Source of the DNA: Candidatus Aenigmatarchaeota archaeon | GTDB taxonomy: Archaea; Aenigmatarchaeota; Aenigmatarchaeia; QMZP01 | DNA length: 64,000 nucleotides | Direction of reading: 5' to 3' | Assembly (NCBI GenBank): GCA_016783545.1 | Contig: JADHWJ010000002.1 | Span: 1,617 to 65,616, forward strand | Shown: positions 1 to 64,000 of the stretch, one piece after another | How the letters are laid out: each line of letters opens with the position of its first letter | Position numbering within the stretch: the first letter of the stretch is position 1 | Program-made: the position numbers and the translations under genes | Notes under the pieces: model-generated | Database searches by the model: none | Seen by the model: the letters and a program-made list of their open reading frames with translations, nothing else | What the model was told of the DNA's origin: nothing

Positions 1-2
1 AT

Positions 3-293
3 CTAGCTCATTTATTCGCAAGGAATAGGGGAGCTATTGATTTTGCTGGCACGTTGGACGCCATAGAGAGCCTGAAATTCAAGTACATTCACTTCCATTT
101 TTCAGGCATAAATTTTACACTTAAAGGTGAAAAGAATCATGTACCAATGGGCCAAAATCCGGATTTTAGGCCTTTTGCAGAAGAACTTTTGAAAAGAAAG
201 CAGAATTGCACAATAATTTCAGAAAGTCCAATTACTTGGAAAGATTCACTTAAAATGAAAGAGATATTCGAAGAGTTGGGGTATAAAATTTGA
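3..293 (+). CDS. Endonuclease IV-like TIM-barrel protein, C-terminal part (truncated by window start)
   Basis: Frame open from the window edge: LAHLFARNRG..HFHFSGI..GEKNH..IISESP, typical of the archaeal AP-endonuclease-2 family. Confidence 0.7.
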   Translation, partial: LAHLFARNRGAIDFAGTLDAIESLKFKYIHFHFSGINFTLKGEKNHVPMGQNPDFRPFAEELLKRKQNCTIISESPITWKDSLKMKEIFEELGYKI

Positions 294-622
294 ATATATT
301 TAAAGATTGGAAGATAATAACATAATAGAGATCTTTGGTCTCTGTTCATATTCACACGATTATTACGTTTGCTTTTACAAACACCAGAGAAGATTTTTTT
401 CTTAGTATTATCTACCCACTTGCTACCTTAGAACGTGTCTCAGGACAGTCTTAGATAGAAAGGGGGTGATCATATCATGGCGCCCACAGACTATGCCTAC
501 AAGCGACGATGTCTGACTGGGCACTTCATTTCTTCTGTTGGAGAATAAAATTGTTCTGGTGGAATCAGACTGGTTGTCCACCATAAGGTGCAGAGTCCAT
601 ACCTAATTGAAGGAATGGGCAA

Positions 623-1084
623 GTGAAGATGACAAACTGTTGGAGTTCTATCATGCGACAGCCTCTCCATATTGTGCTGGCTCTGGGTGTCTTTGCCGCG
701 GTTTGCGTTTATGCGCTTCTGGCAAGAGATGCCCGCGCGGACGTCGTAACAGCTAAGGACGTGGTGGCGATCACGAAGGCCGAGAAGGCAACAGTTGACA
801 CGGCGATTGAGTTGAAGATGACCAAGGCGCTCGATGAAGACATCGGGGCCAGCAGCACCCGGATGGCCGCAACGGAGAACGAGAAGAAGAGCAGCGACAG
901 TGCGAATGACGACAGCGTATTGGTAGTGGCGAACATCACCGGCGATGCCCGGGCGGCCCCTACAGCCAAGAAGCTGGCGAGCTCGAGCGACAGCACGGCG
1001 GCAAGAACGATCGAAGCCATCGGGATCGGCGGTGTGAACGACAAGACCCTGACAGCCGGCGCCGTGGCCTACGCCCTATTGTGA
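623..1084 (+). CDS. Orphan signal-anchored Ala/Thr/Asp-rich protein
   Basis: Hydrophobic N-terminal segment HIVLALGVFAAVCVYALLA; GC-rich codons; start could be 623, 629 or 653. Confidence 0.7.
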   Translation: MKMTNCWSSIMRQPLHIVLALGVFAAVCVYALLARDARADVVTAKDVVAITKAEKATVDTAIELKMTKALDEDIGASSTRMAATENEKKSSDSANDDSVLVVANITGDARAAPTAKKLASSSDSTAARTIEAIGIGGVNDKTLTAGAVAYALL

Positions 1085-1162
1085 GGAAGATGATCCTCTT
1101 TTGGGTATGGTCATGGTAAGAACTACCCCCCTCGGTCAGGACAGCTTCTGGCCGGGGGTAGT

Positions 1163-1211
1163 GGGGATAGGTGATGTTGACCTTGTGGTTCAAATCCACA
1201 TATCCCCTCCA
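1163..1211 (+). ncRNA. tRNA-like mini-structure (acceptor stem + T-arm + CCA, no D-arm)
   Basis: GGGGATA/TATCCCC 7-bp stem; TGTGG-TTCAAAT-CCACA T-arm; ends T-CCA. Confidence 0.5.
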
Positions 1212-1299
1212 ATTCGCCTCCGCCTCCCGGACAGGCGCAGCCCCAGATCAAGCGACACCCCAATATTCATGATGAGGTGGTGCTCGCTTGGTCTTTATA

Positions 1300-1316
1300 T
1301 TGTCATTTAAGCGGGA
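1300..1316 (+). repeat. Conserved site copy TTGTCATTTAAGCGGGA
   Basis: Matches the consensus TTGTCATYTTAANGGGA seen in 13 copies. Confidence 0.8.
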
Positions 1317-1377
1317 TATATATCATTGTCGAAAGGTAAAATTTACATTTAAAAGTATTATTGGATAAACATATCCT

Positions 1378-1911
1378 ATGATAGAAGTAAGAGTGCATGG
1401 AAGAGGAGGTCAGGGCGGAGTTACCTTTGTAGAGCTTTTGGCTAAGGCAGCTGGATTAGATGGAAAATATGTACAGGCGTTTCCAAGCTTTGGACCTGAA
1501 AGAACAGGTGCACCTGTCAAGGCATTTTGTAGAATAGATAATATACCAGTCACTTTGCGTTCCCAGATATATAGTCCTGATTTTGTGGTTGTTTTAGATC
1601 CCTCACTTTTGGATTTGCCAGAAGTTATTGAAGGAATAAAACCAGAGACAGTTATCATTGTAAACTCAGATAAAGGAATAGAACTGAATATAAAAAACAA
1701 AGTCTATACAATAGATGCTACAAAACTTGCCATGGAAATCCTTGGCAGGCCCATAACAAATACAGCAATGCTTGGTGCTTTCATAAAGGTTCTGGGATTG
1801 GTAAAATTGGAATCAGTTCTAAAAACAATTGATGAAAAGTTCCCAGAAAAGATTGCTGAGCCAAACAAGAAACTTATATCACAGTCATATGAGCTAATGG
1901 TGGTTGATTAA
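1378..1911 (+). CDS. porC: Pyruvate/2-oxoacid:ferredoxin oxidoreductase gamma subunit
   Basis: IRVHGRGGQG-type start, FGPERTGAP, NTAMLGA motifs. Confidence 0.95.
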   Translation: MIEVRVHGRGGQGGVTFVELLAKAAGLDGKYVQAFPSFGPERTGAPVKAFCRIDNIPVTLRSQIYSPDFVVVLDPSLLDLPEVIEGIKPETVIIVNSDKGIELNIKNKVYTIDATKLAMEILGRPITNTAMLGAFIKVLGLVKLESVLKTIDEKFPEKIAEPNKKLISQSYELMVVD

Positions 1912-2163
1912 ATGTCTAAAGTAGAAAACCTAGGTGTAATTGCGGAGCCTGGCTCTGCGAATAAAGACAAGAAGTCTGGATGGAGAACATTCAAACCAAA
2001 GATTAATGAAAAATGCACAAACTGTGGTTTTTGTGTTTCGTTTTGCCCAGAAGCTGGAATAACTATTGAAGGTGACAGGGCAAAGATAAATTATGATTAT
2101 TGCAAAGGCTGTATGATATGTGTTGATGTGTGCCCTTTGAAAGCAATAGAGGAGGAGAAATGA
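1912..2163 (+). CDS. porD: Pyruvate/2-oxoacid:ferredoxin oxidoreductase delta subunit (2x[4Fe-4S])
   Basis: WRTFKP, CxxCxxCxxxCP twice, DYCKGC. Confidence 0.95.
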   Translation: MSKVENLGVIAEPGSANKDKKSGWRTFKPKINEKCTNCGFCVSFCPEAGITIEGDRAKINYDYCKGCMICVDVCPLKAIEEEK

Positions 2164-4859
2164 AAGTGCTATCAGGTTCCCAGGCAGTTGCAGAGGCAGT
2201 AAAACTTTGTAAACCAGAGGTTGTTCCAGTTTATCCTATCACTCCAGCCACACCAATGGCAGAATACCTCTCACAGATGGTTGCTGATGGTGATTTGAAT
2301 GCTGAATTCATAACAGTGGAATCAGAACATTCTGCAATGTCAGCATGCATAGGCGCATCCTCAACAGGTGTAAGAACATTTACAGCAACAGCTTCACAAG
2401 GTCTTTGTGTAACACCGGATACTGATATAATCATGGAAAATCCAGGAATAAAAAACATAAAAGACTTTGTGGATAAAAATCTTGAGAAGTATAAAATAAA
2501 CCAAGGAAAATGGGAAATTGGAACTGGAACTGGCAAAATTTTGACATGGAATGGTCAGGAATTTGAATATGATAAAATAACCCATGTTCAGAGAATAAAA
2601 CCTCCAAAAAAGTTAATTAAAATTATAACGAGATCTGGTTCTGAAGTTACAGTTACACCAGATCATAAAATATTAATAGATAATGTAAATAAACCAGAAT
2701 GGATTGAAGCAAAAATGTTAAATGGCAATGAATATCTATATGCGCCAAGAAAAATAAAATTAAAAAATATAAAAAGACCAAAAATAATAGAATTTCTACC
2801 AGAAAATATGACTGTTATACTTGATTCCGAAATAAAAACAAGATTAGTTAGAAAAATAAAAAATATTTATGGGAGTTTAAATAAAGGTTCTAAAAAACTT
2901 GAAATACCAAAACATCATATTCTTTCTAACTATTCTATCTCTTTGGAAACAATAAAAAAATTATGTGATTCTGATATTATCAAGTGGAAAGAAATATATG
3001 AAAAAACAAATATATTCTCTCTTCACGGAGGGACAATTAAAACAAATTTTAAGGAACTAAATAAAGATTTCATGTACTTATTAGGTCTGATGTTTTCTGA
3101 TGGATGTTTCAAAGGAGATATTAAAAGTAAAAATAGGTTTGTATTCACTAATAAAAATAAAAAGTTATTGAAAATATTCTCAAATGGTTATAAAAAGTTA
3201 TTTCCGAACAAACCTGTTGGAAAGGTTTTACTTAAAAGAGGTGTAACACAGTTAATGGGTTCAAATTTTATATTTTCAATACTTGGCAAGAAAATAACTT
3301 TAAAGAAAATTTTCAGTTACGATGAAGAGCTAATAAAATCATTTCTGAAAGGTTATTTTGATGGTGATGGGAGTTGCAGAATTCAGAGCAAAAAAAGAAT
3401 AACAATATTCTTACATTGTAAAGATGATAGCAAAGTATCAGATCTGAAAAAGTTATTGTTAAGACTTGGTATTCTTAGTCATGTATATAAAAGAGATAAT
3501 ATTATTAGAGGTCTGTATATTTGTGGTTTGGGTGATACAATAAAATTTATAAGCACCATAGGAAGTAATCATCCTCAGAAACGAGAAAGATTCGTTATAG
3601 CTAAAAAATTCTTATTAAAATCTAAGCCAAGACCGCAATGGTCAGGTAAAACAGCTTTAATATGCAGAGATTTATTGATTGCTACAATAAAGAAAAGCTC
3701 ATATTCAATGAATGAAATTGATCCTGAGAATTATATTAATAAAACAAAATTTAGAAATACTCGAATAGGAAAGGAAAAATTAAGGGAAATTTTGAAAAGA
3801 ATGGAAGAAAGAAATTTTGAAAAAGATGAAACTTTCAGCTTACTGAAAAAGATGTCCTCAGATTCATTCTTTCTGGATCCCATAAAAAAAATAAAAAAAA
3901 TAAAGAGCCCACATAAATATGTTTACGATTTAACTGTTGAGAAGAATAGATCATTTGTTCCAAATGCTGCTTTTGTTGTTAGCAATTGCTTAATGCATGA
4001 AATGCTTTTTGTTGCATCAGGAACAAGATTGCCTATTGTTATGGCAATTGCAAACAGGGCACTGTCTGCTCCTTTGAATATTTGGAACGATCAGCAGGAT
4101 AGTTTTGCTCAAAGGGATTCTGGTTGGATACAGCTCTATGTTGAGAATGCACAAGAAGCTTTTGATACAATTATAATGGCATATAGGATAGCAGAGGAGA
4201 TGAAAACACCTGCAATGGTCTGCATGGATGGTTATGTTATCTCTCATACATATGAGAATGTTGAACTTCTTAGCCAGTCTGATGTTGATAGATTCCTTCC
4301 CAAATTCAAGCCAGAGATATTCCTTAACCCAAGAAAACCAATGACAATTGGCCCGGTAGGAACCCCTGAATATTATATGGAATTTAAAAAGCAGCAGCAG
4401 GATGCTCTGAAACAATCACTTGAGACAATTAAAAGAGTCAGCAATGAGTTTGCTTCAATGGTAAAAAGAAAGTATGGCAACGGCCTGATTGAAAAGATTG
4501 GTATGGAAGGAAAGAAGCATGCATTGATAACAATAGGTTCTCTGACAGGCACAGCAAGAGCTTTACAAGAGCAAGATGATTTTGGTATAATAAGAATTAA
4601 GGCATTGAGGCCTTTCCCTCTAAAACAGATAATAGAGGCCTGCAAAGACCTTGAGTCAGTGGGTGTTGTAGAAAAAGATATTTCTTTGGGGGCAAACGGT
4701 GTCCTATATGATGAAATACGTTCTGCTTTATATGGAAAATCCAAAGCAAAAGTCTCTGGTTATATAGCGGGATTGGGCGGAAAGGATATCACTCTCAGTG
4801 ATCTGAAAGGCATTTTGAAGAGTGTTAGGGCTGGAAAAGATAGTGTGGAGTGGATTTAA
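2160..4859 (+). CDS. porA: Pyruvate/2-oxoacid:ferredoxin oxidoreductase alpha subunit, intein-interrupted
   Basis: VYPITP, VESEHSAMSA, TATASQGL|intein|CLMHE, ANRALSAPLNIWNDQ. Confidence 0.93.
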   Translation: MKVLSGSQAVAEAVKLCKPEVVPVYPITPATPMAEYLSQMVADGDLNAEFITVESEHSAMSACIGASSTGVRTFTATASQGLCVTPDTDIIMENPGIKNIKDFVDKNLEKYKINQGKWEIGTGTGKILTWNGQEFEYDKITHVQRIKPPKKLIKIITRSGSEVTVTPDHKILIDNVNKPEWIEAKMLNGNEYLYAPRKIKLKNIKRPKIIEFLPENMTVILDSEIKTRLVRKIKNIYGSLNKGSKKLEIPKHHILSNYSISLETIKKLCDSDIIKWKEIYEKTNIFSLHGGTIKTNFKELNKDFMYLLGLMFSDGCFKGDIKSKNRFVFTNKNKKLLKIFSNGYKKLFPNKPVGKVLLKRGVTQLMGSNFIFSILGKKITLKKIFSYDEELIKSFLKGYFDGDGSCRIQSKKRITIFLHCKDDSKVSDLKKLLLRLGILSHVYKRDNIIRGLYICGLGDTIKFISTIGSNHPQKRERFVIAKKFLLKSKPRPQWSGKTALICRDLLIATIKKSSYSMNEIDPENYINKTKFRNTRIGKEKLREILKRMEERNFEKDETFSLLKKMSSDSFFLDPIKKIKKIKSPHKYVYDLTVEKNRSFVPNAAFVVSNCLMHEMLFVASGTRLPIVMAIANRALSAPLNIWNDQQDSFAQRDSGWIQLYVENAQEAFDTIIMAYRIAEEMKTPAMVCMDGYVISHTYENVELLSQSDVDRFLPKFKPEIFLNPRKPMTIGPVGTPEYYMEFKKQQQDALKQSLETIKRVSNEFASMVKRKYGNGLIEKIGMEGKKHALITIGSLTGTARALQEQDDFGIIRIKALRPFPLKQIIEACKDLESVGVVEKDISLGANGVLYDEIRSALYGKSKAKVSGYIAGLGGKDITLSDLKGILKSVRAGKDSVEWI
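2406..3986 (+). mobile_element. Intein with LAGLIDADG homing endonuclease (527 aa) in PorA
   Basis: Starts CVTPDT; block B VTVTPDHKIL; endonuclease motifs YLLGLMFSDG and FLKGYFDGDG; ends VYDLTV..FVVSN with +1 Cys. Confidence 0.93.
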
Positions 4860-4979
4860 CCCTTAAATTATTTTCTTCTAAGAAATATCCATGATTGACT
4901 TTGCTAAACTTCTTTCAAAAAGAAGTTCAATCAAGAAGGAGCTACCTTCATAAATTCAGGTAGCTTCCAAGGAGACTTC

Positions 4980-6113
4980 ATGATTGACTTTGCATTCAAG
5001 AATATCACAAGACAGAGAACAAGAACCATTCTCACCACTTTAGGAATTATAATAGGCATAGCTGCTATAGTTGCTTTAGGTTCTATTTCTGAAGGAATAA
5101 ATCAATACATAACTGCTAGCCTAGAACTTTCAGCAGGAAAGATAATAATTCAGCAAAGAGGTTCTGGTGGTTTTCAGGGAGGATTTGCTGGTTCTGATAT
5201 AACAGATGATGATCTAGAAGAGCTTGGGAGTATTGATGGAGTAAAAGAGATTGTTCCAATGAATCTATACTTTTCAATGGGTCGTGGAATGAGCTTTGGT
5301 CCTGGTATGGTTATAGCTGGAATAGATCCTGAAAGATCAGAATTTCTTGTTGGTGAGAACATAGAGATGCATGAAGGTAGGGAAATGGAAGGAGGCGAGA
5401 CTGGTGTAATGATGCTAGGATTTGTTTTTGCAGAACAAAGAGATCTGGGAGTTGGTGATTATTTTGAGTTGAAGGATATGGAGTTTGAGATAATAGGTAT
5501 ATTGGAAAAGATAGAAAATCCAAATGTTGATGATAGTGCAAGTGTAAATATAGTGGACATTCAGGAATTAATGGGTGTTGATACCTATCAGATGGCTTAT
5601 GTGGTCCCCTTTGATATAAGGGATGCTGAAGCAATTGCAGAAGAGATAGAGAATTCTTATGAAAAACTTTCAGCAACAACACCAGTAGAGCTCGCAAGAC
5701 AGGTTGGGGAGATAATAACTCAGATAAGATTATTCACTCTTGGTATTGGTGGCATAGCTGCTGTTGTTGGTGGTCTAGGTGTTCTTAATACAATGATAAT
5801 GGCTGTTCTTGAAAGAAGAAGGGAGATTGGTGTAATGAAGGCAATTGGTGCAACCAAGAGAAGAATATTAATGCAGATACTCACAGAGTCTGCAATGATA
5901 AGCCTTATTGGCGGTGCACTAGGTCTTGCAATAGGCGCTCTTGTTGTCTTTGGTATTGTTTTGGCTAGTGGTGGACAGTTGCCTGCTCAGGTAACACCAG
6001 GTCTTGCTGCTGGTAGTATGATATTTGCTCTGATGCTTGGAATAGTTGGTGGTGTTTACCCATCAATAAAAGCAGCGAATCTAGATCCAGTGGAGGCATT
6101 GAGATATGAGTGA
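4980..6113 (+). CDS. ABC transporter permease, MacB/FtsX family
   Basis: RTILTTLGIIIGIAAIVAL, VLERRREIGVMKAIGA, AANLDPVEALRYE. Confidence 0.93.
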   Translation: MIDFAFKNITRQRTRTILTTLGIIIGIAAIVALGSISEGINQYITASLELSAGKIIIQQRGSGGFQGGFAGSDITDDDLEELGSIDGVKEIVPMNLYFSMGRGMSFGPGMVIAGIDPERSEFLVGENIEMHEGREMEGGETGVMMLGFVFAEQRDLGVGDYFELKDMEFEIIGILEKIENPNVDDSASVNIVDIQELMGVDTYQMAYVVPFDIRDAEAIAEEIENSYEKLSATTPVELARQVGEIITQIRLFTLGIGGIAAVVGGLGVLNTMIMAVLERRREIGVMKAIGATKRRILMQILTESAMISLIGGALGLAIGALVVFGIVLASGGQLPAQVTPGLAAGSMIFALMLGIVGGVYPSIKAANLDPVEALRYE

Positions 6114-6813
6114 AACAGTCCTAGAAGTTCAGGATATAGTGAAGACCTATAATCAGGGTCTTCCGAATGAGATAAAAGTATTGAAAGAGGTAAGTATGAA
6201 AATAAATAAGGGTGACTTTGTTTCAATAGTGGGACCTTCTGGTTCTGGAAAGACCACACTTCTGGATATAATCGGCTGTCTGATGAGACCAACATCAGGT
6301 GGTGTGTTTGTTGATGGTGTGGATGTTAAAGAGCTTGGAGACTCAGAACTTGCAAATATCAGAGGAAACAAGATAGGTTTTGTTTTCCAGCAGTATAATC
6401 TTATTCAGACCATAACAGCGCAAGAGAATGTAGAGATTGCTCTTAGGATAATGGGAAAATCCAAGGGAGATGCAAAGAAAAGGGCAAAAGAGCTCCTAGA
6501 ACTGGTCGGTCTTGGGAAAAGGCTTAATAACAAACCCTCACAGATGTCTGGTGGTGAGCAACAAAGAGTTGCTATTGCAAGGGCATTAGCAAACAACCCT
6601 TCAATAATACTCGGAGATGAGCCAACAGGTAATCTGGATACAAAGACAGGCGAGAAAATACTGAATCTTCTTAAAAAATTAAACAATGAAAATGGTTATA
6701 CGATAGTTGTAGTAAGTCATGATCCAAATGTAACAGAATATGTTGATTATACTATACATATAAGAGATGGGGAGATAGAAAAGACCACAAATGGTACAAC
6801 AACTAATAAATAA
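6106..6813 (+). CDS. ABC transporter ATP-binding protein (LolD/MacB-like)
   Basis: GPSGSGKT, MSGGEQQRVAIARAL, DEPTGNLD. Confidence 0.95.
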   Translation: MSETVLEVQDIVKTYNQGLPNEIKVLKEVSMKINKGDFVSIVGPSGSGKTTLLDIIGCLMRPTSGGVFVDGVDVKELGDSELANIRGNKIGFVFQQYNLIQTITAQENVEIALRIMGKSKGDAKKRAKELLELVGLGKRLNNKPSQMSGGEQQRVAIARALANNPSIILGDEPTGNLDTKTGEKILNLLKKLNNENGYTIVVVSHDPNVTEYVDYTIHIRDGEIEKTTNGTTTNK

Positions 6814-6833
6814 TTTACTATCAATTGAGTGTT

Positions 6834-7976
6834 ATGAAAATAATAACAGTGTTCTTATTGGCAATGATTTTATTGGTTCCTTTAGCATTTGCACAGTCTC
6901 AGGCATCATCAAGCTTTGATGTTGTTCTTTCAAAACAGATACCATATCCAGCAGAACCTGGAAATGTAATAAACATAGAGATTGAAGTCCAAAACATAGG
7001 TTTTGACGACGGTGAAAATATTAACATAGAAATACTACCAGAAGAGCCGTTTAGACTGCTTCCAGGAGAGGATAAGAAGAAAACATTCAGCAGGATAGCT
7101 GCAAAAAGCTCTGTTAAAATCCCTTACAGGTTACAGGTCGATGCAGGAACAGTTACTAATGATTATGAATTGAAATTCAGGATATATAGGGAAGGTTCCA
7201 GTATCTCCCAGATAGAAAAAATTAATGTAGTTGTTCAGGGAATTCCAGACCTTATTCTGAATTCTGTAAGTATATATCCACAGAGGATAGAACCTTCAGG
7301 TATAGTTGATGTAGCAGCTTCAATAAAGAATGTTGGAACAGGCACTGCAAGACATGTTAAGGTAAGCATTGAATCAGAATCAGAAACCCTTGTACCATTA
7401 CTTTCAGGCGGACAGGTTTTTATTGATGATTTAGAGCCAAGTCATATAAAATCCGCAAGTTTAAGGTTAAAGATTGGCAATTCCGCAGAATACAAAACAT
7501 ATATAGCTAAGCTTACTTTAAGCTACAAAGATGAAAATGGAACAGAGCACTCAAAAACACATGATATAGGCATACCTGTGACAGGTAGCATACAGCTAGA
7601 TGTTATCAAAATAGAACCGAACATTGGAAGAGGTGTAATAAAGATAGAAATTGCCAACAAAGGCACTACAGATGCAAAGTCTTTGGACTCAAAGCTTATA
7701 ATAGGTAATGAAACAATTGGTGTGGACTATACGAGTCAGCTGAAAGCAAGCAAGCAGACCACTCTAGAGTTTCCTTTAATCTATAAAGGTTCTGGCAAGC
7801 TGGTGATAGATTACATAGGTCCTGGTATAGAGAAAAACACACTTGAAAAAGAGATTGTTCTGAACTTTGAAGAACCAGGTCAGGATAATACAGGAACAAT
7901 AGTAACTGTTATAGTAATTATAATAATCATTGTGTGGTACATAAGAAGACGAAGGAAAAACAAACAAAAAGCATAG
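6834..7976 (+). CDS. COG1361-type S-layer/CARDB-domain membrane-anchored protein
   Basis: Signal peptide, PYPAEPG and IKNVGTGTA motifs, C-terminal TM plus basic tail; usual partner of this ABC pair. Confidence 0.8.
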   Translation: MKIITVFLLAMILLVPLAFAQSQASSSFDVVLSKQIPYPAEPGNVINIEIEVQNIGFDDGENINIEILPEEPFRLLPGEDKKKTFSRIAAKSSVKIPYRLQVDAGTVTNDYELKFRIYREGSSISQIEKINVVVQGIPDLILNSVSIYPQRIEPSGIVDVAASIKNVGTGTARHVKVSIESESETLVPLLSGGQVFIDDLEPSHIKSASLRLKIGNSAEYKTYIAKLTLSYKDENGTEHSKTHDIGIPVTGSIQLDVIKIEPNIGRGVIKIEIANKGTTDAKSLDSKLIIGNETIGVDYTSQLKASKQTTLEFPLIYKGSGKLVIDYIGPGIEKNTLEKEIVLNFEEPGQDNTGTIVTVIVIIIIIVWYIRRRRKNKQKA

Positions 7977-8007
7977 ATACTTCTAAACAAAATTAAAAAT
8001 AAAAAAA

Positions 8008-8514
8008 TTAAACTTCTGGATGTTCACAAGGATCTATTTTACCTTCAGGTTTGAAATACTGGCTGAACCTTTTTCTCATTTCTTCCCTTGTAAGTCCTGC
8101 TTCTTCTGCCACTTCATATGCATGGTCTAGCATTGCATCTGTGGGCATTAATGCACCTAAATCCAGATATCTGTTTGCTTCTTTAAGCTCACCTTCGCAA
8201 GCAGCCAATGCAGCTCTAGCTTTTGTAGGTTCTACATATTCTTCTGGTAGACCCATACCTAAAAGCTCTGGCATGTCTTCAGCTTTGAAAAAACAATACT
8301 GATTCATATCTTGACAACTACCTGCTCTTCTGTTTGCTGTTTCAACTACCTCTGCTACAAACTCTGCTTCTATAGCTGCTCTATCTGCTTCCCAGTCTTC
8401 GTCAGTATATGCAGAACAATCTCTTGCCATCTTAATTAATTCAGCAGCGCCTTTGTCTGTTACAATAATTTCTGTCATATTATACTCTCTTGTGTCACCA
8501 TTTAACAGTGACAA
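8008..8514 (-). CDS. Orphan acidic protein
   Basis: 168-aa ORF with a TATA box (8535-8541) directly after a conserved site. Confidence 0.65.
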   Translation of the reverse strand: MSLLNGDTREYNMTEIIVTDKGAAELIKMARDCSAYTDEDWEADRAAIEAEFVAEVVETANRRAGSCQDMNQYCFFKAEDMPELLGMGLPEEYVEPTKARAALAACEGELKEANRYLDLGALMPTDAMLDHAYEVAEEAGLTREEMRKRFSQYFKPEGKIDPCEHPEV

Positions 8515-8549
8515 TTAATACTTGGAATATGAGTATATAAAGTTTTTTC

Positions 8550-8566
8550 TCCCGTTAAGATGACAA
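8550..8566 (-). repeat. Conserved site copy TTGTCATCTTAACGGGA
   Basis: Preceded on the minus strand by a 9-bp hairpin (8570-8604) and followed by GAAAAAACTTTATA. Confidence 0.9.
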
Positions 8567-8614
8567 AATAACAGGACAGAAAGGGTCTCCCCAATTGTCC
8601 TGTTCAATCTTACC

Positions 8615-9034
8615 TTACCGCCGACAGACACCGCACACGGTTCTCCGCCCACAACGGCAAGACGATTGCCGGACCGTGCTGAGAATCTCAGCACGTAGTT
8701 TGTTCAGCTCAGCCTTGAGTTGGTCTCTGCAGACCAGCCTTTGCACGCAGGCCTTGATCTCCTCGATCTGGCACCTCATTTCCCTGAGACCAACATTGGA
8801 GCAGCCATGTGAGCATTGCCGCCTCGAACTCGGTGTGTTCACATAGTCGCTGAGAACAACCAGCGACCGTTCGACCCTGTTGAGGCGATCCAGAACCGAG
8901 CGGAGATCTGTCCTTTTGCATGATTCCTTGGGGCGGATCTTTATGACGATCTCCTCACCACCCCTTTCACAGATGTACCGCTCAGATCCGAACACTGACG
9001 AAACAGCGACCAAAAAAATCACCAAGCACTTCAT
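8615..9034 (-). CDS. Orphan secreted coiled-coil, Cys-rich protein (139 aa)
   Basis: AAAGGAGG RBS before MKCLVIFLVAVSSVFG signal peptide; C-terminal CRCGRRTVCGVCRR. Confidence 0.75.
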   Translation of the reverse strand: MKCLVIFLVAVSSVFGSERYICERGGEEIVIKIRPKESCKRTDLRSVLDRLNRVERSLVVLSDYVNTPSSRRQCSHGCSNVGLREMRCQIEEIKACVQRLVCRDQLKAELNKLRAEILSTVRQSSCRCGRRTVCGVCRR

Positions 9035-9279
9035 CGTCTTCCTCCTTTCCAAAGACTTCCCAAAGACTAAGAAACAGAAACCTTCCACATTCCTTCGATT
9101 AAGAAAAACAAATTCGCTTTGTAACTGATGTTTTGTGAGAGCTGTATAGCGTTTTACTGCAAATACGGCTAAGAATAATATTAAATGAAGAAATGATTTA
9201 TAAATGTTCTTGTGTTTGCAATATGCCGTAAAGGCTTTTTCGTGAACGTTTTTGAATAAATATAGCCCAATAAAAAGGT

Positions 9280-11160
9280 TCAAACTAGCCTGATTGCGTC
9301 CAAATTATGCGGAACAATTGTTTCAACCCTAAAGGAATTATGCATGTCTTTTGCAAGTTCCATTGATCTCTTTTTTTCACCGTGGTTAATTATGACTCTG
9401 TCTGGCTTGCTTGCAATATTCCTCACATAGCCCATTAATTGCCTTCTGCCAGAATGCCCTGTTAAACCTTCGATTGTTTCAACATTCATTTCCATTCTAA
9501 TCACTTTTGTTTTTCCACCTTCTGTTCTAACAGGAATCTCTTTCCAACCTTTCTGTATTTTTCTACCCATTGTTCCGATTCCTTGATAACCTACAAAAAC
9601 CAGTGTATTTTTCTTCTCAGACGCGAATGCCTTCAAATACTCCATAACAGGTCCTCCTGAAAGCATACCTGATGTTGATATAACAACACACGGATCTCCG
9701 GAATCTATTATATCTTTTCTGGTTTTTGGCACAACCCTGTGGAATATGTCAGAAATAAACGGATTCTTTCCATAATGAAATATATTTTTTTGAAGATGTC
9801 TTGAAAGATATTCAGGATATGCAGTATGTATGGCCGTTGCGTCCCATATCATGCCGTCTATGTAAACAGGATATTTGAAATTACTGTCAGCCAGTATACA
9901 CATGACTTCCTGTCCTCTACCAACAGCGAATGATGGTATCAGAACCTTCCCTCCATTCTCAACAGTCTTGTTTATGATGCTCATTAGATTTTCTTCAACC
10001 TGCTTTCTTGGAGGAAGTATATTATCTCTGCCACCGTAAGTTGATTCCATTATAAGAGTCTCAACCCTTTGGAAGTTCTTAAATGCGGGTTCAAAAAGCT
10101 TTGTGGGTCCAAATTTGAAGTCGCTTGTATAAACAACATTGTGCAGACCTTCACCAATATGTAAATGAACAAGAGCAGAACCAAGAAGATGGCCAGATGG
10201 CTGTAAAGTAAGCCTTGTGTCCGCAGCAACATCAGTAACCTCTCCGTAATTAAGTGCAATTGTATGTTTTATGGTTTTCTCTATTGCCTTTTTGTTATAG
10301 TAGAGCTGCTTGCCTTCTTTCTGAGCAACCTCTATATAATCCAGGCACATCAGAACAAGTAAATCCCTTACAGGTGGAGTGCAATATAATGGTCCTTTAA
10401 AGCCCTGATCATATAAAAACGGAACAGCAGCGCAATGGTCGTTGTGACTATGTGTTAAAACAACACAGTCCAGTTTTTCAAGATCAAATTCAGGAGCTTC
10501 TAAATGTGGAAGTCTGTTTGAGCCAGGGTCTATACCACAATCCATTAGTATGTTGGCATGCTTTGTCTGCAAAAGAACACTGCTCATCCCAACACCTCTT
10601 GCACCACCAAGGAAGCTAAGCCTTACCCATTCATTTCTTCTCTGTTCCTCTGTCAAAAAACTGGAACTCACTTCCTGCCCAATCTTATTGAGGAATTTCT
10701 TCCTGTAATCTATTTCAGAATGAAGAAGATTTCTAACAGCTCTTACAACTTCAGAATCTATTGCAGGCGCTCTTTCTATTTTAGGAAGCCAGAATGTGGT
10801 ATCTTTTATTTTTCTAAAAGTCTCACCTGATTTGCCTATTATAACACCTGGTTTTGAGCTCTCTATAACAACCTTTCCAAGCTCTGGTTCGAAATATATT
10901 GCCTTTATAACATCTTTGTCAGAAACAATTTTGTGTATCTCTTTTTCTGTTTTCTCAGGGTCCATCATGATACTCATGTCTGCTCTTACTTCTACTCTTT
11001 TCTTCAGGTCTCTTACAATATCCCTTACTTTGCTTTCACATGTTTTGAAAAATTCTTTATTTTTTGTGTAAAGGACTATGTTTGAGCCCTCGAATTTTAC
11101 TTCAGAAATCTTCGCATCTTTTGGAAGTTTCTTTTCCAATTCCTGTAATATGCTGTTCAT
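9280..11160 (-). CDS. fttA: Archaeal CPSF1/FttA beta-CASP ribonuclease with KH domains
   Basis: N-terminal KH region, THSHNDH, SGHLLGSA, MESTYGG, TSGMLSGGP, GHSGR; next to psmB. Confidence 0.95.
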   Translation of the reverse strand: MNSILQELEKKLPKDAKISEVKFEGSNIVLYTKNKEFFKTCESKVRDIVRDLKKRVEVRADMSIMMDPEKTEKEIHKIVSDKDVIKAIYFEPELGKVVIESSKPGVIIGKSGETFRKIKDTTFWLPKIERAPAIDSEVVRAVRNLLHSEIDYRKKFLNKIGQEVSSSFLTEEQRRNEWVRLSFLGGARGVGMSSVLLQTKHANILMDCGIDPGSNRLPHLEAPEFDLEKLDCVVLTHSHNDHCAAVPFLYDQGFKGPLYCTPPVRDLLVLMCLDYIEVAQKEGKQLYYNKKAIEKTIKHTIALNYGEVTDVAADTRLTLQPSGHLLGSALVHLHIGEGLHNVVYTSDFKFGPTKLFEPAFKNFQRVETLIMESTYGGRDNILPPRKQVEENLMSIINKTVENGGKVLIPSFAVGRGQEVMCILADSNFKYPVYIDGMIWDATAIHTAYPEYLSRHLQKNIFHYGKNPFISDIFHRVVPKTRKDIIDSGDPCVVISTSGMLSGGPVMEYLKAFASEKKNTLVFVGYQGIGTMGRKIQKGWKEIPVRTEGGKTKVIRMEMNVETIEGLTGHSGRRQLMGYVRNIASKPDRVIINHGEKKRSMELAKDMHNSFRVETIVPHNLDAIRLV

Positions 11161-11208
11161 AATATAAACCGTAATATAATAGTTACTGCTCAAATTCATT
11201 GAGTATAA

Positions 11209-11862
11209 TTAATTTAGTAATTTTTCCACTTCTTCTGGTTCAATTTCATGCATGCCTTTTGAGTCTATAACAACAATGTCAATGCCTTTCCCACCTGATG
11301 CAATATCCCTTTCTCTTGCAGACCTTATGGCCCTTGCAACCATTACTTTTGCATCTTCAACACTCATACCCTTCTTATATTTATCCTCAAGAACGCCCAA
11401 TGCATATGGGGATCCAGATCCTGTTGAAAAATATTCCTTTTCCTCTGAAAGAGAGCCGCTGGGATCAAATGAATAGAGTTTTGGTTCTTTGTCATATCCT
11501 CCAACAACCAATTGCACTATGTAAGGATAAAACCTTCTTGAATAAAGGATATTTGCAATAAGGTTTGCTGCTGAATTAACACTTATCTTCCTCTCTTCTT
11601 TGAGACTGTAAAGCTTGATCTCTGCTTTAATATATCTTTCCAGTGCCTGCGCATCACCAACAAGACCAGCTATGGTCATTGCTATATGATCATCTAGTGG
11701 TAGTATTTTTTTGACATCTTTGCTTGCTACCATGTAGCCCATTGTAGCTTTTTTATCAGCTCCCAAAACAACAGCATTGTCACAAATAACACCAATAGTA
11801 GTTGTTCCGGTTTTCCTCATTTCTTCAGCTTTCGTCTCTCTATCTTTAAAATCTTGGTACAT
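11209..11862 (-). CDS. psmB: Proteasome beta subunit
   Basis: KTG|TTTIG propeptide cleavage, ADKKAT, STGSGSPYALG. Confidence 0.96.
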   Translation of the reverse strand: MYQDFKDRETKAEEMRKTGTTTIGVICDNAVVLGADKKATMGYMVASKDVKKILPLDDHIAMTIAGLVGDAQALERYIKAEIKLYSLKEERKISVNSAANLIANILYSRRFYPYIVQLVVGGYDKEPKLYSFDPSGSLSEEKEYFSTGSGSPYALGVLEDKYKKGMSVEDAKVMVARAIRSARERDIASGGKGIDIVVIDSKGMHEIEPEEVEKLLN

Positions 11863-12061
11863 TTCCCACCTAATTAGAATTTTAATCGCACTGTATAAGC
11901 AATTTAATATTATGTTTTATTTTACATAAACTACTTTATAAAGGTTTTATTCCCATGATTTACCCACTCATTTTTATACCATCAATCCATAGTTTATTTA
12001 TAAGTAAAAAAATACAAATTTCAATAACAAGCTAGCTTTTGAAATAAGGGATTATGGTTTT

Positions 12062-13186
12062 ATGGCCAAGAAAATAACAAAAAAGAAAGAGATTGAAAAA
12101 CTTGGAAAAAAAGAAAGGATAGAGATTCTAAAGAAATTCACTAAAGAAGCTATAAAGAAATACGGTTCTGTGATAAGAAGCATTGTTCTTTTCGGTTCAA
12201 CCGCAAGAGCTGAGTTTAAAGGCGAGTCTGATATAGACATATTTGTTATTATAGATGATACAAAACAAAAGATGACACCTGAATTGAAAGAAAGGATTGA
12301 ATTCGGACTTGATGATATAGCAAAGGGAACACACAAATTACTTTCAATGCAACAGCCATATACACTGACAGAATTCTGGAGACTTGTTAGGATGGGTCAT
12401 CCTATTGTTTTTAATTTCATAAGAGAAGGGGTTCCAATATATGACAAGGATATCTTCCTTCCAATAAAAAGGCTTTTGCAGATGGGCGAGATAAGGCCTT
12501 CTGAAGAAGCGGTTGAAAAGTTTATTGAAAGAGGACCAAAGAGGATAAAAAGGGTTGAGTCAGCCAAGATGTACATGGTTGTTGAAGACTGTTATTACGC
12601 AATGCTTGAATCAGCACAGGCTGTTCTAATGTTTATGGGCAAATACCCGCCAAGACCTAATGAAACACCAAGTGTTCTTAGAAAAACAGTTGTTAAGATG
12701 AAACTTCTTGATGAAACATTTGTAAAATATCTTGAAGATGTCATTGAGATAAGGAAAAAAGTTGAGCATAAAAAACTAAAAGAGATGTCAGGAAATGATG
12801 TTGATGAATGGATTGAAAAGACAAAGAAATTTGTAAAGAAAATGAAAGGTCTTTTGGCAAAGATTGAGGTTCTAAAAAGAGAGAACATGGTTGAGAAGAG
12901 CTATGTGATAATGGAAGAGACAATAAAGACAATACTAAAGACAATGGATAAGACAGTTCCAATGGGAAGGCTAGGTCTAAATAAAAGCTTTGAAAAAGAT
13001 CTCATTAAGACAGGCCTTGTGCCTAATGTTTATTCAAAGGTCAATAATGATCTGGAGAAAATGCACAATCTTGTAAAGAAAGGAAAAATAATGGAAATCC
13101 AGAAGCAGGATATTCTTATTAACAGGGAATATGTCAGGAAATTTATCAGGGAAGCTGGCAAGCTAATGAAGCAGTATAAAAAATAG
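12062..13186 (+). CDS. Nucleotidyltransferase-HEPN fusion protein
   Basis: LFGSTAR..SDIDIFVIIDD followed by a helical HEPN-like region (YYAMLESAQA). Confidence 0.8.
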   Translation: MAKKITKKKEIEKLGKKERIEILKKFTKEAIKKYGSVIRSIVLFGSTARAEFKGESDIDIFVIIDDTKQKMTPELKERIEFGLDDIAKGTHKLLSMQQPYTLTEFWRLVRMGHPIVFNFIREGVPIYDKDIFLPIKRLLQMGEIRPSEEAVEKFIERGPKRIKRVESAKMYMVVEDCYYAMLESAQAVLMFMGKYPPRPNETPSVLRKTVVKMKLLDETFVKYLEDVIEIRKKVEHKKLKEMSGNDVDEWIEKTKKFVKKMKGLLAKIEVLKRENMVEKSYVIMEETIKTILKTMDKTVPMGRLGLNKSFEKDLIKTGLVPNVYSKVNNDLEKMHNLVKKGKIMEIQKQDILINREYVRKFIREAGKLMKQYKK

Positions 13187-13597
13187 TCATTCTCTAAGAC
13201 TTAATCCATATCTACCAAGAATTTCTTTTACAGCTCTAAGTGATGTGGGACCAAAATGTTCATAATATAACAAATCCTTTTCAGATCTTGTTAAAAGTTG
13301 AGTGATAAGCCGAATTCCTTTAGCTTCAAAAACATTTTGACACCTTGCAGGAAACGGTAGTTCATCTACATTGCGATATGTAATATCTGTACCTGGTTCA
13401 GGGGTTTCTTTTCCCATATCATCCAGGGTAGTACATAGTTCATCTGTTACCCTATCAATCTCTTTTAGATAATTTTTTAAAAATTCGCTGTTCTCTGGAT
13501 CCTCATATTGATCCATTAAGTCCCTGGCAAATGTAGAATATCTTTTGGCTGTTGCCTTAAGGTATTCATGTCTTGCTGTCCGAATTTCCTGTTTCAT
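13187..13597 (-). CDS. Protein with C-terminal bacterial RNA polymerase alpha-CTD-like domain
   Basis: VDELPFPARCQNVFEAKGIRLITQLLTRSEKDLLYYEHFGPTSLRAVKEILGRYGLSL follows the RNA_pol_A_CTD pattern. Confidence 0.8.
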   Translation of the reverse strand: MKQEIRTARHEYLKATAKRYSTFARDLMDQYEDPENSEFLKNYLKEIDRVTDELCTTLDDMGKETPEPGTDITYRNVDELPFPARCQNVFEAKGIRLITQLLTRSEKDLLYYEHFGPTSLRAVKEILGRYGLSLRE

Positions 13598-13632
13598 ATA
13601 ATAAGATAAAATAACAGTTTATAAACACTTTA

Positions 13633-13649
13633 TCCCTTTAAAATGACAA
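13633..13649 (-). repeat. Conserved site copy TTGTCATTTTAAAGGGA
   Basis: Preceded by hairpin 13656-13688 and CTTTATA; followed by a TATA box. Confidence 0.9.
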
Positions 13650-13702
13650 TATAAAGAAGCCCTGTAAGATTGCTCAAACAGGGACTTCGTTGAGCCAACC
13701 TT

Positions 13703-13996
13703 TCAAAAAAGTAGGCTGACACTCAACAGGAGCGCTGCCAGATTGGCCACAGGTAATCCTGTTGTTACTGTCAAGAAAATCGTGTTGGCTAGGAAATTCA
13801 GTGATACTGTGTGCATCACCGGCCTCCACCAAAGATCCGCGTTGTGTGTGAAGAATTGCGAACCCAGGATGTTGCAGAGGACAATGATAATACAGTACGA
13901 AACAACAATATTGTCCACCTTCTTTTTTGCCCTTGAATAATCTATGACTATGAAGGCAAGGGACAGTACGCTTAACACTAGCCATCTAACATCCAT
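13703..13996 (-). CDS. Orphan small multi-pass membrane protein (97 aa)
   Basis: AAGGAG RBS before MDVRWLVLSVLSLAF; three hydrophobic segments. Confidence 0.7.
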   Translation of the reverse strand: MDVRWLVLSVLSLAFIVIDYSRAKKKVDNIVVSYCIIIVLCNILGSQFFTHNADLWWRPVMHTVSLNFLANTIFLTVTTGLPVANLAALLLSVSLLF

Positions 13997-14185
13997 CGGT
14001 TTCTCCTTGAAAGACTCTTTCCAGACAACTGATTCCAGTTTCTGTTCAGAGCAAGACCTAAGAAAAACAGTTCTCTCAGTACGTGTGTTGGAAAAAAACA
14101 AAACAACATTTTACAGCCTGTTTTGCTAAAACAATATTACTATTCGTAATGTTATTTATAAGTGTTTTTTTAACAAGAAATTGAG

Positions 14186-14485
14186 CTATTCCTTTCTTTT
14201 TCCGCTGCCATATTTGTTATACCAGCAAAGAATTGTCCATCTGGAAACCTTTATGCCTTCATATCTTTCCAAGTGCTTTTTTGCTTCTGCAAGAGAAAAG
14301 CCCTTTTCATATAAAGAAACAGCTTTCATGATATCTTTTCTACTGAACCTCATTCTCCAATAACCATCATGCAATGTGAATTTCCTTCCGCATTTCTTGC
14401 AAAGCCTAAGTCTTTTCTTAGTCCTATCATTATACCTGTATCCCCTGAATACAATACTTTCTGAATCGCAATATGGGCACTTCAT
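14186..14485 (-). pseudogene. Zn-ribbon + HTH protein resembling an IS6/IS1-type transposase N-terminus; no DDE domain
   Basis: MKCPYCDS..CKKCGRKF, HTH ending VSRWTILCWYNKY; stop before any catalytic domain. Confidence 0.6.
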
Positions 14486-14566
14486 GCTTATCACTCTGTA
14501 CTAAAACTTTTGTTTTCAGAGCTAATAAATGTACTATTAGAGGGATATCTTCCGGCCTTATAAATA

Positions 14567-14583
14567 TCCCTTTTAATTGACAC
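14567..14583 (-). repeat. Conserved site copy GTGTCAATTAAAAGGGA
   Basis: Preceded by hairpin 14594-14615 and CTTTATA; followed by TATTTATAAG. Confidence 0.8.
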
Positions 14584-14589
14584 TATAAA

Positions 14590-15740
14590 GGCAAGGTGGT
14601 CGGCGTAGGCCACCTATGGTCTGGAAATAGGATACTCTCCAAGGATCTCCGGTTCGAAGAGCCAGTTTCAGCCCCGGTACAATGAAGAGGACCGTTTGAG
14701 CGGGATCCTGATCCCAAAATACCGTCATCATTGTGTCGGGGGTTCCAGTGTCCCGTTTCGGCGCGCTCCAATAAAACATAGAGGAGCGATTGGCCGAGGA
14801 CTGTGCCGGGAGGACCCCCTGTGTTGGTGCTTACCTACCGGACCACCATTGCCCACCGAGAGCCTGTAGCCTTATCAGGGCTCGACTCCCGATAATTCCT
14901 ATTATTGGAGGCTTTTGGATTGTCTGTTTTGGGGCTACCTGAGACCACCTCATGTGGGTGGAAAGGTCTCGCCCCGTTTATGGTTCCCTCCCATTAGAAG
15001 GAGACCCTGAAGGATCTCCTGGGAGTCAAGTGCCTCCCCTTCGGTACAACTAACGCTCAGTGGGATAACTCCCCCCACCGTTCGTTACGAATCACATGAG
15101 GTGCGACCCAAGTCAGCCGAATCCGAACCTCATTTGCGTACTCCCCCTTTCGGGTAAGGTGCCCACCATGTTCTGGACGGGTTGGGTGGACACAGGTTGT
15201 CGGTTTCCGGTGCAACCGCCTTGCTAGGACTCCAGTAATCCCAGCTTTCGTGGCAGTTGGTAAGTGGTTGCCTCCGCGAGAGAGCAACCAACAATGCCTA
15301 GTGACTGGCCGAATTGGTGTTTGGCTTTATCTTTCAGTCTTCGCATAACACCCTTCTGCCACCTCGGACGCGAGGTTCAAAGTTGGATGTTAAAGCTAGG
15401 ACTTAGTCCTTGCCCTCGCAATTTGTTCTCCTTCCTTGCGTTGGCTAGTTTTGGCTCCCTTTAGAGCTCATCAGGAAAGCCAGCTTGGCCGAAGGAGATA
15501 TGCCAGTCTTTCAAGGTACGTCCTGATTTATAGAGATACGGTTTCTTGGCCAATAGCTACATAGGGTACTTCAAACGACAAAGCATGATGCAAATCATGC
15601 GTTTGACCTCCTTTCTAGCGGGGAGTAGGGCCATGAAAAAAATTTGGAGGGAGGGAGGCCGCCCGTGTGGGTCAGGCACGGACGACCTCCTGGGAGGGAG
15701 TTGGGTACGTAACCTAAGACAGAGAAAGATGTTAGTTTTC
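14590..15740 (-). ncRNA. Candidate large (~1.15 kb) structured non-coding RNA (island 4)
   Basis: GC-rich, no credible long ORF, dense hairpins; 14-bp helix 15654-15690 and helix 14999-15020 have G-U pairs only on the minus strand; CCC-GAAA-GGG and C-UUCG-G loops on minus. Confidence 0.65.
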
Positions 15741-15820
15741 TAGAAGTAGTACTAAAGAAAAAAATCATCTTCTCTGGGAGTTTGCAAAGCAAACCTTGTG
15801 AACTAATGAATATGAAATGA
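15740..15820 (-). promoter_or_regulatory. Conserved 5' leader shared with island 1, downstream of TATA box TTTAAATA (15851-15858)
   Basis: TTCATATTCA..GTTTGCTTTGCAAACTCCCAGAGAAGATGATTTTTTTCTTTAGTA versus 345-414. Confidence 0.7.
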
Positions 15821-15968
15821 TTAATGATACTTGACAATTCGCTCTTAATATTTAAATACTTATCCCATAAAAGTGGGAATTTCGTAAAGCCTCTTAAGGT
15901 TTCTTTTCCCAAGGGTTTTCTTGGGAGCAATATAAACAAAGAAGGTGGAAGCCTCTAAGAAAAGCCTT

Positions 15969-17990
15969 TTATACGAATTCTATCCTTTCAAACTTGCCTT
16001 TTTTCTCAAATTCCTTTACTGTAGAGATGAAAATAGTTGGCTTTCTCCCGCTTTCATAAGAGAATTTTGCAACTTCCTGTATGATTATGTTCTTTATGGA
16101 AGCGCTGGCGCATAAAAAATATTTGTTCTCTGAGACATCTTTTGCTATCTTGTCCCTGTCAAAACCAGTTTCTACCATAACAGAGATCTTTTTTCCACCT
16201 TCTTCAAATGTAAAGCAGTTCTTCTCTTCATTATATGTCCAGCCACTCTCAGAGAATATTGGATAGACATCATCTATGTTTATCTCCTTTTCCCCTTCTA
16301 TTCTACCAAATTGCTTCTCAAATATGCCCTGGCCAAGTTCTGTAAGATAATAATAATTTAGCTTGTTTTTCCCGACCTTTGCCTGTTTTATCTTAACCAG
16401 ACCAGAATCTATCAGGCCTCTTACATGTTTGTTAAATGTTGAGCCAGAAATCTTTACTGCTTTGTAAATCTGGGAAGTGAACGCAGCCCTGCCTTCACCC
16501 AAGACATGTAGTATATTCCAGCCCTGTTCTTCTAGTTCTTCTATCGGAATTTCGTCTGCTGGCTCCTTTTCAGACGAAGGCTCTTTTAGTCTTGCGAATA
16601 TTTCTGGAACCTGTGCTCTCATATGCTTTCTGACATCCTCATCTTTAATGGCACCTTTTCTCAATGAGTATTTTTTGAACTGGACAAGAAATGGGTCATG
16701 GAAAGCAGACATCCTCATTAGCATAAAACCATGCCCTATTGGTAGTTTTCTTAGATAGATACCCTGTTCTTCATAGTTTAGTCCTAGCATATTACTCGCA
16801 TCTAAGACATCAGACGCGTGTTTAGTATCCAGGCCCAGATTCATGTAGATATGTGTGGACGTGTTACCAAGTGCAGGATATGAAACAAGAGAAGGATGCT
16901 GGTCTATATAAATTATTCCCATACCAAGTTCCCTAATCTCTCTAAATATCAAATCCATGACTGTTTCTATACCAAGTGATGATGATTTTTCCCTATTCAA
17001 TACATGGTGCGCTTCTTCAAGTATAATAACACCCTGAAGCTCTTCCTTTTTCCCATGTATGAGAAGCCAATCTCTTATCCATTGAAGAATAATCTCTATG
17101 AAGAATGCCCTGTCATTTGCATCCAATGCATCTAGTTCTAATATGGTTATCTTTCCTTTCTGGAAAAATTCCGAGGGCTGAATACCTTCTTTGCATTTCC
17201 ATATCTCAGCAATCTCTCTGAAGCAAAGGCTTGCTAGAGGTCTTAGTGAAGTAGAAAGCCAGTTCCTTTCCCTTGATGAAAGAGACTCTCCTCCGTACCC
17301 CTCAAGCCAGCGTTTAATATCTGAAAGAATAGGATGCTGCTTCTCTTCGTGTATAGCATCCAGGCTTTTCATTATAAGATGCCTTCCGCCGCCCATAAGC
17401 ATGTACGCATGATCAAATATAGAAGAAAATTCCTTCATCCATTGGGATATCTGTATACCTTCTGGTGGTTTTAATGGATTGAATTTAAATGGTGCTGGAT
17501 CTCTTCCAATCGTATATACGTTTATGTGATCCTTTAGCTTTGTCTGTAAAAGATCCCTGTAATTTCTTTTGGAGAAATCAAATATCAGAATAGGAACATC
17601 ATTTTCGTTTATCTTATCTATAAGATCATATGCGATGTTTGTCTTTCCATAACCTGTAGAACCGAATATGCCTATGTGTGTAAGAAGCGCGTTCTTTCCT
17701 ATTTTCAGTGGATAGAGTCTTTTCTTTCCATATAGAACTTCTCCTATTTCTATATCACCAGACATTGCTATCTCTTTGTTTGGAGGTTCCATTAGAACAG
17801 AATCCCTTAGATCTTCATCAGAGAATGTAGCAGCCTTCAAAACATCAATAAGCTCAAATATTCTTTTCCTTGTGTCTTCGTCTGCCAGGAGGTATGCTCT
17901 TCCAAGTCTTGTAGCGCTTGCTTTTCCCAAGACAGGGATAAGTCTCTTTATTTCATCTGAAACCAGTCTTTCATGCATTTCTGTAACCAT
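15969..17990 (-). CDS. HerA/FtsK-like (DUF87) ATPase with C-terminal winged helix
   Basis: GIFGSTGYGKT Walker A, IILEEAHH Walker B, RELGMGIIYIDQHPS. Confidence 0.85.
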   Translation of the reverse strand: MVTEMHERLVSDEIKRLIPVLGKASATRLGRAYLLADEDTRKRIFELIDVLKAATFSDEDLRDSVLMEPPNKEIAMSGDIEIGEVLYGKKRLYPLKIGKNALLTHIGIFGSTGYGKTNIAYDLIDKINENDVPILIFDFSKRNYRDLLQTKLKDHINVYTIGRDPAPFKFNPLKPPEGIQISQWMKEFSSIFDHAYMLMGGGRHLIMKSLDAIHEEKQHPILSDIKRWLEGYGGESLSSRERNWLSTSLRPLASLCFREIAEIWKCKEGIQPSEFFQKGKITILELDALDANDRAFFIEIILQWIRDWLLIHGKKEELQGVIILEEAHHVLNREKSSSLGIETVMDLIFREIRELGMGIIYIDQHPSLVSYPALGNTSTHIYMNLGLDTKHASDVLDASNMLGLNYEEQGIYLRKLPIGHGFMLMRMSAFHDPFLVQFKKYSLRKGAIKDEDVRKHMRAQVPEIFARLKEPSSEKEPADEIPIEELEEQGWNILHVLGEGRAAFTSQIYKAVKISGSTFNKHVRGLIDSGLVKIKQAKVGKNKLNYYYLTELGQGIFEKQFGRIEGEKEINIDDVYPIFSESGWTYNEEKNCFTFEEGGKKISVMVETGFDRDKIAKDVSENKYFLCASASIKNIIIQEVAKFSYESGRKPTIFISTVKEFEKKGKFERIEFV

Positions 17991-18008
17991 AATTCCTCAA
18001 AATTTGCT

Positions 18009-18557
18009 CTATCTACCTTTGAATATTTTTACTATCTTTTTTTCTGTTTCAAATTGTTCTGAAAGCTCCCTAAACTCTGTTCTTAATTCCAATATATCCC
18101 GCCAGAACTGTAAATTTTCAGATCTTTTTTCCTTTCTAAGAATACTCATATCCAATTTTATGGCTCTCTTTTCATCAAGGTCTCCCACCTTCTCCATCAT
18201 CCTTTCCTTTTCTAATAAATCAACATCTATGTCATCTAAAACATCTTGGTGAATCTTTCCTCTCATTTCAATTGTCTTTTCTATCTCTTCTATTCTTGTT
18301 TTAAGAAATTCCACTCTGTCAAATAGACCACCAATAATATTAGGAGCAAGTCTTTCCAATGGCTGTATTTTTGTTTCCTCCATTTTTGGCATTGACCGTC
18401 TTTTGATAACCGTTTCAACTCTTTCTTCCACAGGTTTTTCTTCATATTCATCTTCCAGATCTTCAAGAAGTGTTTCTATCGGTGCTTCTGCCTCTTCTTT
18501 TTTCTTTTTATAAATATCGTCATCGTCTTCTGTTACATAACCTGGACCTATTGGCAT
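18009..18557 (-). CDS. Acidic coiled-coil protein, co-oriented with the ATPase
   Basis: 182-aa ORF, heptad-rich E/K/L/I. Confidence 0.75.
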   Translation of the reverse strand: MPIGPGYVTEDDDDIYKKKKEEAEAPIETLLEDLEDEYEEKPVEERVETVIKRRSMPKMEETKIQPLERLAPNIIGGLFDRVEFLKTRIEEIEKTIEMRGKIHQDVLDDIDVDLLEKERMMEKVGDLDEKRAIKLDMSILRKEKRSENLQFWRDILELRTEFRELSEQFETEKKIVKIFKGR

Positions 18558-18652
18558 TGTCTATCACCCTCCAAATAAATAAAATATCACAAGACAATAT
18601 ATACTTGTCTTTCTTACTAAAAAATGAAAGATATATTCTATGGAATTCGTAA

Positions 18653-18940
18653 CTAATACCCTGTGCTGCCGCTTGCCTTTGGATGATCTTTTTTCAATGT
18701 CCTTTTGCATGCCCTGTATGCATCTGAATTCGATGTTTCAGCTGGCAATGTAGTGCAGAGAATCTCCCTTTCTTTCAAAACAATTATATTACCATCTGTT
18801 CTTTCTCTGAAAATTTTTCTTAAAACCCTAACTTCTGTTTCATTCCTTTTAAAAAAATAGAATTCGTCACGTTCTCCACTGTACGCATATCCAGATTTAC
18901 CATCATCTTCATCTCTCCAAAAGACTTCTCCTTTAACCAT
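18653..18940 (-). CDS. Orphan protein
   Basis: 95-aa ORF with a TATA box and a degenerate conserved site upstream. Confidence 0.6.
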   Translation of the reverse strand: MVKGEVFWRDEDDGKSGYAYSGERDEFYFFKRNETEVRVLRKIFRERTDGNIIVLKEREILCTTLPAETSNSDAYRACKRTLKKDHPKASGSTGY

Positions 18941-18975
18941 TTTTATAGAAAGATAAATGATTTATAAAGTTCTTA

Positions 18976-18992
18976 TCCCCTTTAATGAAGAA
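18976..18992 (-). repeat. Degenerate conserved site TTCTTCATTAAAGGGGA
   Basis: Followed by TAAGAACTTTATAAA, as in other promoter-linked copies. Confidence 0.45.
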
Positions 18993-18995
18993 ACC

Positions 18996-19877
18996 CTAAA
19001 CCCCTGCCATCAATCTAATCAAATCCCTTAAACCAGGTGCTAGTCCAAGAATTATTACAACTATTTTCAAGAAATTTCTGAAATCTCTCTGTTCTGCATA
19101 TTGGTCTATAAGATACAGAACAGGTATCACAACAACTATCTTCAGGAAGAACATTGAGATTGGTCCAAATAATGCAGCAGAAACCCTAGGAACAACATGT
19201 TGTTCCAGATAACCAAAAATAGAGAGTGCAAAATATGTGGCAGAGGCGTCTAGGAAATGTGCACCCAAAACTATTTGATTTGTGGAAGAAAGCGGATTTT
19301 TTACTTTAAAATAGTCCAAACTTTTGCTAATTCCATAAAATAGCAGCATTAGGAGTAAAGTAGTGCCAATTATAAGGTAAAATGGCAGAAAATTCGAAAT
19401 TGGGAGCAATAGGGTAACTCTAACGCATAAAATTAGACCTATAATCGCCATAATGGCCCAATATGGGCTTCTAGGGGCATTTTTAGAGGCAAGTAGGTGC
19501 ATTTCAGGCTTAAAATGGGCAGTTACCTTTGATATAACAAGGGAGAAAATAAGCACACCTAACGCAAGGAAAAATGTTATTATATAGCTTCCAGGGGTTG
19601 GGAATATCAAAGAGCCATAAAATTGGTTCAATTCCGGTGTTAAAACACCTGTTACAGCAGAGTCATGTAAAACCCTTGTAGAAGAAGCCCAATATATGAA
19701 TGGTAAAATGGCTATGAAAAAATACCTGTCTATGTGTATATTCATTTTCCTAAGAAGCCTATATACCAAATATACAGCTACTACAAGTATCAAACCATAT
19801 ACTATCGTATTGAATGGGTTGAACCAACCGTTCTGAGTAATTGGCTGCAAAAAATATGTTTGGATAAAGTCTAACAT
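18996..19877 (-). CDS. DUF63 family membrane protein
   Basis: FNPFNTIVYG, AHFLDASATY, YLEQHVVPR, ILGLAPGLRD. Confidence 0.85.
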   Translation of the reverse strand: MLDFIQTYFLQPITQNGWFNPFNTIVYGLILVVAVYLVYRLLRKMNIHIDRYFFIAILPFIYWASSTRVLHDSAVTGVLTPELNQFYGSLIFPTPGSYIITFFLALGVLIFSLVISKVTAHFKPEMHLLASKNAPRSPYWAIMAIIGLILCVRVTLLLPISNFLPFYLIIGTTLLLMLLFYGISKSLDYFKVKNPLSSTNQIVLGAHFLDASATYFALSIFGYLEQHVVPRVSAALFGPISMFFLKIVVVIPVLYLIDQYAEQRDFRNFLKIVVIILGLAPGLRDLIRLMAGV

Positions 19878-19965
19878 TTTAATCTATTAGGCTTTGGAAA
19901 GTAATAAATCATAGAAATTTCATAACAGTGTGGCTATATATTCTCTTAATTATTAGTATAGTATT

Positions 19966-20619
19966 ATGGGATGCGAAGCATGTGATTTGTATGAAGAACA
20001 GTTAGGAGTTTTTTATAAACCCAGAGTTGTTCTAGCAGAAAGTTCTTACGAACCCAGAACAAGTTCTGAAAGGCCTTGGAGGGTATTGGGAGGAGATGAG
20101 CCAGGTATGGTTGAAAGGTTTTTAGATTCAGAACCTGTATATCAAAGTGATAGATTAAGAGATTATTTTGAGCCAGTAAAATCTAGAATAGATAACTGGA
20201 CTTCAGAAATTTTTGGATCAAAACCTTATTGGGGGGATATTCGTGTAGAGGAAAGAAGATACCCTGTTTTTGAATATGTAAAAAGCGGTATTAGATGGAT
20301 AGGCAAGATATTAGGACAGTATGAACCAGGAAAAAAGAAGATAACAGTTGACAGCTATCTTCTGAGAAATGGCGATGAAAGAATGATCCAAAGGGTTCTT
20401 GGAGAAGAGGGTCTGCATGCTTTCCAGCACAAATCAGGTGCAATTAAAAGAAATACAAAAAGATACGGTCGTAGATCTAGAGGCTATGTAGAGGGTGCTA
20501 CTGCTTATGTTGCAGACAGACTTTTTGGTAAAACACCTATTTACCGAAAGTGGAAAAATAGATTCGGTGGTATTGCAAGAAAATATGGCATGAAACCAGC
20601 TTTTTCTGGAAGTTATTAA
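19966..20619 (+). CDS. Hypothetical protein, possible zincin-like metallopeptidase
   Basis: GEEGLHAFQH followed by YVEGAT resembles a variant HExxH..E; weak. Confidence 0.6.
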   Translation: MGCEACDLYEEQLGVFYKPRVVLAESSYEPRTSSERPWRVLGGDEPGMVERFLDSEPVYQSDRLRDYFEPVKSRIDNWTSEIFGSKPYWGDIRVEERRYPVFEYVKSGIRWIGKILGQYEPGKKKITVDSYLLRNGDERMIQRVLGEEGLHAFQHKSGAIKRNTKRYGRRSRGYVEGATAYVADRLFGKTPIYRKWKNRFGGIARKYGMKPAFSGSY

Positions 20620-20789
20620 ACAGATTCCCTTCATGGCGAAATTGTAGTTTAATAGGCAGCGAACATAATATATATTAGGAGAGAAGTGTGTTACGCATAG
20701 CGTTTAGTAGGTTAAAACTTATTAGTGAGAACTACTAAATAGTTACAACTAATATAGGAAATTAACACATAGGTTTTGACAGTGAATTA

Positions 20790-21722
20790 ATGAAAACCGA
20801 AACAAACAGAGTTTGTAAATTAATAGCAGGTTTTGATATGGAATACGACATGCTGATAAGGAAGAAGTATTTGAAGGTTCAGGATAGGCTAGGCATGAGA
20901 ATAGGTATTCATGGCGGAACAAAGAAAATGCCTGTTCCAAGGACGGTTCAAGATGTTCTCAAAATTCTAAGAGAACTCTACAATATTGGCTTAAAGGCAT
21001 ACATATTACCAAAGGAGTTTTTTTCTAAGATAAAGGTTACAACAGATCTGTACACAACATATTACGGTGAGCTTCTAAAAATAAAGGATATAGCGAATAA
21101 ATATGACATTGAACTTAGCATTGAATATCCAAATCTTCCAGATCCTCCTGATGAAACACTGAAAATATTCATAACAATTGCATCTGTAATGGGATGCAGA
21201 ATGTTTATAGTAAGACCTGATTTCTATCCAATGGTTCCACAGGACCAGGCACTAAGGCTTACCGTCTATAAAATAAATGAGATTGTTTCTGAAGTTAATG
21301 CAAAAGCAAAAATCGGAATGGAAACAGCAGGGAAGATAGATGAATTAGGAAGCCTGGAGGACATTGTTGAAATAGCAAAAAGAACAAGGGAAACCAACAT
21401 TGTTATTAATTGGGGAAATATACATGCAAGGGGTTCTGGATCTTTGAGAACAACTGAAGATTTCGATAAGGTAGTAAAGAAGGTTTCAGAAGGTATAGGC
21501 GTAGGGTATTTCCGTGAAGCATTTTTTATATTCGGCGGAGTTTCATATGGACCATCTGGTCTTGTAAGGAAAATTCCTATAAAGAATTGTGACATGAAAC
21601 TAGAGGATCTGATAAAACAGATAATGACATATGGTATGAGAGGGACGCTTATTTTGGATGATCCTGGAAAGGAGCAATTTACACTCCAGATTCTGGATAG
21701 GCTTGCGGATACAGTAAGATAA
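20790..21722 (+). CDS. Endonuclease IV-like TIM-barrel protein with degenerate metal ligands
   Basis: ETAGKIDELGSLEDI, INWGNIHARG, GGVSYGPSG; true start may be 20838 or 20850. Confidence 0.7.
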   Translation: MKTETNRVCKLIAGFDMEYDMLIRKKYLKVQDRLGMRIGIHGGTKKMPVPRTVQDVLKILRELYNIGLKAYILPKEFFSKIKVTTDLYTTYYGELLKIKDIANKYDIELSIEYPNLPDPPDETLKIFITIASVMGCRMFIVRPDFYPMVPQDQALRLTVYKINEIVSEVNAKAKIGMETAGKIDELGSLEDIVEIAKRTRETNIVINWGNIHARGSGSLRTTEDFDKVVKKVSEGIGVGYFREAFFIFGGVSYGPSGLVRKIPIKNCDMKLEDLIKQIMTYGMRGTLILDDPGKEQFTLQILDRLADTVR

Positions 21723-22111
21723 TGAGTATTCTTAAACAATAATTTTTCTTTTTAAGTAACCAATACCAATTCAAGAGATATCAAAGCTCTTTTTGGCGTA
21801 AAACCCATTGAGCTTGTCCAACACATTTCACCAACTCATCAAGAGCTGGTTTAGAGAAGCTGTTTTCTTTCTTAGTTATCAGACTATCCTCTGTAAAGGA
21901 ACAATAGTCTTTTCTAGGTCTTCGGGAGCACTGTGTCCATTGGACTATGGCGGTAGAACATGGTAATGCCAATACGCAACCGTCCCATTGCAGCCATGCG
22001 CATAATTGGGAAATCGGTGGTGGCGGATTCTCTTTTCGCACCTCCCTTCTTGATGAAACCACTGACGCTTCGAGCAGTGCTATCCGAACTTTTTTTAGAA
22101 AGAGTTGGGTC

Positions 22112-22324
22112 ATGAATTACGTTGAGTGGAAGGTCAGAAACGCCCCAAAGAGGGAGAAGTGGTGGCAGAAGCTGCTTGCTATCATTATTCTTTGCTTGGG
22201 AGTAGCTCTCCTGGGCTGGCTTTTTGTTGATGCCTGGGAGAAGGAAGAGAGGTTCAGGGACGCCAGGCTGAAAGCGTTCCAAATAGAAAATGGAGTTGAC
22301 ATCAACGAAGTCAGCTCCAGATAG
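22112..22324 (+). CDS. Orphan single-pass membrane protein (70 aa)
   Basis: KWWQKLLAIIILCLGVALLGWLF TM segment; upstream start at 21947 also possible. Confidence 0.65.
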   Translation: MNYVEWKVRNAPKREKWWQKLLAIIILCLGVALLGWLFVDAWEKEERFRDARLKAFQIENGVDINEVSSR

Positions 22325-22408
22325 TATTGACACGACCCTCCCAACATAGAGAACAGTGTCAGTGCCAGAGATATGGGTTTGCCACAAGCTTACTCATACT
22401 CTGTTATA

Positions 22409-22425
22409 TTGTCATCTTAAAGGGA
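22409..22425 (+). repeat. Conserved site copy TTGTCATCTTAAAGGGA
   Basis: Directly upstream of GAAAAGGCTTATAAA promoter and ACTATAG-AACA-CTATAGT operator-like palindrome. Confidence 0.9.
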
Positions 22426-22462
22426 GAAAAGGCTTATAAACTATAGAACACTATAGTATACT

Positions 22463-22687
22463 ATGGAAACAACAACAATACAAATAACTGAGAATTTGCA
22501 AAATGAACTCAAATCCAGAAAAATATCAGAAAATGAAAGCTATGAAGAGGTTATATGGGATATGATAGAGGATACTATGGAACTTTCTGAACAAACCAAA
22601 AAAGATATAAGGGAAGCTGAAGAGGATATCAAAGCCGGTAGAGTTCATACACTTGAAGAGATTGAAAAGAGAATCAAAGATGATTGA
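22463..22687 (+). CDS. Antitoxin (DUF7557/VapB3-like), partner of RelE
   Basis: TTIQIT..ESYEEVIWDM..EEDIKAGRVHTLEEI; overlaps the toxin gene. Confidence 0.8.
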   Translation: METTTIQITENLQNELKSRKISENESYEEVIWDMIEDTMELSEQTKKDIREAEEDIKAGRVHTLEEIEKRIKDD

Positions 22688-22943
22688 AATGTATAATGTT
22701 ATTTTCTCTAAAAAAGCAGGAAAAGAGTTTGATAAATTGGAAAAAATAATTCAGAAAAGATTAGTTTCTGTAATCAAGAGGATAAGGATAAGACCTGAGG
22801 CTTTTGTTAGAAAGCTTGTCGGAGGACCTTATTATAGACTGAGAGTTGGTGAATACAGAGTAATTTTGGATATCAGAAAAGGAGAATTGATTATTCTGGT
22901 TATTTCTATTGGTCATAGAAGAAACATCTATAAGAGCCTTTAA
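22680..22943 (+). CDS. RelE/ParE family toxin
   Basis: YNVIFSKKAGKEF..YRLRVGEYRVI..IGHRRNIY. Confidence 0.92.
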   Translation: MIEMYNVIFSKKAGKEFDKLEKIIQKRLVSVIKRIRIRPEAFVRKLVGGPYYRLRVGEYRVILDIRKGELIILVISIGHRRNIYKSL

Positions 22944-22954
22944 TTTACTTAAAT

Positions 22955-22971
22955 TTGTCATTTTAGAGGGA
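22955..22971 (+). repeat. Conserved site copy TTGTCATTTTAGAGGGA
   Basis: 11 bp after the relE stop; followed by GAAAAAGCTTTATAAA and GTAAACA-AATA-TGTTTAC palindrome. Confidence 0.9.
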
Positions 22972-23017
22972 GAAAAAGCTTTATAAATATGTAAACAAAT
23001 ATGTTTACAGTGATTAT

Positions 23018-23254
23018 ATGGTTCAAGTTCAATTAAGAGTGCCAGATAATATGGTTAAGGATATTGATGGATGGGTAGAAGAAGGAAGATTCAAAAACAG
23101 AAGCGATGCTGTTAAAACAATTATATCTCTATATGAGGATAAGATGAAAACAATGGAATTCCTAAAAATGCTTGTAAATAGGAGCAAAGAAGCTGAAAAT
23201 AACCCTGAAAAATTGATACCCCTGGATGATCTGGATGTTAAAAGTTCTAATTAA
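23018..23254 (+). CDS. Ribbon-helix-helix (CopG/Arc/MetJ) antitoxin
   Basis: VQVQLRVP..IDGWVEEGRFKNRSDAVK. Confidence 0.88.
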   Translation: MVQVQLRVPDNMVKDIDGWVEEGRFKNRSDAVKTIISLYEDKMKTMEFLKMLVNRSKEAENNPEKLIPLDDLDVKSSN

Positions 23255-23308
23255 TAATAAAGCGAATTTTTACAGATATGCCTTGATCGGCATTATAGGA
23301 GGCATTGG

Positions 23309-23569
23309 ATGTTTAAGATACTTCTACACACTCTAAGTTTAAAATCTCTTGAAAAGCTGGATAAAGAAGTTCAGTTTCAAATAAGGAAGAAATTAAGAGA
23401 ACTTGAGGAATTTCCTGAACAAAGAGGTAAGCATTTAAGATATACACAATTCTGGAGTCTGAGAATAGGTGATTATAGAGCTATATATGAAATTAAAAAT
23501 AAAGAAGTTATTGTTCTTTTCATAGGTCATAGAGATAGAGTATATGATGATTTCTCAAAGATATTTTAG
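23309..23569 (+). CDS. RelE/ParE family toxin
   Basis: WSLRIGDYRAIY..FIGHRDRVY. Confidence 0.92.
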   Translation: MFKILLHTLSLKSLEKLDKEVQFQIRKKLRELEEFPEQRGKHLRYTQFWSLRIGDYRAIYEIKNKEVIVLFIGHRDRVYDDFSKIF

Positions 23570-23714
23570 ACAGACGATTTACTTAAATTTGTTTAAGCCT
23601 TTTAGAGGCAAATGAAACCTCCATTTAAACCAATAAGATCAAATGGAGAACCTACTGCCTTCTTTGGTTAAATCTTTTCGCAAAAGCCTTAAGTTCACCC
23701 AAAAACCCTTAAAA

Positions 23715-23731
23715 TTGTAATCTTAACGGGA
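23715..23731 (+). repeat. Conserved site copy TTGTAATCTTAACGGGA
   Basis: Followed by GAAAAAGCTTTATATA; same sequence at 52002. Confidence 0.9.
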
Positions 23732-24160
23732 GAAAAAGCTTTATATACCACTAATACAATTAATCTTATCTGTCACTATGTAATAGTGATAATTAAAGGG
23801 AGAACATGGGAGTAACTCATGTTCTATGAAACTTAAATAGAGTTGCAATGCAACCGAAAGTTTCATAAATAGTAATTACAAATAAAAGAGATCAGGTGTC
23901 AAATTTGTCCCGCAAGGGTGAATTTGGCAAACTCTCCCATCTTGGAACTGCCAGTTGGCAGTTCCTCTTGGACCATTGGTTGTAAAAGATCAATGGTTTT
24001 ATCCTTACAAACACAATTGAACTGGCTTACTATCTTCGGATATACCAGTTCAAACCGAGTGAATACACGGATTAAAGGGCCAAATTTTTCTAGTTCTGAG
24101 AATCTTCAATGATTTTCTTCAAGGTCTTTTGTCTGTCTACTCGGTAATTACATAATTGTT

Positions 24161-24500
24161 AGGGACAGGAAGCGGGGTCGGTAAAACCATCCCCGATTAC
24201 TATACATCGCAACGGTAGGAGTCGCGAGTCCGCCCGCAGTACCACGCCTAATGGCTGGTAATGGCCGGCATAATTCCTACCCGGGGTCGGAACCACCCCG
24301 CTTCCTCCCTTCGGCTTCTAAGGTATACAGCCCCCTTTAGAAGAATACACCGAAGGATTCAAACGGTTCAGGGGCAATGTGGTGCACCATAATATTACAT
24401 AGGAGTATATAGGTGCACAAGGACGCCGAAGGGAGTCCCGAAAATTTGTCGTACCTCACTATGACATATGGTGAGGCACTCGCGTCCTCTAAGAGGACAC
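24161..24500 (+). ncRNA. Candidate structured RNA / long leader
   Basis: AGGAAGCGGGGT pairs with ACCCCGCTTCCT and encloses GGTAGGA/TCCTACC; four more hairpins follow. Confidence 0.55.
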
Positions 24501-24546
24501 TGATGTTTCGCTGATGGAGTCTTTTTCACTGAAAGGAGTGAAAGAG

Positions 24547-25086
24547 ATGGAAGAAGAAAGACGGTCAGAAGAAAGAGCAGACGCATACGAAGAGTTGGGT
24601 GAGGTTGCTGTGCCCACACCCGAGACCGCGCCGGAACCCACGGGTGGGATCACGATCAGGTTCACTCGCGGGAACGTAGTTTCCGCATTGATCGGAGCCC
24701 TGATTTGTTTCGGGGTGATGTACCTGATCTCCGAGGGAAACGACCGGCGACAGGTCGACGAGATCACCGAGCTGCGCGAGGTCGGCCTGAAGCTGCACAC
24801 CCTGGCCCAGAAGGCGTTCGACAAGTGCCGGGATATCGAGGGCTACGAGCGGGCCACGTTGAAGGTCCCGGCGATTTTGGCAAAGGGGCAGAAGGTCGAG
24901 ACCGCACCGAAACCGAAGCCCCGACAGGTCGAGCCGGAGCCGCAGCCTGAACCGGTCTACGACGACCCGGAGCCCGAGGTCGTGGAGCCTGAGCCGGTCA
25001 CGACCAACGACGACCCTCGGACCGAGGATCCCCCACCCATCGCGAACGATGAGTTTGAGGATGGGGGCGACGAAGGCGGCGAGTAG
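24547..25086 (+). CDS. Orphan membrane-anchored protein with Pro/Glu-rich acidic tail
   Basis: AAAGGAG RBS; TM VVSALIGALICFGVMYLI; ELREVGLK motif; ends DEGGE. Confidence 0.8.
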   Translation: MEEERRSEERADAYEELGEVAVPTPETAPEPTGGITIRFTRGNVVSALIGALICFGVMYLISEGNDRRQVDEITELREVGLKLHTLAQKAFDKCRDIEGYERATLKVPAILAKGQKVETAPKPKPRQVEPEPQPEPVYDDPEPEVVEPEPVTTNDDPRTEDPPPIANDEFEDGGDEGGE

Positions 25087-25096
25087 TTTTCGCTGC

Positions 25097-25151
25097 AACG
25101 GGAGTCCTATAGGCCTCGGGACTTCCTTAACAAAATAAAGGGAGGCCTACT
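25097..25151 (+). repeat. 55-bp intergenic direct repeat, copy 1
   Basis: AACGGGAGTCCTATAGGCCTCGGGACTTCCTTAACAAAATAAAGGGAGGCCTACT identical at 26162-26216. Confidence 0.95.
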
Positions 25152-25190
25152 GATGGATGTTGACGTTCGACGGTAAGAAAGGGACACAAC

Positions 25191-26153
25191 ATGAGGACGA
25201 GAGCCCTCACGGCCGCGCTCATTTTCACGGCCGCAACCATAGGACTCGCTGGGAGCGCCCGCGAGCATTACAAGGTCGGCGTCCGGCACATGATTCAGGG
25301 GTCTGATGCATATAACCCCCGTGCCGCGATGGAGGCCTTCAGCAAGGTATGTGAAGCCGATCCCACGTACGGGAACTCGATTGGCTTTGCGAAGCCTGTC
25401 AAGGAGCAGCTGTTCAACGCTGCTATGGCGTACTTCTCCGAAGTTACGGAGTCAGAGATGACTCTGGAGAAGAAGTTGGAAGAGCTGACTGCGATTAGGA
25501 TTGCATTGTTCATGTGTAAGTCAGATCGAGGTCAGTTCTCAGAAGTTGACCAAAGTGGTCTGAACGCGAAGATCATGGCGGTCAACGCGGTAGCCCAACG
25601 GGTGCAGGAGGTCATTAGGGCGCAATCCCGACAGGCCGAGCCGGAGAAGTTCGACGCAGCCGCGACGATGCAAGAGGTCGCGACACGTTACGATACGGCC
25701 AAGCGAGAGCTGGCCTTCGCGTCTCAGCTCGTGGGAGAGGTCCTTGAACAGGACCCGGACCATGAGGAAGCGAATCGGGCCAGGGAGCTCCTTGAGATTC
25801 GCCTCATACCAGTGGATGAGTTCAATGAGCTCAATGCGACCGTCTCGTTGCTGAAACAGACGGTTAACGAGGCCGCGGACAAGATTCGCGAGGCCCGGCA
25901 GGATCACGCGCGCCGGGTCCTTTACTCGCGCGAGCTGCGCGAGGTCGGGCTGAAGTTTCACGAGCTCGCCGAGATCAGTTACAACAAGTGGCTGAAGTTG
26001 GCCAAGCCCGGAAGCGAGGCTCGGACGCTGAAGCTTCCGGAGGTGCTGGAATACGAGCCGTTCATCTCGGAGCAGGTCCTTGATCTGGTTCACGACGATG
26101 AGCAGCACGAAGGCGACGAGCACGAAGCCGACGACGACGAAGGCGGTGAGTAA
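25191..26153 (+). CDS. Orphan secreted helical (TPR-like) protein, paralog of 24547-25086
   Basis: Signal peptide MRTRALTAALIFTAA; ELREVGLKFHELA; ends DEGGE. Confidence 0.8.
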   Translation: MRTRALTAALIFTAATIGLAGSAREHYKVGVRHMIQGSDAYNPRAAMEAFSKVCEADPTYGNSIGFAKPVKEQLFNAAMAYFSEVTESEMTLEKKLEELTAIRIALFMCKSDRGQFSEVDQSGLNAKIMAVNAVAQRVQEVIRAQSRQAEPEKFDAAATMQEVATRYDTAKRELAFASQLVGEVLEQDPDHEEANRARELLEIRLIPVDEFNELNATVSLLKQTVNEAADKIREARQDHARRVLYSRELREVGLKFHELAEISYNKWLKLAKPGSEARTLKLPEVLEYEPFISEQVLDLVHDDEQHEGDEHEADDDEGGE

Positions 26154-26161
26154 CTAGCCGT

Positions 26162-26216
26162 AACGGGAGTCCTATAGGCCTCGGGACTTCCTTAACAAAA
26201 TAAAGGGAGGCCTACT
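26162..26216 (+). repeat. 55-bp intergenic direct repeat, copy 2
   Basis: Identical to 25097-25151. Confidence 0.95.
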
Positions 26217-26259
26217 TTGGACGTGAAGTTGGGACGTTTTCAGAAGAAGGAGTAGTACC

Positions 26260-26754
26260 ATGAGAGCGATCACGATCGCCCTTATCACCGTTGCCGGACT
26301 GTCGTTCATCGGGTCGGTCGAGGCAGCGGAGATCGATTTGGACGCCGCATTGGCGGAAGTGACGGCCGCGCCGGATACGACGGCCGCGCCGGTTCGGAGA
26401 AGTACCAGTGCCCAGAGGCCGGTGGTTCGGAGAAGCGCCACCAGGGTCGCATACCCGGCCGCTCAGGCGCATGCTGATGCCGCAGTCACGGACATTGAGT
26501 CCAGTATCACTGAGGCCGAGGCACACGGGCGTGTTCGCCGCGCCCAGGCTGATAGGGTAGTTTCCGCAGCAGAAGAGGCCGAGGCCATGGCAGATGCGGC
26601 GGCGGCTCGGGCCCGTAGGGCGCAGGCCGAGGCACGCTTCGAGGGTGCCCGGAGCGAATTCCATAGTGGTTGCAGCGATGCGGCTGCCACACAGTATCGG
26701 ACACATCTCCGGCGCGTGACCCGTGCCAGCGGAGGTCGGGTGCCTGTTCGGTAA
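26260..26754 (+). CDS. Orphan secreted Ala/Arg-rich coiled-coil protein
   Basis: GAAGGAG RBS; signal peptide MRAITIALITVAGLSFIGSVEA; internal 27-30 nt duplication (TTAAPVRRST/AQRPVVRRSA). Confidence 0.75.
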   Translation: MRAITIALITVAGLSFIGSVEAAEIDLDAALAEVTAAPDTTAAPVRRSTSAQRPVVRRSATRVAYPAAQAHADAAVTDIESSITEAEAHGRVRRAQADRVVSAAEEAEAMADAAAARARRAQAEARFEGARSEFHSGCSDAAATQYRTHLRRVTRASGGRVPVR

Positions 26755-26765
26755 TACCCGATCTC

Positions 26766-26809
26766 AACCTCCCCCTGGTGGCATACAACCAGCTTGCCAG
26801 GGGGAGGTT
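26766..26809 (+). terminator. 13-bp perfect hairpin (terminator or processing site)
   Basis: AACCTCCCCCTGG..CCAGGGGGAGGTT. Confidence 0.55.
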
Positions 26810-26879
26810 AGCGTCCTTAAAAAGCTGGTTTTTCACCAGACCAGTCAAAACAACGAGACCTTCTTGAAAGGAGGTTGTC

Positions 26880-27239
26880 ATGTGGAGAATAAGTACAGGC
26901 GAGCTGGCACTTTTGATCATCGGCAGCTTTGTTGCCGGTGCAGTTGTTGCCGGCTTTCTTAGTCGGTTGGTGCGGGGTCGAGGCAAGCCGTCTCCGGCAG
27001 CTCAGCCAGTGCCAGTGCCGAGCGAGTCGGAAGTCGTTCTGACGAAAAGGGAGCTGACGGCTCTGGTGAAGAGCCAGGTTGTTAGTGCTCTCAAGGAGAA
27101 GGAGCTGGGAGCACAGCCCGAGCCGATAGAGCCGCCGGAGTTGACCAAACTGTCGGTAGAAGAAGTGGTTGATGCAATACCCGAATCAATCACCGCCGAG
27201 AAGGAGGAGGAAGTACCCGAGAAAGGAGAAGACTCATGA
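26880..27239 (+). CDS. Orphan single-pass membrane protein
   Basis: AAAGGAGG RBS; TM LALLIIGSFVAGAVVAGFL. Confidence 0.75.
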   Translation: MWRISTGELALLIIGSFVAGAVVAGFLSRLVRGRGKPSPAAQPVPVPSESEVVLTKRELTALVKSQVVSALKEKELGAQPEPIEPPELTKLSVEEVVDAIPESITAEKEEEVPEKGEDS

Positions 27240-27826
27240 GGAATCTGAGTTTCGCCGCCATCATAGCGGCTCTCCTTCTTGTAGGTTGTGAGAGGGAGAA
27301 GAGTTCCAGCAGCCGAGGGCGCACAACCAGGCGCGCCGCCGATGGGGAGAAGTTGACCCTTCGGGACCTGCAGGCGGATCCTAACGGGTTCGCTATCGTG
27401 GACCCAGACCGCCGGCGAATGAAGCTCCCCATGAGCTTCAGAATCGTCAGAGCCATGGACGGCGGGTCCGGTGAGGAAGTTATGCTGGTCGCTTATCTTG
27501 GGGGTGAGGAGAGCCCCAGCGATGAGCAGGACGGGGTTGAGGAAGATGTACCGCCGAACTATGTTCTCGTCCGGGTTCGGCGGGCGTGTGGTGTAGATCT
27601 CCTTGGCGGGGAGACGAACGCCAACTGCCGCCTCTTTGTGAAGAAGTTCGAGCGCAAAGGGACGGTGGAGATGGGCGATCACGGTGACGAATTGTATGTA
27701 ATCACGGTCGCTCGCGGGGACATCTACTACAACTACGACGTCATGTCCCTGAGCGGCGATAACATGACGGATACGGTTGAGCGAGACCGGCCGCCGGATC
27801 CGGTGCGGCACCACAGCTACCCGTAA
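27236..27826 (+). CDS. Orphan putative lipoprotein
   Basis: MRNLSFAAIIAALLLVG-C lipobox; ATGA overlap with the previous gene. Confidence 0.75.
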   Translation: MRNLSFAAIIAALLLVGCEREKSSSSRGRTTRRAADGEKLTLRDLQADPNGFAIVDPDRRRMKLPMSFRIVRAMDGGSGEEVMLVAYLGGEESPSDEQDGVEEDVPPNYVLVRVRRACGVDLLGGETNANCRLFVKKFERKGTVEMGDHGDELYVITVARGDIYYNYDVMSLSGDNMTDTVERDRPPDPVRHHSYP

Positions 27827-27989
27827 GGGAAATGAATACCAGGTCCCTCCCAAGGGGTGGAGGGGCCTGGTGGCCTCTTGAGAGAAAGGAGATGAAAATC
27901 ATGTTGTGACGCCTTTCACAAAAACAACACAATGTTGAGGGTACGGCAACAGTACCAGAAAGGGAGTGGCGCCCCACAGTTGCTTTATG

Positions 27990-28025
27990 ATGTCTTTTTA
28001 ACGGTATATACCATTAACTTGACTG
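27990..28025. repeat. Two degenerate conserved sites head-to-head (27990-28006 +, 28009-28025 -) around palindrome GGTATATACC
   Basis: ATGTCTTTTTAACGGTA and CAGTCAAGTTAATGGTA, each preceded by a hairpin. Confidence 0.7.
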
Positions 28026-28060
28026 AGTAAAGGGGAAGTTGTTCCCCTTGTAATTACTCC

Positions 28061-28993
28061 TTATTTGATTTGATTCAGCTCTTCGTGAAAGCTTCTCCCA
28101 GCAGGGACCATGTCGTCTGTAACCCTGGGGTACTTCTCCCTTTTCTGTAGCAGACGGTTGGTGGCCTCTTCGAGTCGGTGTTTGAGCCCTTGCATGGGCT
28201 CATAAGAGGGCCTGGGCCAGATCAGGATACCACCATCCTTGAGAGAGTATGTGAGTCCGAAGGGCTCAAGGAGTATGGTTAGTATGGCACCAACAGACCC
28301 TTCGAGGCATTCCACCTGCTCGATCTTGATATGGTCCTCCCTATTGACCATCAGGTCGAAGGTCACCTTAAACCCCCCAATATCAGCTAGACCACTCACC
28401 AACTCTTCGAGTGTGATTGAAAGAGGGCTGGGCTGGAAGGTTATTTCCTTATCGAGCTTCTTCAAGAGATCGATCTTCCAACGCTGCTCTGAACCAAACT
28501 CTTTTTCCAGGTCCTCGTCCACCTTCATCTGGTAGAGTTTGTTGCAGATCTTAGTCCTCTCTTCAGCTGCTCGGAGTTGGGTAAAGAGCCGTGCCTCTCT
28601 CTTATTACGGGGCTCTTCCACAGCACTCTTCAGACTAGCTTTGGCTGTTTTGAGCTGTTCCTTAAGGCTCGCTTCAGTTGTCTGATACCCTTCGACCCTT
28701 TTGCGGAGATCCTCGAGCTCCTTTTGGGCTTGGTCCCTTTCCCCCTCTGCGATTCGGAGCATCTTGATGAAAGGGCCGTTGTGCTTGGCCTTTTCGAGTT
28801 TCTGGTTCTCTGCTGAGAGTCTCTTTACCTCGGTTCGAAGCTCAGCGAGCTCAGGTTCGTACTTGGCTTTCAGCTCTTCTCGAACCCGGTTTTCACCTTC
28901 CTTTACGAGCCGACTGACCTCCTCTTGGAGACCTAGATCACCCGCAAAGGCCAGTGCTGTGAAGCATAGTGATACAGCGATTCTTCTGTACAT
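28061..28993 (-). CDS. Secreted coiled-coil protein with STN/secretin-N-like domain
   Basis: Signal peptide MYRRIAVSLCFTALAFAG; TLEELV..ILTILLEPFGLTYSLKDGGILI. Confidence 0.75.
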   Translation of the reverse strand: MYRRIAVSLCFTALAFAGDLGLQEEVSRLVKEGENRVREELKAKYEPELAELRTEVKRLSAENQKLEKAKHNGPFIKMLRIAEGERDQAQKELEDLRKRVEGYQTTEASLKEQLKTAKASLKSAVEEPRNKREARLFTQLRAAEERTKICNKLYQMKVDEDLEKEFGSEQRWKIDLLKKLDKEITFQPSPLSITLEELVSGLADIGGFKVTFDLMVNREDHIKIEQVECLEGSVGAILTILLEPFGLTYSLKDGGILIWPRPSYEPMQGLKHRLEEATNRLLQKREKYPRVTDDMVPAGRSFHEELNQIK

Positions 28994-29005
28994 ATTAATC
29001 CTCCC

Positions 29006-29542
29006 TCAGAACACGATGAAATTGAATGCTCCTGTATAAGCAAATAGACTTGCTATTAGAAGCACCAATATCATCACCAGAATCCAGGCCATCTTACTTT
29101 TCGACATGGTCAGAGTAAACGACCGCCACCAGGTCCTCCTTATACCTGGTTCATCGACCCTCCTATTCACCATCAGCACACGTACTATGTATAGAAGACC
29201 ACCCACTATGGTTGCAATAATGCTCCAAAAGAGCACACCCATCTTCACTAGTGTGGATGGTTGTTGCTTCTTCAGATCATTGAGACTTAGAAGCCTTTCT
29301 TTTTCCTTGAGATGATTCTGAAGATCAGCTATCTTCTTGGCCTTTTCCTCGAGTCTGGCCAGACTTTCTGCTCCCTTCTGGTTAGCCTGCTCAAGCTGGG
29401 CAGAGAGTTTGGTGTTCTCTGCCCGGAGATGCTTGACCTCATTTTGGAGCTTCTCGTACTCTTTCTCGAATTCAGCTATCCGAGAGAGGTCGGGGTCTGC
29501 TGTTACTAGAAACTGTACGAGTAGAAACATTACGCTTTTCAT
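29006..29542 (-). CDS. Orphan coiled-coil protein with two C-terminal TM segments
   Basis: Short hydrophobic N-terminus, heptads, two hydrophobic segments. Confidence 0.75.
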   Translation of the reverse strand: MKSVMFLLVQFLVTADPDLSRIAEFEKEYEKLQNEVKHLRAENTKLSAQLEQANQKGAESLARLEEKAKKIADLQNHLKEKERLLSLNDLKKQQPSTLVKMGVLFWSIIATIVGGLLYIVRVLMVNRRVDEPGIRRTWWRSFTLTMSKSKMAWILVMILVLLIASLFAYTGAFNFIVF

Positions 29543-30096
29543 TGGCTACTCTCCTCTGGCAAAACATCGCCTAACAAATCACCGAGTATGATCCTTGGCT
29601 CATTCATAATCGTTCTCAGCCTATTTTCTGATAGTGCAATCTCCTTTTCAAAGGCCTTTCGCTGCCATATGGTAATACCTAACAATACAATGACCAATAC
29701 GATGAGATAGAGTCCGGCGAGGGCCATTATCCATTTCCTCTGGTTCGCAGCTTGCTGTATCACCCTATCTCTAGCCATCCTAGCTTCCTTAACCTCTTGG
29801 CTAAGGGTTACAATTGCCCTGTTAAGACCTCGGATCTCCTTTCCAAGGGCAATCTGGGTGGTTTTCAGCGTTTTCTCGGCCTTTACCCGGGCTTCTTGAG
29901 AAAAACTAAGCCCCCTCTCTGTTATGTCAAGTTGTTGATTGAGGTTCTTTAGCCTTTCATCAGCAACCCGGAGCTTCCCCTTGAGCTCCTGATTTTCGAT
30001 CTGGAGCCTTTTGAGCCCCTTCTCGAACCTGGTGATCGATTCTTCCCCATACACTGTAAGACAGAGTAGGGGAAATACCATAGCTATGCGATACAT
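29539..30096 (-). CDS. Orphan signal peptide + coiled-coil + TM protein
   Basis: MYRIAMVFPLLCLTVYG; TM WIMALAGLYLIVLVIVLLGITIW. Confidence 0.75.
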   Translation of the reverse strand: MYRIAMVFPLLCLTVYGEESITRFEKGLKRLQIENQELKGKLRVADERLKNLNQQLDITERGLSFSQEARVKAEKTLKTTQIALGKEIRGLNRAIVTLSQEVKEARMARDRVIQQAANQRKWIMALAGLYLIVLVIVLLGITIWQRKAFEKEIALSENRLRTIMNEPRIILGDLLGDVLPEESSQ

Positions 30097-30369
30097 CTGA
30101 TTTCCCCTTAAGACGAACAAAGGACTAAAGAAAGTCCCTGAGAAATGGAAATCTGGCTAAAAAAGTGAATTATGAGACAATTCTCTCTCTTATCTAACCA
30201 GATAGACATATACGAATAATCCAATAGGTTTTTACACTCTATTGGGCAATATGTGTGTTATGTGTAAGGGTATTTGGCACAAAACCGCTTAAAAGCGGTA
30301 TTTAGTGACCATTGAATAGTAACATTAGAAATAGTTATTTAAATACATTATTGTGTGAAAAAATCGTGT

Positions 30370-33300
30370 TTATGATGACTGAGGGATGGTATCAGGTTCC
30401 TGAGGAACTGTATCTGGTTCTTGGGGAACGGTATCCGGTTCTTGTGGGCTACCATCAGGTTCTTGGTCACCACCACCATCGCTCATAGTACTCCAACTAA
30501 CAGGACACGCAAGTCCACCGCAGCTGAATGTATTAAAGTCACACTCAGGAGTCTCTCCCCTTGGGCAGTCAACATCCTTTCCTTTAAAACTTGAAGCAAG
30601 TCTTGTCCAGAAGCTCTTCTCTGAACAGCATTTTATTCCACCAAATTCTAACTTAGTGCTCTTTGTATCAATTCTTTGGTATGTATAGTTTGCATTCCCT
30701 CTTAACACAAACGTCTTTGAAGGCACTTCTAGGTCTGTAAGGCCTTGTTTAAAGTAACAAGATGCAACATATACACCTTTCAGCTGGCTGAAAGCAGCTT
30801 TGTCCCATACCAGCTTATTACCATCTTTTCTTGGAGCAGGATAACAGTCATTTTCGTGGCTAAAGCCAGGAACATTTTCAAGGAATTCTCCAGGGAACTC
30901 CAGTTCTATGAATTTCATATCAGTAATGTTTCCTTTGTTTCCCTGTGCTCCGGCAAGATTTATATCCACACTGAAAGGCATTCCCTCTGTAATCGGCTGT
31001 TCCTGAGTGTCTATGTTAAGCCTTACAGGGGCGTTTGTAAGTGTTGCCGCCTTCTTTGCTACTGATACTATACCTTCCCTTGTCCTTCTATCCCATTCAT
31101 CCCTGCCCATGAACTCAATCTCAAAGCTTGAGTCTATCTTGTACTTGTACATCACTACGGCTGTTAATGGTATGAATTTCTCCCTTAGGTTAGTGGATAA
31201 TGTGGTTGCGCAATCTATCATATCTGTTGCAGGGAAGAATACCTCTGTTGAAGCTAATTTGTTTAGATTTCTGTCAGGTGTTTGCAGTGGCTGTTCACAA
31301 TATCCAGGAGTGCCTCTCCTGAAGTCGTCATCACCTATATTTGTATTATGACATGCAATTTCAAGTTCAGTGTCGTCTACAAATCCAAGCTGGCCTATAT
31401 TGATATAGGTTTCATCCCCAGGCGCCCAGCTCGGGTCGTAATGAAGCGGAGAGCTAATCCTTATAGATACCTCTTCTGCGTCGAACGCGCCCTTATTATC
31501 AAGCTTGAGAGAGACAGTGTATGGCCTGCAGACATAGATAAGGCTAGTTCTAAAGCTGGTTATTTCAATACCATATGCTCCTGCCAAGCCTGTGTCAGAG
31601 TCTGTTGCGTATGAACCATTCATCATCTGTTGGGCATAACCAACAGGGTTTGTCAATAGTTTCCATCCAGTTCCGAACATGCCACCAAAGCCTGTGAACA
31701 GCTCTGCTAGTGGTTTGAATACGTCAGAGAAGCCTGTATAAACAGTTGGGAACCAGTCTCCAAGTATTGCTCCGCCAACTTCCTGGGTGCCTGGACCGAA
31801 TGCATATATTACTGTAGCTGCGCCTAGCATAAGCATACCAACTTCTGCTCTGTTCTCTGTGGGCGCGAAGAACCCAGCCACAAACGTGACAAACCAGAAA
31901 TACAGGAAGAATCCCTTAAGTAAGCCGGTCAGCTCCCATCCAACCCCTCCAATCATCTGGAAAAGCCCTCCCATACCGATATCTCCGCTAAATACCATCA
32001 ACAGAGCAAGGACTATGAAAATTGGAGCGCCCATTGGTATTTTTGAAATAGCAAAAAGCAAGCCAATTCCAACAAATACAATTGCAATGGCCCAGCCTCC
32101 AAGTGCTCCAGAACCTATTAATGCAATTCCCATTAATAATGCAAAAACGAATTTCATTGGTATTTCGTAGAGTGACAGTCTTTCATCTACATCTGCTGTT
32201 GGCGCTCCGCCAGCGCCTCTGTTCGCATGCGGTGGCGCAATAAAGAATGCCCATGCTATAAGCGCAAGAACCCATGAATCAAAAATACTAAGGAACGCAA
32301 ATGGTATGAATGTACATCCCAGAATGAACCTGTATGTGGAATCTATAAACTGTGAAGGATTATATCTATCCCCTAAATCATATCCATGTGAATAGCTAAG
32401 ATAACCAACAAAAAGAGTTATTATTCCGAAAAGGTTGAAGAAAGGAATTTCACTTTTTACAAAAAGACCCATGAACCCTCCGCCCATGAAGCCTGCATAC
32501 ATTCCTATTATTGCTGCTGACTTGAAGAAACTCTTTGTGAAGGCCATGCTGTAGTGGTGCCTTCCTGGTCTGTCATGGTGCATGTCTGATACAGCTCTGT
32601 GTAAATTTCCACCATACCCTCTGAATGACCTGCCTATCCCTCTGCCCCAATGACCTACACGTCCGAATCCACCATGGCGTATATCGAGTCCGGTCAAATC
32701 CGCATCTCGTATGGCTCTATCATCTTCAGGTTGGTCTCCCATTGGCCAATAGTCTGCTGGGTTAGGGAACATGTAATAGGCTGCCCAAGAAAAGAATCCA
32801 ACTATAAACCAGAAGTTTCCGGTCATTGATGACACAATCAGGCCGATTGCTACTAATGCAATGGTGGGCATATAGTCCCTGATGCTCCAGTGGGAGTAGG
32901 CGTCTCTCCAATGGAGTTCGCCTCTTTCCTTTTTCTTTTCCTTTAATGTAAATGTTATCTTGTAAACATGGTTTTTACAGTCAACATCAACATTATATTC
33001 TTCTGGATCAGGATCATGGGTATTACATAAACATCTCACATCATATACATTAGCTACGTTTGTTAGGAATGTAAAGAATCTTACCTTTTTCTTTGCAGGC
33101 ACATCTGCCAGTTTAAATGTTGAATTGGTTGGTTGAGGATCACAATGAACACTTACATTTTCTGCTTCCAAATCACTGGCTTTATTATCAATATAAACTA
33201 CAATCTTACAGCCTGGGCCAGCGGGGCCAGCAGGAGGTGGACCACCAGGAGGACCACCAGGAGGACCAGCAGGAGGACCACCAGGACCAGCAGGAGGTGG

Positions 33301-34515
33301 AGCACCAGGAGGACCAGCAGGAGGACCACCAGGACCAGCAGGAGGTGGAGCACCAGGAGGACCACCAGGACCAGCAGGAGGTGGAGCACCAGGAGGACCA
33401 GCAGGAGGACCACCAGGACCAGCAGGAGGACCACCAGCAGGAGCAGGCGCTGCAGCAGCCGGGCCTCCAGTATAATGAGCAACTACAGAATAGTTCTGGT
33501 CCATTTTTATATCTATTTCAGAATCACCGGTGTACAGATCAACATCAGGTATTGTATGTGGTGGTACTCCTGGTTGCCGGGCTGCAAGACCATCTCTGAC
33601 ACCAGTTATTTTATTTGGAACTGCTGGTGGAGCTGGCATACCTGGACCAAATCTATTCTCTAATATATCACCAGGCCACAAATTAACACCGTTTACTGTC
33701 CAATGGTCAAAAGTATAACCCGGATTAGGTCTTTGATGAATAGTTACAACAGAATCCTTTGCAGGTTCTGATTTTCCGTGCAGATTAACCCAACCAGCTT
33801 TTTCAGGTGCTTCATTAACAGCAAGAATAACTTTACCAGGTGGAGGTACAGGAGCCGGAGCAGGTGCTGGAGGAGGCGGAGCAGGAGCGGGTGGAGGAGG
33901 TTGCAATTGAAAATATGCTACGATGGTAGTATCTGCATTTAAATTAACGATTCTGGCCGGGTTGACGGATCCATCTTCCCATTTTTGAAAGACATAAAGG
34001 TTTCCACCAATAGCAACATTGTTATTGACAATGATATTTTTTACACCAGCCTTTAGTTTACCCTTATATGTGGTTGTTTTAGATGAACCATCTAGTGTAA
34101 AAGGAACACCTTTCATCGGCAAAGAATCAACAACCAATGTAAATTTATTTCCACCACCAGCACAACTACCAGTTGCTGTTATACTAATTTTTTTTGTTGC
34201 TAAAACTTTAGCGTTACTATCAATAACTTCAATAGTGATAACATGCTCACCTGGTACTATACCTGTTTTTGCATGGATATTTAATCCATTAGTGAAAAGA
34301 CCAGTATTATTTATGAGTTGTGCTGAATCATATATTCCATCTGTTCTTTCTGGTGGTTCAACCGACCCAAACCATGCAATAAGTTTTGGAAGAGATTTTA
34401 TTCTGATATCTATTAATTCATTTTGTGGTCCCCTGACATTGAATCCTAAAGTACTAGGTTTGCAAATTTTTACATTTGTTTTAGATACAGTGCTAATTTC
34501 TGCTAAACTAGGCAA
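30370..34515 (-). CDS. Large surface/membrane protein with Ig-like domains, Pro/Gly repeats and multi-pass core
   Basis: 1381-aa ORF, GGTGA RBS before TTG; InlB-B-repeat-like GYTFDHWTVNG; PGGPP repeats; many TM segments; LKLDNKGAFDA CARDB-like segment. Confidence 0.8.
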   Translation of the reverse strand: MPSLAEISTVSKTNVKICKPSTLGFNVRGPQNELIDIRIKSLPKLIAWFGSVEPPERTDGIYDSAQLINNTGLFTNGLNIHAKTGIVPGEHVITIEVIDSNAKVLATKKISITATGSCAGGGNKFTLVVDSLPMKGVPFTLDGSSKTTTYKGKLKAGVKNIIVNNNVAIGGNLYVFQKWEDGSVNPARIVNLNADTTIVAYFQLQPPPPAPAPPPPAPAPAPVPPPGKVILAVNEAPEKAGWVNLHGKSEPAKDSVVTIHQRPNPGYTFDHWTVNGVNLWPGDILENRFGPGMPAPPAVPNKITGVRDGLAARQPGVPPHTIPDVDLYTGDSEIDIKMDQNYSVVAHYTGGPAAAAPAPAGGPPAGPGGPPAGPPGAPPPAGPGGPPGAPPPAGPGGPPAGPPGAPPPAGPGGPPAGPPGGPPGGPPPAGPAGPGCKIVVYIDNKASDLEAENVSVHCDPQPTNSTFKLADVPAKKKVRFFTFLTNVANVYDVRCLCNTHDPDPEEYNVDVDCKNHVYKITFTLKEKKKERGELHWRDAYSHWSIRDYMPTIALVAIGLIVSSMTGNFWFIVGFFSWAAYYMFPNPADYWPMGDQPEDDRAIRDADLTGLDIRHGGFGRVGHWGRGIGRSFRGYGGNLHRAVSDMHHDRPGRHHYSMAFTKSFFKSAAIIGMYAGFMGGGFMGLFVKSEIPFFNLFGIITLFVGYLSYSHGYDLGDRYNPSQFIDSTYRFILGCTFIPFAFLSIFDSWVLALIAWAFFIAPPHANRGAGGAPTADVDERLSLYEIPMKFVFALLMGIALIGSGALGGWAIAIVFVGIGLLFAISKIPMGAPIFIVLALLMVFSGDIGMGGLFQMIGGVGWELTGLLKGFFLYFWFVTFVAGFFAPTENRAEVGMLMLGAATVIYAFGPGTQEVGGAILGDWFPTVYTGFSDVFKPLAELFTGFGGMFGTGWKLLTNPVGYAQQMMNGSYATDSDTGLAGAYGIEITSFRTSLIYVCRPYTVSLKLDNKGAFDAEEVSIRISSPLHYDPSWAPGDETYINIGQLGFVDDTELEIACHNTNIGDDDFRRGTPGYCEQPLQTPDRNLNKLASTEVFFPATDMIDCATTLSTNLREKFIPLTAVVMYKYKIDSSFEIEFMGRDEWDRRTREGIVSVAKKAATLTNAPVRLNIDTQEQPITEGMPFSVDINLAGAQGNKGNITDMKFIELEFPGEFLENVPGFSHENDCYPAPRKDGNKLVWDKAAFSQLKGVYVASCYFKQGLTDLEVPSKTFVLRGNANYTYQRIDTKSTKLEFGGIKCCSEKSFWTRLASSFKGKDVDCPRGETPECDFNTFSCGGLACPVSWSTMSDGGGDQEPDGSPQEPDTVPQEPDTVPQEPDTIPQSS
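33215..33465 (-). repeat. Low-complexity tandem repeat encoding (P/A)GGPP
   Basis: Iterated CCAGCAGGAGGACCACCAGGA units. Confidence 0.9.
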
Positions 34516-34577
34516 TTAATCACCGATTAATTATTAGGTTAGAACAAGTTAAATAATTAGTAAAGTTCTTTAATGGG

Positions 34578-34949
34578 TTAAGCTGTTTGATAAAGTTCCA
34601 TCTGAGCAGAATTTGTATCTTCGTCTCTAAGACCTCTTCCGCCTCTTCGTCTTGCTCTGTTTCTGAGATAAATAGCACCGCCTGTTAGAGCTAAACCCGC
34701 AGCAACTGAACCATAAAGAATAGGGTGTTCTACAATTTCCTTGTAGTAACCCATACTATCATCGGGCATTAATGCTGTGAAAGCATTGGCTGGCCATCTT
34801 AGATAAAATGGAAGACTGTCTATTTCATTTTCTATGTATTGAGAAACACCTACCCAACCACCTAGAGCTGTACCTGATGCAGCTACAGTTGCACCTGCCA
34901 ATCTCTTACCCCTTTTCCACATAGAATCTCTGGGTTTTCTTTTAGCCAT
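34578..34949 (-). CDS. Orphan two-TM membrane protein
   Basis: MAKRKPRDS start with TATA upstream; two hydrophobic Gly/Ala-rich segments. Confidence 0.65.
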   Translation of the reverse strand: MAKRKPRDSMWKRGKRLAGATVAASGTALGGWVGVSQYIENEIDSLPFYLRWPANAFTALMPDDSMGYYKEIVEHPILYGSVAAGLALTGGAIYLRNRARRRGGRGLRDEDTNSAQMELYQTA

Positions 34950-35110
34950 ATTTGTCACTATCCTATAGTAACAATTAGAATATGTATTTAAATACTTATA
35001 TAACGCTGTTATATGGCTCTGAAACCTATCAGAGAACTGAATAGCCTTTTGCATCTCATTTGTTGAGTAGCAGATATTATTAATTTAAACAAAGAAACCA
35101 AAGAATAATT

Positions 35111-35473
35111 ATGAATGAAGAAGCTAAAAAATGGATGAAAAAAGCAGAAGATGATTTTGAAAATGCGGAAATTCTTCTTAGGAATAAAAAATATGATGGT
35201 GCAATGTTTTTCTCCCAACAAGCCGCAGAAAAGGCTCTAAAGGCAATTTCTATCGAGAAATTTAACAGGCTGAGAAAAATCCATGATTTGGTGGAGCTTG
35301 GGAAAGATGTGAATCTTGATAAGAATCTTCTTGAAAACGCAAAAGAGCTTACAATGGCATATATTTATTCTAGGTATCCTGATGCTGAAGAAATTAAAGA
35401 TTTGAAAAAGCTTTCTGAAAATCTTGCTGAATATTCAAGGAGGATAGTAGAATGGGTAAAAAAGAGTCTGTGA
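35111..35473 (+). CDS. HEPN domain protein (HEPN-MNT pair)
   Basis: FFSQQAAEKALKA, KIHDL, YIYSRYPD. Confidence 0.92.
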   Translation: MNEEAKKWMKKAEDDFENAEILLRNKKYDGAMFFSQQAAEKALKAISIEKFNRLRKIHDLVELGKDVNLDKNLLENAKELTMAYIYSRYPDAEEIKDLKKLSENLAEYSRRIVEWVKKSL

Positions 35474-35772
35474 TAAAGAGTCTGAAAGATTTCAAAAAGT
35501 CATTAAGCAAGGATTTTCCAGTGAAAAGAATGCTGCTATTTGGTAGTTATGCCAGCGGAAAGCCTCGTAAAGACAGTGACATAGATCTTATTATAGTAAG
35601 TTCTAAATTCAAAAGATTAAACTTCATAAAAAGAGGGGCTAAAATGTACGGTTATTGGAAAATAAGATTTCCTGTTGATTTTCTTTGCTACACACCAAAG
35701 GAGTTTAACAAACTGAAAAAAAGACCAACAATAGTTAAAGAAGCTATAGACAACGGAATAGAAATTAATTAG
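35452..35772 (+). CDS. Minimal nucleotidyltransferase (MNT)
   Basis: LLFGSYASG..DSDIDLIIVS, VDFLCYTPKEF. Confidence 0.92.
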   Translation: MGKKESVIKSLKDFKKSLSKDFPVKRMLLFGSYASGKPRKDSDIDLIIVSSKFKRLNFIKRGAKMYGYWKIRFPVDFLCYTPKEFNKLKKRPTIVKEAIDNGIEIN

Positions 35773-35774
35773 TC

Positions 35775-36893
35775 TCACCTTTCAATACCAACAATAACCT
35801 TCTGCACATCAAAGCTTCCTGTAGCAGAGAGCTCTAATGTGTTAGAACCTATCTGTACATCATTCATTGAGAAATAAACAGTATTTACACCTTCTTTTAC
35901 AATACCTAAAGGCAATTTCTTTTCATTCAATTTTAATTCCAAAGAACCCTGCCTTTCAATATTTGTAACCTGTGCATCAATTCTTCCCCTTAGGCCAAGC
36001 CTCAGGGAATTGAAAGCCTTTGCAGAAACATCAAAATCCCTTTTCTTTGAGACTTCATCAGAAACAAGGAAAAGCTTAAGCTCAACATCTCTCATTTTCA
36101 ATGGCCTGTCTGAATTAACAGAAACAAGGTTTGGTCCAGACCTTAGTGGTGCATCTGCCAGTGTGAATTTTGCAACATCCACACCTCTTGGAACTTTTTC
36201 ATATATTGTTTTTCCATTGACTTTTACAACCACTGAAACAGCGCTTGTTGCATAAAATCTTAGGTCAGCATGCTCGAATTTCTCTATATCAGATGGCTCC
36301 AGAATCAATGGTATGATTTTTGCAGGACCATACTCAAGTTTTATCTCTATATCCTTTAGGAAATAATAATTCTCTGCCCAGAATGCAACACCAGGGCTGT
36401 CTGCATAGAGTTCAACTGTATTGCTTTGCTTTATGTATTGCTTGTCAACATACACATCAAGTTCGTCTTCTGGTTTTCCTTTGTATATCTCTTTTCCGTT
36501 CCATCTTACAGCAAAATCACCCACTCTATTGGAGCTGGTATCAACATGTGCAGTCATCCTTATATTGTTCATATCATCCATCAGCCATTCAGGGATATCT
36601 ATATCAAAACCTTCTTTGTGTGAACCAAACACACTTGATTTGAACTCTAGCTGGGGTATTGTTTTAAGTGTTTCTGCCTGTAGCTCTCCTGATACAAAAT
36701 CAGGCACTTCAACAATCTTTGATGCTATATTTGTGACTATGCCTAGTTTTCCAAAATTAAGAACAGTAATCTCTTCGATATTGCCTGTTGTGATAGGCCC
36801 TACGAATGAACCTATTAATAGAAAAGAAACTATTATTCCTAATGCAACTATGAGAAGAATAAAAAAATCATTCCAACCTTTAAGTTTTTTCAT
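35775..36893 (-). CDS. Membrane-anchored beta-rich extracellular protein
   Basis: N-terminal TM, repeated beta-sandwich-like segments. Confidence 0.7.
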   Translation of the reverse strand: MKKLKGWNDFFILLIVALGIIVSFLLIGSFVGPITTGNIEEITVLNFGKLGIVTNIASKIVEVPDFVSGELQAETLKTIPQLEFKSSVFGSHKEGFDIDIPEWLMDDMNNIRMTAHVDTSSNRVGDFAVRWNGKEIYKGKPEDELDVYVDKQYIKQSNTVELYADSPGVAFWAENYYFLKDIEIKLEYGPAKIIPLILEPSDIEKFEHADLRFYATSAVSVVVKVNGKTIYEKVPRGVDVAKFTLADAPLRSGPNLVSVNSDRPLKMRDVELKLFLVSDEVSKKRDFDVSAKAFNSLRLGLRGRIDAQVTNIERQGSLELKLNEKKLPLGIVKEGVNTVYFSMNDVQIGSNTLELSATGSFDVQKVIVGIER

Positions 36894-36936
36894 ATATTAT
36901 TATTGTTTAGCAATAATTAAATAGTTAGGTATTATT

Positions 36937-37935
36937 ATGCACGTATCTTATATCAAAAAAGAGAAAAAAGCAAGGCTCAAGGTGGAAACACCAGAAGATC
37001 TCTGGCATCTTTCAAAAGTCCTTGAGAAAGGAGATCTTATTACTGCTAAGACTCTGAGGAAGAAGACAATTAGAAGGGGAAAGGAGATAGTTGAAGGAAA
37101 AAGAGAGGCAATGACCCTGCAGATAGAGCTTGAAAAAACAGAGTATAGAAAAGAAACACATTCATTAAAGCTTCTTGGAAAGATCACTTTAGGGCCTGAA
37201 GATGTAAAATTAGGTTCCCATCATTCCATATACGTAGAACCTGGCTTATTGCTCATAGTACAAAAGGACTGGAAGAATTACCAGTTGGATAAACTAAGGA
37301 AAGCCGGTGTAAAGAAAACCCTGGTTTTTGTATGTACAATAGACAGGGATGGCGCTGATTTTGCCATATTGAAAGACAATGGTATAGAGTTCCATGGAAA
37401 GAAAAGCTTCAAAAAAAGATCCAGAGAGGAAGAGAAAAGGGATGAGTTCTACAATGAAATAATTTCTATTATGAAAGACCAGAAAACAATAATAATTGCA
37501 GGACCTGGGTTTGAAAAGGAAAACCTTTACAAATACATAAAGGAAAAAGAGCCAGAGCTTGCAAAAAGATGCTTTACTGAAAATGCTTCTGAAAGGGGGA
37601 GATCTGGAATAAGAGAGGTTCTTAGAAAATCAGGCAACAAAATACTAAAAGAGAGCAGAATAGCTGAAGAGACAATACTTGTTGATAATTTCTTTAAGGA
37701 GCTGGAAAAAGAAGGCCTTATTGTATATGGAAAAAAAGAAACAGAGAAGGCATTGGAAATGGGTGCTCTAAAGGAGCTTTTGGTCTCAGATGACAAAATA
37801 AATGAATTTGAGAATATTCTGAATAAAGCAGAGAAGATGCAGACAAAAATACACATAATTAGTGCAGAGCATGATACTGGCGAGCAATTCCTTGGTTTTG
37901 GAGGAATTGGCGGTTTTTTGAGATTTAAGCTCTAA
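36937..37935 (+). CDS. pelA: mRNA surveillance protein Pelota
   Basis: ETPEDLWHL, IIIAGPGFEK, GEQFLGFGGIGGFLRF. Confidence 0.93.
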   Translation: MHVSYIKKEKKARLKVETPEDLWHLSKVLEKGDLITAKTLRKKTIRRGKEIVEGKREAMTLQIELEKTEYRKETHSLKLLGKITLGPEDVKLGSHHSIYVEPGLLLIVQKDWKNYQLDKLRKAGVKKTLVFVCTIDRDGADFAILKDNGIEFHGKKSFKKRSREEEKRDEFYNEIISIMKDQKTIIIAGPGFEKENLYKYIKEKEPELAKRCFTENASERGRSGIREVLRKSGNKILKESRIAEETILVDNFFKELEKEGLIVYGKKETEKALEMGALKELLVSDDKINEFENILNKAEKMQTKIHIISAEHDTGEQFLGFGGIGGFLRFKL

Positions 37936-38156
37936 AATGTATTTTTAAATCAAAAAATAATGATAATATATCTGCCTCCTGAATTTTCAAAGATCCAATG
38001 GTTTTCTATAATAGATTTGAAACGTTCAAAGAGATATGCAAATCTTTGTTTGCATGTACTTTGAAAAAAATTTCAAAGAGAATAAGATCGTTTCAGCTCT
38101 ATTTCTCTATTTTTCCTGGTTTCTGATGACTTTTCACTGTCTTTGGAGGAAGAGCT

Positions 38157-38306
38157 ATGGACTTGGAGTTCTGGTTTTTCGTTATTCTTGCTATGAGTCT
38201 TATCCTCAACATCGTTCTGATTATCGTGGCTCTTGGGCAAAGGACCAGGATCACGAATCTAGAAGATGACTTGGATATCTCAGAATCACACGCAGATGAG
38301 CGGTAG
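38157..38306 (+). CDS. 49-aa single-pass membrane protein (not in ORF track)
   Basis: GGAGGA RBS; MDLEFWFFVILAMSLILNIVLIIV. Confidence 0.7.
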   Translation: MDLEFWFFVILAMSLILNIVLIIVALGQRTRITNLEDDLDISESHADER

Positions 38307-38332
38307 ATTTCCGCTACATCAGGAGGAGAATT

Positions 38333-38488
38333 ATGGATTGGACGATCTGTTTTCTGGTCGCGAGCGTTGGTCTGAACATCGTGTTGTTGGTTGTCGTTCG
38401 TCGCAAAAACAGGGAAAATCAGGCCCTTTTGGATGAACTGGGAAGCCTGAGAACTGATCGTAGATCAACATTCGAATTCAGGAGGTGA
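38333..38488 (+). CDS. 51-aa single-pass membrane protein, paralog of 38157-38306 (not in ORF track)
   Basis: AGGAGG RBS; MDWTICFLVASVGLNIVLLVVV. Confidence 0.7.
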   Translation: MDWTICFLVASVGLNIVLLVVVRRKNRENQALLDELGSLRTDRRSTFEFRR

Positions 38489-38491
38489 ATC

Positions 38492-38674
38492 GTGGATGAC
38501 CGTGAAAATCTCAAAGAACAGATCCGCTGGAAGAACGAGCGGATAGCGACGTTGGAGGAGCGCGTGAAGGCACTCCAGGAACGAACAGAGGAGCTGGAAA
38601 CCCAGAATGCCGCATTGGGCAGAGAACTTGGGCGGCTGAGAGAGGAAAGGAGTTTGAAAGCTCTTACGAGCTGA
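38492..38674 (+). CDS. Small coiled-coil protein
   Basis: AGGAGGT RBS, GTG start, heptad repeats. Confidence 0.65.
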   Translation: MDDRENLKEQIRWKNERIATLEERVKALQERTEELETQNAALGRELGRLREERSLKALTS

Positions 38675-38684
38675 GGAGACAAAT

Positions 38685-39008
38685 ATGCATGTGAAGAAGG
38701 CAGATGTAATCGCGTTGATTGTCGGGGCCTTTGTCATCGTTGTGGTCTTTATCATATGTAACTGGGCGAATAGCTTGTTCTCGGTTTACAAGTGCAAACC
38801 CTGTATGGTGAAGGCTGTAAACGAGAGCAAGAGCAACTATAAGGAGAGAATCGGCGTTGAACTGACAGTTGTCTACGAGACCGGCGAGGAGAAGAGAGAG
38901 ACGCTCTACAAGCCGGATTGGTGGCTTCTGGACAAGAATATCCTGAAGCCGGGTGTGAAGCTTCCGCTGAAGAAGCCGAAAGCTTTCATACCGGCAAGGA
39001 CACGATAG
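38685..39008 (+). CDS. Orphan membrane-anchored protein
   Basis: GAGGAG RBS; TM VIALIVGAFVIVVVFIIC. Confidence 0.7.
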   Translation: MHVKKADVIALIVGAFVIVVVFIICNWANSLFSVYKCKPCMVKAVNESKSNYKERIGVELTVVYETGEEKRETLYKPDWWLLDKNILKPGVKLPLKKPKAFIPARTR

Positions 39009-39016
39009 GAGAGAAC

Positions 39017-39475
39017 ATGAAAAAAGTGCGCGGATTTACCCTAATTGAGTTGTTGTTCTGTGTTGCGATCCTTGCGATCTTGGTTGCTGTATTCCTACCG
39101 ATGTTCGTCAAATCAGCCAACAAAAAGCTCACAGAGAGGGCACAGGAGTTCGCAAAAAACCCGCCCATCGAGGACAATCTCCTGTTCTCCAACAAAGACG
39201 GTCGGGTGGAGATGTATACCGGTAACCTCGACATGCTGGGAATCAGCTTCAGCAGGACCAAGACAGGATATGATGCCATGATCTGTGGTAGGATGAGTGA
39301 GAGGATGAAAGACATTGTCCTCATAGTCTGGAAGACAACTGGCGAGGTCATTCTTTACCCAGACAGGAAGAAGCTGGGAGACAATGTCTATCTCTGGAAA
39401 GTTGTCTATCTTCCGAAGGTCAATATTGAGAAGATTGACGTTCCGAATGACAGCCGTTCACCTACGAAGGGGTGA
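39017..39475 (+). CDS. Bacterial-type prepilin N-terminal cleavage/methylation domain protein
   Basis: MKKVRG-FTLIELLFCVAILAILVAVFLP with Glu at +5. Confidence 0.85.
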   Translation: MKKVRGFTLIELLFCVAILAILVAVFLPMFVKSANKKLTERAQEFAKNPPIEDNLLFSNKDGRVEMYTGNLDMLGISFSRTKTGYDAMICGRMSERMKDIVLIVWKTTGEVILYPDRKKLGDNVYLWKVVYLPKVNIEKIDVPNDSRSPTKG

Positions 39476-39517
39476 ACCATGGGGATATGTGTTGGATGAC
39501 ACTAATTCCCCATTACT

Positions 39518-39569
39518 ATGTCTTATTAACGGGATATATATAAAAATAGTTATCCCTTTTAAATGACAA
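39518..39569. repeat. Two conserved sites head-to-head (39518-39534 +, 39553-39569 -)
   Basis: ATGTCTTATTAACGGGA and TTGTCATTTAAAAGGGA separated by 18 AT-rich bp. Confidence 0.85.
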
Positions 39570-41101
39570 TGTAAGTAAGTCCAGGAGGATAGGGCGGGCT
39601 ACCACTGGACTTGTTTGCTACCTTTGAATCTTCCTCCGGGCGCGTCTGGCAATCGCCTGGAGGATGATCAACCTCAGGTTTGCCCTTCGTAGCGGGTCGA
39701 ACATACCAGTCCAACCAAAGGCTTCGATGAAGTGTTCAATGGCTTGGATTTCCCTTCGTAGGTCAAAGCCCACGGCGTTCGAGACCTGTGCCTCAACCTT
39801 TTCTTCAGGGAATTTGACCCCGTTAACGGACTTGACTAGTTCTTCCGCTAAGCTTGCCTGTAGGTATTCGGTAGTTTTGGCAATCAGCCTTGCGCGCCAG
39901 TTCTCTTCCATCAGTCCTAGGGTCTGTCGGAGGTACTCATCGTACCCACACCGTGCCAGGGTGGTTCCCAGCTCGAGTAGGGCGTACTGCTTTTGCTGTC
40001 CCCTCAGTTCAGCCACAGCATCGCTGAGGGTCTGATGATTAAAATTTTCACTAGAATTCATACTTCGGAGGATGATCCGGCCCTGGACCTTACCGACAGT
40101 GGTTTGGAGGTGTTTCTGGAGACTCTCCACCGGTTTAGTGTCCTCCCCAACGAGTTCGTACATGAGTTGGACTATTCCCTGGTCCAGGACAACCAAGGAG
40201 TCGGTGTAGTCACTAGATCCATGGGTATAGGCCAGGCCAGAGAATTGGGTCAGTAGCCCATGGGCCATCTTCGCTATCCTGCCCAGTTGGATTATGACAT
40301 GGACCATCTCGATGAAGCTTTTCCGTTGGACTCTCCGGTCCCCGATTTTGAAGAGCTTCACCGTGTTCTCGTAGAGCTGTCTATTATCATGTGAGTAGAG
40401 CAATGTGAGAACCTCTACTTTGATCGCAGCGACCCTAGATATTGCCAGATCATTCTGGGGTTGCAGGTCTTTGAACATATCGATGATCGGAACGCAGTCA
40501 TTACCCATCTCGCTTATCCCAAGGACTAACCATTTCAGAGCTTCGGCCTTGGAGACTGGGTCATTGATAGCAATTTGCCTTCCAGAAACAATCAGATTAG
40601 GCCAGGCAAACTGCCAGACATCCGAACAGGCCTTGCAGACACCTGCTAGGATATTGTCAGCGCTCTTGACATCTGGCCTATCTTCAGGCAAAGATGCCAG
40701 GTCAATTCTGATCATCTCGACAAGTCGTCGGAAAAGACTCTGCATGTCGAAGGTTGACTCATACTTATCCACGATCCACTGTGCCTGACCTCTGGAGATG
40801 TTTCCATTAGACATCAGATGGGTAATCTCAGCCACCTGTTTCATCGTCGCCGGCTTGCTTTCCAGCAAGTTCTTAGGTTTCATCTTTTTCTCCTTTGACA
40901 AATACCTATTAACCAAGCGCACCCCGCCGCACGGTTGGAATAGAGGTATTTGCCCAAAGACACCTCCCAGATGAAAAAGAGGCGCCTGGCCAAAAGAAAC
41001 GACGATCCGGACCACCCGGATTTTAGTTGTTTTCTTTCCAAAAGACAGCAGAAACCAGATGAGAAAGAGTCCTTTATTTAGAAGGTTCCGCAGGTTCTCT
41101 A
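39553..41101 (-). mobile_element. GC-rich island 9 (one orphan helical gene)
   Basis: Gene, hairpin 39577-39612, site; TAGAGAAC near the 5' edge. Confidence 0.5.
39618..40883 (-). CDS. Orphan alpha-helical protein (421 aa)
   Basis: AAAGGAG RBS before MKPKNLLESKPATMKQ; long open frame. Confidence 0.75.
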   Translation of the reverse strand: MKPKNLLESKPATMKQVAEITHLMSNGNISRGQAQWIVDKYESTFDMQSLFRRLVEMIRIDLASLPEDRPDVKSADNILAGVCKACSDVWQFAWPNLIVSGRQIAINDPVSKAEALKWLVLGISEMGNDCVPIIDMFKDLQPQNDLAISRVAAIKVEVLTLLYSHDNRQLYENTVKLFKIGDRRVQRKSFIEMVHVIIQLGRIAKMAHGLLTQFSGLAYTHGSSDYTDSLVVLDQGIVQLMYELVGEDTKPVESLQKHLQTTVGKVQGRIILRSMNSSENFNHQTLSDAVAELRGQQKQYALLELGTTLARCGYDEYLRQTLGLMEENWRARLIAKTTEYLQASLAEELVKSVNGVKFPEEKVEAQVSNAVGFDLRREIQAIEHFIEAFGWTGMFDPLRRANLRLIILQAIARRARRKIQR

Positions 41102-41330
41102 GGAAATAAATAATGTGTGAAAATCAAAATCACCCTTTAATGTGATTAGGATTGTTTATATCTTTCAATACATGGTTTTTAAGTGCGTTTATACTGTTAA
41201 ATTGACAAAACTTATTATCATTAATAACAAAATATAAAAGGTTATTATAATTGATTATATCCGAAGGACTTTGGGGTTGAGACTTTTGAGGCAAATAATT
41301 TTTAATGGAGGTAACCAATAAAAGGTTCAC

Positions 41331-41678
41331 ATGCGTGGGTTCTGGTATACTTTAGAGGCAGTACTTGCAGGCATACTTCTTATAGGCTTTCTTTTAGCTG
41401 TAAATACATTCTATCTCTCACCAAGAACCTCAGAGCCGCAGCCCTATCTTATTCTCAAAGGCCTTGATGAGCAGGGTATTTTGAGAGCATATGCTGTTGC
41501 AGATGATTATTCAGGGTTGAATTCCCAGATAGATACCGCATATAATCATTCTGTAGAAATATGCAGCACTGGTTGTGTTGGAGAAAAGTCTGAAGCAGAT
41601 AATGTTTTTGTTGGAAGGTATTTTGTTTCAGGTGAAAATAGTTATGATCCTAAAGAAGTGAGGTTGTATCTATGGTAA
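41331..41678 (+). CDS. Archaeal pilin-like protein (class III signal peptide)
   Basis: MRG-FWYTLEAVLAGILL. Confidence 0.7.
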   Translation: MRGFWYTLEAVLAGILLIGFLLAVNTFYLSPRTSEPQPYLILKGLDEQGILRAYAVADDYSGLNSQIDTAYNHSVEICSTGCVGEKSEADNVFVGRYFVSGENSYDPKEVRLYLW

Positions 41679-42190
41679 GGAAAGCTCAGTTTTTTATATT
41701 GGGTGCAGTGATACTGCTTGCGCTAATGCTTTCCTCAATGAGTTTTTACAGACCAATTGCATCTGAAACAGAAAATGTTGAATACATGGCTGAAAATATT
41801 GCGAATGAGCATGCAAATGCATTAAATCTTATACTAAAGTCCGGAACCCCATCAGAGCTTGCCACATTCACCAATTTTCTTAAAGAAAAGACTGATTTCA
41901 AAGCTGTTTGGCTTGTTTCAGAGAAGCAGGGATCCAGTTTATCAATAACAGCCGGGAACTTCCTTGGAGAAGACAAGGAAATAATAGTGGAAGTCGGCGG
42001 GAATTCGGAAACCCTTTCAGTGCCTGATTCAACAGCAGTTTCCAAAACCTTTTCGGTGAGCTCAGCAGTGAAAATAAAATGGGATAGTGAAGAAAGGACG
42101 TTTGACTGGGTTTCAGATAAAACCAACATGTTTGTGCAGATAAATATGGAAAGAGGGGAAAATCTGGTGAAAAAAGAAATCAATGTTTAA
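41672..42190 (+). CDS. Archaeal pilin-like protein (class III signal peptide)
   Basis: RKA-QFFILGAVILL. Confidence 0.7.
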   Translation: MVRKAQFFILGAVILLALMLSSMSFYRPIASETENVEYMAENIANEHANALNLILKSGTPSELATFTNFLKEKTDFKAVWLVSEKQGSSLSITAGNFLGEDKEIIVEVGGNSETLSVPDSTAVSKTFSVSSAVKIKWDSEERTFDWVSDKTNMFVQINMERGENLVKKEINV

Positions 42191-42573
42191 CTTTTTTCTT
42201 CTTTTTCTTTAACAACTTTCACAATAACTTTATCTTTCTGTTTCTTTTTCCATGCCCTGGAGAACGGTGAAAGTATAATCCTTAATATCTTATACGATGT
42301 GTTCATGGCTGAGAATACAAAGAAGAATACAACACCAGCTAAAGCAAACCAGAGGATTGAAGTTATTGTAAGTGGTATTCCAAATCCTATGTAGTTTAGT
42401 CCAAGTGGGAGAAAAGCAAACGCAATTCCTGTGAATATGGCCTTTGTGACATATTGGAATGTCTTGTATGCAAGAAACACAAAAGCAACTAATATGACAC
42501 CAGCAATGATAGGATTAAGCTGAAACAATTGTGCAATAAGACCTGTTATCTCTCCCAACATAATAACACTCAC
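42187..42573 (-). CDS. Membrane protein
   Basis: Three hydrophobic segments and a Lys-rich tail. Confidence 0.7.
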   Translation of the reverse strand: MSVIMLGEITGLIAQLFQLNPIIAGVILVAFVFLAYKTFQYVTKAIFTGIAFAFLPLGLNYIGFGIPLTITSILWFALAGVVFFFVFSAMNTSYKILRIILSPFSRAWKKKQKDKVIVKVVKEKEEKS

Positions 42574-42639
42574 TTTAGTTAAATATTTGGCTTCTGAATA
42601 ATAAAGCCTTTTATTTACTAAAAACTAATATTAGTATAG

Positions 42640-43077
42640 ATGTTTATGGCTAGACGAAAAACTAAAAAAATAGTTAGGGCTAAGAGGACAGTTAAATCCA
42701 GGGCAAGGAAGACTCGTTCTAAGATCAGGAGAGCAAAAAGACCAAAACCAAACCTAAAGAAACCGACCATAAGAAGAGCAAAAATAAAGGTTTCAAGAAA
42801 ATTGGCAAACAGAGCAGCAAAATCAAAGGAAAAACATTATGTAGGAAAGATAAGCCATTATTTCACAAGGATTGGTGTAGGTGTGGTGGAAGTTGAAAAA
42901 CCAGTCAGGAAAGGTGAATGGCTAAAGATAGAAGGGTTTACAACAAACATGAGACAGAAAGCGAATTCCATACAGCATAACAGGAGAGACATAAAACTTG
43001 CCAACAGAGGAAAATCAATTGGCCTGAAAGTAAATGACCGTGTAAGAGAAAATGATAAAGTATACGTGTTCAGGTAA
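42640..43077 (+). CDS. EF-Tu domain II-like / peptidase U32 C-terminal beta-barrel protein with basic N-terminal tail
   Basis: VGKISHYFTRIGVGVV..SIGLKVNDRVRENDKVY. Confidence 0.75.
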   Translation: MFMARRKTKKIVRAKRTVKSRARKTRSKIRRAKRPKPNLKKPTIRRAKIKVSRKLANRAAKSKEKHYVGKISHYFTRIGVGVVEVEKPVRKGEWLKIEGFTTNMRQKANSIQHNRRDIKLANRGKSIGLKVNDRVRENDKVYVFR

Positions 43078-43120
43078 ATAACATCTTACTGATAATCTGG
43101 ACACCCTTTCTTTATTTATA

Positions 43121-43792
43121 TTAATATAAAGTTATGGTATATCTTTTAACAAATCCAAGATTCTCTTCTGAAACACCCACAGAATGACCGCCTTCTATTC
43201 TTTCAGCTTCCATTTCAAGCTGCGCTTTCAGTCTTTCTACAGAATCTGCACAGTCTGTTTTCACTAACTTTGTTCCACCACCAGCCTTCTTTCTGAATCC
43301 ATCTGATTTCACAACAACGTCCTCAATTCTCTTTGTTTCATTGAAAATAAGCCTGAAAGCATAACCTATTACATCAGGGTCCAGACCGAGCCTCTCTTCA
43401 TTTGCCTGTGCTATTCTTTTAGTTATTTTTGCCCTTTCTATTTCAGGGACATGAATAGGCAGGCCTCTTGGATACTTGTATCTTGCAATAGCCACACCCA
43501 CTTTTGATGTCCTCTCCAATAATTTTTTTAGCAGTTCCTTGTCAACGTCATGGACATTGACATGGGGATAATTATCACCAGCGTCCCAGCAAAGAGCACT
43601 TACTAATTTAGGATAGAAACCCTGCGCATATGCTGACATACATGAATCCTTTCTGGAGAATTTACCTGTTCTGTAAACTTCTGGATTGGCTGGGTATTTT
43701 GCACGAGTGGCAAACATTCTTAATATCTCAGTATCATAAGCTTCTGCCAGATCCCTTATTTCCTCTATAGGGTCTATTTCTTTTGGGTTCAT
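43121..43792 (-). CDS. Chorismate mutase-like (duplicated AroQ fold) protein
   Basis: IEEIRDLAEAYDTEILRMFATRAKY and VDKELLKKLLER..IARYK..GLPIHVPEIE..LGLDPD. Confidence 0.6.
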   Translation of the reverse strand: MNPKEIDPIEEIRDLAEAYDTEILRMFATRAKYPANPEVYRTGKFSRKDSCMSAYAQGFYPKLVSALCWDAGDNYPHVNVHDVDKELLKKLLERTSKVGVAIARYKYPRGLPIHVPEIERAKITKRIAQANEERLGLDPDVIGYAFRLIFNETKRIEDVVVKSDGFRKKAGGGTKLVKTDCADSVERLKAQLEMEAERIEGGHSVGVSEENLGFVKRYTITLY

Positions 43793-43823
43793 AGAATAAA
43801 TTCATTAAAAGTTTTAAAAGCCT

Positions 43824-44813
43824 TTATTTCATCCAAACAACATCAACTTCGTCTGTTCTCTGTCTTGGATAAACTTCTGCCTTTTCTGGTTCCAGAGGCT
43901 TTTGTCCAAATTTGTAAGCCAAAAGTCCTGTCCAGGCAATATTCGCACCGCAGTCACCGCAATATTCTCTTGGGCATACAAAGAATTTGGCACCCCTTTC
44001 TTTGCACATTATTTCAAGCATTTCCTGTAGTCTCTTGTTTGCAGCAACACCACCTGTCAGCAAAACCTCACTTTTTCCTGTATGTGCTAGCGCCCTTTCA
44101 GTTACCTCAGTAAGCATGGCAAAACAGGTTTCCTGAAAAGAAAAGCAAATATCCTCTATTTTTTCTTTGTTCTTGAACTTTCTGGCACATTCGCTAAGGA
44201 TTCCAGAAAAGGAAAGATCCATTCCCTTGACAGTATATGGAAGTTCTGTCCAGCTACCTTTTTTCGCAAGCTCTTCTATCTTAGGGCCTGCTGGAAAGCC
44301 TATGCCAAGCTCTCTTCCAAGCTTGTCCATTGCATTGCCTATTCCAATATCATTCGTTTCTCCAAATTGCCTATATTTGCCTTCTGCAAAACCTAATATT
44401 TGGGTATTGGCACCGCTTGTAAATGTCACTATTGGGTCATTTGATTTTGTAAAAAGTTTACCTATTTCTATATGCGCTATCAGATGATAGACACCGATTA
44501 ATGGTTTTTTGTATTTTTTCGCAAGCTCTTTTGCAAATTCCAGGCCAACATAAAGGCAGTGTGGAAGTCCAGGTGCCTGGCTAAAAGAGATTATATCAAC
44601 ATCCTTCATGGAAATATTTGCTTTTTCAAGTGCCTGTTTTAATAGTTCATCCTTTATTTCCTTATGGTGTTCAGCAGCTTCCATTGGTATTATACCCCAA
44701 CCCTGTTTCTTTGGTTTATACATATCTGTTTCATTACTGAGGACTTCGCCATTGTCAGTGACTATACCAATGCTGAAACTATGCGCTGTTGATTCAATTC
44801 CTAAGCATATCAT
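43824..44813 (-). CDS. kae1: t6A synthase Kae1/TsaD
   Basis: LGIESTAH, HLIAHIEIG, TSGANTQ, GETNDIGIGN, GGVAAN, CGDCGANI. Confidence 0.95.
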   Translation of the reverse strand: MICLGIESTAHSFSIGIVTDNGEVLSNETDMYKPKKQGWGIIPMEAAEHHKEIKDELLKQALEKANISMKDVDIISFSQAPGLPHCLYVGLEFAKELAKKYKKPLIGVYHLIAHIEIGKLFTKSNDPIVTFTSGANTQILGFAEGKYRQFGETNDIGIGNAMDKLGRELGIGFPAGPKIEELAKKGSWTELPYTVKGMDLSFSGILSECARKFKNKEKIEDICFSFQETCFAMLTEVTERALAHTGKSEVLLTGGVAANKRLQEMLEIMCKERGAKFFVCPREYCGDCGANIAWTGLLAYKFGQKPLEPEKAEVYPRQRTDEVDVVWMK

Positions 44814-44846
44814 ACTAACAGTTTAGCATAATCCTTAAAAAGCTTA

Positions 44847-45311
44847 TTGTTTAAAATCCAGAGTATGAGAAAAGAAAAAATGGGCAAATATACAATAGCG
44901 CTCTTTGTGGACAGTGAAAACTGCATAAGACAAGACACTGGCGTGACATTTGATGAGATAATGGCTGTTGCAGGGGAATATGGAGATGTTGCTATGGCAA
45001 GGGCATATGTGAATACTTCTTTTGAGCAGTATACGGGTTTCTTAAAAGCCATTCTATTATCTGGTTTTGAGCGGGTTGATAATTCTGGAAATGTTGACAC
45101 AAAACTTGCTGTTGATGTTGGGGTACTTGTTGCAGAAAGGGATGATATAGATATGGTTGCACTGGCAGCTGCAGATAGGGATTATTTGCCCATAATCTAT
45201 GCATCAAGAGAACACAAAAAAGATAGCTTGATTTTGCTTCCAAGGTCGTGTGAGGTATTGGAAAGGGCTGCTACTTATTCAAGACGGTTAGGGAATTTTG
45301 GGAAAAAATAA
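44847..45311 (+). CDS. NYN (LabA/DUF88) domain protein
   Basis: ALFVDSEN, VDTKLAVD, AAADRDYLP. Confidence 0.8.
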   Translation: MFKIQSMRKEKMGKYTIALFVDSENCIRQDTGVTFDEIMAVAGEYGDVAMARAYVNTSFEQYTGFLKAILLSGFERVDNSGNVDTKLAVDVGVLVAERDDIDMVALAAADRDYLPIIYASREHKKDSLILLPRSCEVLERAATYSRRLGNFGKK

Positions 45312-45381
45312 CTTTTATAAACTTTATGTACAAATATCTATTATGGTAAGCATAATCATTATTATACGATGATTTTGGTAT

Positions 45382-45672
45382 TTGCTTACTTCTAACTATT
45401 TCTGGTGTTTTATGATTAGTTCTGGGGTATTAGATGAAAGAAGATTGAATGAATACTGGCCTTTAGAGCTAGATGATTCTAAATACATGCTTGAGCACAT
45501 GTATGATGATCTTGGCAGCATAGCGTTGGATCCAAATTATAATAGTCCTGCACAGAGACTTTTCAGTATGTCTCGAAGTGTACAAAATTCAGCTTTAAGA
45601 GAGAAATGTAGACGGACATTTCTGAAAGTCACAACAGAGGCTTATAGAAAGAGATTCTGGATGGAGGTATGA
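45382..45672 (+). CDS. Hypothetical protein
   Basis: 96-aa ORF between NYN and ileS; start uncertain (TTG). Confidence 0.4.
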   Translation: MLTSNYFWCFMISSGVLDERRLNEYWPLELDDSKYMLEHMYDDLGSIALDPNYNSPAQRLFSMSRSVQNSALREKCRRTFLKVTTEAYRKRFWMEV

Positions 45673-45704
45673 ATTTAAATCAGAGAAAAAGAAAATAAAT
45701 TACT

Positions 45705-48536
45705 ATGGAACCATACAATCCGCAAAAAATAGAAGAAGAGGCTTTGAAACATTGGGTAGCCAAAAAAACATATGAAAAAGCAAAAGATAAAAGAAAAAAC
45801 GGAAAGCCGTATTATTTTATTGATGGGCCGCCATATGCGTCAGGCTCTATTCATCTTGGAACAGCAATGAATAAGATAATAAAGGATTGTTATATTCGAT
45901 TTTTCAGGATGCAAGGTTTCAATGTCTGGGATCAGCCTGGCTATGATACACATGGCACTCCTATTGAAGTTAAAGTTGAGAAACAACTTGGATTCACCAA
46001 TAAAAAAGACATTGAGAAATATGGCATGGGAAAATTCATTAAGAAGTGCAGAGAGTTTGCAACAAAATACATAGATGTAATGAATAAACAATTTGCAGGT
46101 CTTGGTGTTTGGATGGATTGGGATAACCCATATCTTACTTTACATAATAGATATATCGAAGGTGCATGGTTTACATTCAAAAGAGCATATGAAAATAAGT
46201 TCCTTTACAAAGGAAGTTATCCAGTGCATGCATGTTCTCGATGCGAGACTGTTGTTGCTTATAATGAGGTTGAATATCAAAATCTGACAGACACCTCAAT
46301 TTATGTGAAATTCCCTGTCAAAGGAAAGCCAAAAACATATTTTGCGATCTGGACTACTACACCGTGGACGATTCCCTCAAATACTGGAATAATGGTTAAT
46401 CCAAAGTTTGATTATTCTTATGTGAAAATACCTACAGGAGAGACTCTTATTATAGCAAAGGAACTTGTTGAAAAGATAATGTCAGAGATTATTGAGACAG
46501 GCAATTATAAAATTGTTAAAACAGTGAAAGGAAAAGATTTGAATGGAATGGTATACGAGCATCCATTAACAAATTGTGTTCCTGCCTTACAGAACCTGAA
46601 AAATGGTCATAGGGTTGTTCTTTCTTCAAGATATGTTACTTTGGATAGTGGAACAGGTTTGGTTCATGCAGCACCAGGTCATGGTACAGAGGATTTCATT
46701 GTTGGAAAAGAGACAGGTCTTCCTGTAGTCTCACCTGTTAAAATAGATGGTACTTACAAGAAAGAGGCAGGTAGCTGGCTTGCTGGAAAGTATGTGAAAG
46801 ATATGGATCATGTTATTATAGAGAAACTTAATGAAAGAGGCGTTCTTCTTGGAAGAGAAGAGGTTTCTCATGATTATCCAATTTGCTGGAGATGTTCCAC
46901 ACCATTGCTTTTCATTAACATACCTCAGTGGTTCCTCAAAGTTGAAGATATAAGAAAGAATCTAATTGTAGAGAATAAAAAAGTTAATTGGGTTCCTAGT
47001 TGGGCTAAGAAAAGAATGAATGATTGGTTGGAGAATCTTGGTGATTGGCCTATCTCTCGTCAGCGTTTTTGGGGAATACCATTGCCTATATGGGAATGTA
47101 AATGCGGTAATACAGATGTTATAGGCTCTTTAGAAGAACTGAAAAAGAAATCTGGACTAAAAAAGGAAGTGGATTTCCACAGACCAGAAATAGATACTGT
47201 AAAATGGAAATGTAGTTGCGGAGAAGAGATGAAGAGAATTCCTGATGTTCTTGATGTTTGGTTTGATTCTGGTGTGTGTACATGGGCTTCTTTGGGCTAT
47301 CCAAGGGATAAGAAACTATTCCAGAAATTTTGGCCATCTGATTTCCAGCTTGAAGGTCCTGATCAGTTTAGAGGATGGTGGAACTCTCAGATGATTACAA
47401 GCTATGTTACCTTCAAGAAGGCTCCTTACAAGAACATACTTTTACATGGGTTCATTATGGATGCAAAGGGAATCAAACTAAGTAAATCAAAAGGAAATGC
47501 TATAGATCCGATAGAGATTTCTGAAAGAGAGGGAAAAGATATTTTCAGATTTTACATGCTTTCTAATCCACCATGGAATAATTTTTATTTCAGTTTTGAT
47601 GAATTAAAAGAAACTAAAAGATTTTTCAATGTTTTTTGGAATGTCTATCAGTTCATTAAAACATATAGTCAGAAGGTTACCAAAACACCTGAGCTGAATG
47701 TGGAAGATAAATGGATAATCAGTAAGTTGAATAGTATATTAGAATCAGCAGAGCATGGAAGTAATTTCCATATGCATAAGGTTGCCCAAGAGCTAAAAGA
47801 GTTTATTTTAAATGATTTTTCCAGATGGTATATTAAACTTATCAGAGATAGGGTCTCACCATCATATGTAGGAAAAGACAAGGCTGGAGCACAATATACT
47901 TTAAATATTATTCTTGAGACAGTTGCAAGAGCATTGGCACCAATTTCCCCGTTCCTTACAGATCATATATACAGGGACCTTTTTGGTGAATCTGTTCATT
48001 TTGAAGACTATCCAAAACCAGACAAAAGAAAAATAGACAGCAAACTTGAAAAAGACATGGAATCAGTTAAGATCATTTTCGAGGCATTGACAACGCTAAG
48101 ACAGGAAAAGGAGATAAGATTAAGATGGCCTGTTGACAAGGTTTTTGTTCAGATGAAAACACCACCAAAACAATTAGCTGATATAATAAAGTACATATGC
48201 AATGTTAAGGATGTTGCTTTTGTAAGCAAGCTAACTGGAAAAGGAAAAGAATTTGAAGGTGGCTCACTTACACTAGGAAAAGCTCTTATGGACGAAGCTT
48301 TTGTTCGGGAGCTAACAAGAAAGACACAACAGCTTAGAAAAGAAGCCAAGTTGCAGGTCTCTGATACAATATCACTTTATTTAAACACTGACAAAGATAC
48401 AGAACAGCTAATAGAAAAGTTTAAGGATGATGTTCTGAAAGGAACTAGTGCAAAGAGTTTAGAGTTTAGTTCAAAGGAACCAAAAGGTGTTCTAGAATTT
48501 GAAGGTAAGAATGTTAGCATTGGTTTTAAGAAGTAA
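45705..48536 (+). CDS. ileS: Isoleucyl-tRNA synthetase
   Basis: DGPPYASGSIHLGT, WTTTPWT, GTGLVHAAPGHG, SRQRFWGIP, KLSKSKGN. Confidence 0.97.
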   Translation: MEPYNPQKIEEEALKHWVAKKTYEKAKDKRKNGKPYYFIDGPPYASGSIHLGTAMNKIIKDCYIRFFRMQGFNVWDQPGYDTHGTPIEVKVEKQLGFTNKKDIEKYGMGKFIKKCREFATKYIDVMNKQFAGLGVWMDWDNPYLTLHNRYIEGAWFTFKRAYENKFLYKGSYPVHACSRCETVVAYNEVEYQNLTDTSIYVKFPVKGKPKTYFAIWTTTPWTIPSNTGIMVNPKFDYSYVKIPTGETLIIAKELVEKIMSEIIETGNYKIVKTVKGKDLNGMVYEHPLTNCVPALQNLKNGHRVVLSSRYVTLDSGTGLVHAAPGHGTEDFIVGKETGLPVVSPVKIDGTYKKEAGSWLAGKYVKDMDHVIIEKLNERGVLLGREEVSHDYPICWRCSTPLLFINIPQWFLKVEDIRKNLIVENKKVNWVPSWAKKRMNDWLENLGDWPISRQRFWGIPLPIWECKCGNTDVIGSLEELKKKSGLKKEVDFHRPEIDTVKWKCSCGEEMKRIPDVLDVWFDSGVCTWASLGYPRDKKLFQKFWPSDFQLEGPDQFRGWWNSQMITSYVTFKKAPYKNILLHGFIMDAKGIKLSKSKGNAIDPIEISEREGKDIFRFYMLSNPPWNNFYFSFDELKETKRFFNVFWNVYQFIKTYSQKVTKTPELNVEDKWIISKLNSILESAEHGSNFHMHKVAQELKEFILNDFSRWYIKLIRDRVSPSYVGKDKAGAQYTLNIILETVARALAPISPFLTDHIYRDLFGESVHFEDYPKPDKRKIDSKLEKDMESVKIIFEALTTLRQEKEIRLRWPVDKVFVQMKTPPKQLADIIKYICNVKDVAFVSKLTGKGKEFEGGSLTLGKALMDEAFVRELTRKTQQLRKEAKLQVSDTISLYLNTDKDTEQLIEKFKDDVLKGTSAKSLEFSSKEPKGVLEFEGKNVSIGFKK

Positions 48537-48607
48537 TTAATTCTAGCAAACACTTATAAACTTATAAGTACTAATATACTTATAAGTATAGCATTTATGG
48601 TTATATA

Positions 48608-48910
48608 ATGAAAAAGAGTCTAGAAATTATTGGAAAGGAAATACGTCGAAACAAGAATGCACATTATCCAAGATTAGATACAATGATTATGGTAGAAGAG
48701 ACTATAAAAAAAGAGGGGGTAATAACCAAAACAAAGTTATATAGAGAACTACCAAAAAAGGTTATGTTTCCCACATTGGAGATAATAATTCAGTATCTGG
48801 AATCAAAGGGAATAATAGTAAGAGATAAAATAGGCCAGATAGTATACACATATAACCCAAAAACCCTAGAAAAATACAGGAAACTAAAGCACCTTGAAAT
48901 AAAGATATGA
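48608..48910 (+). CDS. Winged-helix antitoxin-like protein
   Basis: YPRLDTMIMVE..LPKKVM..YLESKG; ATGA overlap with the toxin; TACTTATAAGTA palindromes upstream. Confidence 0.7.
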   Translation: MKKSLEIIGKEIRRNKNAHYPRLDTMIMVEETIKKEGVITKTKLYRELPKKVMFPTLEIIIQYLESKGIIVRDKIGQIVYTYNPKTLEKYRKLKHLEIKI

Positions 48911-49245
48911 AAGATGTGAGATTAGTATTTGCGGATGAGAGAGTTGAGATTGCTTATAATAAATTATCTGAGAAACCCGAATTTTTCAAATTAAAGAAGT
49001 TTTTAGATAGGGCAATTGAAGATATTAGAAATAATTCTAGTTGTGGAATAGGCATAAAGAAAAAATTAATACCTAGAGAATATATGGAAAAATATGATAT
49101 AACTAGTCTTTTCAAATATGATTTACCAGATGGTTGGAGATTGTTTTATTCACTTGAAACACGAGAGATATTTGTGTTAGCTATAATTCTGGAATGGATG
49201 AGTCATAAAGACTATGAAAAGAAATTTAAATATGCAGTGAGATAA
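48907..49245 (+). CDS. RelE-like toxin
   Basis: GIGIKKKLIP..LFKYDLPDGWRLFY..WMSHKDYE. Confidence 0.8.
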   Translation: MKDVRLVFADERVEIAYNKLSEKPEFFKLKKFLDRAIEDIRNNSSCGIGIKKKLIPREYMEKYDITSLFKYDLPDGWRLFYSLETREIFVLAIILEWMSHKDYEKKFKYAVR

Positions 49246-49253
49246 TTTAATAA

Positions 49254-49388
49254 TCATCTTAAACACATTGGTAATCCACTAGTTGACTTATGATATCTAA
49301 CGCATTCGCAACATTTTCCATGCCTTTCACAATCTTCTTCTGGGCAAGTGCAAGTTTTCTTATTCTCTTGAATATTTGAACAATCCAT
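49254..49388 (-). CDS. 44-aa Cys/His-rich metal-binding protein (DUF6485-like; not in ORF track)
   Basis: CTCPEEDCERHGKCCECVRYH..LPMCL. Confidence 0.75.
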   Translation of the reverse strand: MDCSNIQENKKTCTCPEEDCERHGKCCECVRYHKSTSGLPMCLR

Positions 49389-49416
49389 AAAGAATATAAT
49401 GACTAGATTATTTAAA

Positions 49417-50049
49417 TTACTGACTTGATATGTCTAAAGTACCAGCGCTATCTTTTACTATTTTAAGTCCTTCTGCAACAACATCAAAGTTCTTTGCAAG
49501 TTCTCTGAACATATCTGCTTCCCTTCTTTCATCAAAAAAGTCAAGCTGAGAAACCTTTGCATATGAATTTTCTCCTGCTCTTTGAAGAATTTTTCTTATA
49601 CCCTCACTTGAAGGTTCTTCTATTGGAATATCCATACCAACTTCTGCTATCATATCTCTTGCAAAATCCAATGTTTCCATTGCATGACCATAAAAAATAC
49701 TTAAACACCCAGGATAAGCACCTGTCCAGAAAAGAGTGAAATCACCTAGATATCTATATTGTTCCCTTTCAGCACCAGCACTAACCATAATAGGAAGAGT
49801 TTCAATCTCTGTGAGTGTTTTTGCAATTACAAGTCTTGCAACTCTTTTATTTTTACCTCTAAATGTATTATCCATATGAGAATATCTTGTGAGAAGCCTT
49901 GCAGTATATTCTTTACTTGGTTCAGAAATAGCGTCACCATATACTATATCAGCTGCAGCTCTGAAACGCCTCCCAAGTTCGCTTGCGTATGGTACAGGGA
50001 CTTCTTTGAACCCTAGTACACGTGTAGGATCAATCATTCCCATATACAA
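49417..50049 (-). CDS. Hypothetical helical protein
   Basis: 210-aa ORF; YRYLGDFTLFWTGAYP segment recalls a bacterial uncharacterised family. Confidence 0.65.
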   Translation of the reverse strand: MYMGMIDPTRVLGFKEVPVPYASELGRRFRAAADIVYGDAISEPSKEYTARLLTRYSHMDNTFRGKNKRVARLVIAKTLTEIETLPIMVSAGAEREQYRYLGDFTLFWTGAYPGCLSIFYGHAMETLDFARDMIAEVGMDIPIEEPSSEGIRKILQRAGENSYAKVSQLDFFDERREADMFRELAKNFDVVAEGLKIVKDSAGTLDISSQ

Positions 50050-50230
50050 TATTAGAAGTAAAATTTTTATATCTAATATGGGAATTCACAATCTAACTTG
50101 GTATTGTGGAAACTGTTATATTTTCCCACCACTTGGAATTTTTAAGTATTTAGAACCTCAGAATAACGTTTATAAGCCAAGAATTGAACTATAATCATAG
50201 GTATGCATTACATACCACGAGCAGGAAAGT

Positions 50231-51409
50231 ATGCTTCAGCTTAAATGGAATGGAAGTGAAATATGGGCTGAAGACCCTGAAACTATTGGAAAAATCAGAC
50301 AGAATTTTTTCGGCGAACATAAAAACGCTAGGGTCTTCTTAAATATAGAAGAAGCTCTATATCTCTTACAGTTCCAGAACGCTGAATGTGAAAGAGATGG
50401 TAAAAAAATAGGTTTCAATGATCTTGCAAGTGCCTATGCAAAAGCAGAACCAAGGCTTTTTATAAGATATAATGCTTTTAGGGACTGGAGAGACAGAGGC
50501 CTTGTTGCAAAAAGATTTGATAAAATTCAGGGTCTTGGAGCAGAAACTGCAAAGAAATATCCTTCGCAAAAAATGCAGATAAAGAAAATAAATGCAAAAA
50601 TAGTGTGGTATCCTGGGTCGCTTTTCTCTATTCTTGAAGATGAAAAACTTGGAAAAGAACTTTTTAATACATATTGGTTTGGGCAGTTTGGTATTTACAA
50701 ACAGGATAGAGGAACATTACTCAAACTGAATTTCTTTGAAACAATTTTCCTGGCAAAACATTTTGGAGTAAAGGTAATAAGCGCTAATACAGGAACAGAA
50801 GCAAACTACAAGAACATAATGGAGGATGTGATAAAGAAAAGGGAATATACAAAGCAGTTATATGAAGTGTATGAGGAATGGAGACTTCATGATTTTGTTG
50901 TAAAAACAGGCTTTAAATTCGGTTCGCATTTCAGGATATATTTTCCAGGCGCAAGTCCCGCCAAGAAAGGCAAATGGATACATTCAAAGCATGTTCTGCA
51001 CATTTTCCCAAAAGAAGAAAGGCTTTTAATTTCTGAATGGTCCAGAGCAGTCAGAGTAGCACATGGTGTAAAAAAGACGTTTATACTGGCAATTCCAAAG
51101 ATGGATGAAAGTGATTATATAAATTATCCTTTGGATTACCTTGCATATAGAAGAAAAAAGCATAAAGGAAACCTGATAAGAGAAACACCAAAAGACAAAC
51201 CAAGATATCTGTTAGAGGCTGTTTCAGAGGATGATCATATAGGTGGAATAGAGCTTGCAACATTACTGAAAAGGTCTTCTGACCAGAAACTGGAGCTATT
51301 GCTTTCTATTTCAGATAGGGAATCTGCTATCACTTACTATGTTCTGAAAAAGGTTAACATACCAGACTCTAAGTATGAATACTATGAAATAGAATGGATG
51401 AAACCCTAA
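50231..51409 (+). CDS. endA: tRNA-intron endonuclease, three-unit (epsilon2-like) architecture
   Basis: VVKTGFKFGSHFRIY, HSKH, SRAVRVAHGVKK catalytic unit between partial N- and C-terminal units; 392 aa. Confidence 0.9.
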   Translation: MLQLKWNGSEIWAEDPETIGKIRQNFFGEHKNARVFLNIEEALYLLQFQNAECERDGKKIGFNDLASAYAKAEPRLFIRYNAFRDWRDRGLVAKRFDKIQGLGAETAKKYPSQKMQIKKINAKIVWYPGSLFSILEDEKLGKELFNTYWFGQFGIYKQDRGTLLKLNFFETIFLAKHFGVKVISANTGTEANYKNIMEDVIKKREYTKQLYEVYEEWRLHDFVVKTGFKFGSHFRIYFPGASPAKKGKWIHSKHVLHIFPKEERLLISEWSRAVRVAHGVKKTFILAIPKMDESDYINYPLDYLAYRRKKHKGNLIRETPKDKPRYLLEAVSEDDHIGGIELATLLKRSSDQKLELLLSISDRESAITYYVLKKVNIPDSKYEYYEIEWMKP

Positions 51410-51661
51410 CTACTTATATACCTTTTTCCTATGTAAAAATCTTAAAAGAAAAAGTTTATAGTCTCTGACTGAATAAATTAATCTATATGGTTTTACATAT
51501 ACTGTTCTTTCACCTCTGAGACCATATCTTAGAGGTTTGCCAATGTTAGGATTTTCGATTATTTTTTCTATCTGTTTCTTAATTCTTCTTAGCATTTCAG
51601 AATCTTTGAGAGATTTTAGATTCTTCTCAAATTCTTTACTACTTCTTATTATCATTTTCAC
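51410..51661 (-). CDS. RelE/ParE family toxin
   Basis: NPNIGKPLRYGLRGER..PYRLIY..FLHRKKVY. Confidence 0.9.
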   Translation of the reverse strand: MKMIIRSSKEFEKNLKSLKDSEMLRRIKKQIEKIIENPNIGKPLRYGLRGERTVYVKPYRLIYSVRDYKLFLLRFLHRKKVYK

Positions 51662-51950
51662 AATCAGAAATTAGTTTACCGAGTTCTTTGAGAAAATCTT
51701 CTGCACTACTTTCAGTATATTCCCCTTTTTCTACCTCTTCCCATGCATTTTTTGCTTCTTTTGCCAATTCTAGTTCTTCCTTTGTTATAGGATTTTCAAC
51801 TTTTTTCAGCAGAAGCATATCATCATCAAAGCTTGAAATGGCAAAAACACTGCCTTCTGCTATATGCATATTCTTTCTCATATGTTTAGGGATTACTACC
51901 TGCCCTTTAGAACTCATTCTTGTAAGTTCTGGAATTGCTTTTTTATCCAT
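51639..51950 (-). CDS. AbrB/MazE/SpoVT family antitoxin
   Basis: TRMSSKGQVVIPKHMR; AGTAAGA-TTG-TCTTACT palindrome at the start. Confidence 0.9.
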   Translation of the reverse strand: MDKKAIPELTRMSSKGQVVIPKHMRKNMHIAEGSVFAISSFDDDMLLLKKVENPITKEELELAKEAKNAWEEVEKGEYTESSAEDFLKELGKLISDCENDNKK

Positions 51951-52001
51951 ATAGTAAGATTGTCTTACTTACTTATAAATGTTGCATGAAATTGCCTAAT
52001 T

Positions 52002-52018
52002 TTGTAATCTTAACGGGA
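52002..52018 (+). repeat. Conserved site copy TTGTAATCTTAACGGGA
   Basis: Same as 23715; followed by GAAAAAGCTTTATAA and GTCACT..AGTGAC palindrome. Confidence 0.9.
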
Positions 52019-52087
52019 GAAAAAGCTTTATAAGGGGATAATATAAGTATTAATTGTCACTAACAAATAGTGACATGAGGTATTATT

Positions 52088-52348
52088 ATGGATGCGGAGA
52101 ATATAAAAAGACGGGCTGAAAGGGGAGATACTATTAATGTTGATTCCTATCGGGCCGGAGACAGATACGCTGTATTTGGTCTTTCTGATGAAAGGCTGAT
52201 TGGTGAATCTGGTCAGGTAGAACCCAATGGTTATAAACCATTAAAAAGGTTCGAAGTTGTTGATAAGGAGATAAGAGACCTTGATACTAATGAAACAGTC
52301 TTTGATAAGGCTGGTTATACTGGTGGTGCTCTTAAGATGGCAGCTTAA
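52088..52348 (+). CDS. Orphan protein
   Basis: GAGGT RBS; 86-aa ORF downstream of site plus promoter. Confidence 0.65.
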   Translation: MDAENIKRRAERGDTINVDSYRAGDRYAVFGLSDERLIGESGQVEPNGYKPLKRFEVVDKEIRDLDTNETVFDKAGYTGGALKMAA

Positions 52349-52410
52349 TTTTTTTCTTTTATTTTTAACAAAATAGAAGCATTTATAAATATTAACTTCA
52401 AATAAATCTT

Positions 52411-53295
52411 ATGTCTGAAGAGAATACAGATGAAAAAAAAGAAGAGCGGGAAGAAAAAACAGATACGCATAAAGAAGAAAACACAGAGACTCACAAAGAA
52501 CATGTAGAGAAAAAACCTGAGTATGAGAAAGAATTTCAAGAGACTTTTGAAAAGAAAAGAAAACCTTATGTTTTTGCGGCTGTAATTGTTATTGCATTTG
52601 TTGTGGGATATTTTGTCACACCAACAATAACAGGTTTTATGACAGCTTCACCAAGCCAGATTGGTAATAAAATGGTTAGTTTTGTTAATGAAAATCTGAT
52701 ACCAGGAGGCGGTGTTACTTTAGTTTCTGTTGAAACAATGAGTGATTTATACGTGATTACAGTATCTTTTGAAGGAAATGATATGCCCCTATATGCAACA
52801 AAAGACGGAAAATTCCTTATTCTAGGAAATGTAGTAGACACAACTCAGCCTATTCCAGATCAGGGACCAATAAATACATCGACAGTGAAATCAGATATAC
52901 CTGAGAACACTGACATAAAAACATTCCTTGATAGTGGAGAAGAAATATGCTCTGTTGATGGAAAACCAATAATAAGAATGTATTCATTCTCAGAATGTGA
53001 TTTTTGTGCATGGACTAAGCCAATATTTGAAAAGGTGGTTGGGGAATATGTAGAAGCTGGAAAAGTGACTGCATATCTATGGGAAGACAATTTTAATATA
53101 ATGTCAGAAGATCTTGAAGAAATAAGCGAAGAAGAAGTTTTGCTTTACCAGAAATATGGTCTTGACGGAGTTCCTGCATTCATATTCGGCTGTAAATATT
53201 ACAGATCAGGTGCACCATTCATTAACGAAGAAAACGGGGAAACAATGGAAGAAGATGAATTTAGGGCTGTTATAGAAGACCTTATTGGAGAATAA
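52411..53295 (+). CDS. Membrane-anchored thioredoxin-fold protein
   Basis: TM, YATKDGKFL, CDFC, GVPAFIFGCKY. Confidence 0.85.
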   Translation: MSEENTDEKKEEREEKTDTHKEENTETHKEHVEKKPEYEKEFQETFEKKRKPYVFAAVIVIAFVVGYFVTPTITGFMTASPSQIGNKMVSFVNENLIPGGGVTLVSVETMSDLYVITVSFEGNDMPLYATKDGKFLILGNVVDTTQPIPDQGPINTSTVKSDIPENTDIKTFLDSGEEICSVDGKPIIRMYSFSECDFCAWTKPIFEKVVGEYVEAGKVTAYLWEDNFNIMSEDLEEISEEEVLLYQKYGLDGVPAFIFGCKYYRSGAPFINEENGETMEEDEFRAVIEDLIGE

Positions 53296-53352
53296 TTACT
53301 GGTTTCTAAAAGTATACAAAGCATTTATAAATATTAACTTCAAATAAATCTT

Positions 53353-54408
53353 ATGTCTGAAGAGAACAAAGAAGAAAATAAAAAAGAGACTGAAGAAAAC
53401 ACAGATGCACAAAAAGAAGAGAACAAAGAAGAGAGAGGAGAAGTTTCTGAATCAAGTGAAGAGTTCAATGAAGCGTTTGAAAAGAAAAAGAAACCTTATG
53501 CTTTTGCAGCTATTGTTGTTATTGCATTTCTTGCAGGTTATTTTATCAGTCCAACAATAACAGGCTTTATGATAGGGCCTTCAGATGGTTCTCTTTCAGA
53601 AAATGACATTTCTAATAAAATGATTGCATTCATTAATGAGAATGTAGTTCCTGATGGCGGGGTCACATTAATCTCATCTGAAAAATCAGGCGATTTATAC
53701 AGGATTCTTGTATCTTATCAGGGAAATCAGATGCCTATTCATACAACAAAAGACGGAAGGTTCCTTGTTCTTGGCAATGTCATAGATACATTATCGCCGC
53801 AAACACCAGTAGATAATGGCGGTGATCCACAGCCAGTAGACACTGGAATAACAAAATTAGATAAACCAACAGTTGAACTATTCGTTATGACTCATTGTCC
53901 ATATGGTACACAATCAGAAAAAGGTATTATTCCCACATTAAAGACACTGGGTGATAGTGTGGATGCTAAGATAAGATTTGTGCATTACTTTATGCATGGT
54001 GATAAGGAAGAACAGGAAACTTATAGGCAGGTTTGTATAAGAGAAGATCAGCCAGAAAAGTTCTTAGCTTATCTGGAATGTTTCTTGGAAGATGATGATA
54101 GTAGCAGGTGTTTATCTGAAACAGGTATAGATACTGAAGTATTGAGCACATGCATGGAAAATAGCGCAGCAGATTACTATGCACAGGATTCTGCAATAAG
54201 CGAGGGTTATGGTGTAAGAGGTTCACCAACACTTGTAGTTAATGGGCAGATAGCTAATTCAGCAAGAAGCTCAGCTGCATATTTAGCAACAATTTGTTCA
54301 GCTTTCAATGTAGTACCAGAAAATTGTGCAGCAAAGTTATCATCAGAAGCACCCTCACCAGGATTTGGATACTCTGGAACTGGTGCATCTGGCGGAAGTT
54401 GTGGTTAG
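53353..54408 (+). CDS. Membrane-anchored DsbA/thioredoxin-fold protein, paralog of the previous gene
   Basis: FVMTHCPYG, MHGDKE, VRGSPTLVVNG. Confidence 0.85.
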   Translation: MSEENKEENKKETEENTDAQKEENKEERGEVSESSEEFNEAFEKKKKPYAFAAIVVIAFLAGYFISPTITGFMIGPSDGSLSENDISNKMIAFINENVVPDGGVTLISSEKSGDLYRILVSYQGNQMPIHTTKDGRFLVLGNVIDTLSPQTPVDNGGDPQPVDTGITKLDKPTVELFVMTHCPYGTQSEKGIIPTLKTLGDSVDAKIRFVHYFMHGDKEEQETYRQVCIREDQPEKFLAYLECFLEDDDSSRCLSETGIDTEVLSTCMENSAADYYAQDSAISEGYGVRGSPTLVVNGQIANSARSSAAYLATICSAFNVVPENCAAKLSSEAPSPGFGYSGTGASGGSCG

Positions 54409-54436
54409 TTTTTAAACCAGAGACCCAATTTTATTC

Positions 54437-55291
54437 ATGAAACAGTTTATTTATAGTTTTGAGAATGAAGTGAATGCTACTATAAAGAAATATAAACTTC
54501 TGAAAAAGAATGAAAAAACATTAGTTGCGTGTTCAGGTGGAAAGGATTCCATAACAGTGCTTTATATCTTGAACAAATTGGGATATAACCCAGAAGCCTT
54601 GATAATAGATTTGCATATAGGCAAATATAGTGATGATAATTTAAAGAACCTTAAACAGGTCTGCAAAGAACAAGGAATAAAGCTTCATGTTGTTTCAATT
54701 AGGAAGGAGTTTGGATGCACGCCTTGCTATGCCAAATCTTTGATAAATTCAAAGGGCATGAACCTTAGCAGCTGTTCTATATGCGGCATAATGAAAAGAT
54801 ACATGCTTAATAAAAAAGCAAGAGAACTTGGCGCAAACAAAATTGCAACAGGGCACAACCTGGATGACGAGGCACAGACAGTTCTAATGAACTTTTTTAC
54901 ATGTAATGTAGATGCAGGGCTGAATACAGGTCCAAGTACAGGTGTGATAAAGGATAAGAAGTTTGTTCAAAGAGTAAAGCCGTTATTTTTCTCAAAGGAA
55001 TCTGATGTAAGAAAGTATTCTGAAGCAATGAATTTCCCTGTCATATATGATAATTGCCCATGTTCTACTGGCTCTTTCAGGCATGAAATAAAAGATAAAA
55101 TTAATCAACTTGAAAAAGATTACCCTGGAACAAAAATAAACCTTGTGGAATCGTTTCTAAAAACAGTATCAGAGATCAGAAAAAACATTCCAAAAGGCGC
55201 TTTGAAGATATGCAAAAAATGCAAAGAACCGACTAGGAACGAAAAATGCTCTGTTTGTGAACTTTTTGGAAAAATCAAAGGATTTAAGTAA
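54437..55291 (+). CDS. ttuA: tRNA 2-thiolation protein, TtuA/NcsA family
   Basis: VACSGGKDS, CSICG..KR, ATGHNLDDEAQT, C-terminal CxxC..CxxC. Confidence 0.85.
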   Translation: MKQFIYSFENEVNATIKKYKLLKKNEKTLVACSGGKDSITVLYILNKLGYNPEALIIDLHIGKYSDDNLKNLKQVCKEQGIKLHVVSIRKEFGCTPCYAKSLINSKGMNLSSCSICGIMKRYMLNKKARELGANKIATGHNLDDEAQTVLMNFFTCNVDAGLNTGPSTGVIKDKKFVQRVKPLFFSKESDVRKYSEAMNFPVIYDNCPCSTGSFRHEIKDKINQLEKDYPGTKINLVESFLKTVSEIRKNIPKGALKICKKCKEPTRNEKCSVCELFGKIKGFK

Positions 55292-55310
55292 TGATAAACA
55301 TTATTCTCTT

Positions 55311-55823
55311 ATGAAAAACCGAATAGTTGGATTTCTGATAATAGGAATTGCAATTTTGATAGGCTTTATAATATATTCCTTTAACAGGGCAATGGTTACT
55401 ATAGTGAGTCAGTCCTGTTCTCATGGCTCAACATGCCCTATGTGGGGAAGCATTGATTTTCAGACGAATGTTAGTGCTGTGATAATGGTGTTTGTTGTCA
55501 TCATAGGCATATATCTCATATTTTTTGGAAAAGAAGAGAAAATAATCACTAAAATAGAAAAAGTACATGAACAGCTTGATCCAAAGAATATAACAAAGGA
55601 AAATTACAATGATATCTTGGAAAGTTTAAATGAAGAAGAAAGTGCAGTTTTTGAGAAGATAATTGAATCAAAAGGTTCTGTTTTACAGTCAAAACTAATA
55701 GATGATGAATTTACAAAAGTCAGAATTACAAGGATTTTGGATAGGCTTGAGGGTAGAAATCTTATAGAAAGAAAAAGACGCGGAATGACGAATATTGTTC
55801 TATTGAAACATTCAGGAAACTAG
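55311..55823 (+). CDS. Two-TM protein with C-terminal winged helix (membrane-bound regulator)
   Basis: CSHGSTC loop; VRITRILDRLEGRNLIERKRRGMTN. Confidence 0.8.
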   Translation: MKNRIVGFLIIGIAILIGFIIYSFNRAMVTIVSQSCSHGSTCPMWGSIDFQTNVSAVIMVFVVIIGIYLIFFGKEEKIITKIEKVHEQLDPKNITKENYNDILESLNEEESAVFEKIIESKGSVLQSKLIDDEFTKVRITRILDRLEGRNLIERKRRGMTNIVLLKHSGN

Positions 55824-55865
55824 TTTCACCCAAGGGATATATGGTGTTTCACCTTCGAATTCTAT

Positions 55866-56765
55866 ATGGAAAAGGAAATTTCTGTAAAAGGGATGACATG
55901 CAAGAACTGTTCAGATAAGATAGAAAAAGAATTAAAAGAAACTGATGGTGTAAAAGATGTTAAAATTGATCTTATCAAGGATACAGTAACTGTTAAATTT
56001 GATTCTGAGAAAGTAGACATTGAAAATATAAAATCAAAAATAGATGGTCTTGGTTATTCAACAGACGGGAAAACATCAAAAAACAGGACAATGATGGAGG
56101 GAATAGCATATGGCTTAATTCCTCATATAGGTTGCATTGCGTTTATTGTTGGTTCTATCTTGGGTGTTACTCTTTTAATGGAATTTTTTAGACCAATTCT
56201 AATGAATAGATGGTTTTTTCATATACTTTTTCTAGTATCAGTAGGTTTTGCAACACTTTCATCTGTTATATATTTGAGAAAGAATGGAATGTGCTCAGTT
56301 GCTGGTGCTAAGAAGAAGAGGACATATCTTGGAACAATGTATGGTTCTACAATAGGAATAAACCTGGTATTGTTCATGTTAATATTCCCATTACTTGCAA
56401 ACATTTCAGTTGCTGCACCTATAACAGGTGGTATCGTTGCTGCAAGTGATATGTCAAGTATAAAATTCCAGGTTGATATACCATGCCCTGGTCATGCGCC
56501 ATTGATATCACAAGAACTGAAAACAATAGATGGTGTTTTGGGAATAGAATTTAGTTTCCCTAACTATTTTGATGTAGATTATGATTCTTCAAGAACTTCA
56601 AAAGAAGAGATGCTCGAGCTAGAAGTTTTTGATGAATATCCTGCAACAGTTGTGGGCGGTGGTGTTAAACAAGCAGCACCAAGAACTATTGCTTCAGGCG
56701 GCAGCTGTGGTGGTAGTTGTGGAGGAAGTAGTTGCGGCGGGAGCAGCTGTGGTTGTGGTGGATAA
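55866..56765 (+). CDS. Heavy-metal-associated (HMA) domain membrane protein
   Basis: GMTCKNC, PHIGCI, IPCPGH, Cys/Gly tail. Confidence 0.85.
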   Translation: MEKEISVKGMTCKNCSDKIEKELKETDGVKDVKIDLIKDTVTVKFDSEKVDIENIKSKIDGLGYSTDGKTSKNRTMMEGIAYGLIPHIGCIAFIVGSILGVTLLMEFFRPILMNRWFFHILFLVSVGFATLSSVIYLRKNGMCSVAGAKKKRTYLGTMYGSTIGINLVLFMLIFPLLANISVAAPITGGIVAASDMSSIKFQVDIPCPGHAPLISQELKTIDGVLGIEFSFPNYFDVDYDSSRTSKEEMLELEVFDEYPATVVGGGVKQAAPRTIASGGSCGGSCGGSSCGGSSCGCGG

Positions 56766-56777
56766 TAGGAGGATAAG

Positions 56778-57224
56778 ATGAATAAAATTTTTGCTGGTAT
56801 AGGAGTTTTGGTTATTATAGCAGTAATTGCATTGGTTCCTGGTATGTTCGGAACAACGGGTAATATAGTAACAGAAGGTGCATTTACAATACCTATAACA
56901 GAGATATCAGAAACAGCAAAGTTCTATGAATATGATTCAAATGGTGTTACAGTAAGATTCTTTGTGGTAAAAGCAAATGACGGTAATATTAAAACAGCGT
57001 TTGATGCATGTGATGTCTGTTATAGAAGCAAAAAGGGTTACAGACAAGATGGAGAATATATGGTATGCAATAACTGCGGAAATAAATATCCTATAACTGG
57101 TCTAGGAACAGAAAACAGAAACCCTGGTGGATGTTGGCCAAGTTACTTGGCAAGTATTATAATTGGAAATGAACTTATAATACAAAAATCAGATATTGAT
57201 AAGGGAAGAACAAGCTTTGCCTAA
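56778..57224 (+). CDS. DUF2318 membrane iron-sulfur protein
   Basis: FDACDVC..KGY..CNNCG..GGCWP. Confidence 0.85.
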
Positions 57225-57262
57225 TAAAGAATTCTTCCTATTTTATTTTATATGGTGTTAAA

Positions 57263-59440
57263 ATGAAGAGCACAATTAAGATATCAGGTATGCATTGCGC
57301 GTCATGTGCACAAAACATAGAGTCATCTATAGGAAAAATGGATGGTGTTATATCTGCAAGCGTTAATTTTGCTTCTGAAAAACTTACAGTGGAATTTAAT
57401 GAGAATGTTACTGAGAATCAGATAAAGAAAGCTGTTGAAAAGCTGGGCTTTAAAACAGCTGATGGATCAGTTGATACAGAGAAAAAAGAAAGAGAAAAAG
57501 AGATGCAAAGTTTGAAAAGAAAATTCCTGTTATCATTGGCACTCTCAATTCCTATTTTTATAATCTCAATGATTCTTGATATGTGGTTTGGTATGTCTAT
57601 ACCGTTTAAGAATGAAATATTATTGATTTTGACAATACCGGTTCAGTTTGTTGTTGGTTATGGTTTCTATAAGGGCACGTTTACAGCACTGAAAGCAAAA
57701 ACAGCGAGTATGGATACGCTAGTGGCAATAGGCACATCTGCTGCATTTATCTACAGTATACTTGTCATGGTATTTCCAGGGCTTTTTGGAAGTCATGTGT
57801 ATTTTGAAACATCCGCTGTTTTGATAACATTCATAATATTTGGAAGATGGCTTGAAGCAATAACAAAGGGAAAGACCTCAGAAGCTATTAAAAAACTTGT
57901 CGGGCTTCAGCCAAAAACAGCCATAGTTATCAGGAAAGGTAAAGAGACTGAGATTCCGATTGAAGACGTGGTTGTTGGTGATGTTATTTTAGTCAAACCA
58001 GGACAGAAAATACCTGTTGACGGTGTTATTGTTGATGGTCATTCTTCTGTTGATGAATCCATGATAACAGGAGAGAGTATACCTGTTGAGAAAGGAAAAG
58101 GTGATACTGTAATTGGTGCAACCATTAATAAACATGGTTCTTTCAGGTTTAGGGCAACCAAAGTTGGAAAGGATACTGCATTATATCAGATAATAAAACT
58201 CGTTGAAGATGCACAGGGTAGCAAGGCACCAATCCAGAGAATTGCAGATAGAGTAAGCAGTTACTTTGTTCCTGCTGTTATTTTGATAGCTCTTCTAAGC
58301 TTCTCATTGTGGTTCTTTGTTATCGGACAGACATTTATTTTCAGCTTGACGGTTTTTGTTGCTGTGATAATAATAGCATGTCCTTGTTCTCTTGGATTGG
58401 CTACACCAACAGCAATAATGGTTGGTACAGGAAAAGGAGCTGAGAATGGTGTTCTTATCAAGGGTGCAGAAGCACTTGAGAATGCACACAAGCTTACAAC
58501 TATAGTTTTTGATAAGACAGGAACATTAACAAAAGGAAAGCCTGTTGTAACTGATATTGTAAATGTAGGAAAAATGAACAAGAATGATATAATAAAATAT
58601 GCTGCTATTCTTGAAAAGAAATCAGAACATCCACTTGCAGAAGCTATTATGAATAAAGCAAAAGGCAAGATACCCGAAGCCAGTTCTTTCAAAGCCATTC
58701 CAGGATATGGTATAACAGGAAAATATGGAAAACAAGATATATTGTTTGGAAACCTGAAACTAATTAAGAAAAATAAGATAGTTATTGATGATATTGAAGA
58801 AAAAGTAGCACAGCTAGAAGGTCAGGGAAAGACAACAATGATACTCTCAGTTAATAAAAAAGCTGTTGGAATAATAGCTGTTGCTGATGTTCTGAAAAAG
58901 AATTCAAAAAGTGCTGTTGAAAGACTTAAAAAAATGGGTAAAGATGTATTCATGATTACAGGGGATAATGAAAGAACAGCCAGGGCAATCGGAAGCCAGC
59001 TTGGAATAACAAATATACTAGCAGAAGTTTTGCCAGAAGAAAAGGAAAAAGAGATTGGAAAGCTTCAAAAATCAGGAAAAGTTGTTGCTATGGTTGGTGA
59101 TGGAATAAATGATGCACCTGCATTAGCAAAGGCAGACATAGGCATTGCTCTAGGAGCAGGAACTGATGTTGCTCTGGAAACAGGACAGATTATTCTTGTA
59201 AAAGACGATCCCAAAGACGTGGCAACAGCAATAGATTTAAGCAATTATACAATCAAAAAGATTAGGCAGAACCTATTCTGGGCATTCTTTTACAATTCTG
59301 TTGGCATACCAATTGCAGCAGGTATTTTGTACCCATTCACAGGGTTCTTACTAAATCCAATGATTGCAGGAGCTGCAATGGCTTTAAGCTCTGTGAGCGT
59401 TGTTTCAAATTCTTTGCTCATGAAAAGGTACAAGAAGTAA
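57263..59440 (+). CDS. copA: Copper-translocating P1B-type ATPase
   Basis: [37 protein letters not shown]. Confidence 0.96.
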
Positions 59441-59470
59441 TATATATTAATATATAATAGAATTGATATT

Positions 59471-60670
59471 ATGGATGAAAAAATACGCTCTGATTTCCCT
59501 GTATTGAATAGGGAAGGCAAACCAATAATATACCTGGATTCGGCATGTCAAACTCTTAGACCAAACCAGGTAATTGACAAGATAAATGAATACTATAAAG
59601 AATATCCTGCTTGTGGGGGAAGAAGCCTTCATAAACTAGGTAAAATGGTTGATGAGAAGGTCATAGAAAGCAGAAAAAGAATGCAGAAATTCATTGGAGC
59701 AAAGAAGTCAGAAGAGGTTATTTTTACTAAAAACACAACAGAAGGGATAAACATTATTTTGAACTCACTTTCTCTGAAGTCAGGAGATGCTGTTATAACA
59801 ACTGACAAAGAACACAATTCAGTTCTTTTACCAGTACAGTTCCTTGCAAAAAGAAAAGGCATTGAACATAAGATAACAAAATCAAATGATGATGGAACAT
59901 TTAATCTGGATAAATTTCAAGAACTGCTTACACCAGAGGTAAAATTGGTTTCAGTTGTTCATACTTCTAATATAGACGGGTTTACAAACCCTGCAAAAGA
60001 GATAGTTAAAGCAGCGCATGATAATGGAAGCTTAGTGCTTTTGGATGGAGCACAGTCTGTTCCTCATAAGGAAGTAGATGTGAAAAAACTAGATGTTGAT
60101 TTCCTTGCATTTTCAGGTCATAAAATGTGTGGACCTTCTGGTACAGGAATTCTATATGGTAAATATGATCTTCTGAAAAATATGGAACCTATTTTTGTTG
60201 GCGGTGAAACAGTCTCTAATTCAACATATACAACAAGTGAAATGGAAAACCCACCAGAGAGATTTGAACCAGGTCTTCAGAACTATGCTGGTATGGTAGG
60301 TCTTGCAGAAGCAGCAAGATATTTACAGAAGATTGGAATGGATAAGATACAGAGACATGATGTTGAATTAAACAAATATCTGACAGAAAATGCAAGAGAT
60401 TTAGGTCTTCAAATATTAGGGCCTAGTGACCCAGGTCTAAGAAGCGGAGTCTTTTCTTTTAATATAAAGGGCCTTGACCCTCATGAAATAGCTATTATGT
60501 TGGATCATACAAACAATATAGCAGTAAGATCTGGCATGCATTGTGTGCATTCATGGTTTAATGAAAACGAAATAAAAGGTTCTGTTAGAGCTTCAATGTA
60601 TTTCTATAACACTAAAGAAGAAATAGAAACATTTATATCAACGCTTAAGGAAATAATTAAACTAAGATAA
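59471..60670 (+). CDS. sufS: Cysteine desulfurase, SufS/CsdA class
   Basis: YLDSA, FTKNTTE, DGAQS, FSGHKMCGP, RSGMHC. Confidence 0.9.
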   Translation: MDEKIRSDFPVLNREGKPIIYLDSACQTLRPNQVIDKINEYYKEYPACGGRSLHKLGKMVDEKVIESRKRMQKFIGAKKSEEVIFTKNTTEGINIILNSLSLKSGDAVITTDKEHNSVLLPVQFLAKRKGIEHKITKSNDDGTFNLDKFQELLTPEVKLVSVVHTSNIDGFTNPAKEIVKAAHDNGSLVLLDGAQSVPHKEVDVKKLDVDFLAFSGHKMCGPSGTGILYGKYDLLKNMEPIFVGGETVSNSTYTTSEMENPPERFEPGLQNYAGMVGLAEAARYLQKIGMDKIQRHDVELNKYLTENARDLGLQILGPSDPGLRSGVFSFNIKGLDPHEIAIMLDHTNNIAVRSGMHCVHSWFNENEIKGSVRASMYFYNTKEEIETFISTLKEIIKLR

Positions 60671-60674
60671 TTTT

Positions 60675-61127
60675 GTGAATATTATGGTTGCATGTATTAT
60701 TGCTCTGATTGTACTTGCCTTTATGGCACTGTTTTCAGCAAAATATAGGGTATGGTTTAGGGAAGCGCTTTCTTGCGTTACCCGAAGATTTGTGTTAAAG
60801 TCGTGTAATACAGGGTTTGACTCTAAAGTTAAATCTGTTGTAACAGCAAAACTTCTAAAGAAGAATGTAAAAATGGCAAGATTCACCCACAAATATTTTG
60901 AGGCAATCTCCTGGATATTTATGATAATATTTGTAGTTTCATTGGTTTTTACAGCATATGGATTATATAATATAGCTGTTTATGGGAGCTGCGATCCACA
61001 GAATCCAGATATGTGTGTGCTTACACCAGGAATAAGCTCTTGTTCACACGAATGCCCAGAAGGTAATTGTCAGGCTAGTATGGTTCCCTGTGATACATGT
61101 GGTTGTTCTGGAGAGGAATGTAGCTGA
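60675..61127 (+). CDS. Membrane protein with Cys-rich C-terminus
   Basis: Two TM segments, GSCDPQ..C motif. Confidence 0.75.
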   Translation: MNIMVACIIALIVLAFMALFSAKYRVWFREALSCVTRRFVLKSCNTGFDSKVKSVVTAKLLKKNVKMARFTHKYFEAISWIFMIIFVVSLVFTAYGLYNIAVYGSCDPQNPDMCVLTPGISSCSHECPEGNCQASMVPCDTCGCSGEECS

Positions 61128-61252
61128 TTTTTAACCAAAAACCTATTTAAATAACCCAAAAACCATTATATATATAAACTATTTCTTCTAATTTCTATGA
61201 ATTAGAGGTAGTGGTTTAATAACCAAAAATCCATATAATTAAGTGAAAAAAT

Positions 61253-61828
61253 ATGTATAAAATAATATCAGTTGATGACAAGGTAAGGGTTTCTCCTTCA
61301 AAGTTCAATATGGACTTTGAAAAGGCAGTAAAATCCAGTCTTGAAGATAAATGGGAAGGTGTTATAAATCCTGATTTGGGAGTAATATTGGCAGTTATAT
61401 CAATAGAGAACATAAAAGAAGGTAGGATATTCCCTGGTGATGGTGCAATTCACTATCCAGTGGGATTCAAGCTATTGACGTTTATACCAGAAAACCATGA
61501 GCTGATTAAGGGAAATATAATAGATGTTACAGAATTTGGCGCATTTGTGAACCTAGGACCTTTGGATGGAATGATACACGTATCACAGATAATGAATGAT
61601 TTTGTTTCCTTTGATGAAAAGAAAGCTGTGTTTGTAGGAAGGGATAGCAAAAGGATTTTGAAAGAAGGTGACCAGGTCATGGCAAGGATAATATCTGTCT
61701 CATATGCTGGAAACCAGTTCAAAATAGGATTGACAACAAGGCAGGCAGGTCTTGGTGCGTTGTTATGGATAGATGCTGATAAGAAAGCTGCGAAAAAAGC
61801 CGCAGCTCCGGTAAAGAAAAAGGAATAA
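61253..61828 (+). CDS. rpo7: RNA polymerase subunit Rpo7 (E')
   Basis: PGDGAIHY, FGAFVNLGPLDGMIHVSQI, KIGLTTRQAGLG. Confidence 0.96.
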   Translation: MYKIISVDDKVRVSPSKFNMDFEKAVKSSLEDKWEGVINPDLGVILAVISIENIKEGRIFPGDGAIHYPVGFKLLTFIPENHELIKGNIIDVTEFGAFVNLGPLDGMIHVSQIMNDFVSFDEKKAVFVGRDSKRILKEGDQVMARIISVSYAGNQFKIGLTTRQAGLGALLWIDADKKAAKKAAAPVKKKE

Positions 61829-61830
61829 AT

Positions 61831-62022
61831 ATGTCTAGTAAAGAAAAAGTTTGCAGGGATTGTAAAAGATTTGTTCAGGGGAACACATGCCCTGTATGTA
61901 GGCAGTCAAATTTCTCTCGTTCATGGAAGGGTACTGTTCTAATAGTGGATCCAGAAGGTTCTGAAATAGCACAAAGTTTGAGTATAACTGTTCCTGGAAA
62001 ATATGCTCTTTGGGTGAGATAA
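61831..62022 (+). CDS. spt4: Transcription elongation factor Spt4
   Basis: CRDC..CPVC..W.G..PGKYALWVR. Confidence 0.95.
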   Translation: MSSKEKVCRDCKRFVQGNTCPVCRQSNFSRSWKGTVLIVDPEGSEIAQSLSITVPGKYALWVR

Positions 62023-62023
62023 T

Positions 62024-62434
62024 ATGGCAGAAATTCTAGAACAAAAAAAGAATCCTTTGTTAAAAAGGGAAGAATCTTGGATTTTAATAGAACATAAAGG
62101 AAAACCCACTCCAAAGAGAGATGAAATACTCTCAGAAATTTCAAAAGTTTTAAAATCTAAAGACGAATTAATAATTATAGATAAAGTGTTTTCCCAGAAA
62201 GGCAAGTCAGCTTCCAGAGTAAAAGTACTGGCTTATTCGAAAAAAGAAGACATACCAGAATCAAAGCTGGAAAAAATGAAAAGAAGGGCTTTGCCATTGG
62301 GTAAGAGAGGAAAATCAAAAGAAGGCGAAGCTTCTGGAGACGCTCCAAGCGAAGCTCCTACTAAAGCAACGGAAAAACCTTCTAAAAAGGAACCACCAAA
62401 AGAAGAACCACCAAAAGAAGATGAAAAGAAGTGA
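62024..62434 (+). CDS. rps24e: 30S ribosomal protein S24e
   Basis: KKNPLLKREE..TPKRDE; low-complexity tail. Confidence 0.88.
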   Translation: MAEILEQKKNPLLKREESWILIEHKGKPTPKRDEILSEISKVLKSKDELIIIDKVFSQKGKSASRVKVLAYSKKEDIPESKLEKMKRRALPLGKRGKSKEGEASGDAPSEAPTKATEKPSKKEPPKEEPPKEDEKK

Positions 62435-62444
62435 TAATGATTTT

Positions 62445-63191
62445 ATGAAATACGATCTACAGGGCTCAACAATGCAGATGTTGAATATTGAGATACCAGA
62501 AGGTAAAACAATAATTTCTGAATCAGGTAGAATGGTTTACATGACTGATAATATTCAGATGGAAACTAAATCAAAAGGCGGTTTCTGGTCTGGTGTGAAA
62601 AGAAAGTTTGCAGGTGAAAGTTTTTTCCTTGTTAATTTCAGTTCAATTGGTTCAAAAGGTTTAGTGGCATTTGGTTCAGAATTTCCAGGGAAGATAGTGC
62701 CAATGAAGCTCGTAGCAGGGCAGGAAATCATTGCACAGAAAGACGCATTTCTCTGCGCAGAAGATACTGTTAATTTTGATGCTACATGGGCAAGAAAACT
62801 AGGTGCGGGTGTACTTGGTGGCGAAGGTCTTATACTTATCAAAGTTAGAGGTCCTGGTACTTGTTTTTTCAATGTTGGTGGTGAGATAAGCGAGATAAAT
62901 CTGAAAGCAGGCCAGAAAATAAGGGTTGATACAGGAAACCTTGCTATGTTTGATTCTTCTATAACATATAGCGTTGAAAGAGTAAAAGGTGTAAGGAATA
63001 TGATTTGGGGTGGCGAAGGTCTTTTCCTTGCCACATGCACAGGTCCAGGAAGGGTCTGGGTTCAAAGTCTTCCAATAAATGAATTTGCAGGAAAGATCGC
63101 TGAATATCTTCCTTCTCAGAGAAGAGGTGGAGGTAGCCTTGCTGCAATGGCTGCTGGCGGGGTTATAGGTAGTGTTCTTTCAAGTAGGTGA
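62445..63191 (+). CDS. AIM24 family (TIGR00266) protein
   Basis: SESGRMVY, GESFFLV, QKDAFLC, GGEGLFL, GPGRVWVQSLP. Confidence 0.92.
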   Translation: MKYDLQGSTMQMLNIEIPEGKTIISESGRMVYMTDNIQMETKSKGGFWSGVKRKFAGESFFLVNFSSIGSKGLVAFGSEFPGKIVPMKLVAGQEIIAQKDAFLCAEDTVNFDATWARKLGAGVLGGEGLILIKVRGPGTCFFNVGGEISEINLKAGQKIRVDTGNLAMFDSSITYSVERVKGVRNMIWGGEGLFLATCTGPGRVWVQSLPINEFAGKIAEYLPSQRRGGGSLAAMAAGGVIGSVLSSR

Positions 63192-63195
63192 ATAA

Positions 63196-63510
63196 ATGCC
63201 AGAAAAAACCTTTTTCGGAAAGCTTATTTTATATGTTCTTTTAGGTCTTGTTACGATTGCCTTAACATCTGCTGTTTTGTTTTTCGTTGTTTTGGCATTG
63301 ATACCATATGCTAAATTAATGGCAATGGGAATGATTGGAATAATTTTGCTTATAACTATAGCATTTTTTACGTTTATTGCCATCTACATAGCGCTTTTTG
63401 TGGGTATTTTCATGCGTTATGTTTTTAAATCTATGAATGTAAGTAAAGTTAATAAAAAGTATGCAATTAACAGTGTAAAAGAAGCAGGCAGAAGAAAAAA
63501 AGGTAAATAA
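63196..63510 (+). CDS. Membrane protein
   Basis: Long hydrophobic stretch and basic tail. Confidence 0.7.
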   Translation: MPEKTFFGKLILYVLLGLVTIALTSAVLFFVVLALIPYAKLMAMGMIGIILLITIAFFTFIAIYIALFVGIFMRYVFKSMNVSKVNKKYAINSVKEAGRRKKGK

Positions 63511-63588
63511 TTATGGTTGAGCCTGCTTTTAGAGCCCAAGGGCGTCTACCAAAAGCAGGCGGGCAAAACCCAAGGAAGGAAAATAATT

Positions 63589-63984
63589 ATGGTTGAAGAA
63601 GAAAAAAAAGAAGAAGTGAAAGAAGAAGCAAAAACAGAAGAAAAAGCAGAGGAAGCCCTAGAAGCTAAAGCTTCTGGGTCCCAGAGTTCCGAAGGAAACT
63701 CTAGGGCTCCAAAGGAAGAGAAGCTAGAAGTAGAGGGTGCTAGACCCAAAGAAGAAAAAGAGGTAAAAAAAGAAAAGCACGTAGAAAAGAAAGGCAAAAG
63801 GGTAAGAACAGGCAGAAAGCATGAGTCTGTTAAGCCAAATTCTTATTTTGATATTCAGGGTGACAAAATTATAAGAAAGGGCACTAACTGCCCAAGATGT
63901 GGTCCAGGTACTTTGCTAGCAAAGCATAAAGACAGGCAAACATGTGGAAGATGCGGTCTAACAGCTTTTGAAAACACTGATTAA
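63589..63984 (+). CDS. rps27ae: 30S ribosomal protein S27ae with long charged N-terminal extension
   Basis: [23 protein letters not shown]. Confidence 0.92.
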
Positions 63985-64000
63985 GTTTATTTATATATTT

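Follow-up and report, generated by a model that had tools for sequence, protein, structure and literature searches.

[quoted passage not shown] Its DNA-binding surface, the 265 determinant, is made up of R265, N268, C269, G296, K298 and S299. Region 4 of sigma-70 is contacted through a patch formed by D259 and E261, and CAP is contacted through residues 285-290 and 315-318; Spx and NusA also dock on the bacterial domain. Isolated alpha-CTD binds DNA weakly in bacteria and reportedly recognizes UP elements via the 265 determinant. Copies of the domain also occur in proteins other than RpoA, for which we found no tested function in the literature. The literature search on alpha-CTD outside RpoA or in archaea returned nothing relevant beyond one paper, which reported sigma-70 genes in DPANN archaea (Castelle et al., 2021; PMC8204110).

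Here we analyze a 136-aa protein encoded in a 64-kb stretch of DNA (hereafter the window) of a Candidatus Aenigmatarchaeota archaeon. An initial annotation had described it as a stand-alone alpha-CTD in an archaeon and had proposed that it acts as a decoy or effector against bacterial transcription or is a repurposed DNA-binding domain. Our analysis showed that alpha-CTD recurs in a few percent of related archaea, where it most likely serves as a reused module for DNA binding and not as an anti-bacterial weapon.

Gene, assembly and host

The coding sequence occupies positions 13187..13597 of the minus strand, stop codon included, exactly where the initial annotation had placed it in the ORF list. 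It starts with ATG, and its frame is open for 143 codons only, which leaves no room for a longer gene of which the 136-aa protein would be the tail. The alpha-CTD match in a six-frame search of the whole genome scored 43.1 bits. The gene had been described as AT-rich, which is true (35.5% GC, GC3 20%), but this value matches the genome mean of 35.9% and does not distinguish the gene from its surroundings. By composition, therefore, the alpha-CTD gene is no recent arrival.

The host genome is a metagenome-assembled genome (MAG) of 886 kb in 18 contigs, with 35.9% GC, 70% completeness and 0.1% contamination. The alpha-CTD gene is carried by a contig of 101 kb; the gene for proteasome beta is 1.3 kb away, and aCPSF1 adjoins. 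The lineage was named from a scan with aCPSF1, since a scan of named genomes with the alpha-CTD protein gave no relative; aCPSF1 was 62-66% identical to its counterparts in MAGs labelled Candidatus Aenigmatarchaeota. TBP (97 bits, two repeats) and TFB are present in the genome, and sigma-70 region 2 went undetected in a profile search of this 70%-complete sequence. The host is an Aenigmatarchaeota-like DPANN archaeon with TBP/TFB and without a bacterial polymerase, and its assignment to the archaea is borne out by aCPSF1, TBP, TFB and the missing sigma-70 region 2 alike.

The same protein, 100% identical, was found on contigs from three samples, each assembled independently, and the arrangement of the nucleotidyltransferase, proteasome beta and aCPSF1 genes was alike in those assemblies, as seen on the two longer contigs. 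Identity of the protein and its neighbours in three independent metagenome assemblies excludes a chimera or a mis-binned bacterial contig. Samples from two studies, which are aquatic and marine metagenomes, carry the identical alpha-CTD sequence. This exact protein has been seen in a single population, and all sequencing runs that contain the locus are DNA runs.

Domain identity and predicted structure

Pfam family RNA_pol_A_CTD (PF03118) matched residues 70-127 with 42.3 bits (E 6.1e-11; profile positions 8-65 of 67), compared to the curated gathering score of 23.8 bits for this family. Other Pfam matches were weak (SAM_2, E 0.095; CTD12, E 0.16). The C-terminal motif on which the initial annotation had based its reading is present (VDELPFPARCQNVFEAKGIRLITQLLTRSEKDLLYYEHFGPTSLRAVKEILGRYGLSL). 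When phmmer was run against all PDB sequences, every match below E 1e-3 was an RpoA chain; Francisella alpha-2 ranked first (3.5e-7) and E. coli 1COO second (2.4e-6). Assignment to a generic helix-hairpin-helix (HhH) family by HMM or structure, the alternative raised at the outset, was not obtained: HHH, HHH_2 and HHH_5 gave no match in the 136-aa protein even at E<=1, and the fold matches RpoA. The protein also lacks any Pfam match to the RpoA N-terminal domain (RNA_pol_L / RNA_pol_A_bac), in agreement with its description as a stand-alone copy, and any Pfam match to Sigma70_r4.

An AlphaFold2 model was computed from an alignment of eight rows in which relatives are present for the C-terminal domain only; its mean pLDDT was 82.9 and its pTM 0.49. 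The alpha-CTD, residues 72-136 (13190..13384, minus strand), was modelled with pLDDT 84-96 as a compact unit of four-to-five helices with two helix-hairpin-helix motifs, and it superposed on solved alpha-CTDs (3N97, 1LB2, 1Z3E, 9ZUM) at ~1 A. The best 50 Foldseek matches in the PDB were all RpoA. The isolated CTD chains 8Y5T, 1Z3E, 3N97, 1LB2_E and 9ZUM aligned to the model with an rmsd of 0.9-1.4 A over 57-66 residues, and the target TM for isolated alpha-CTD chains was 0.78-0.94. Profile score and model agree, and the identification of the domain as alpha-CTD stands.

The remainder of the chain is an N-terminal helical hairpin, residues 2-63 (13409..13594, minus strand; block pLDDT 68-83), and a linker, residues 64-71 (ETPEPGTD; 13385..13408, minus strand), which has no secondary structure in the model (mean pLDDT 53 for block 61-70) and is predicted to be flexible. 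The hairpin prediction is effectively single-sequence. Charge calculation gave a basic first helix (residues 2-30, pI 9.8), an acidic second helix (residues 34-63, pI 4.3) and a basic alpha-CTD part (pI 8.9). Comparison of the hairpin with all relatives collected (BLASTP, phmmer --max and hhalign) gave no significant match. A 127-residue tblastn alignment to L121, a longer fusion protein described below, had raised the idea that the hairpin is the spacer between sigma region 4 (sigma-r4) and alpha-CTD; this idea was dropped after profile comparison gave no confirmation. The hairpin may be an oligomerisation or partner-binding module. The protein is small and cytoplasmic and consists of a two-helix hairpin, a short Pro-rich linker and a bacterial-type alpha-CTD. 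This layout is without relative. The domain call itself is not new, since domain databases already carry the PF03118 tag on this protein and non-RpoA copies of alpha-CTD are abundant in metagenomes.

DNA-contact and partner-contact positions

Residues were mapped with a HMMER alignment to E. coli alpha, anchored on R265 and on the last residue, E329, in E. coli numbering. Equivalents of four of the six residues of the 265 determinant are kept (R85=R265, N88=N268, G116=G296 and S119=S299). The other two are changed, C269 to V89 and K298 to T118, so DNA affinity may be low. In the sigma-70 contact patch, E79 corresponds to D259 and P81 to E261, which places a proline at a contact residue. The chain stops at the equivalent of M316 and lacks R317 and L318; the C-terminal part of the CAP-contact patch is therefore missing. 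By this alignment, the query retains most of the DNA-contact positions but not the patches that contact sigma-70 and CAP.

The same positions were compared among 416 alpha-CTD copies, most of them non-RpoA. R265 is present in 82% of these, G296 in 88%, S299 in 68% and N268 in 53%, and threonine is the commonest state at position 298 (48%), so the query follows the consensus of the non-RpoA copies. Its states R/N/V/G/T/S at 265/268/269/296/298/299 are each the commonest or among the top three.

Relatives and distribution

A word-indexed homologue search returned only the protein itself. HMMER over 1.84 billion representatives gave 741 matches at E<=1e-3, all via the C-terminal domain. The best 149 matches (self excluded) each have at least two alpha-CTD copies, and they rank at the top partly because scores add up. 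Matches were re-scored per domain, as ranking in the representative library favours multi-domain proteins. The best relatives include proteins with TPR and two alpha-CTDs (~440 aa), proteins in which alpha-CTD is repeated up to 11-13 times, and combinations of Sigma70_r4 with alpha-CTD. The best per-domain score of the query was 46.5 bits, against multi-domain relatives, compared to 38.0 against RpoA of Francisella, 37.4 against the archaeal protein L002 and 31.7 against RpoA of E. coli.

A maximum likelihood tree (FastTree) was built from 418 domain copies; with 60 columns it is weak, and only two RpoA references were included. The query paired with L002, an archaeal copy of the same family, with local support of 0.93, and this pair fell inside a clade of non-RpoA copies that are sigma-r4-linked or multi-repeat (0.90, 0.75), apart from RpoA of E. 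coli and Francisella. The archaeal copies were spread over half the tree. The query domain belongs to a large, uncharacterised radiation of non-RpoA alpha-CTD copies.

The initial annotation had implied a one-off occurrence, which proved incorrect: alpha-CTD proteins are found in 3.5-5% of the genomes in two DPANN phyla. The Pfam cut-off was passed by 20 of the 371 genomes from the phylum to which the window belongs (5 of 61 for the nearest relatives) and by 14 of the 401 from another DPANN phylum, which centres on a genome with the label Candidatus Nanoarchaeia. Some of the matches in other MAGs lie on short contigs (e.g., L012 on a 2.5-kb locus). The domain was detected in none of four model archaea used as a control set.

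Archaeal alpha-CTD proteins fall into two classes. The first consists of small proteins of 72-218 aa whose N-termini before the alpha-CTD are mutually unalignable (for example L002, L003, L004, L005, L017, L022, L023, L122, L124 and L128). Within this class, L122 (1219-1770, plus strand) is a 183-aa stand-alone alpha-CTD with an RpoA-type tail, LGMRLENYVPP, in 29%-GC DNA with a diphthamide-synthase-like ORF adjoining; an RpoA tail in an archaeal context suggests that the 3' end of a bacterial rpoA gene was captured here. The alpha-CTD gene of L022 starts shortly past the 3' end of an apparent tRNA gene (GGTTCGAATCCCGGCGGACGCA), which lies ~70 nt upstream of 1911 (minus strand). The 3' ends of tRNA genes are a common integration point for mobile elements.

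The second class consists of fusions of ~230-420 aa in which Sigma70_r4 is followed by alpha-CTD. It contains a well-conserved family of ~390-420 aa, common to both DPANN phyla, that combines a helix-turn-helix domain (HTH), Sigma70_r4 and alpha-CTD. Its members are L121 (541-1707, plus strand), L120, L123, L125, L126, L127, L012 (1096-2328, minus strand) and L016 (1321-2580, minus strand); the fusion in L125 has two alpha-CTDs. Genes of this family are located on contigs of 140-704 kb beside genes that resemble, by eye and from N-terminal sequence, those for methionyl-tRNA synthetase or EF-2. The family probably corresponds to the sigma-70 genes reported earlier in DPANN (Castelle et al., 2021). 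No such fusion gene was detected in the 70%-complete genome of our host. We also considered whether the gene is one half of a split gene with a separate sigma-r4 partner in the genome, where the best Sigma70_r4-like match was TFB, or the remainder of a longer fusion gene with a decayed upstream part, of which tblastn detected no remnant in the upstream DNA.

Promoter and genomic context

The gene had been described as driven by a site-linked promoter, and the sequence is consistent with this description. An exact copy of a repeated 18-nt box, ATTGTCATTTTAAAGGGA, is present at 13633..13650 on the minus strand, and a TATA-box-like element, TTTATAAA, follows 7 nt past the box at 13618..13625 (minus strand), 21-28 nt 5' of the ATG. 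Inspection of the 20 bases between TTTATAAA and the ATG detected no Shine-Dalgarno sequence, and transcription probably starts at the ATG or slightly upstream of it, with a minimal leader or none. The box itself follows a predicted RNA hairpin at 13656..13688 (minus strand), at the end of the upstream unit, with TTTAT separating the hairpin (13688-13656) from the box (13650-13633). The fold of 13628-13700 (minus strand) had an energy of -19.4 kcal/mol (z = -2.2). Downstream of the gene, a T6 run at 13178..13183 (minus strand), 4 nt past the stop codon, may act as an oligo-T terminator; it falls within the 3'-terminal part of the nucleotidyltransferase gene that converges on this one.

The box occurs eight times in the window, compared to 0.17 copies expected by chance, and 25 times in the genome, 11 of them on this contig. 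The copies in the window are at 13633-13650 and 14567-14584 (both minus strand) and at 1299, 8550, 22408, 22954, 23714 and 39553. An AAAGCTTTATAAA-type element is also found 3' of other box copies, and we observed that copies often have a hairpin and TTATA before them and an AAAGCTTTATAAA-type promoter after them. No box was found beside the alpha-CTD genes of other genomes of the same family.

The convergent neighbour (12062-13186, plus strand), whose stop codon abuts that of the alpha-CTD gene, encodes a 374-aa nucleotidyltransferase with an N-terminal minimal nucleotidyltransferase domain (Polbeta/NTP_transf_2, also PADLOC PDC-S09) and a weak HEPN match at residues 166-262; it may be a fused MNT-HEPN-type module. 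On the upstream side, between a Zn-ribbon ORF and the box, a putative small membrane protein of ~97 aa (MDVRWLVLSVLSLAFIV...) is encoded at 13703-14000 (minus strand) by an ORF left uncalled by the gene caller of the public contigs. The Zn-ribbon ORF itself (14186-14494, minus strand), preceded by a box copy, encodes 102 aa with a Zn ribbon and helices and is weakly similar to transposase N-termini and to zinc ribbons of the Ogr/Delta or InsA type. Further upstream on the same strand are the box at 14567-14584, a 1.15-kb GC-rich block without ORFs, and a HerA-like ATPase with a winged helix. Another GC-rich region was observed at 24001-28000 of the window, where 4 kb have 54-61% GC in a genome of 36% GC, ORFs overlap on both strands, and there is no Rfam match; Rfam and tRNA scans of the entire 64-kb window returned nothing.

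Synteny with the closest named Aenigmatarchaeota stops right past proteasome beta (window 11863-19000 compared to positions 1-5000 of L040 and L042). At this location the relatives encode a small GTPase, a protein of 116-131 aa and a Zn-ribbon protein, none of which was detected by tblastn in the 70%-complete genome of the host. The neighbours of proteasome beta thus differ in the relatives and are undetectable here, so the alpha-CTD gene sits at a variable spot. With the three flanking genes of the relatives undetectable in this incomplete genome, the region could not be given the borders of a clean insertion. Archaeal alpha-CTD genes share no conserved gene neighbourhood, and their context does not indicate a target.

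Proposed function and alternatives

Repurposing of a DNA-binding domain, the second proposal of the initial annotation, would fit the kept equivalents of R265, N268, G296 and S299. Given that the bacterial partners are absent from the host, the only activity left to a solo domain would be binding to the minor groove of A/T-rich DNA via the R265 and N268 equivalents. We propose that the protein is a small minor-groove binder of A/T tracts, probably oligomeric via its hairpin, that acts as a local regulator or architectural protein; we rate the chance of this specific role as a little short of even. The alpha-CTD would work alone, as it does in bacteria, with R85 and N88 entering the narrow minor groove of A/T-rich DNA and G116 and S119 touching the DNA backbone. 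Two copies would associate through their hairpins in a four-helix bundle, or the hairpin would dock on a partner. Pairing would produce a bivalent binder with two tethered heads, which is the logic of the bacterial alpha dimer minus the polymerase. Because isolated alpha-CTD binds weakly, function would depend on this putative oligomerisation. In a genome of 36% GC, such a protein could act at A/T tracts near promoters. The domain would first have been acquired from bacteria and would now be compositionally native, in a variable, box-delimited stretch of the chromosome. A broader scenario, which we regard as conceivable and rather unlikely, is that DPANN archaea adopted alpha-CTD and sigma region 4, the two parts of the bacterial holoenzyme that touch promoter DNA, as free or fused regulators acting on TBP/TFB promoters, with the 136-aa protein as a minimal, self-associating form that modulates transcription through UP-element-like DNA.

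The domain could instead serve as a protein-protein adaptor that docks bacterial-type transcription factors or other proteins, with DNA binding being incidental. Alpha-CTD is a well-known interaction hub, complexes of this kind (1LB2, 1Z3E, 3GFK and 8IGR) are among the fold matches, archaeal regulators are mostly of bacterial type, and the modelled orphan hairpin might link the domain to another component. However, the partner patches have diverged (E261 to Pro, R317 and L318 absent) whereas the DNA-contact residues are conserved in this protein and in the non-RpoA copies, and no candidate partner is co-encoded, the sole abutting gene being convergent, which makes an adaptor improbable. The gene may also be cargo or a regulator of the box-delimited variable array and, for example, bind to the A/T-rich box or to promoters downstream of it, a possibility that overlaps with the role as an A/T-tract binder. 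Consistent with this, the gene begins 36 nt past a perfect box, itself after a hairpin; the box at 14567-14584, the Zn-ribbon ORF and the ORF-less GC-rich block lie upstream on the same strand; nearby genes look like those of defence systems or mobile elements (the nucleotidyltransferase with weak HEPN and the HerA-like ATPase with a winged helix); and synteny with the nearest named relatives breaks exactly here. Yet alpha-CTD genes of the same family in other genomes occur without the box, most genomes of the family are without any alpha-CTD, and many unrelated genes also adjoin a box, so we assign only a small likelihood to a function tied to the array.

The patchy distribution and the orphan N-terminus would be expected of a functionless relic, still open by chance and left over from either the capture of an rpoA 3' end or a fusion gene of sigma-r4 and alpha-CTD, and L122 with its tail LGMRLENY shows that such captures happen. 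The frame of our gene is intact, however, and has its own TATA-like element; the domain is modelled with confidence (pLDDT 84-96) and keeps its key residues; tblastn found no remains of sigma-r4 or HTH upstream; the base composition is fully native; and the sequence is identical in samples from two studies. A relic is accordingly very unlikely. The remaining alternative is the decoy or effector of the initial annotation, i.e., a free alpha-CTD that would sequester activators or UP elements inside a bacterium, whether host or competitor. Only two points favour it: the domain is of bacterial ancestry, and it scores well against real RpoA CTDs (32-38 bits). A signal peptide, a membrane segment and a secretion-linked neighbour are all absent, as read from the sequence, and the N-terminus (MKQEIRTARHEYLK) is hydrophilic and helical. 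The protein had no match to phage or defence families (tblastn against phage records; PHROGs; PADLOC), which leaves a viral or defence origin without support. The sigma-70 and CAP contact patches are degraded, with proline at E261 and the C-terminal part of the CAP patch lacking, and the known hosts of DPANN are archaea. In other DPANN genomes, alpha-CTD is joined to further DNA-binding domains in a housekeeping context on the chromosome, which speaks for a use within the cell. We therefore consider the decoy claim scarcely credible.

Comparison with known systems

The closest characterized counterpart of the protein is the alpha-CTD of RpoA (E. coli residues ~249-329; 1COO, 1LB2, 3N97, 9ZUM), with which it shares the Pfam family, the fold at ~1 A and 30-38% identity. 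Both have R265, N268, G296 and S299 or their equivalents and a preceding flexible linker. In contrast to RpoA, the query has an orphan hairpin in place of the RpoA N-terminal domain and resides in a host without a bacterial polymerase; E261 is replaced by Pro, K298 by Thr and C269 by Val, and the tail with R317 and L318 is missing. Generic HhH domains, which are widespread in archaea (HHH_5, HHH_2, HHH; e.g., the N-terminus of RadA), share the superfold and the mode of non-specific contact with the DNA backbone. The query differs from them in that it matches none at E<=1, scores 42 bits with RNA_pol_A_CTD and has RpoA as all of its top folds.

No relatives of the query domain score higher than the non-RpoA alpha-CTD proteins (up to 46.5 bits per domain), which are known from sequence databases only and among which the query nests in the tree. 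They have the same DNA-contact consensus, including Thr at 298, but the query is single-copy and lacks TPR, Sel1 and sigma-r4. The DPANN family with HTH, Sigma70_r4 and alpha-CTD belongs to the same superphylum as the host and carries the same module borrowed from bacterial transcription, and its alpha-CTD is C-terminal and follows a helical spacer, as in the query. Unlike this family, the query has no sigma-r4 or HTH, and the hhalign match between the two covers residues 73-135 only.

The gene is an orphan of one population, and its individual importance is therefore modest. Its wider meaning lies in an alpha-CTD that exists apart from the polymerase, which makes the domain a portable DNA-binding module. 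The recurrence of this module in two DPANN phyla, alone or fused to sigma region 4, makes the earlier reports of DPANN sigma factors concrete. If the protein binds A/T tracts near archaeal promoters, parts of bacterial promoter recognition would have been rewired into archaeal transcription, and the resulting UP-element-like regulation of archaeal promoters would be, if true, a mode not described for archaea.

Follow-up and report, generated by a model that had tools for sequence, protein, structure and literature searches.

A GC-rich block of DNA that encodes no protein, a candidate non-coding transcription unit at a hypervariable locus of an aenigmarchaeote

The Hgc RNAs reported by Klein, Misulovin and Eddy in 2002 are said to be GC-rich non-coding RNA islands in AT-rich archaeal genomes, and they are reportedly 100–200 nt long, conserved between species and of shown expression. 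The GC-rich block we describe here (~1.15 kb, positions 14590–15740 of the window, by which we mean the whole 64-kb stretch of DNA that was analysed) is like these islands in being ORF-free, in having a G+C content far above that of an AT-rich archaeal genome and in having its own TATA box, but it is unlike them in being ~1.1 kb long and, as a candidate RNA, an orphan without conservation in related species. The setting also differs, as the protein-coding islands of this genome are equally GC-rich and G+C alone is therefore no pointer to RNA. Amongst the larger non-coding RNAs, GOLLD and ROOL are often found near tRNAs or prophages. The block shares with OLE, GOLLD and ROOL (PMC12286853; PMC5737381) the size class, the absence of an ORF and a position in variable or mobile-looking DNA, but it differs from these bacterial RNAs in its archaeal host, in having no Rfam model match and no conservation or covariation, and in a predicted fold that is no better than controls. 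A further likeness is to integron cassettes, including those of archaeal integrons (10.1101/2022.02.06.479319), which are also compositionally foreign units of variable content in one orientation, each with a folded segment and then a conserved short sequence at its end. Here, however, the units are dispersed rather than arrayed beside an integrase and carry individual promoters. Instead of the R''/R' boxes that flank the attC hairpin, the conserved element is a 17-mer that follows a hairpin, and this 17-mer is a host motif found family-wide at low copy number. No known family includes the block, which in kind resembles the GC-rich non-coding RNA islands of AT-rich archaea.

The block lies on contig C12 of an 886-kb assembly (~70% complete) with a host G+C content of ~36% (0.33–0.385 amongst contigs), and its own G+C is 0.50–0.58 over 14600–15700 compared with 0.31–0.40 in the flanks on both sides. 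An earlier note on this DNA had described it as GC-rich and without a credible protein, and composition, stop codons, periodicity and codon usage all bear this out. TAA, TAG and TGA are present in similar numbers in each of the six frames, so that no alternative genetic code rescues any of them, the longest ORF is 76 aa, and a six-frame Pfam search of the block found no family. The block has a period-3 Fourier signal of 0.93 (0.2–1.4 in its thirds), compared with 7–32 for GC-rich coding islands and 0.56 for a tRNA cassette in the same genome, and no such signal is seen in the block even in 300-nt windows. A codon log-odds model, for which 45 GC-rich ORFs from this genome served as the training set, gave the block 8.2 bits in its best 120-nt window, within the shuffle null (mean 7.0, 95th percentile 10.7), compared with 14–16 bits for small-ORF islands and 19.8 bits for the gene of the GC-rich island nearer the start of the window (referred to as island 1). 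Amongst the starts preceded by a Shine–Dalgarno sequence on the minus strand of the block, three open only 11–14 codons and the exception is a 40-codon GTG ORF in frame with a 13-codon ORF. The frame of the best Shine–Dalgarno ATG was read through ten stops and searched against 1.84 billion representative proteins, and the sole match was spurious, being to a repeat protein in which a 40-aa repeat aligned six times across a read-through stop. The block encodes no protein.

It is, however, arranged like the protein-coding islands, as the earlier note had proposed, with a TATA box, a shared leader and a 3' site (14567–14583). The promoter and AT-rich leader (15715–15870, minus strand) align with window positions 300–450, which lie ahead of island 1, and the 150 nt that precede the block duplicate this sequence, making the two leaders paralogous. 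A nhmmer profile found only these two copies in the assembly (E 6e-43 and 7e-42), and the block leader was not found downstream of HerA-like genes in relatives. After the TATA box TATTTAAA (15851–15858, minus strand), the leader runs through TTCATATTCA, a hairpin (GTTTGC..GCAAAC), CCAGAGAAGA, a U7 tract (15758–15764) and CTTTAGTA (CTTAGTA). In both islands it is followed by a TAGAAAGGrGGT Shine–Dalgarno sequence and a tiny ORF, of 13 codons in the block and 23 codons in island 1; the block has the strong AAAGGAGGT (15606–15614) ahead of the 13-codon ORF MICIMLCRLKYPM (15557–15598), both on the minus strand and just as had been noted, and island 1 has TAGAAAGGGGGT ahead of the 23-codon ORF. Island 1 carries a genuine gene for a secreted protein (period-3 signal 12.4), and since this gene needs read-through of the first U7 tract, we infer that the leader may be an attenuator. 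The paralogous TATA box and leader, together with the common 3' element, place the unit on the minus strand by analogy with the islands. The earlier note had thought this strand likely, and context and a slightly lower folding z make it the likelier sense strand. The G–U pairs of the block show no strand asymmetry.

Along the minus strand, the first predicted part of the block is a 14-bp hairpin with two U–G pairs (GGAGGUCGUCCGUG/CACGGGCGGCCUCC, 15654–15690, P = 1.00), followed by CUCCCUCCAAA and a second U7 tract (15636–15642). Oligo-T tracts terminate archaeal RNA polymerase, and the T7 runs of the block are found on the minus strand only. The modelled hairpin and U7 tract (15636–15690) look like a terminator or attenuator, and the two U7 tracts (15758–15764 and 15636–15642) could end transcription before the GC-rich body. 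Beyond the 13-codon ORF there is a predicted 206-nt domain (15303–15508, P 0.77–0.97) which is closed by a 7-bp helix (GACUGGC/GCCAGUC) and holds an inner 8-bp helix and three hairpins. This is followed by a chain of predicted local hairpins over 14855–15295 (15265–15290, 15223–15245, 15159–15193, 14999–15038 and 14855–14893; P 0.90–0.98), a region which includes a perfect 11-nt long-range complement (14946–14956 with 15093–15103). Last comes a predicted multi-branched 264-nt 3' domain (14590–14853, P 0.96), the closing helix of which is bulged and of 19 bp (14833–14853 with 14590–14610). The stems that the earlier note listed all exist, most with high pairing probability by partition function, and those not yet mentioned are at 14999–15020, 15361–15376, 15583–15600 and 14764–14788 of the minus strand.

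The gene upstream of the unit (15969–17990, minus strand) encodes a 673-aa HerA-like ATPase (DUF87) with a C-terminal winged-helix, identified by Pfam matches to DUF87 (2e-14) and HTH domains; its best NCBIfam match is the CedD DNA-translocating ATPase, under the cut-off for this model. Homologues with 50–64% identity are found in 33 of 47 family genomes, the closest amongst 5.8 billion protein clusters is 60% identical, and on this sequence evidence the HerA-like ATPase is a conserved core gene of the family. Downstream of the block, also on the minus strand, there is a gene (14186–14494) for a 102-aa Zn-ribbon and HTH protein that resembles the N-terminal DNA-binding part of IS1/IS6 transposases (NCBIfam matches to IS6 with 3e-05, IS1 with 4e-05 and the IS1/IS1595 zinc domain, all below cut-off), and which has its own TATA box at ~14550.

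We surveyed the 3–5 kb downstream of the HerA-like gene in 20 genomes and three metagenome contigs (23 loci). A homologue of the Zn-ribbon/HTH gene (52–70% identity) lies 0.26–4 kb downstream of HerA in eight of these 23 relatives' loci, where it is always convergent with HerA, whereas it is co-directional here. No alignment was possible between genera for the HerA-downstream intervals. In five cases (G008, with 3.5 kb, and G019, G028, G331 and L019) these include ORF-poor stretches without a strong period-3 signal, and the mean folding z is −1.5 to −3.6 in four of these and −1.1 in G331. Some intervals hold tRNA or tRNA-like genes, which were the only Rfam families found in the relatives' intervals, and some others contain small ORFs with strong Shine–Dalgarno sequences, so that the locus is not uniformly an RNA locus.

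A short element marks the far end of the interval, and at the block it consists of UUUAUA and the 17-mer GTGTCAATTAAAAGGGA (14567–14589, with the 17-mer at 14567–14583; minus strand). There are ~30 genome copies of the 17-mer compared with nine in a reversed-sequence control, and most of these are at the 3' edge of GC-rich islands in the orientation of the cargo, including that of the tRNA cassette; about a dozen have a GC-rich island directly 5', in constant orientation. The element is present in few copies per genome across this Aenigmarchaeota family, where its common form is a T-rich stretch, then TTGTCAAnTTAAAGGGA, then TATA. In five relatives (L020, G008, G007, G016 and G027) it is found in the HerA orientation at the far end of the HerA-downstream interval, 0.65–3.9 kb from the HerA stop codon, and in four of the five it is just before the 3' end of the convergent Zn-ribbon/HTH gene, the other being G008, which has no such homologue within 5 kb. 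In one relative (G027; L072) the 17-mer follows the 3' end of a tRNA-Cys gene by 12 nt. Both landmarks, the HerA-like gene and the 17-mer, are thus positionally conserved while the filling between them turns over between genera, the relatives' fillings being unrelated, mostly non-periodic and 0.65–3.9 kb long, and the block is its own genus's filling of this hypervariable interval. We found no published account of such a HerA-to-17-mer locus class in the literature.

A DNA search by BLAST found no homologue of the block in its own genome, in 60 relatives or in 371 genomes of the phylum, and none was found in phage and plasmid collections or by nhmmer in all of the loci we had retrieved; the homologues that the earlier note had suggested seeking amongst DPANN archaea and metagenomes with BLASTN and nhmmer did not appear. 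Metagenome, genome and viral contigs were also scanned with five exact patterns, again without a homologue; four of the scans had no match at all, and the 14 unrelated contigs of 68–76% G+C that were matched by one 20-mer are attributed to chance. A covariance model of the 3' domain (R1) recovered only itself from the 371 phylum genomes and, with filters off, from the syntenic loci. There was no genome of the same genus in the collections searched. Without a homologue in these searches, the block has no alignment, no covariation and no conserved fold.

The reading that we favour, with moderate confidence, is that the block, at its hypervariable locus, is a non-coding transcription unit specific to this genome and read on the minus strand. 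On this analysis it is probably transcribed as a hairpin-rich RNA, with transcription starting from the TATA box at 15851–15858 and passing through the ~110-nt AT-rich leader, duplicated from island 1, with its hairpin and U7 tract; this tract, the next hairpin and the second U7 tract may attenuate transcription. Read-through would then give a ~1.1 kb GC-rich untranslated RNA with many local hairpins and the helix-closed ~264-nt 3' domain last, and UUUAUA and the 17-mer would close the unit. No clear oligo-T terminator follows the body, and read-through into the Zn-ribbon gene is therefore possible. It should be noted that transcription, the sense strand, the RNA ends and any function are what we infer for the block, and that without a homologue there is no evidence of selection on it, which counts against our reading. 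As even members of the same family do not share the sequence, a role for the block, if it has one, would depend on generic properties rather than on a conserved ornate fold, and might be that of a stable hairpin-rich RNA or of cargo placed at the site. The orphan block is a candidate RNA at a fast-changing locus and not a demonstrated large ornate RNA.

A broader proposal, which we offer tentatively and regard as rather doubtful, is that, throughout the Aenigmarchaeota lineage, the HerA-to-17-mer locus holds a class of non-coding RNA units that are long, rich in hairpins and fast-evolving. These would extend from just downstream of the HerA-like (CedD-like) gene to a T-rich and TTGTCAnnTTAAAGGGA element, with position and end signal conserved and the RNA body wholly replaced between genera, the block being the copy of this genus. 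If true, DPANN archaea would have gained their first described class of large non-coding RNA, and one that is defined by locus and architecture rather than by sequence. If the block and the relatives' fillings are real RNAs, then DPANN archaea would have long non-coding RNAs whose fast evolution puts them out of reach of covariation-based discovery, which would be a blind spot of present RNA searches, and long non-coding RNAs would be linked to a DNA-translocase-like gene in host-dependent organisms.

The main rival to a transcription unit, which we consider somewhat unlikely, is that the block is inert inserted DNA. The 17-mer and the TTATA junction would then be a one-orientation insertion site for foreign GC-rich DNA captured in the manner of cassettes or integrons, and the block a gene-less cargo fragment with no selection as an RNA. 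This would agree with the dozen or so copies of the site that have a GC-rich island immediately 5', always in the same orientation, with the unrelated fillings of 0.65–3.9 kb that are bounded by the same landmark in five genera, and with the copy found 12 nt after the 3' end of tRNA-Cys in one relative, which is a classic attachment-site position. It would also agree with folding statistics that are no better than those of coding DNA (see below), with the IS1/IS6-like DNA-binding gene that adjoins the block, and with the presence of three tyrosine recombinases in the genome, all on other contigs and none adjacent to the block. The junctions read TTATA and 17-mer and T5-7CTTAG, and not GTTRRRY, the sequence of the R''/R' boxes. 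However, no recombinase gene adjoins the islands. The block also carries a promoter and leader of its own that were duplicated from a functional island, and it has kept the G+C of the islands with no coding trace, so that it is not a gene in decay. In dinucleotide signature it lies nearer to the host than to the coding islands (0.123 compared with 0.174), though the signature was uninformative on foreign origin, and a family-wide, low-copy 17-mer would equally fit a host regulatory or 3'-end element. If the block is inserted DNA after all, the variable genome of these symbionts would be shaped by an insertion site marked by the 17-mer, of a kind for which we found no published account either.

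In our view it is unlikely that the block instead specifies a large RNA whose tertiary fold is specific and elaborate, as a new archaeal counterpart to OLE, GOLLD and ROOL, and the positive support for this goes no further than composition and size (~1.1 kb, high G+C and no ORF). The earlier note had recognised no rRNA, RNase P, SRP, group I or group II signature, and this agrees with the Rfam covariance models. No match to Rfam 15 was found at gathering score in the whole window, and the cmscan search that had been suggested therefore assigned the block to no known family; at E ≤ 10 over 14300–16000 there were only chance matches of 14–18 bits to miRNA and sRNA models, and there was no match to the block from the OLE, GOLLD, ROOL, HEARO, group I and II intron, rRNA or ribozyme models. 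Archaeal RNase P RNA (RF00373) was not matched at E ≤ 1 in the block or elsewhere in the ~70%-complete assembly, and the archaeal SRP RNA gene (RF01857) lies elsewhere (C15 13369–13638, 131 bits). A hammerhead considered by eye was rejected (CUGAUGA is present and GAAA absent), and none of the C/D-box, group II domain V or RNase P CR motifs inspected in the same way fits the block.

Folding might seem to speak for such an RNA, as the whole-block MFE z relative to dinucleotide shuffles is −4.4 for the minus strand and −3.2 for the plus strand (windowed means of −1.9 and −1.2), the 206- and 264-nt domains are predicted to be helix-closed, there is the 11-nt long-range complement, and the block has nine hairpins with stems of at least 7 bp compared with 4.9 ± 1.9 in shuffles (z 2.1). 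However, equal-length pieces of GC-rich coding islands from the same genome have MFE z values of −2.9 to −4.9 and hairpin z values of 0.9–3.4, and high-probability helices of up to 19–20 bp also arise in shuffles of the block and in coding islands. The earlier note had taken folding no better than shuffles as evidence against its proposal, and in form the block does better than this (z −4.4), but the comparison is non-discriminating in this genome. Structure beyond chance is seen only weakly in the block, and while its dense stems are real as a description, they are not specific evidence for an RNA gene here. High G+C and a good folding z fail to separate RNA genes from coding islands in this genome, and matched coding controls are needed wherever RNA structure is claimed. 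Conservation and covariation define the known ornate RNAs, whereas BLAST, nhmmer and the 3'-domain covariance model found no homologue of the block in the 371 phylum genomes or the syntenic intervals, the phage and plasmid collections gave no match, and the exact-pattern scans gave only chance matches; there is also a U7 tract 100 nt into the RNA. With fold statistics equal to those of coding controls and shuffles and no homologue in these searches, the description of the block as an ornately structured RNA of the GOLLD, ROOL or OLE type was not sustained.

We consider it improbable that the unit is a composite, in which a short leader or attenuator RNA that ends at the U7 tracts is accompanied by one or more small RNAs from internal promoters, or that the block serves the Zn-ribbon gene as a very long 5' UTR. 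This would agree with the two U7 tracts early in the unit, with a TATA-like CTATAAAT at ~15521–15528, just upstream of the 206-nt domain, with the absence of an oligo-T run between the block and the Zn-ribbon gene, and with the repeated promoter-like motifs and tRNA-like gene in the filling of G019. However, the Zn-ribbon gene has its own TATA box at ~14550, and even under relaxed settings the block yielded no tRNA or tRNA-like element, no C/D-box RNA and no small RNA of Rfam (ARAGORN reported no tRNA or tmRNA at the default or 90% threshold and only junk at 80%).

Finally, a decayed protein-coding gene or small-ORF cassette is very unlikely, to the point of being scarcely credible, as although three Shine–Dalgarno-preceded starts on the minus strand open ORFs of 11–14 codons and other islands carry tandem small ORFs, the block has kept its island-level G+C undiminished in an AT-rich genome with no residual periodicity even in 300-nt windows, its codon log-odds are at shuffle level, no Pfam family is matched in six frames, and the Shine–Dalgarno ATG frame has no real match amongst 1.84 billion proteins. 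Two further GC-rich regions of the genome (C13 27631–28800 and C11 15732–16727), which had been taken as sister ORF-less blocks, are in fact islands of this tandem small-ORF kind, in which each ORF has a strong Shine–Dalgarno sequence.

The ORF-less, GC-rich block at window positions 14590–15740, a candidate RNA read on the minus strand, is preceded by a promoter and leader that are also found ahead of the GC-rich island with the secreted-protein gene. This stretch of approximately 150 nt is present twice, at 300–450 on the plus strand, where it drives the secreted-protein island, and at 15715–15870 on the minus strand, where it would drive the block; the assembly has no further copy. The duplicated leader includes a TATA box, a hairpin, a U7 tract and the motif CTTAGTA. 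The U7 tract follows the TATA box by approximately 95 nt, a position that suggests an attenuator common to both copies.

The 3' edge of GC-rich islands, as well as of one tRNA cassette and one tRNA-Cys gene, is marked by the 17-mer TTGTCAnnTTAAAGGGA, which has a T-rich or TTATA stretch before it and is conserved throughout the family in a few copies per genome. Copies are found in the window at 14567–14583, 13633–13649 and 1300–1316, elsewhere in the source genome at positions including C7 30499, C11 16728 and C13 28804 (contig and position), and in the loci of relatives at L020 8652, L063 1235, L065 4335, L071 1084 and L072 845. In the relatives the 17-mer sits between convergent 3' ends, so that a mere promoter role for the adjoining gene does not account for it there. 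Candidate roles are those of a terminator or 3'-end element and of an insertion site.

A stand-alone Zn-ribbon and HTH protein (window 14186–14494) resembles the N-terminus of IS1/IS6 transposases and has homologues in eight relatives (52–70% identity), where it neighbours the HerA-like gene across genera. Neither this protein nor these homologues include a transposase catalytic domain. The protein is possibly a domesticated DNA binder, with the 17-mer as a candidate target. The HerA-like ATPase itself (window 15969–17990) has CedD, a DNA-translocating ATPase, as its best NCBIfam match (E = 3e-21, far below the cut-off), as well as a weak match to the TrwB coupling protein, and it may or may not be coincidence that a hypervariable locus adjoins the gene of a DNA-transport ATPase.

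The largest filling of the HerA-downstream locus among those examined is that of L063 (G008:C24 111250–115011), where 3.76 kb of 50% G+C with almost no period-3 signal lies directly downstream of the HerA-like gene and has a 17-mer copy at its end. In L078 (G019:C4), a GC-rich, non-periodic block (oriented positions 750–1520 of the HerA-downstream block) includes a tRNA-like gene at locus positions 1925–2001 with an 8-nt anticodon loop (tgac) and only 34 bits in Rfam. The short motifs ACCTTAGGGCGC, GTTATCATT and GCTATAATCC recur in this block, and its folding z-scores of -3.6 were the strongest among the stretches examined.

Two further GC-rich islands in the source genome (C13 27631–28800 and C11 15732–16727) look non-coding at first glance because the overall period-3 signal is low; they consist of several tandem 60–125-aa ORFs in differing frames, each preceded by a strong Shine-Dalgarno sequence (GGAGG). 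Across the whole assembly, no match to archaeal RNase P RNA (RF00373) was found at E ≤ 1; the assembly is only 70% complete, and so the gene may merely be missing from it.

Within the block, CACCUCAUGUG and CACAUGAGGUG (minus strand) form a perfect 11-nt complement between 14946–14956 and 15093–15103, spaced 136 nt apart. Two local hairpins compete with this complement, which could represent an alternative pairing or a pseudoknot.

Follow-up and report, generated by a model that had tools for sequence, protein, structure and literature searches.

A short box shared across an archaeal family separates toxin–antitoxin operons and GC-rich islands in an Aenigmatarchaeota genome: a possible hotspot of a dispersed cassette-like system

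The window analyzed here is a stretch of 64,000 nucleotides from a Candidatus Aenigmatarchaeota metagenome-assembled genome (70% complete), whose host is a tiny archaeon of symbiotic type that encodes TBP. Two toxin–antitoxin (TA) pairs and two GC-rich islands lie in it one after another, and each ends in a copy of one site, termed the box (Table 1). The sites, both RelE/ParE pairs and a broken copy of the site are present where a preliminary description had placed them, and all site coordinates were verified by direct reading and pattern search. The interval 21243–28915 was recovered at 99.99–100% identity in independent assemblies from four other samples; thus, the junctions between AT-rich and GC-rich segments are not assembly chimeras.

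Table 1. Positions of the array features and of the Zn-ribbon/HTH gene within the window
Feature	Position	Strand	Details
Zn-ribbon/HTH gene (98 aa) with promoter	14186–14583	−	gene 14186–14485; outside the array
Orphan island promoter and AT-rich 5′ leader	21740–21950	+	TTTTTAAG..CAATAC, GTAAAA-loop hairpin, TCCAACAC, AGAGAA at 21853, TTTCTTAG
Orphan membrane ORF (70 aa)	22112–22324	+	from the ORF list; cargo of the small GC island
Terminator-like hairpin of orphan island	22358–22405	+	followed by linker GTTATA
Box 1	22409–22425	+	17-mer TTGTCATCTTAAAGGGA; direct reading and pattern search; 3′-end element of orphan island
TA-1 promoter and operator	22426–22462	+	BRE GAGAAAAGG, TATA CTTATAAA; repeats ACTATAG-AAC-ACTATAG-TAT-ACTATGG
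Antitoxin 1 (74 aa)	22463–22687	+	weakly VapB-like; Pfam VAPB_antitox E = 7e-4, below cut-off
Toxin 1 (87 aa), RelE/ParE superfamily	22680–22943	+	Pfam ParE_toxin 38.7 bits, cut-off 23
Box 2 with private left flank	22944–22971	+	TTTACTTAAAT + TTGTCATTTTAGAGGGA; 17-mer 22955–22971; TA-1 3′-end element
TA-2 promoter and operator	22971–23017	+	GAAAAAGC + TTTATAAA; palindrome TGTAAACA-AATA-TGTTTACA at 22990–23009
Antitoxin 2 (78 aa), ribbon-helix-helix type	23018–23254	+	weak RHH_1, ParD family and CdrS matches
Toxin 2 (86 aa), RelE/ParE superfamily	23309–23569	+	Pfam ParE_toxin 45.7 bits, cut-off 23
Broken box	23578–23608	+	TTTACTTAAATTTGT 23578–23592, TTAAGCC, TTTTAGAGG 23600–23608; right copy of 26-nt repeat
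ORF-less remnant	23609–23714	+	hairpin CTCCATTT..AAATGGAG 23619–23648; linker CTTAAAA; no ORF of at least 40 aa on this strand
Box 3, BRE/TATA and operator	23715–23789	+	17-mer TTGTAATCTTAACGGGA 23715–23731; BRE/TATA GAAAAAGCTTTATATA; operator palindrome TGTCACTATGTAATAGTGA 23771–23789
Island 6 leader	23790–24513	+	leader blocks ~24055–24140; GC-rich structured segment 24140–24513
Island 6 cargo	24514–27826	+	five co-oriented GC-rich ORFs of 190, 320, 164, 119 and 196 aa
GC-rich hairpin after last island 6 ORF	27839–27871	+	CCAGGTCCCTCC..GGAGGGGCCTGG; sequence reading
Convergent box pair	27991–28025	.	TGTCTTTTTAACGGTAT (+) 27991–28007 and weaker inverted copy 28008–28025; shared central TATATA

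Judged by their sequences, both TA pairs are ordinary autoregulated type II RelE/ParE operons. In TA-1, the start of the toxin gene overlaps the end of the antitoxin gene, and the ATG of the operon lies 29 nt past the start of the TATA box. The two toxins share only 29% identity, and their antitoxins are not related to each other; thus, the operons do not represent a recent tandem duplication. The toxin genes stop 11 nt 5′ of box 2 and 8 nt 5′ of the broken copy, in agreement with the earlier statement that each module ends about 10 bp before the next site. Antitoxin 2 is approximately 75% identical (by eye) to its orthologs in relatives G029 and G006, and toxin 2 shares 72% identity with its counterpart in G029, a member of another family, and 65% with a G006 pseudogene; the native gene that flanks TA-2 in the other family is only ~50% identical. 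The same operator accompanies both orthologs, the distribution of TA-2 is patchy, and its contexts differ in the other family. TA-2 is horizontally mobile.

The islands stand out by composition. GC contents at the three codon positions of the orphan ORF are 0.49/0.34/0.63, compared with a native GC3 of 0.2–0.3, and island 6 has a GC3 of 0.58–0.75 versus 0.20–0.31 in native genes. The orphan ORF, which was also called in the independent assembly L015, matches no Pfam family; its leader, in which the AGAGAA block is the start coordinate of the preliminary description, aligns with 16 other island leaders of the present genome. The 48 nt before box 1 fold with a free energy of −16.8 kcal/mol (RNAfold; control mean −5.1). 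The leader blocks of island 6 were read against the alignment of island leaders; this leader folds at −145.7 kcal/mol (z-score −5.8) and has no Rfam match at E ≤ 1. Every island 6 ORF carries a signal peptide, a transmembrane segment or a lipobox (LVGC) and none matches a Pfam or NCBIfam family; searches of 5.8e9 proteins and of 1.84e9 representatives gave no homolog of the 320-aa protein. An 84-nt repeat recurs within the island (25068–25151 and 26135–26216). Island cargo includes proteins with pilin-like N-termini and an isomerase that is ~70% identical to Planctomycetota-type bacterial proteins. The best match of this isomerase (82%, with homology limited to the CDS) lies on a contig of 62–67% GC from the same study, and the gene is absent in all 30 relatives. 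The GC-rich islands thus look foreign, and bacterial-type where their cargo can be placed, and those of the orphan-island type appear to be lineage-specific.

The box itself is a 17-mer, which extends to ~28 nt once the flanks are included (consensus cTTTATatTGTCAtTTaAgAGGGATAtA), with a TATA-like sequence at either end. Boxes 1, 2 and 3 each precede GAGAAAARGC and TTTATA, followed by a repeat or palindrome of their own, and the promoter–operator type seen after box 3 recurs at 52002, at 8566 (−) and on contigs C13 (21850) and C16 (19871, −). The motif GAAAARGCTTTATA was rejected as part of a recombination site, because in an archaeal host it is a BRE/TATA promoter; the position of the ATG, 29–38 nt past the start of the TATA box, fits this assignment. 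Generic AAANNTTTATA promoters show no conservation 5′ of the BRE, and thus the 17-mer is a separate element. Its placement, either immediately 5′ of a promoter or with a TATA-like linker on one side and a TATA on the other, would be just as compatible with a role in transcription alone. The broken box retains both halves, with TTAAGCC in place of the central CA of the intact form (22944–22968), as described earlier, and has no promoter 3′ of it. A further site had been placed at 27990; a plus-strand copy does occur at 27991–28007, but it is degenerate, with one mismatch to the family pattern. Together with the inverted copy it closes both island 6 and a minus-strand GC-rich unit to the right, and analogous convergent pairs are located on contigs C12 (41135/41184) and C13 (9220/9258).

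The history of the locus can be read against that of G008, the sole relative examined in which TA-1 has been kept at the locus. At the same place, G008 lacks TA-2, island 6 and the orphan island, with no ortholog of the orphan ORF there, which bears out a gain of units at this locus over time. TA-1, by contrast, is no captured cassette; it is syntenic in G008 (antitoxin and toxin each 58% identical), and its conservation in sequence and place indicates that it is ancestral and vertically inherited. The G008 ortholog has the same promoter and operator (CCTTTATAAACTATAACACACTATAGATTACTATG) with no box upstream, and its RelE-1 stop codon overlaps a half-box, TTGTCTATTTAAG. Thus, the box does not begin a TA module, as had been supposed, but belongs to the unit before it, at the 3′ end of that unit. 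TA-2 lies between two copies of a 26-nt direct repeat, the left one being in the box 2 region; this repeat is a duplication of the resident TA-1 box, and an 11-nt left flank is identical on both copies.

Approximately 52 boxes occur genome-wide, from which 0.36 would be expected in 6.2 kb; the five sites found in that length are thus far above chance (P(≥5) = 4e-5), and the 18-mer GGGAGAAAARGCTTTATA has six matches in the window versus 0.39 expected. Some 22 of the boxes adjoin GC-rich islands, with the island always upstream and co-oriented and its final GC-rich ORF ending 34–85 nt 5′ of the box. The sequences before these island boxes fold at a median of −11.4 kcal/mol (control −5.1), and strong hairpins are absent before boxes that follow TA modules. 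Only ~5% of genes bear a box, nearly all of them foreign or accessory. The present locus is not the single accumulation site that had been envisaged, since most boxes are dispersed over most contigs in both orientations and similar small arrays are found on C4, where repeats of about 45 nt flank a TA module, on C13 and in G008. The predicted enrichment of TA pairs near the site holds in this genome, in which three of the five RelE/ParE loci (p = 5e-8) and one VapBC pair stand behind a box, but fails in ten relatives, in which none of 16 RelE/ParE genes is near a detected box; the link is thus specific to the present genome. Among 31 genomes, the box pattern was found in 15, with 0–1 for a reversed-pattern control, and the box was seen in 13 related genera; all 19 copies in G008 have the same anatomy. 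The box is family-wide.

A candidate reader of the box is the 98-aa Zn-ribbon/HTH protein, which is present in all 13 genomes with at least two boxes and missing from all 18 that have one box or none. Nine of the 13 have its gene no more than ~120 nt from a box, and in its promoter a box (14583–14567) and an inverted box (14547–14529) flank the TATA (14566–14556) (G000). The protein shares 36% identity with the N-terminal part of a DDE_Tnp_IS240 protein of G017, with similarity to IS6/IS1 N-termini remaining sub-threshold; in sequence it seems akin to the DNA-binding N-terminus of IS6-family transposases, with the catalytic domain absent. It thus appears to descend from a transposase and to read the box, which is most likely its binding site. 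Lacking the DDE domain, it cannot itself catalyze insertion. The neighborhood scanned (15.5–36.5 kb) contains neither a recombinase nor a transposase that has a catalytic domain, and no catalytic transposase related to the protein was found in the 70%-complete assembly.

The reading we prefer, to which we would give about an even chance, is that the orphan GC island, TA-1, TA-2, the ORF-less remnant and island 6, five independent transcription units, have piled up here as part of a family-wide cassette-like system. Each unit has its own archaeal BRE/TATA promoter and operator and ends in a 17-mer box, which is fused to a terminator-like hairpin after the foreign-looking GC-rich islands. TA-1 is the old resident; TA-2 would have come later at the TA-1 box, duplicating it, and the islands would have been added on both sides. 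The boxes may thus act as docking points, at which a putative enzyme joins new units beside existing ones so that arrays grow at boxes, much as IS26 copies draw further IS26-linked segments; they may also punctuate transcription between units. Several observations count against docking: most GC islands have a recognizable box at the 3′ end only, the dyad of the box is weak, which sets it apart from typical recombinase core sites, the four other assemblies show no structural variation at the locus, and the identical 11-nt left flank needs a longer shared site or a duplicative mechanism.

It is possible, although we consider it rather unlikely, that the box serves transcriptional punctuation only, as an operator or insulator for a domesticated transposase-derived transcription factor. 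The box would then halt read-through after accessory units and regulate the following promoter, while the units themselves would have come by illegitimate or homologous recombination and the arrays would mark permissive intergenic space. The protein has DNA-binding domains only, the boxes around the TATA of its gene form a classic autoregulatory layout, and boxes directly follow hairpins and T-rich linkers and directly precede BRE/TATA elements; the TATA-like ends of the consensus and its deep conservation across genera, like that of a host cis-element, agree with this. However, the restriction of boxes to a few, nearly always foreign or accessory genes would be difficult to account for if boxes had no tie to acquisition, and there is nothing downstream to regulate for convergent pairs or for boxes that point toward the 3′ end of a convergent native gene. 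Moreover, the distance from box to next ORF is variable (4–131 nt in G008), and the doubling of the TA-1 box, private flank included, on either side of TA-2 speaks for insertion at the box.

The preliminary description had likened the locus to integrons and pdif modules. A dif-like target of a host XerA-type recombinase, used by small modules, is very improbable: TA modules are typical pdif cargo and deep conservation of the site would suit a host recombinase, but the sites flanking modules are direct repeats rather than inverted pairs, they have no 11-6-11 dyad, and the perfect correlation of the box with the Zn-ribbon/HTH protein explains the pattern without Xer. Slimmer still is the chance of a genuine integron or a cluster of attC sites lacking an integrase (CALIN), with cassettes moved by an IntI-type tyrosine recombinase. 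Archaeal examples of such clusters have been reported, two Aenigmatarchaeota MAGs among them (Ghaly et al., 2022, PMC9668308), and the local array is co-oriented and includes TA modules; on the other hand, there is no conserved RYYYAAC/GTTRRRY pair, GTT is not conserved in the box, boxes that follow TA modules are not accompanied by a hairpin, each unit brings its own promoter, there is no integrase nearby, and boxes lie on most contigs in both orientations. An equally slight chance attaches to a strong consensus promoter copied by tandem TA duplication or a chimeric AT/GC mosaic, suggested by the near-consensus BRE/TATA of the class-A element, the shared toxin superfamily and the incomplete MAG and already contradicted by the divergent toxins and antitoxins, by 17-mers outside generic promoters and without a promoter behind them, by the same junctions in other samples and by the same anatomy in other genera.

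Among known systems, Correia elements of Neisseria and enterobacterial REP/BIME are repeats bearing terminators and promoters, and the IS1 protein InsA represses via terminal-repeat binding. Like these repeats, the boxes are short, dispersed and intergenic, lie at gene ends and combine hairpin or terminator with promoter features; like InsA, the candidate reader is a small transposase-derived DNA-binding protein that would recognize sequences resembling IS ends. Correia and REP/BIME repeats, however, have no tie to compositionally foreign cargo, and here the hairpins are unrelated from copy to copy, the adjacent box alone being conserved. The pdif modules of Acinetobacter plasmids and the TA cassettes of Vibrio superintegrons, which are thought to stabilize arrays, share with the present locus small TA modules with their own promoters between copies of a recombination-type site; they differ in that the direct repeats here lack a Xer-type dyad, the locus belongs to an archaeal chromosome, and TA-1 is a vertically inherited resident. 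Arrays of IS26 and other IS6-family elements arise by targeted conservative cointegration of translocatable units (PMC7885326, PMC6952201). As here, directly oriented copies of one element separate cargo segments; new segments join beside an existing copy, as is proposed for the boxes, and the candidate reader of the box is similar to the DNA-binding N-terminal part of IS6-family transposases. However, an 820-bp IS contrasts with a 28-nt box, and no DDE transposase was found in the present assembly for a strand transfer that the 98-aa protein cannot catalyze. Integron arrays and CALINs likewise consist of unrelated, often compositionally atypical genes, each ending in one conserved or structured site, in co-oriented arrays with TA modules, cargo rich in secreted proteins and gene transfer between domains, and archaeal cassettes are enriched in TA genes and signal-peptide proteins (PMC9668308). 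They differ in having attC cores, IntI and attI; here, units carry their own promoters and operators, with a conserved leader of ~200 nt in the present genome, the sites are scattered genome-wide, an asymmetric box of 17–28 nt stands beside the hairpin rather than inverse cores enclosing it, and the box co-occurs with the transposase-derived protein. The locus may thus be regarded as an insertion hotspot of a dispersed cassette-like system rather than an integron: its layout resembles an integron, yet the box is family-wide in these archaea and is apparently read by a transposase-derived protein.

Direct reading of positions 21500-28400 located the 17-mer TTGTMATYTTARMGGGA (the box; about 28 nt with its flanks) at three sites, each followed by GAGAAAARGC-TTTATA and then by a repeat or palindrome private to that copy. 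Five boxes were observed within 6.2 kb, against 0.36 expected (p=4e-5). The sites, both RelE/ParE toxin-antitoxin pairs (TA-1 and TA-2) and the broken site are all present where the preliminary description had placed them, as confirmed by direct reading and pattern search, and its start coordinate, 21853, corresponds to the AGAGAA block in the leader of the orphan island, a small GC-rich island preceding box 1. The stretch 21243-28915 is matched at 99.99-100% identity by contigs independently assembled from four other samples; therefore, the junctions between AT-rich and GC-rich DNA are real. Contigs encoding exactly the same TA proteins belong to the same strain (99.99-100%) and confirm the assembly only. 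The boxes on the two sides of one island share a variant, namely TTAACGG for the GC-rich island 6 and TTAGAGG for an island on contig C13, but two cases are too few for an argument.

Positions of boxes, genes and other features in the window
Feature	Position	Strand	Remarks
ORF of 136 aa	13187-13597	-	directly behind box 13649
Box	13649	-	
Leader copy	13990-14170	-	
Zn-ribbon/HTH gene	14186-14485	-	98 aa
Zn-ribbon/HTH gene with promoter	14186-14583	-	box and inverted box on either side of TATA
ATPase	15969-17990	-	673 aa
Native gene	20790-21722		
Leader copy	21740-21950		
Box 1	22409		
TA-1 antitoxin	22463-22687		overlaps toxin
TA-1 toxin (RelE-1)	22680-22943		
Box 2	22955		
TA-2 antitoxin	23018-23254		
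TA-2 toxin (RelE-2)	23309-23569		
Corrupted box	23578-23608		TTTACTTAAATTTGT + TTAAGCC + TTTTAGAGG
Box 3	23715		
Leader copy	24055-24140		
GC-rich non-coding segment	24140-24513	+	374 nt, between island-6 leader and first ORF
Island-6 cargo ORFs	24514-27826		
Island-6 repeat, two copies	25068-25151, 26135-26216		84 nt, intergenic
Degenerate box	27991-28007		central TATATA common with a weaker inverted copy
Membrane protein	30370-34515	-	1381 aa
HEPN/nucleotidyltransferase (MNT) pair	35111-35772	+	no box in front
AbrB/MazE-type antitoxin and RelE/ParE toxin	51410-51950	-	divergent from box 52002
Box	52002		

The genome (886 kb in 18 contigs, about 36% GC) encodes TBP, and the host is therefore an archaeon; TATA-like hexamers peak at -32 to -27 ahead of ORF starts genome-wide. 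The archaeal core promoter consists of a purine-rich BRE abutting an 8-bp TATA box, approximately 25-30 nt upstream of the transcription start. GAGAAAARGC followed by TTTATAAA precedes the ATG by 29 nt in TA-1 and by 38 nt in TA-2, counted from the start of TATA, and every unit has its own BRE/TATA, either 29-38 nt ahead of an ATG or ahead of a leader. Judged against predicted starts, the sequence GAAAARGCTTTATA is thus a BRE and TATA box of the archaeal type, and the palindromes of the TA pairs lie where operators usually do. Farther upstream, generic AAANNTTTATA promoters in the genome have no conserved sequence; therefore, the 17-mer is a separate element. The possibility that the box is itself a generic promoter was ruled out, because generic promoters do not carry it and because, in many cases, what the box faces is a convergent gene or a second box.

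Both toxins match the Pfam ParE_toxin model (PF05016) with 38.7 and 45.7 bits (cut-off 23), and a small antitoxin gene lies directly 5′ of each, the antitoxin family matches being weak. Operator repeats are found between TATA and ATG in both pairs and are kept in orthologs. On the toxin model and operon layout, both pairs are predicted type II toxin-antitoxin modules of the RelE/ParE superfamily; the identity between RelE-1 and RelE-2 is only 29%, and their antitoxins are unrelated. Three of the five RelE/ParE loci and one VapBC pair lie directly behind a box in this genome (p=5e-8), whereas this holds for none of the 16 RelE/ParE genes in ten relatives. The link between TA modules and the box is therefore specific to this lineage, and the enrichment of TA pairs at the site, which the preliminary description proposed to check, stands for the source genome but not for its relatives. 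Box 52002, which had been put forward as a further case, drives an unrelated 86-aa ORF, so that it represents adjacency and not a box-driven TA module; the divergent pair beside it has its own TATA and palindrome.

Approximately 52 boxes were found in the genome by relaxed searches, and about 22 of them abut one of some 44 GC-rich islands (47-60% GC), which make up 5% of the genome. At these boxes the island is always upstream and co-oriented, and the stop codon of its last GC-rich ORF is located 34-85 nt ahead of the box. The island is followed by a strong hairpin of unrelated sequence (median dG -11.4 before island boxes versus -5.1 in controls), a T-rich linker (cTTTATA) and then the box; boxes that follow TA modules have no preceding hairpin. 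An all-against-all comparison of the islands revealed no common internal sequence besides the box and the promoter-operator, and therefore they are not copies of one element. The cargo, which includes proteins with prepilin-type N-termini, a VIT/vWA protein and a sugar-phosphate isomerase with a Gfo/Idh/MocA partner, looks foreign, and bacterial where it can be placed. The isomerase gene is absent from 30 of 30 relatives, its nucleotide homology ends exactly at the limits of the CDS, and its product shares approximately 70% identity with proteins attributed to Planctomycetota, Brocadiia and Armatimonadota. The best match (82%) is located on a bacterial contig from the same study (ERZ24794679) with a uniform GC content of 62-67%; organisms of this kind are candidate donors, as judged from sequence. 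The island-6 ORFs have GC3 values of 0.58-0.75 versus 0.20-0.31 in native genes, and one product of 320 aa has no homolog in a word-indexed search or an exhaustive HMMER search.

The islands of this genome have a common AT-rich 5′ leader of about 200 nt, composed of TATA and AATAC, a covarying hairpin with a GTAAAA loop, TTCACAC, AGAGAA, TTCTTAG and GTCTT..GGAGG-ATG; in addition to its three copies in the window it occurs at 14 other genome loci. The leader has no Rfam match and may be an undescribed cis-regulatory RNA. Several other features of these regions were observed. The non-coding segment behind the island-6 leader folds with z = -5.8 relative to shuffled controls and has no Rfam match, and the two copies of the island-6 repeat are 90% identical, each comprising a hairpin and an AAAGGGAGG ribosome-binding site before an ORF, a feature of bacterial or phage style. 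The ATPase lies between two GC islands, contains HerA (DUF87), TrwB-like and winged-helix domains and could be a DNA translocase. The large membrane protein has a long Pro/Ala/Gly repeat and an intermediate GC content (0.41-0.48), and the C-terminus of the 136-aa ORF resembles, by eye, the helix-hairpin-helix C-terminal domain of the bacterial RNA polymerase alpha subunit.

The history of the locus was examined by comparison with related genomes. The native gene preceding the orphan island has orthologs in every relative searched (47-57% identity), and in the relative G008 a kinase-like gene comes after its ortholog, with an ortholog of TA-1 next in line; the two proteins of the latter each share 58% identity with their counterparts in the window. 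This G008 module keeps the same TATA and operator (CCTTTATAAACTATAACACACTATAGATTACTATG) but has no box upstream, only a half-box that overlaps the toxin stop codon, and the orthologous G008 locus lacks the orphan island as well as TA-2 and island 6. Hence TA-1 is the ancestral occupant of this position, with box 1 closing the orphan island and box 2 closing TA-1, which reverses the earlier view that each TA module begins with a site. The best relatives of TA-2 are a 72% identical module in G029, a member of another family, and a 65% identical pseudogene in G006; their contexts are unrelated, and the operator TGTAAACA-N4-TGTTTACA accompanies the module. Upstream of the promoter of the G029 ortholog (locus L089, contig C13) stands TTGTCAGTGGGTAAAATGA, which resembles a shortened box, in a family without the box pattern. 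In the window, a 26-nt direct repeat stands on either side of TA-2; it contains 11 nt private to the 3′ flank of TA-1, and the damage to its second copy falls exactly in the middle. A TA module on contig C4 of the same genome is likewise located between repeats of about 45 nt with roughly 85% identity (by eye).

The pattern TGTCWWTTWARMGGGAT (at most one mismatch) matches 15 of the 31 genomes of the order, with at least two copies in 13, and the reversed-pattern control gave 0-1 matches. Searches of GTDB genomes, IMG/VR and JGI metagenomes gave no true match to the class-A pattern (box and promoter); two metagenome matches were discarded as chance, both being within coding sequence. All 19 boxes of G008 have the same anatomy, comprising GC-elevated upstream DNA, a hairpin, the linker TTTRTAT, the box and ATA. 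This genome harbors a four-box array of GC-rich secreted-protein genes, in which a leader of the type found in the source genome is recognizable only as a faint resemblance, and the array includes a gene for a Zn-ribbon/HTH protein with a single homolog in the source genome. This protein is encoded in 13 of 13 genomes with at least two boxes and in none of the 18 others, and in nine of the 13 the distance from its gene to a box is no more than about 120 nt. NCBIfam models for IS6 (E=2.7e-5) and IS1 (E=3.8e-5) match it, both far below their cut-offs, and over 92 aa it shares 36% identity with the N-terminus of a G017 protein of 300 aa that has a DDE_Tnp_IS240 domain (E=2e-21). The 98-aa protein itself contains no DDE or other catalytic domain, and inspection of the termini of the full-length IS6-like element in G017 revealed no obvious likeness to the box.

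The region is a hotspot cluster within a dispersed system of box-delimited accessory units; its earlier designation as the accumulation locus thus applies in the sense of a hotspot but not of a single site, since boxes occur throughout the genome and G008 has an array of its own. In the favored reading, for which the chances appear evenly balanced, the Zn-ribbon/HTH protein would bind the boxes, and these would be docking points at which new units are joined beside old ones. The main rival, to which we give a smaller though real probability, is that the boxes are only transcriptional punctuation or operators of a domesticated transposase-derived regulator; the paired boxes around the TATA of the Zn-ribbon/HTH gene are to be set beside this explanation, and the repeats that bracket TA-2 beside the docking explanation. 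It is tempting to speculate, although we consider it rather unlikely as a whole, that the family owns a dedicated cross-domain gene-capture platform. In it, the putatively transposase-derived protein would mark the 28-nt boxes for docking, and incoming DNA, often bacterial genes with their own terminator hairpin, would be joined at these boxes, downstream of a standard promoter, operator and leader of the archaeal kind. TA modules with promoters of their own, such as TA-2, would take the same route and stabilize the growing arrays, and the 21.8-28 kb locus would preserve, on a small scale and in readable form, four insertions made in succession around an ancestral TA pair.

With their tiny genomes, DPANN archaea rely on other cells, and the question of how they take up foreign genes and bring them under control is still open. 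Here, about one-twentieth of a genome is GC-rich, foreign-looking DNA, from which one cargo gene was traced and is bacterial in type, and each such block has an archaeal promoter and leader in front and the same short box at its end. The co-occurrence of the box with a matching, putatively transposase-derived protein in 13 genera provides a concrete, testable site-protein pair relevant to cross-domain gene capture, or at least to the control of captured genes. The TA array makes this history legible stepwise, from an ancestral TA pair to a later mobile one with a duplicated box and islands on both sides. Should docking fail, the system would still be a clear predicted example of how the DNA-binding domain of a transposase can be recruited to regulate acquired genes; should it hold, cassettes would accrete here by means of a system whose parts have no relation to those of integrons.

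Among known systems, a tRNA-derived att site or a known RNA was ruled out, since searches for tRNA genes and Rfam families found nothing in the window or the region. Integron arrays adjoin an IntI-type tyrosine recombinase and attI, whereas a Pfam scan found no recombinase domain in the ORFs of 15.5-36.5 kb; in CALIN, an integrase is absent by definition. The attC site consists of imperfect inverted repeats with an R″ core (RYYYAAC) and an R′ core (GTTRRRY). No such cores were found here, and GTT is not conserved in the box (variants TTAGAGG, TTAAAGG and TTAACGG). The dyad of the box is weak (best mean complementarity 0.47-0.55), which also rules out a recombinase core with strong dyad symmetry. 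Moreover, integron cassettes are mostly promoterless and driven by a common Pc, in contrast to the self-promoted units of this region. On these four grounds, the first of which covers the neighborhood scanned, the region is not an integron. Integron cassettes can also excise as circles and be reshuffled; the four additional assemblies all have the same arrangement of units. Integrase-less attC clusters have been reported in Archaea, including two Aenigmatarchaeota MAGs (PMC9668308). No description of the present box and protein system was found in the literature searched. The pdif modules are bounded by inverted pairs of 28-bp XerC/XerD sites (11-6-11), whereas the flanking boxes are direct repeats without a Xer-type dyad. 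IS6/IS26 arrays contain directly oriented full IS copies with a DDE transposase, in contrast to the 17-28-nt boxes that stand between segments here; nevertheless, IS26 arrays are the closest in logic to the docking reading of the boxes (PMC7885326, PMC6952201).

Follow-up and report, generated by a model that had tools for sequence, protein, structure and literature searches.

A 55-nt block recurs, without a single difference, in two intercistronic spacers of a five-gene operon (genes A to E) carried by a tiny Black Sea archaeon, and we tentatively read it as a cis-acting intercistronic RNA element that may exert translational control or coupling of the next cistron in this foreign operon. The host genome is Aenigmatarchaeota-like (DPANN) and has a GC content of 36%, and the operon that houses both repeats has 58–60% GC and consists entirely of ORFans. 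The genes and repeats are laid out as follows, with positions given in the window, that is, the whole 64,000-nt stretch of DNA that was analyzed:

24514–25086, plus strand: gene A, 190 aa from the ATG at 24514, ORFan
ATG 24547, plus strand: alternative start of gene A, 179 aa, with its own GGAG site
25097–25151, plus strand: repeat copy 1, between gene A (stop 25084–25086) and gene B (start 25191)
25191–26153, plus strand: gene B, 320 aa, complete ORFan
26162–26216, plus strand: repeat copy 2, between gene B (stop 26151–26153) and gene C (start 26260)
26260–26754, plus strand: gene C, 164 aa, Ala-rich, with a signal peptide resembling that of B
26880–27826, plus strand: genes D (26880–27239) and E (27236–27826), the remainder of the G+C-rich operon

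The operon is foreign to its archaeal host and looks like bacterial cargo; toxin–antitoxin modules sit just upstream of it, and most genes of the host do without SD sites. The gene A product has a single transmembrane segment and an acidic tail, rich in Pro and Glu, with a terminal DEGGE, and that of gene B has a signal peptide, an all-helical prediction, a C-terminal domain in common with A, and again a terminal DEGGE, so that both genes end in DEGGE and a stop, as originally noticed. Gene C lacks this C-terminal domain, the gene E product carries a lipobox (LVGC), and D and E are joined by an ATGA overlap. No homologue of gene B was found in a word-indexed search of 5.8 billion clusters or in an exhaustive phmmer search of 1.84 billion representatives, the only matches to genes A and E were the genes themselves, in further assemblies of the same population, and Pfam, PHROGs, and NCBIfam gave no meaningful match to the operon proteins. 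The AlphaFold model of B, made without an alignment, is all-helical and poor (pLDDT 57).

The original prediction held that the two stretches are identical over 55 bp and that the flanking genes have diverged, and both observations are borne out. Positions 25097–25151 and 26162–26216 agree in 55/55 letters, and a wider comparison (25092–25151 with 26157–26216) gives 58/60; the repeats are direct, in tandem, and 1065 nt apart. Genes A and B are 61% identical in nucleotides and ~31% in protein, plus indels, with their similarity confined to the C-terminal domain (BLASTP: 46% over 46 aa; 31% over ~112 aa). Within their aligned codons (61% identical), third positions are equal in 25/44, and 6/21 codons for identical amino acids differ synonymously; the DNA alignment requires many indels, and synonymous change is saturating. 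At ~30% neutral difference, the probability of 55 consecutive identical bases is ~3e-9, showing that the identity is not a remnant of simple duplication. The block is non-coding, since its frame relative to the upstream gene is not the same after A as after B. These comparisons support the view that the 55-nt block is either under strong constraint or being homogenized.

The same arrangement was found in independent assemblies. Window positions 21243–28915 are matched, but for a single mismatch at 27810, by a 7673-nt contig from another sample, and a second contig covers copy 1; a Logan contig breaks off within the repeat, whose length exceeds k=31, so that a break was to be expected. The repeats do not vary between the three samples. 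An assembly artefact or chimera is thus ruled out, and the recurrence in three independent assemblies argues equally against a simple recent duplication. BLAST and sub-motif searches of the organism's own 886-kb genome gave no further copies, the block was absent from 40 relatives in a DNA search, and exact 24- and 26-mers of it had no other source in metagenome_contigs, genome_contigs, or viral_contigs; a loose two-box pattern had three matches in viral contigs, all of them unrelated tandem repeats. It had been proposed that a simple recent duplication would account for the repeats if neighboring coding sequence were equally identical and no further copies existed. There are indeed only two copies in the collections searched, but the coding sequence is clearly not equally identical (61% vs. 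55/55), and the two together do not hold.

In both copies the block begins 11–13 nt past the stop codon of the upstream gene and ends, on its 3′ side, with a strong ribosome-binding site (AAAGGGAGG), which is followed 6–7 nt later by a start codon (ATG or TTG). Both of the competing stems originally quoted exist, and we call them S1 and S2:

25100–25126, plus strand: helix S1 of copy 1, GGGAGUCCU (25100–25108) with GGGACUUCC (25118–25126), 9 bp with two G.U pairs
26165–26173 and 26183–26191, plus strand: arms of helix S1 in copy 2
25110–25149, plus strand: helix S2 of copy 1, UAGGCCUC (25110–25117) with GAGGCCUA (25142–25149), 8 bp
26175–26182 and 26207–26214, plus strand: arms of helix S2 in copy 2
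25122–25128 (copy 1) and 26187–26193 (copy 2), plus strand: anti-SD CUUCCUU, complementary to AAGGGAG of the SD over 7 bp
25138–25145, plus strand: SD-like AAGGGAGG of copy 1, 7 nt before the ATG at 25153
26203–26210, plus strand: SD-like AAGGGAGG of copy 2, 6 nt before the TTG at 26217
25153–25176, plus strand: mini-ORF 1, MDVDVRR, with a stop 14 nt before the start of B that overlaps B's AAAGGGA site
26217–26255, plus strand: mini-ORF 2 (TTG start), M/L-DVKLGRFQKKE, with a stop 4 nt before the start of C

The 5′ arm of S1, GGGAGUCCU, is a mimic of the SD, or an "anti-anti-SD," and the two G.U pairs make S1 meaningful in plus-strand RNA only. The loop of S1 is UAGGCCUC, the 5′ arm of S2, whose partner GAGGCCUA overlaps the SD; S2 can be extended by CCUU/AAGG, or S1 and S2 can form jointly as an H-type pseudoknot whose A-rich loop has 15 nt; this pseudoknot is tight, since loop 1 has only 1–2 nt to cross an 8-bp helix. 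With S1 alone at −13.5 and extended S2 at −13.8 kcal/mol, the calculated energies support near-isoenergetic alternatives. An H-type-compatible pair of helices of equal strength occurred in 0/3000 dinucleotide shuffles, by a statistic designed after the helices had been seen, and two helices of at least 8 bp in 3% of shuffles. In the full intergenic context the minimum-energy fold sequesters the SD in both copies; as a nested fold, the block does not stand out (z = −0.1 to −0.9). The motif GGGAG[G/U]CCUA is present twice per block and absent from the rest of the 886 kb, as would be expected if the SD mimic and the SD have common partners.

The mini-ORFs have 7 and 12 codons, and the closing codons of the second include gene C's AAGGAG site. 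Their first seven codons contain 9 differences, 0 of them at the second codon position, and the pairs GAT/GAC, GTT/GTG, and CGG/CGT are synonymous; with 9 differences this codon-position signal has a p of about 0.03, uncorrected for the choice of frame, and the peptides show no conservation beyond MDV..R. A likeness of AACGGGAG and TAAAGGGAG within the repeat to a conserved site of this genome had also been pointed out, and it dissolves into chance or the level of SD words. The commonest SD-type word in the genome is AAAGGGAG, the count for AA[AC]GGGAG being 59 against 30 expected, with 24 preceding a start codon, and AACGGGAG alone occurs at its expected frequency; a link to the genome's conserved 17-mer was rejected likewise, the 8-mer in common being the genome's usual SD word at chance frequency.

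A further, degenerate copy was said to lie at 24430–24480, ahead of gene A. That stretch has only the 8-mer GGGAGTCC in common with the block and is ~46% identical when aligned, which makes the claim a weak one. The region is occupied by a structured leader:

24420–24550, plus strand: structured leader of gene A, fold z = −3.7

In it, a hairpin GUCCUC/GAGGAC covers a GAGGA site ahead of a three-codon mini-ORF (AUG UUU CGC UGA), whose stop overlaps the ATG at 24514 as UGAUG, and a further 12-bp hairpin encloses the site of the ATG at 24547. We regard this leader as a functional analogue of the 55-nt block; homology between the two is not clear.

With an SD and start, an anti-SD, and a competing segment, the block has the makings of an SD-sequestering cis-regulatory RNA, which is a functional class and not a homology family. 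In the mechanism that we propose, folding of the block would set access to the ribosome-binding site of the mini-ORF. In the off state, the anti-SD CUUCCUU and the loop segment UAGGCCUC would pair with the SD region (S2 or extended S2), and in the on state the 5′ SD mimic GGGAGUCCU would capture the anti-SD (S1); S1 and S2 together would give a compact H-type pseudoknot in which the site is buried too. Both mini-ORFs end within or just past the following gene's ribosome-binding site, at 14 nt from the start of B and 4 nt from that of C, and this nearness of stop and start suggests that ribosomes may be passed on by termination–reinitiation coupling, or may open the structure of that site. A protein, a metabolite, temperature, or upstream ribosomes are candidate triggers of the switch. 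Folding in vivo, translation of the mini-ORFs, a trigger, and activity in the archaeal host as against the donor only are all points that we infer from this arrangement.

The 55/55 identity would be accounted for by nearly all bases being engaged in one of three interdependent pairings or in the SD-to-start spacing and, additionally, by mutual homogenization of two tandem copies. Parallels within the operon count in favor of translational control: the gene A leader has the same logic of a hidden site and a mini-ORF, and D and E are coupled by ATGA. Against it count that there are two identical copies without relatives, that B and C have ribosome-binding sites of their own, such that coupling is not strictly needed, and that SD-led initiation is a minority habit of the host. 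The earlier suggestion of an RNA switch or processing element under constraint stands in part: constraint or homogenization, competing stems, and a layout that fits an RBS-controlling switch speak for it. The comparison with Rfam 15, which took in preQ1, SAM-II/V, and fluoride riboswitches, r-protein leaders, and thermometers, gave no match when the window was scanned at gathering thresholds, nor when 23700–26900 was scanned at E<=5.

SD-sequestering riboregulators include the preQ1-I/II and SAM-II/V riboswitches, the rpsO and L20-operator r-protein pseudoknots, and RNA thermometers. Like the pseudoknots among them, the block has a short hairpin loop that can pair with a 3′ SD-containing segment, and it further resembles these regulators in its A-rich third loop, its two near-isoenergetic pairings, and its position right before a start codon. 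It differs from them in that its helices, at 9 and 8 bp, are much longer and that L1/L2 are almost absent, leaving little room for a ligand pocket; moreover, it is intercistronic rather than a 5′ leader, and would control a mini-ORF rather than the main gene. Translational coupling via short upstream or leader ORFs, and by termination–reinitiation in operons, has been reviewed (PMC5972666). The arrangement agrees with such coupling in that each putative mini-ORF has a strong SD and a stop 4–14 nt before the next start, and in the UGAUG and AUGA overlaps of the gene A leader and D/E, and departs from it in that the mini-ORF peptides are not conserved and the downstream genes have their own SD sites.

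An alternative that we consider unlikely is that concerted evolution alone, by gene conversion or unequal exchange, keeps the spacers alike, and that they are otherwise ordinary ribosome-binding regions. The absolute identity has sharp edges on both sides, as a conversion tract gives, the copies are direct, in tandem, 1065 nt apart, and invariant in three samples, and near-identical coding patches (ELREVGLK, 23/24 nt; DEGGE-stop, 17/18 nt) suggest a mosaic of patches. Furthermore, a functional RNA usually tolerates variation in its loops, so complete identity also points to gene conversion. However, conversion requires prior high similarity at the ends of the tract, implying that the spacer was already evolving more slowly than its coding flanks, that is, under constraint. 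The tract edges also coincide with landmarks (11–13 nt past the stop; exactly before the start), and the helix content is far above that of shuffles.

It is improbable, in our view, that the block works as a DNA-level site, either a recombination site making gene B excisable, in the manner of an integron cassette or CALIN, or a protein-binding array. The protein-binding version can point to GGGAGKCCTA occurring twice, 40 bp apart, and to the palindromes AGGCCT and CCTATAGG. The resemblance to attC sites and CALINs (Ghaly et al. 2022, PMC9668308) is that direct, near-identical repeats come after one ORF and then the next, lying just past the stops and bounding a 1065-bp unit, and that the identity opens exactly at the AAC triplet of an imperfect palindrome; as single-stranded DNA, copy 1 has in its fold an R box like that of attC, with an unpaired spacer of 5 nt and a stem. 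Attractive too are the foreign, bacterial-looking cargo, the nearby toxin–antitoxin modules, which are typical integron residents, and the host phylum, since attC clusters are reported in the Aenigmatarchaeota order QMZP01 (PMC9668308), and the host FttA shares 62% identity with its counterpart in a MAG with the accession prefix QMZP01; recombination sites also self-homogenize. Nevertheless, the flanks are homologous on both sides, indicating tandem duplication of paralogous ORFs rather than independent cassettes, the G.U pairs in S1 favor RNA, and the putative R′ regions differ in spacing (9 vs. 13 nt) and sequence.

Comparison with nine experimentally used archaeal attCs (PMC9668308 Data S9, aligned here) weakens the attC version further. 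In these, AACAA..T..A.C.GA is invariant and the site ends with GTTRRRY; at the invariants A8, A9, T15, A18, C20, G22, and A23 the block reads G, G, C, T, G, C, and C; it matches AAC alone, lacks the conserved R″/L″ positions and R′ GTTRRRY, and contains no GTT. We rejected attC identity on these invariants and on the grammar described next. The ends of copy 1 (CTGCAAC ... GTTGACG) offer AAC/GTT and one further pair, with 2/4 outer positions complementary, and those of copy 2 (CCGTAAC ... GTTGGGA) have another spacing and are missed by an attC grammar. This grammar, which recovers 8/9 of the known archaeal attCs as a positive control, gives copy 1 a weak score, and copy 2 fails even its loose version. 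A signature scan of the genome gave 9 scattered single hits and no attC cluster (CALIN, at least 2). There is no recombinase gene in the island and no integron integrase nearby: tyrosine recombinase genes (PF00589) lie on other contigs only (C11 and C7, not C12). The original prediction had also envisaged a shuffling point where N-terminal domains are exchanged in front of a common C terminus, and the geometry does not fit it. The repeats are direct and lie past the stops, 3′ of the shared C-terminal domain, and recombination at these sites would remove the whole of gene B, its own C-terminal domain included.

Equally improbable is a role in mRNA processing or stability, in which S1/S2 would shield the upstream 3′ end, or the block would mark an endonucleolytic cut in its A-rich stretch, giving A, B, and C different stabilities. 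The fixed place 11–13 nt past the stop in both copies suits this role, as do a stable structure with no U-tract, hence no terminator, and the single-stranded A-rich UUAACAAAAUAAA between the helices, but it leaves unexplained both the SD-mimic/anti-SD arrangement and the position of SD, spacer, and start codon within the conserved block. More speculative still, and given little credence here, are two further notions: that a mobile sub-cassette has the blocks as its functional ends, with an unknown recombinase excising or duplicating B, which would explain the identity, or, equally, that they represent a new class of ligand- or protein-responsive pseudoknot riboregulators gating cistron coupling. 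Internal promoters for separate transcription of B and C in the host, with a TATA-like box in the form of CCTATAGG or of the A/T-rich AAAATAAA, which precedes the start codons of B and C by ~45–55 nt, are the most doubtful of all: minus-strand CTTTAT equals the first six bases of the host CTTTATAA/CTTTATATA boxes, but the plus strand has no TTTATA-type box, neither candidate has a purine-rich BRE, the block lacks the clear AAAAAGC-TTTATA arrangement that host promoters show in the window, and a sigma-70 scan was empty in both blocks.

Several other element classes were tried and rejected. A diversity-generating retroelement is not compatible with coding repeats that differ by many indels and at all four bases, and the two RT genes are both on other contigs (C16, C17). 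The block resembles REP/BIME elements as a short structured repeat right after stops inside an operon and differs from them in having two copies, no dispersed family, and a functional-looking SD and start codon; a REP/MITE-like dispersed repeat was rejected on the two copies in 886 kb, the absence of its sub-motifs elsewhere, and the homologous flanks, and no target-site duplication was seen on reading the repeat flanks. A stimulator of −1 frameshifting or readthrough was rejected because the spacers (TTTTCGCTGCAAC vs. CTAGCCGTAAC), the stops (TAG vs. TAA), and the frames all differ, and reading the two spacers revealed no slippery heptamer. An intrinsic terminator was likewise rejected, the terminator scan having no site in either block and no T-run following S1 or S2.

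On its own, the block, as we tentatively read it, is an orphan candidate of modest value. If the reading of translational control is true, it would be a compact module, complete in itself, in which SD mimic, anti-SD, SD, and mini-ORF together set the translation ratio of successive cistrons, and whose simple design could serve synthetic operon tuning. Such a module would have reached a DPANN archaeon, in which initiation is mostly not SD-led, as part of a foreign operon of bacterial appearance, and would provide a small test case of how operons acquired horizontally retain translational control of their own, or forfeit it, when they cross domains.

The 55-nt spacers behind genes A and B of a G+C-rich operon are identical, as the original prediction had stated (25097-25151 in the A/B gap, copy 1, and 26162-26216 in the B/C gap, copy 2; "the block" hereafter). 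Copy 1 starts 13 nt past the gene A stop and copy 2 starts 11 nt past the gene B stop, and the frame of the block relative to the upstream gene differs between the two.

Genes of the G+C-rich operon
24514 or 24547 to 25086, plus strand, gene A
25191-26153, plus strand, gene B
26260-26754, plus strand, gene C
26880-27239, plus strand, gene D
27236-27826, plus strand, gene E

The motif and DEGGE ending reported for A and B are indeed shared, and correspond to a common C-terminal domain only (ELREVGLK...TLK.P..L...DEGGE, ~31% identity over ~110 aa). The divergence claimed for the flanking genes was likewise found: in the best-aligned 46 residues of A and B, codons are 61% identical, synonymous differences affect 6 of the 21 codons whose residue is the same, and the DNA alignment requires many gaps. 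On the 3′ side of the block, similarity falls at once to ~65% with indels, and a weak remainder reaches the B and C signal peptides. Because the flanking coding sequence is so strongly diverged, with gaps, the A/B duplication is old, and 55 identical bases cannot be its neutral remnant. Neighbouring coding sequence thus lacks the equal identity expected of a simple recent duplication; the observation is real and the block is not a trivial duplication, its sequence pointing to constraint, homogenization, or both. No more copies were found in the host genome or in 40 relatives, nor did exact 24- to 26-mers of the block retrieve any from metagenome, genome or viral contig collections. Two antisense ORFs, 25107-25289(-) and 26172-26441(-), each end within a repeat copy, hence their common tail RPPFILLRKSRGL; their codon bias is a mirror image of that in B and C, and they are most likely not genes.

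The operon occupies an island (24100-27900) of 58-60% GC, with five genes all on the plus strand, in an 886-kb host genome of 18 contigs and 36% GC. The housekeeping genes of the window are archaeal (FttA/aCPSF1 termination factor, class I aminoacyl-tRNA synthetase, HerA, DUF63, intein-bearing pyruvate:ferredoxin oxidoreductase), and the nearest FttA relatives are from Candidatus Aenigmatarchaeota MAGs, at 62-66% identity. An intein carrying a LAGLIDADG homing endonuclease domain splits the pyruvate:ferredoxin oxidoreductase subunit gene (2130-4859), and a 1381-aa ORF on the minus strand (30370-34515), with a weak InlB B-repeat (Flg_new_2) match, contains at 33191-33490 a tandem array of 12-nt period (at least ~17 copies, 64% GC, A in strong excess over T). 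Genes A, B and E show the codon-position pattern of real genes (GC2 0.37-0.43, GC3 0.72-0.75), whereas GC3 of host genes is ~0.30, and a GGAG-type ribosome-binding site precedes 5/5 island genes but only ~8% of host genes; because both features are unlike those of host genes, the island is foreign DNA, recently acquired. Pfam, PHROGs and NCBIfam gave nothing meaningful for any of the five proteins. For gene B, no homologue was found in 5.8 billion clustered proteins or by exhaustive phmmer of 1.84 billion representatives, and the structure model (pLDDT 57) is too poor to use; searches with the A and E proteins return only A and E themselves. The locus is present in a run from a Black Sea water-column metagenome (PMC8067304). 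One 7.7-kb contig, assembled from another sample, covers window positions 21243-28915 with a single mismatch and two shorter contigs from other samples cover the locus as well, so the island is genuinely joined to its AT-rich flanks. Logan contig L007 (SRR12042682) stops within copy 1, at ...GGGACTTCC, an expected graph break because the 55-nt repeat exceeds k=31; contig-level data are therefore unable to link across the repeats.

The competing stems proposed for the block are both present, and as nested alternatives they are isoenergetic (-13.5 kcal/mol for S1, -13.8 kcal/mol for extended S2, i.e., S2 plus CCUU/AAGG).

Pairings within the block (block numbering)
G4-U12 GGGAGUCCU with G22-C30 GGGACUUCC, helix S1, 9 bp with two G.U pairs
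U14-C21 UAGGCCUC, nearly the whole S1 loop, with G46-A53 GAGGCCUA, helix S2, 8 bp
C26-U32 CUUCCUU, anti-Shine-Dalgarno (anti-SD), complementary to A42-G48 AAGGGAG, 7 bp

Owing to its G.U pairs, S1 can form only in plus-strand RNA. The minimum-energy fold of the full spacers contains extended S2 in both copies, burying the SD. The topology of S1 and S2 would also let both form at once, as an H-type pseudoknot with a loop 1 of 1-2 nt, almost no loop 2 and an A-rich, 15-nt loop 3 (UUAACAAAAUAAAGG). An equally strong H-type-compatible helix pair occurred in 0/3000 dinucleotide-preserving shuffles, a statistic chosen after the helices had been seen; only 3% of the shuffles had two helices of ≥8 bp, and the nested-fold z-scores of the block are unremarkable (-0.1 to -0.9). 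Each block has two copies of the word GGGAG[G/T]CCTA, spaced 40 nt from each other, and the rest of the genome has none; we read the 5′ copy as a putative SD mimic.

The block ends 3′ in AAAGGGAGGCCTACT. The commonest SD-like word of the genome is AAAGGGAG (59 found vs. 30 expected), followed after 3-10 nt by a start codon in 24 cases, which suggests that those host genes that use an SD, a minority, prefer the GGGAG type. A short predicted ORF starts at the 3′ edge of each copy.

Predicted mini-ORFs
25153-25176, plus strand, mini-ORF 1, ATG 7 nt after GGGAGG, MDVDVRR*
26217-26255, plus strand, mini-ORF 2, TTG 6 nt after GGGAGG, (M)DVKLGRFQKKE*

In their first seven codons, the mini-ORFs differ at nine positions, four of them first, five third and none second codon positions, with purely synonymous changes in GAT/GAC, GTT/GTG and CGG/CGT, a pattern that amounts to a weak coding signal. 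The stop of mini-ORF 1 lies 14 nt ahead of the gene B start, over the AAAGGGA site of B, and mini-ORF 2 holds the AAGGAG site of gene C and stops 4 nt before the gene C start, the arrangement expected for termination-reinitiation coupling. The operon shows this logic twice more, in the D/E overlap (ATGA) and in the gene A leader. The latter is significantly structured (z = -3.7), and a GUCCUC/GAGGAC hairpin hides the GAGGA site before a 3-codon ORF (AUG UUU CGC UGA); the stop of this ORF and ATG 24514 overlap in UGAUG. This leader had been taken for a degenerate third copy of the block; it is ~46% identical when aligned, with only the 8-mer GGGAGTCC in common, and is no recognizable homologue. 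By its layout, it would be a functional analogue.

Based on these features, we tentatively propose, as a possibility deserving serious weight, that the block is an intercistronic, SD-sequestering RNA module for translational control and coupling. In the off state, pairing with the anti-SD and the S2 partner, or else the pseudoknot, would hide the mini-ORF SD; in the on state, the 5′ SD mimic would capture the anti-SD and free the SD, and translation of the mini-ORF would pass ribosomes to the next paralogue. We infer that this folding and this translation occur in vivo, and likewise that a trigger sets the switch. The module may be active in the archaeal host or may formerly have been active only in the high-GC donor. 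The proposed dense, overlapping pairings and fixed SD-to-start spacing would account for the near-complete base conservation, with a probable contribution from gene conversion among the two tandem copies. Concerted evolution between the two spacers as the only cause is rather unlikely: it fits the absolute identity and sharp edges of the block but requires that the spacer had diverged slowly beforehand, and leaves the helix content and edge landmarks unexplained.

A DNA site, for recombination or protein binding, is a doubtful alternative. AttC clusters have been reported in Aenigmatarchaeota of order QMZP01 (Ghaly et al. 2022, PMC9668308) and toxin-antitoxin modules lie directly upstream; however, of the positions invariant among the nine archaeal attCs of that study (AACAA..T..A.C.GA ... 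GTT), the block has AAC alone and no GTT, and a loose attC grammar, which recovers 8/9 archaeal positive controls, gives copy 1 a low score and does not detect copy 2. Tyrosine recombinase genes are found only on other contigs, and the recombination reading is weak. Nor does the geometry fit the suggested shuffling point swapping N-terminal domains onto a common C-terminus, as the repeats lie behind stop codons in direct orientation and exchange would remove B along with its C-terminal domain. Equally doubtful is an mRNA stability or processing element, which would fit the fixed distance from the stop codon but gives no reason for an SD and a start codon within the block. Of the RNA switch or processing element under constraint originally predicted, the switch is favored by the competing stems and the SD layout. 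Internal promoters, with AAAATAAA as candidate element, are very improbable, the host-type AAAAAGC-TTTATA arrangement being absent from the block.

No Rfam family matches the block, and a transcription terminator was ruled out, as were a REP/MITE (only two copies), a signal for frameshifting or readthrough (the two copies have unlike spacers, stops and frames) and a DGR VR/TR pair (there are indels, all four bases are affected by changes, and the RT genes are confined to other contigs). The two RT genes (PF00078, 73-91 bits; contigs C16:43697-44338(-) and C17:2349-2993(+)) both carry AAGGGATGCCTAT, followed by near-identical sequence.

Parts of the block had also been likened to half of a recurring 17-mer, TTGTCAT[CT]TTAA[AC]GGGAG, with 10 genome copies at ≤3 mismatches, six in the window.

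Positions of the 17-mer
Window: 8566(-), 13649(-), 22409, 22955, 23715, 39518, 39569(-), 52002
Other contigs: C4:19151(-), C7:23984(-), C13:19100, C13:21850

The right half of the 17-mer and the common SD of the genome are one and the same purine word, and AACGGGAG occurs at its expected genome-wide frequency, so we do not take the resemblance as evidence of relationship. Most copies lie directly upstream of an AAAAAGC-TTTATA (BRE/TATA-like) box, and in several a start codon follows 24-40 nt past that box (ParE/RelE-type toxin-antitoxin modules, AbrB-like or other genes); the 17-mer thus looks promoter-associated, with leaderless mRNAs, and not only an island end box. At 23715-23790, a copy is combined with a BRE/TATA-like box and a GTCACT..AGTGA palindrome, resembling the promoter regions 8566(-) and 52002(+); downstream lie only a 7-codon ORF and then, before gene A is reached, ~750 nt rich in hairpins and poor in ORFs. 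This host-type promoter may drive the operon by way of a long structured leader. Behind gene C, a 13-bp G+C-rich hairpin (26776-26812, CCUCCCCCUGG pairing with CCAGGGGGAGG), with no start codon or U-tract after it, is possibly an operon-internal stabilizer or attenuator.

Taken together, the block is tentatively best read as an orphan SD-sequestering element for translational control and coupling, of a kind already known.
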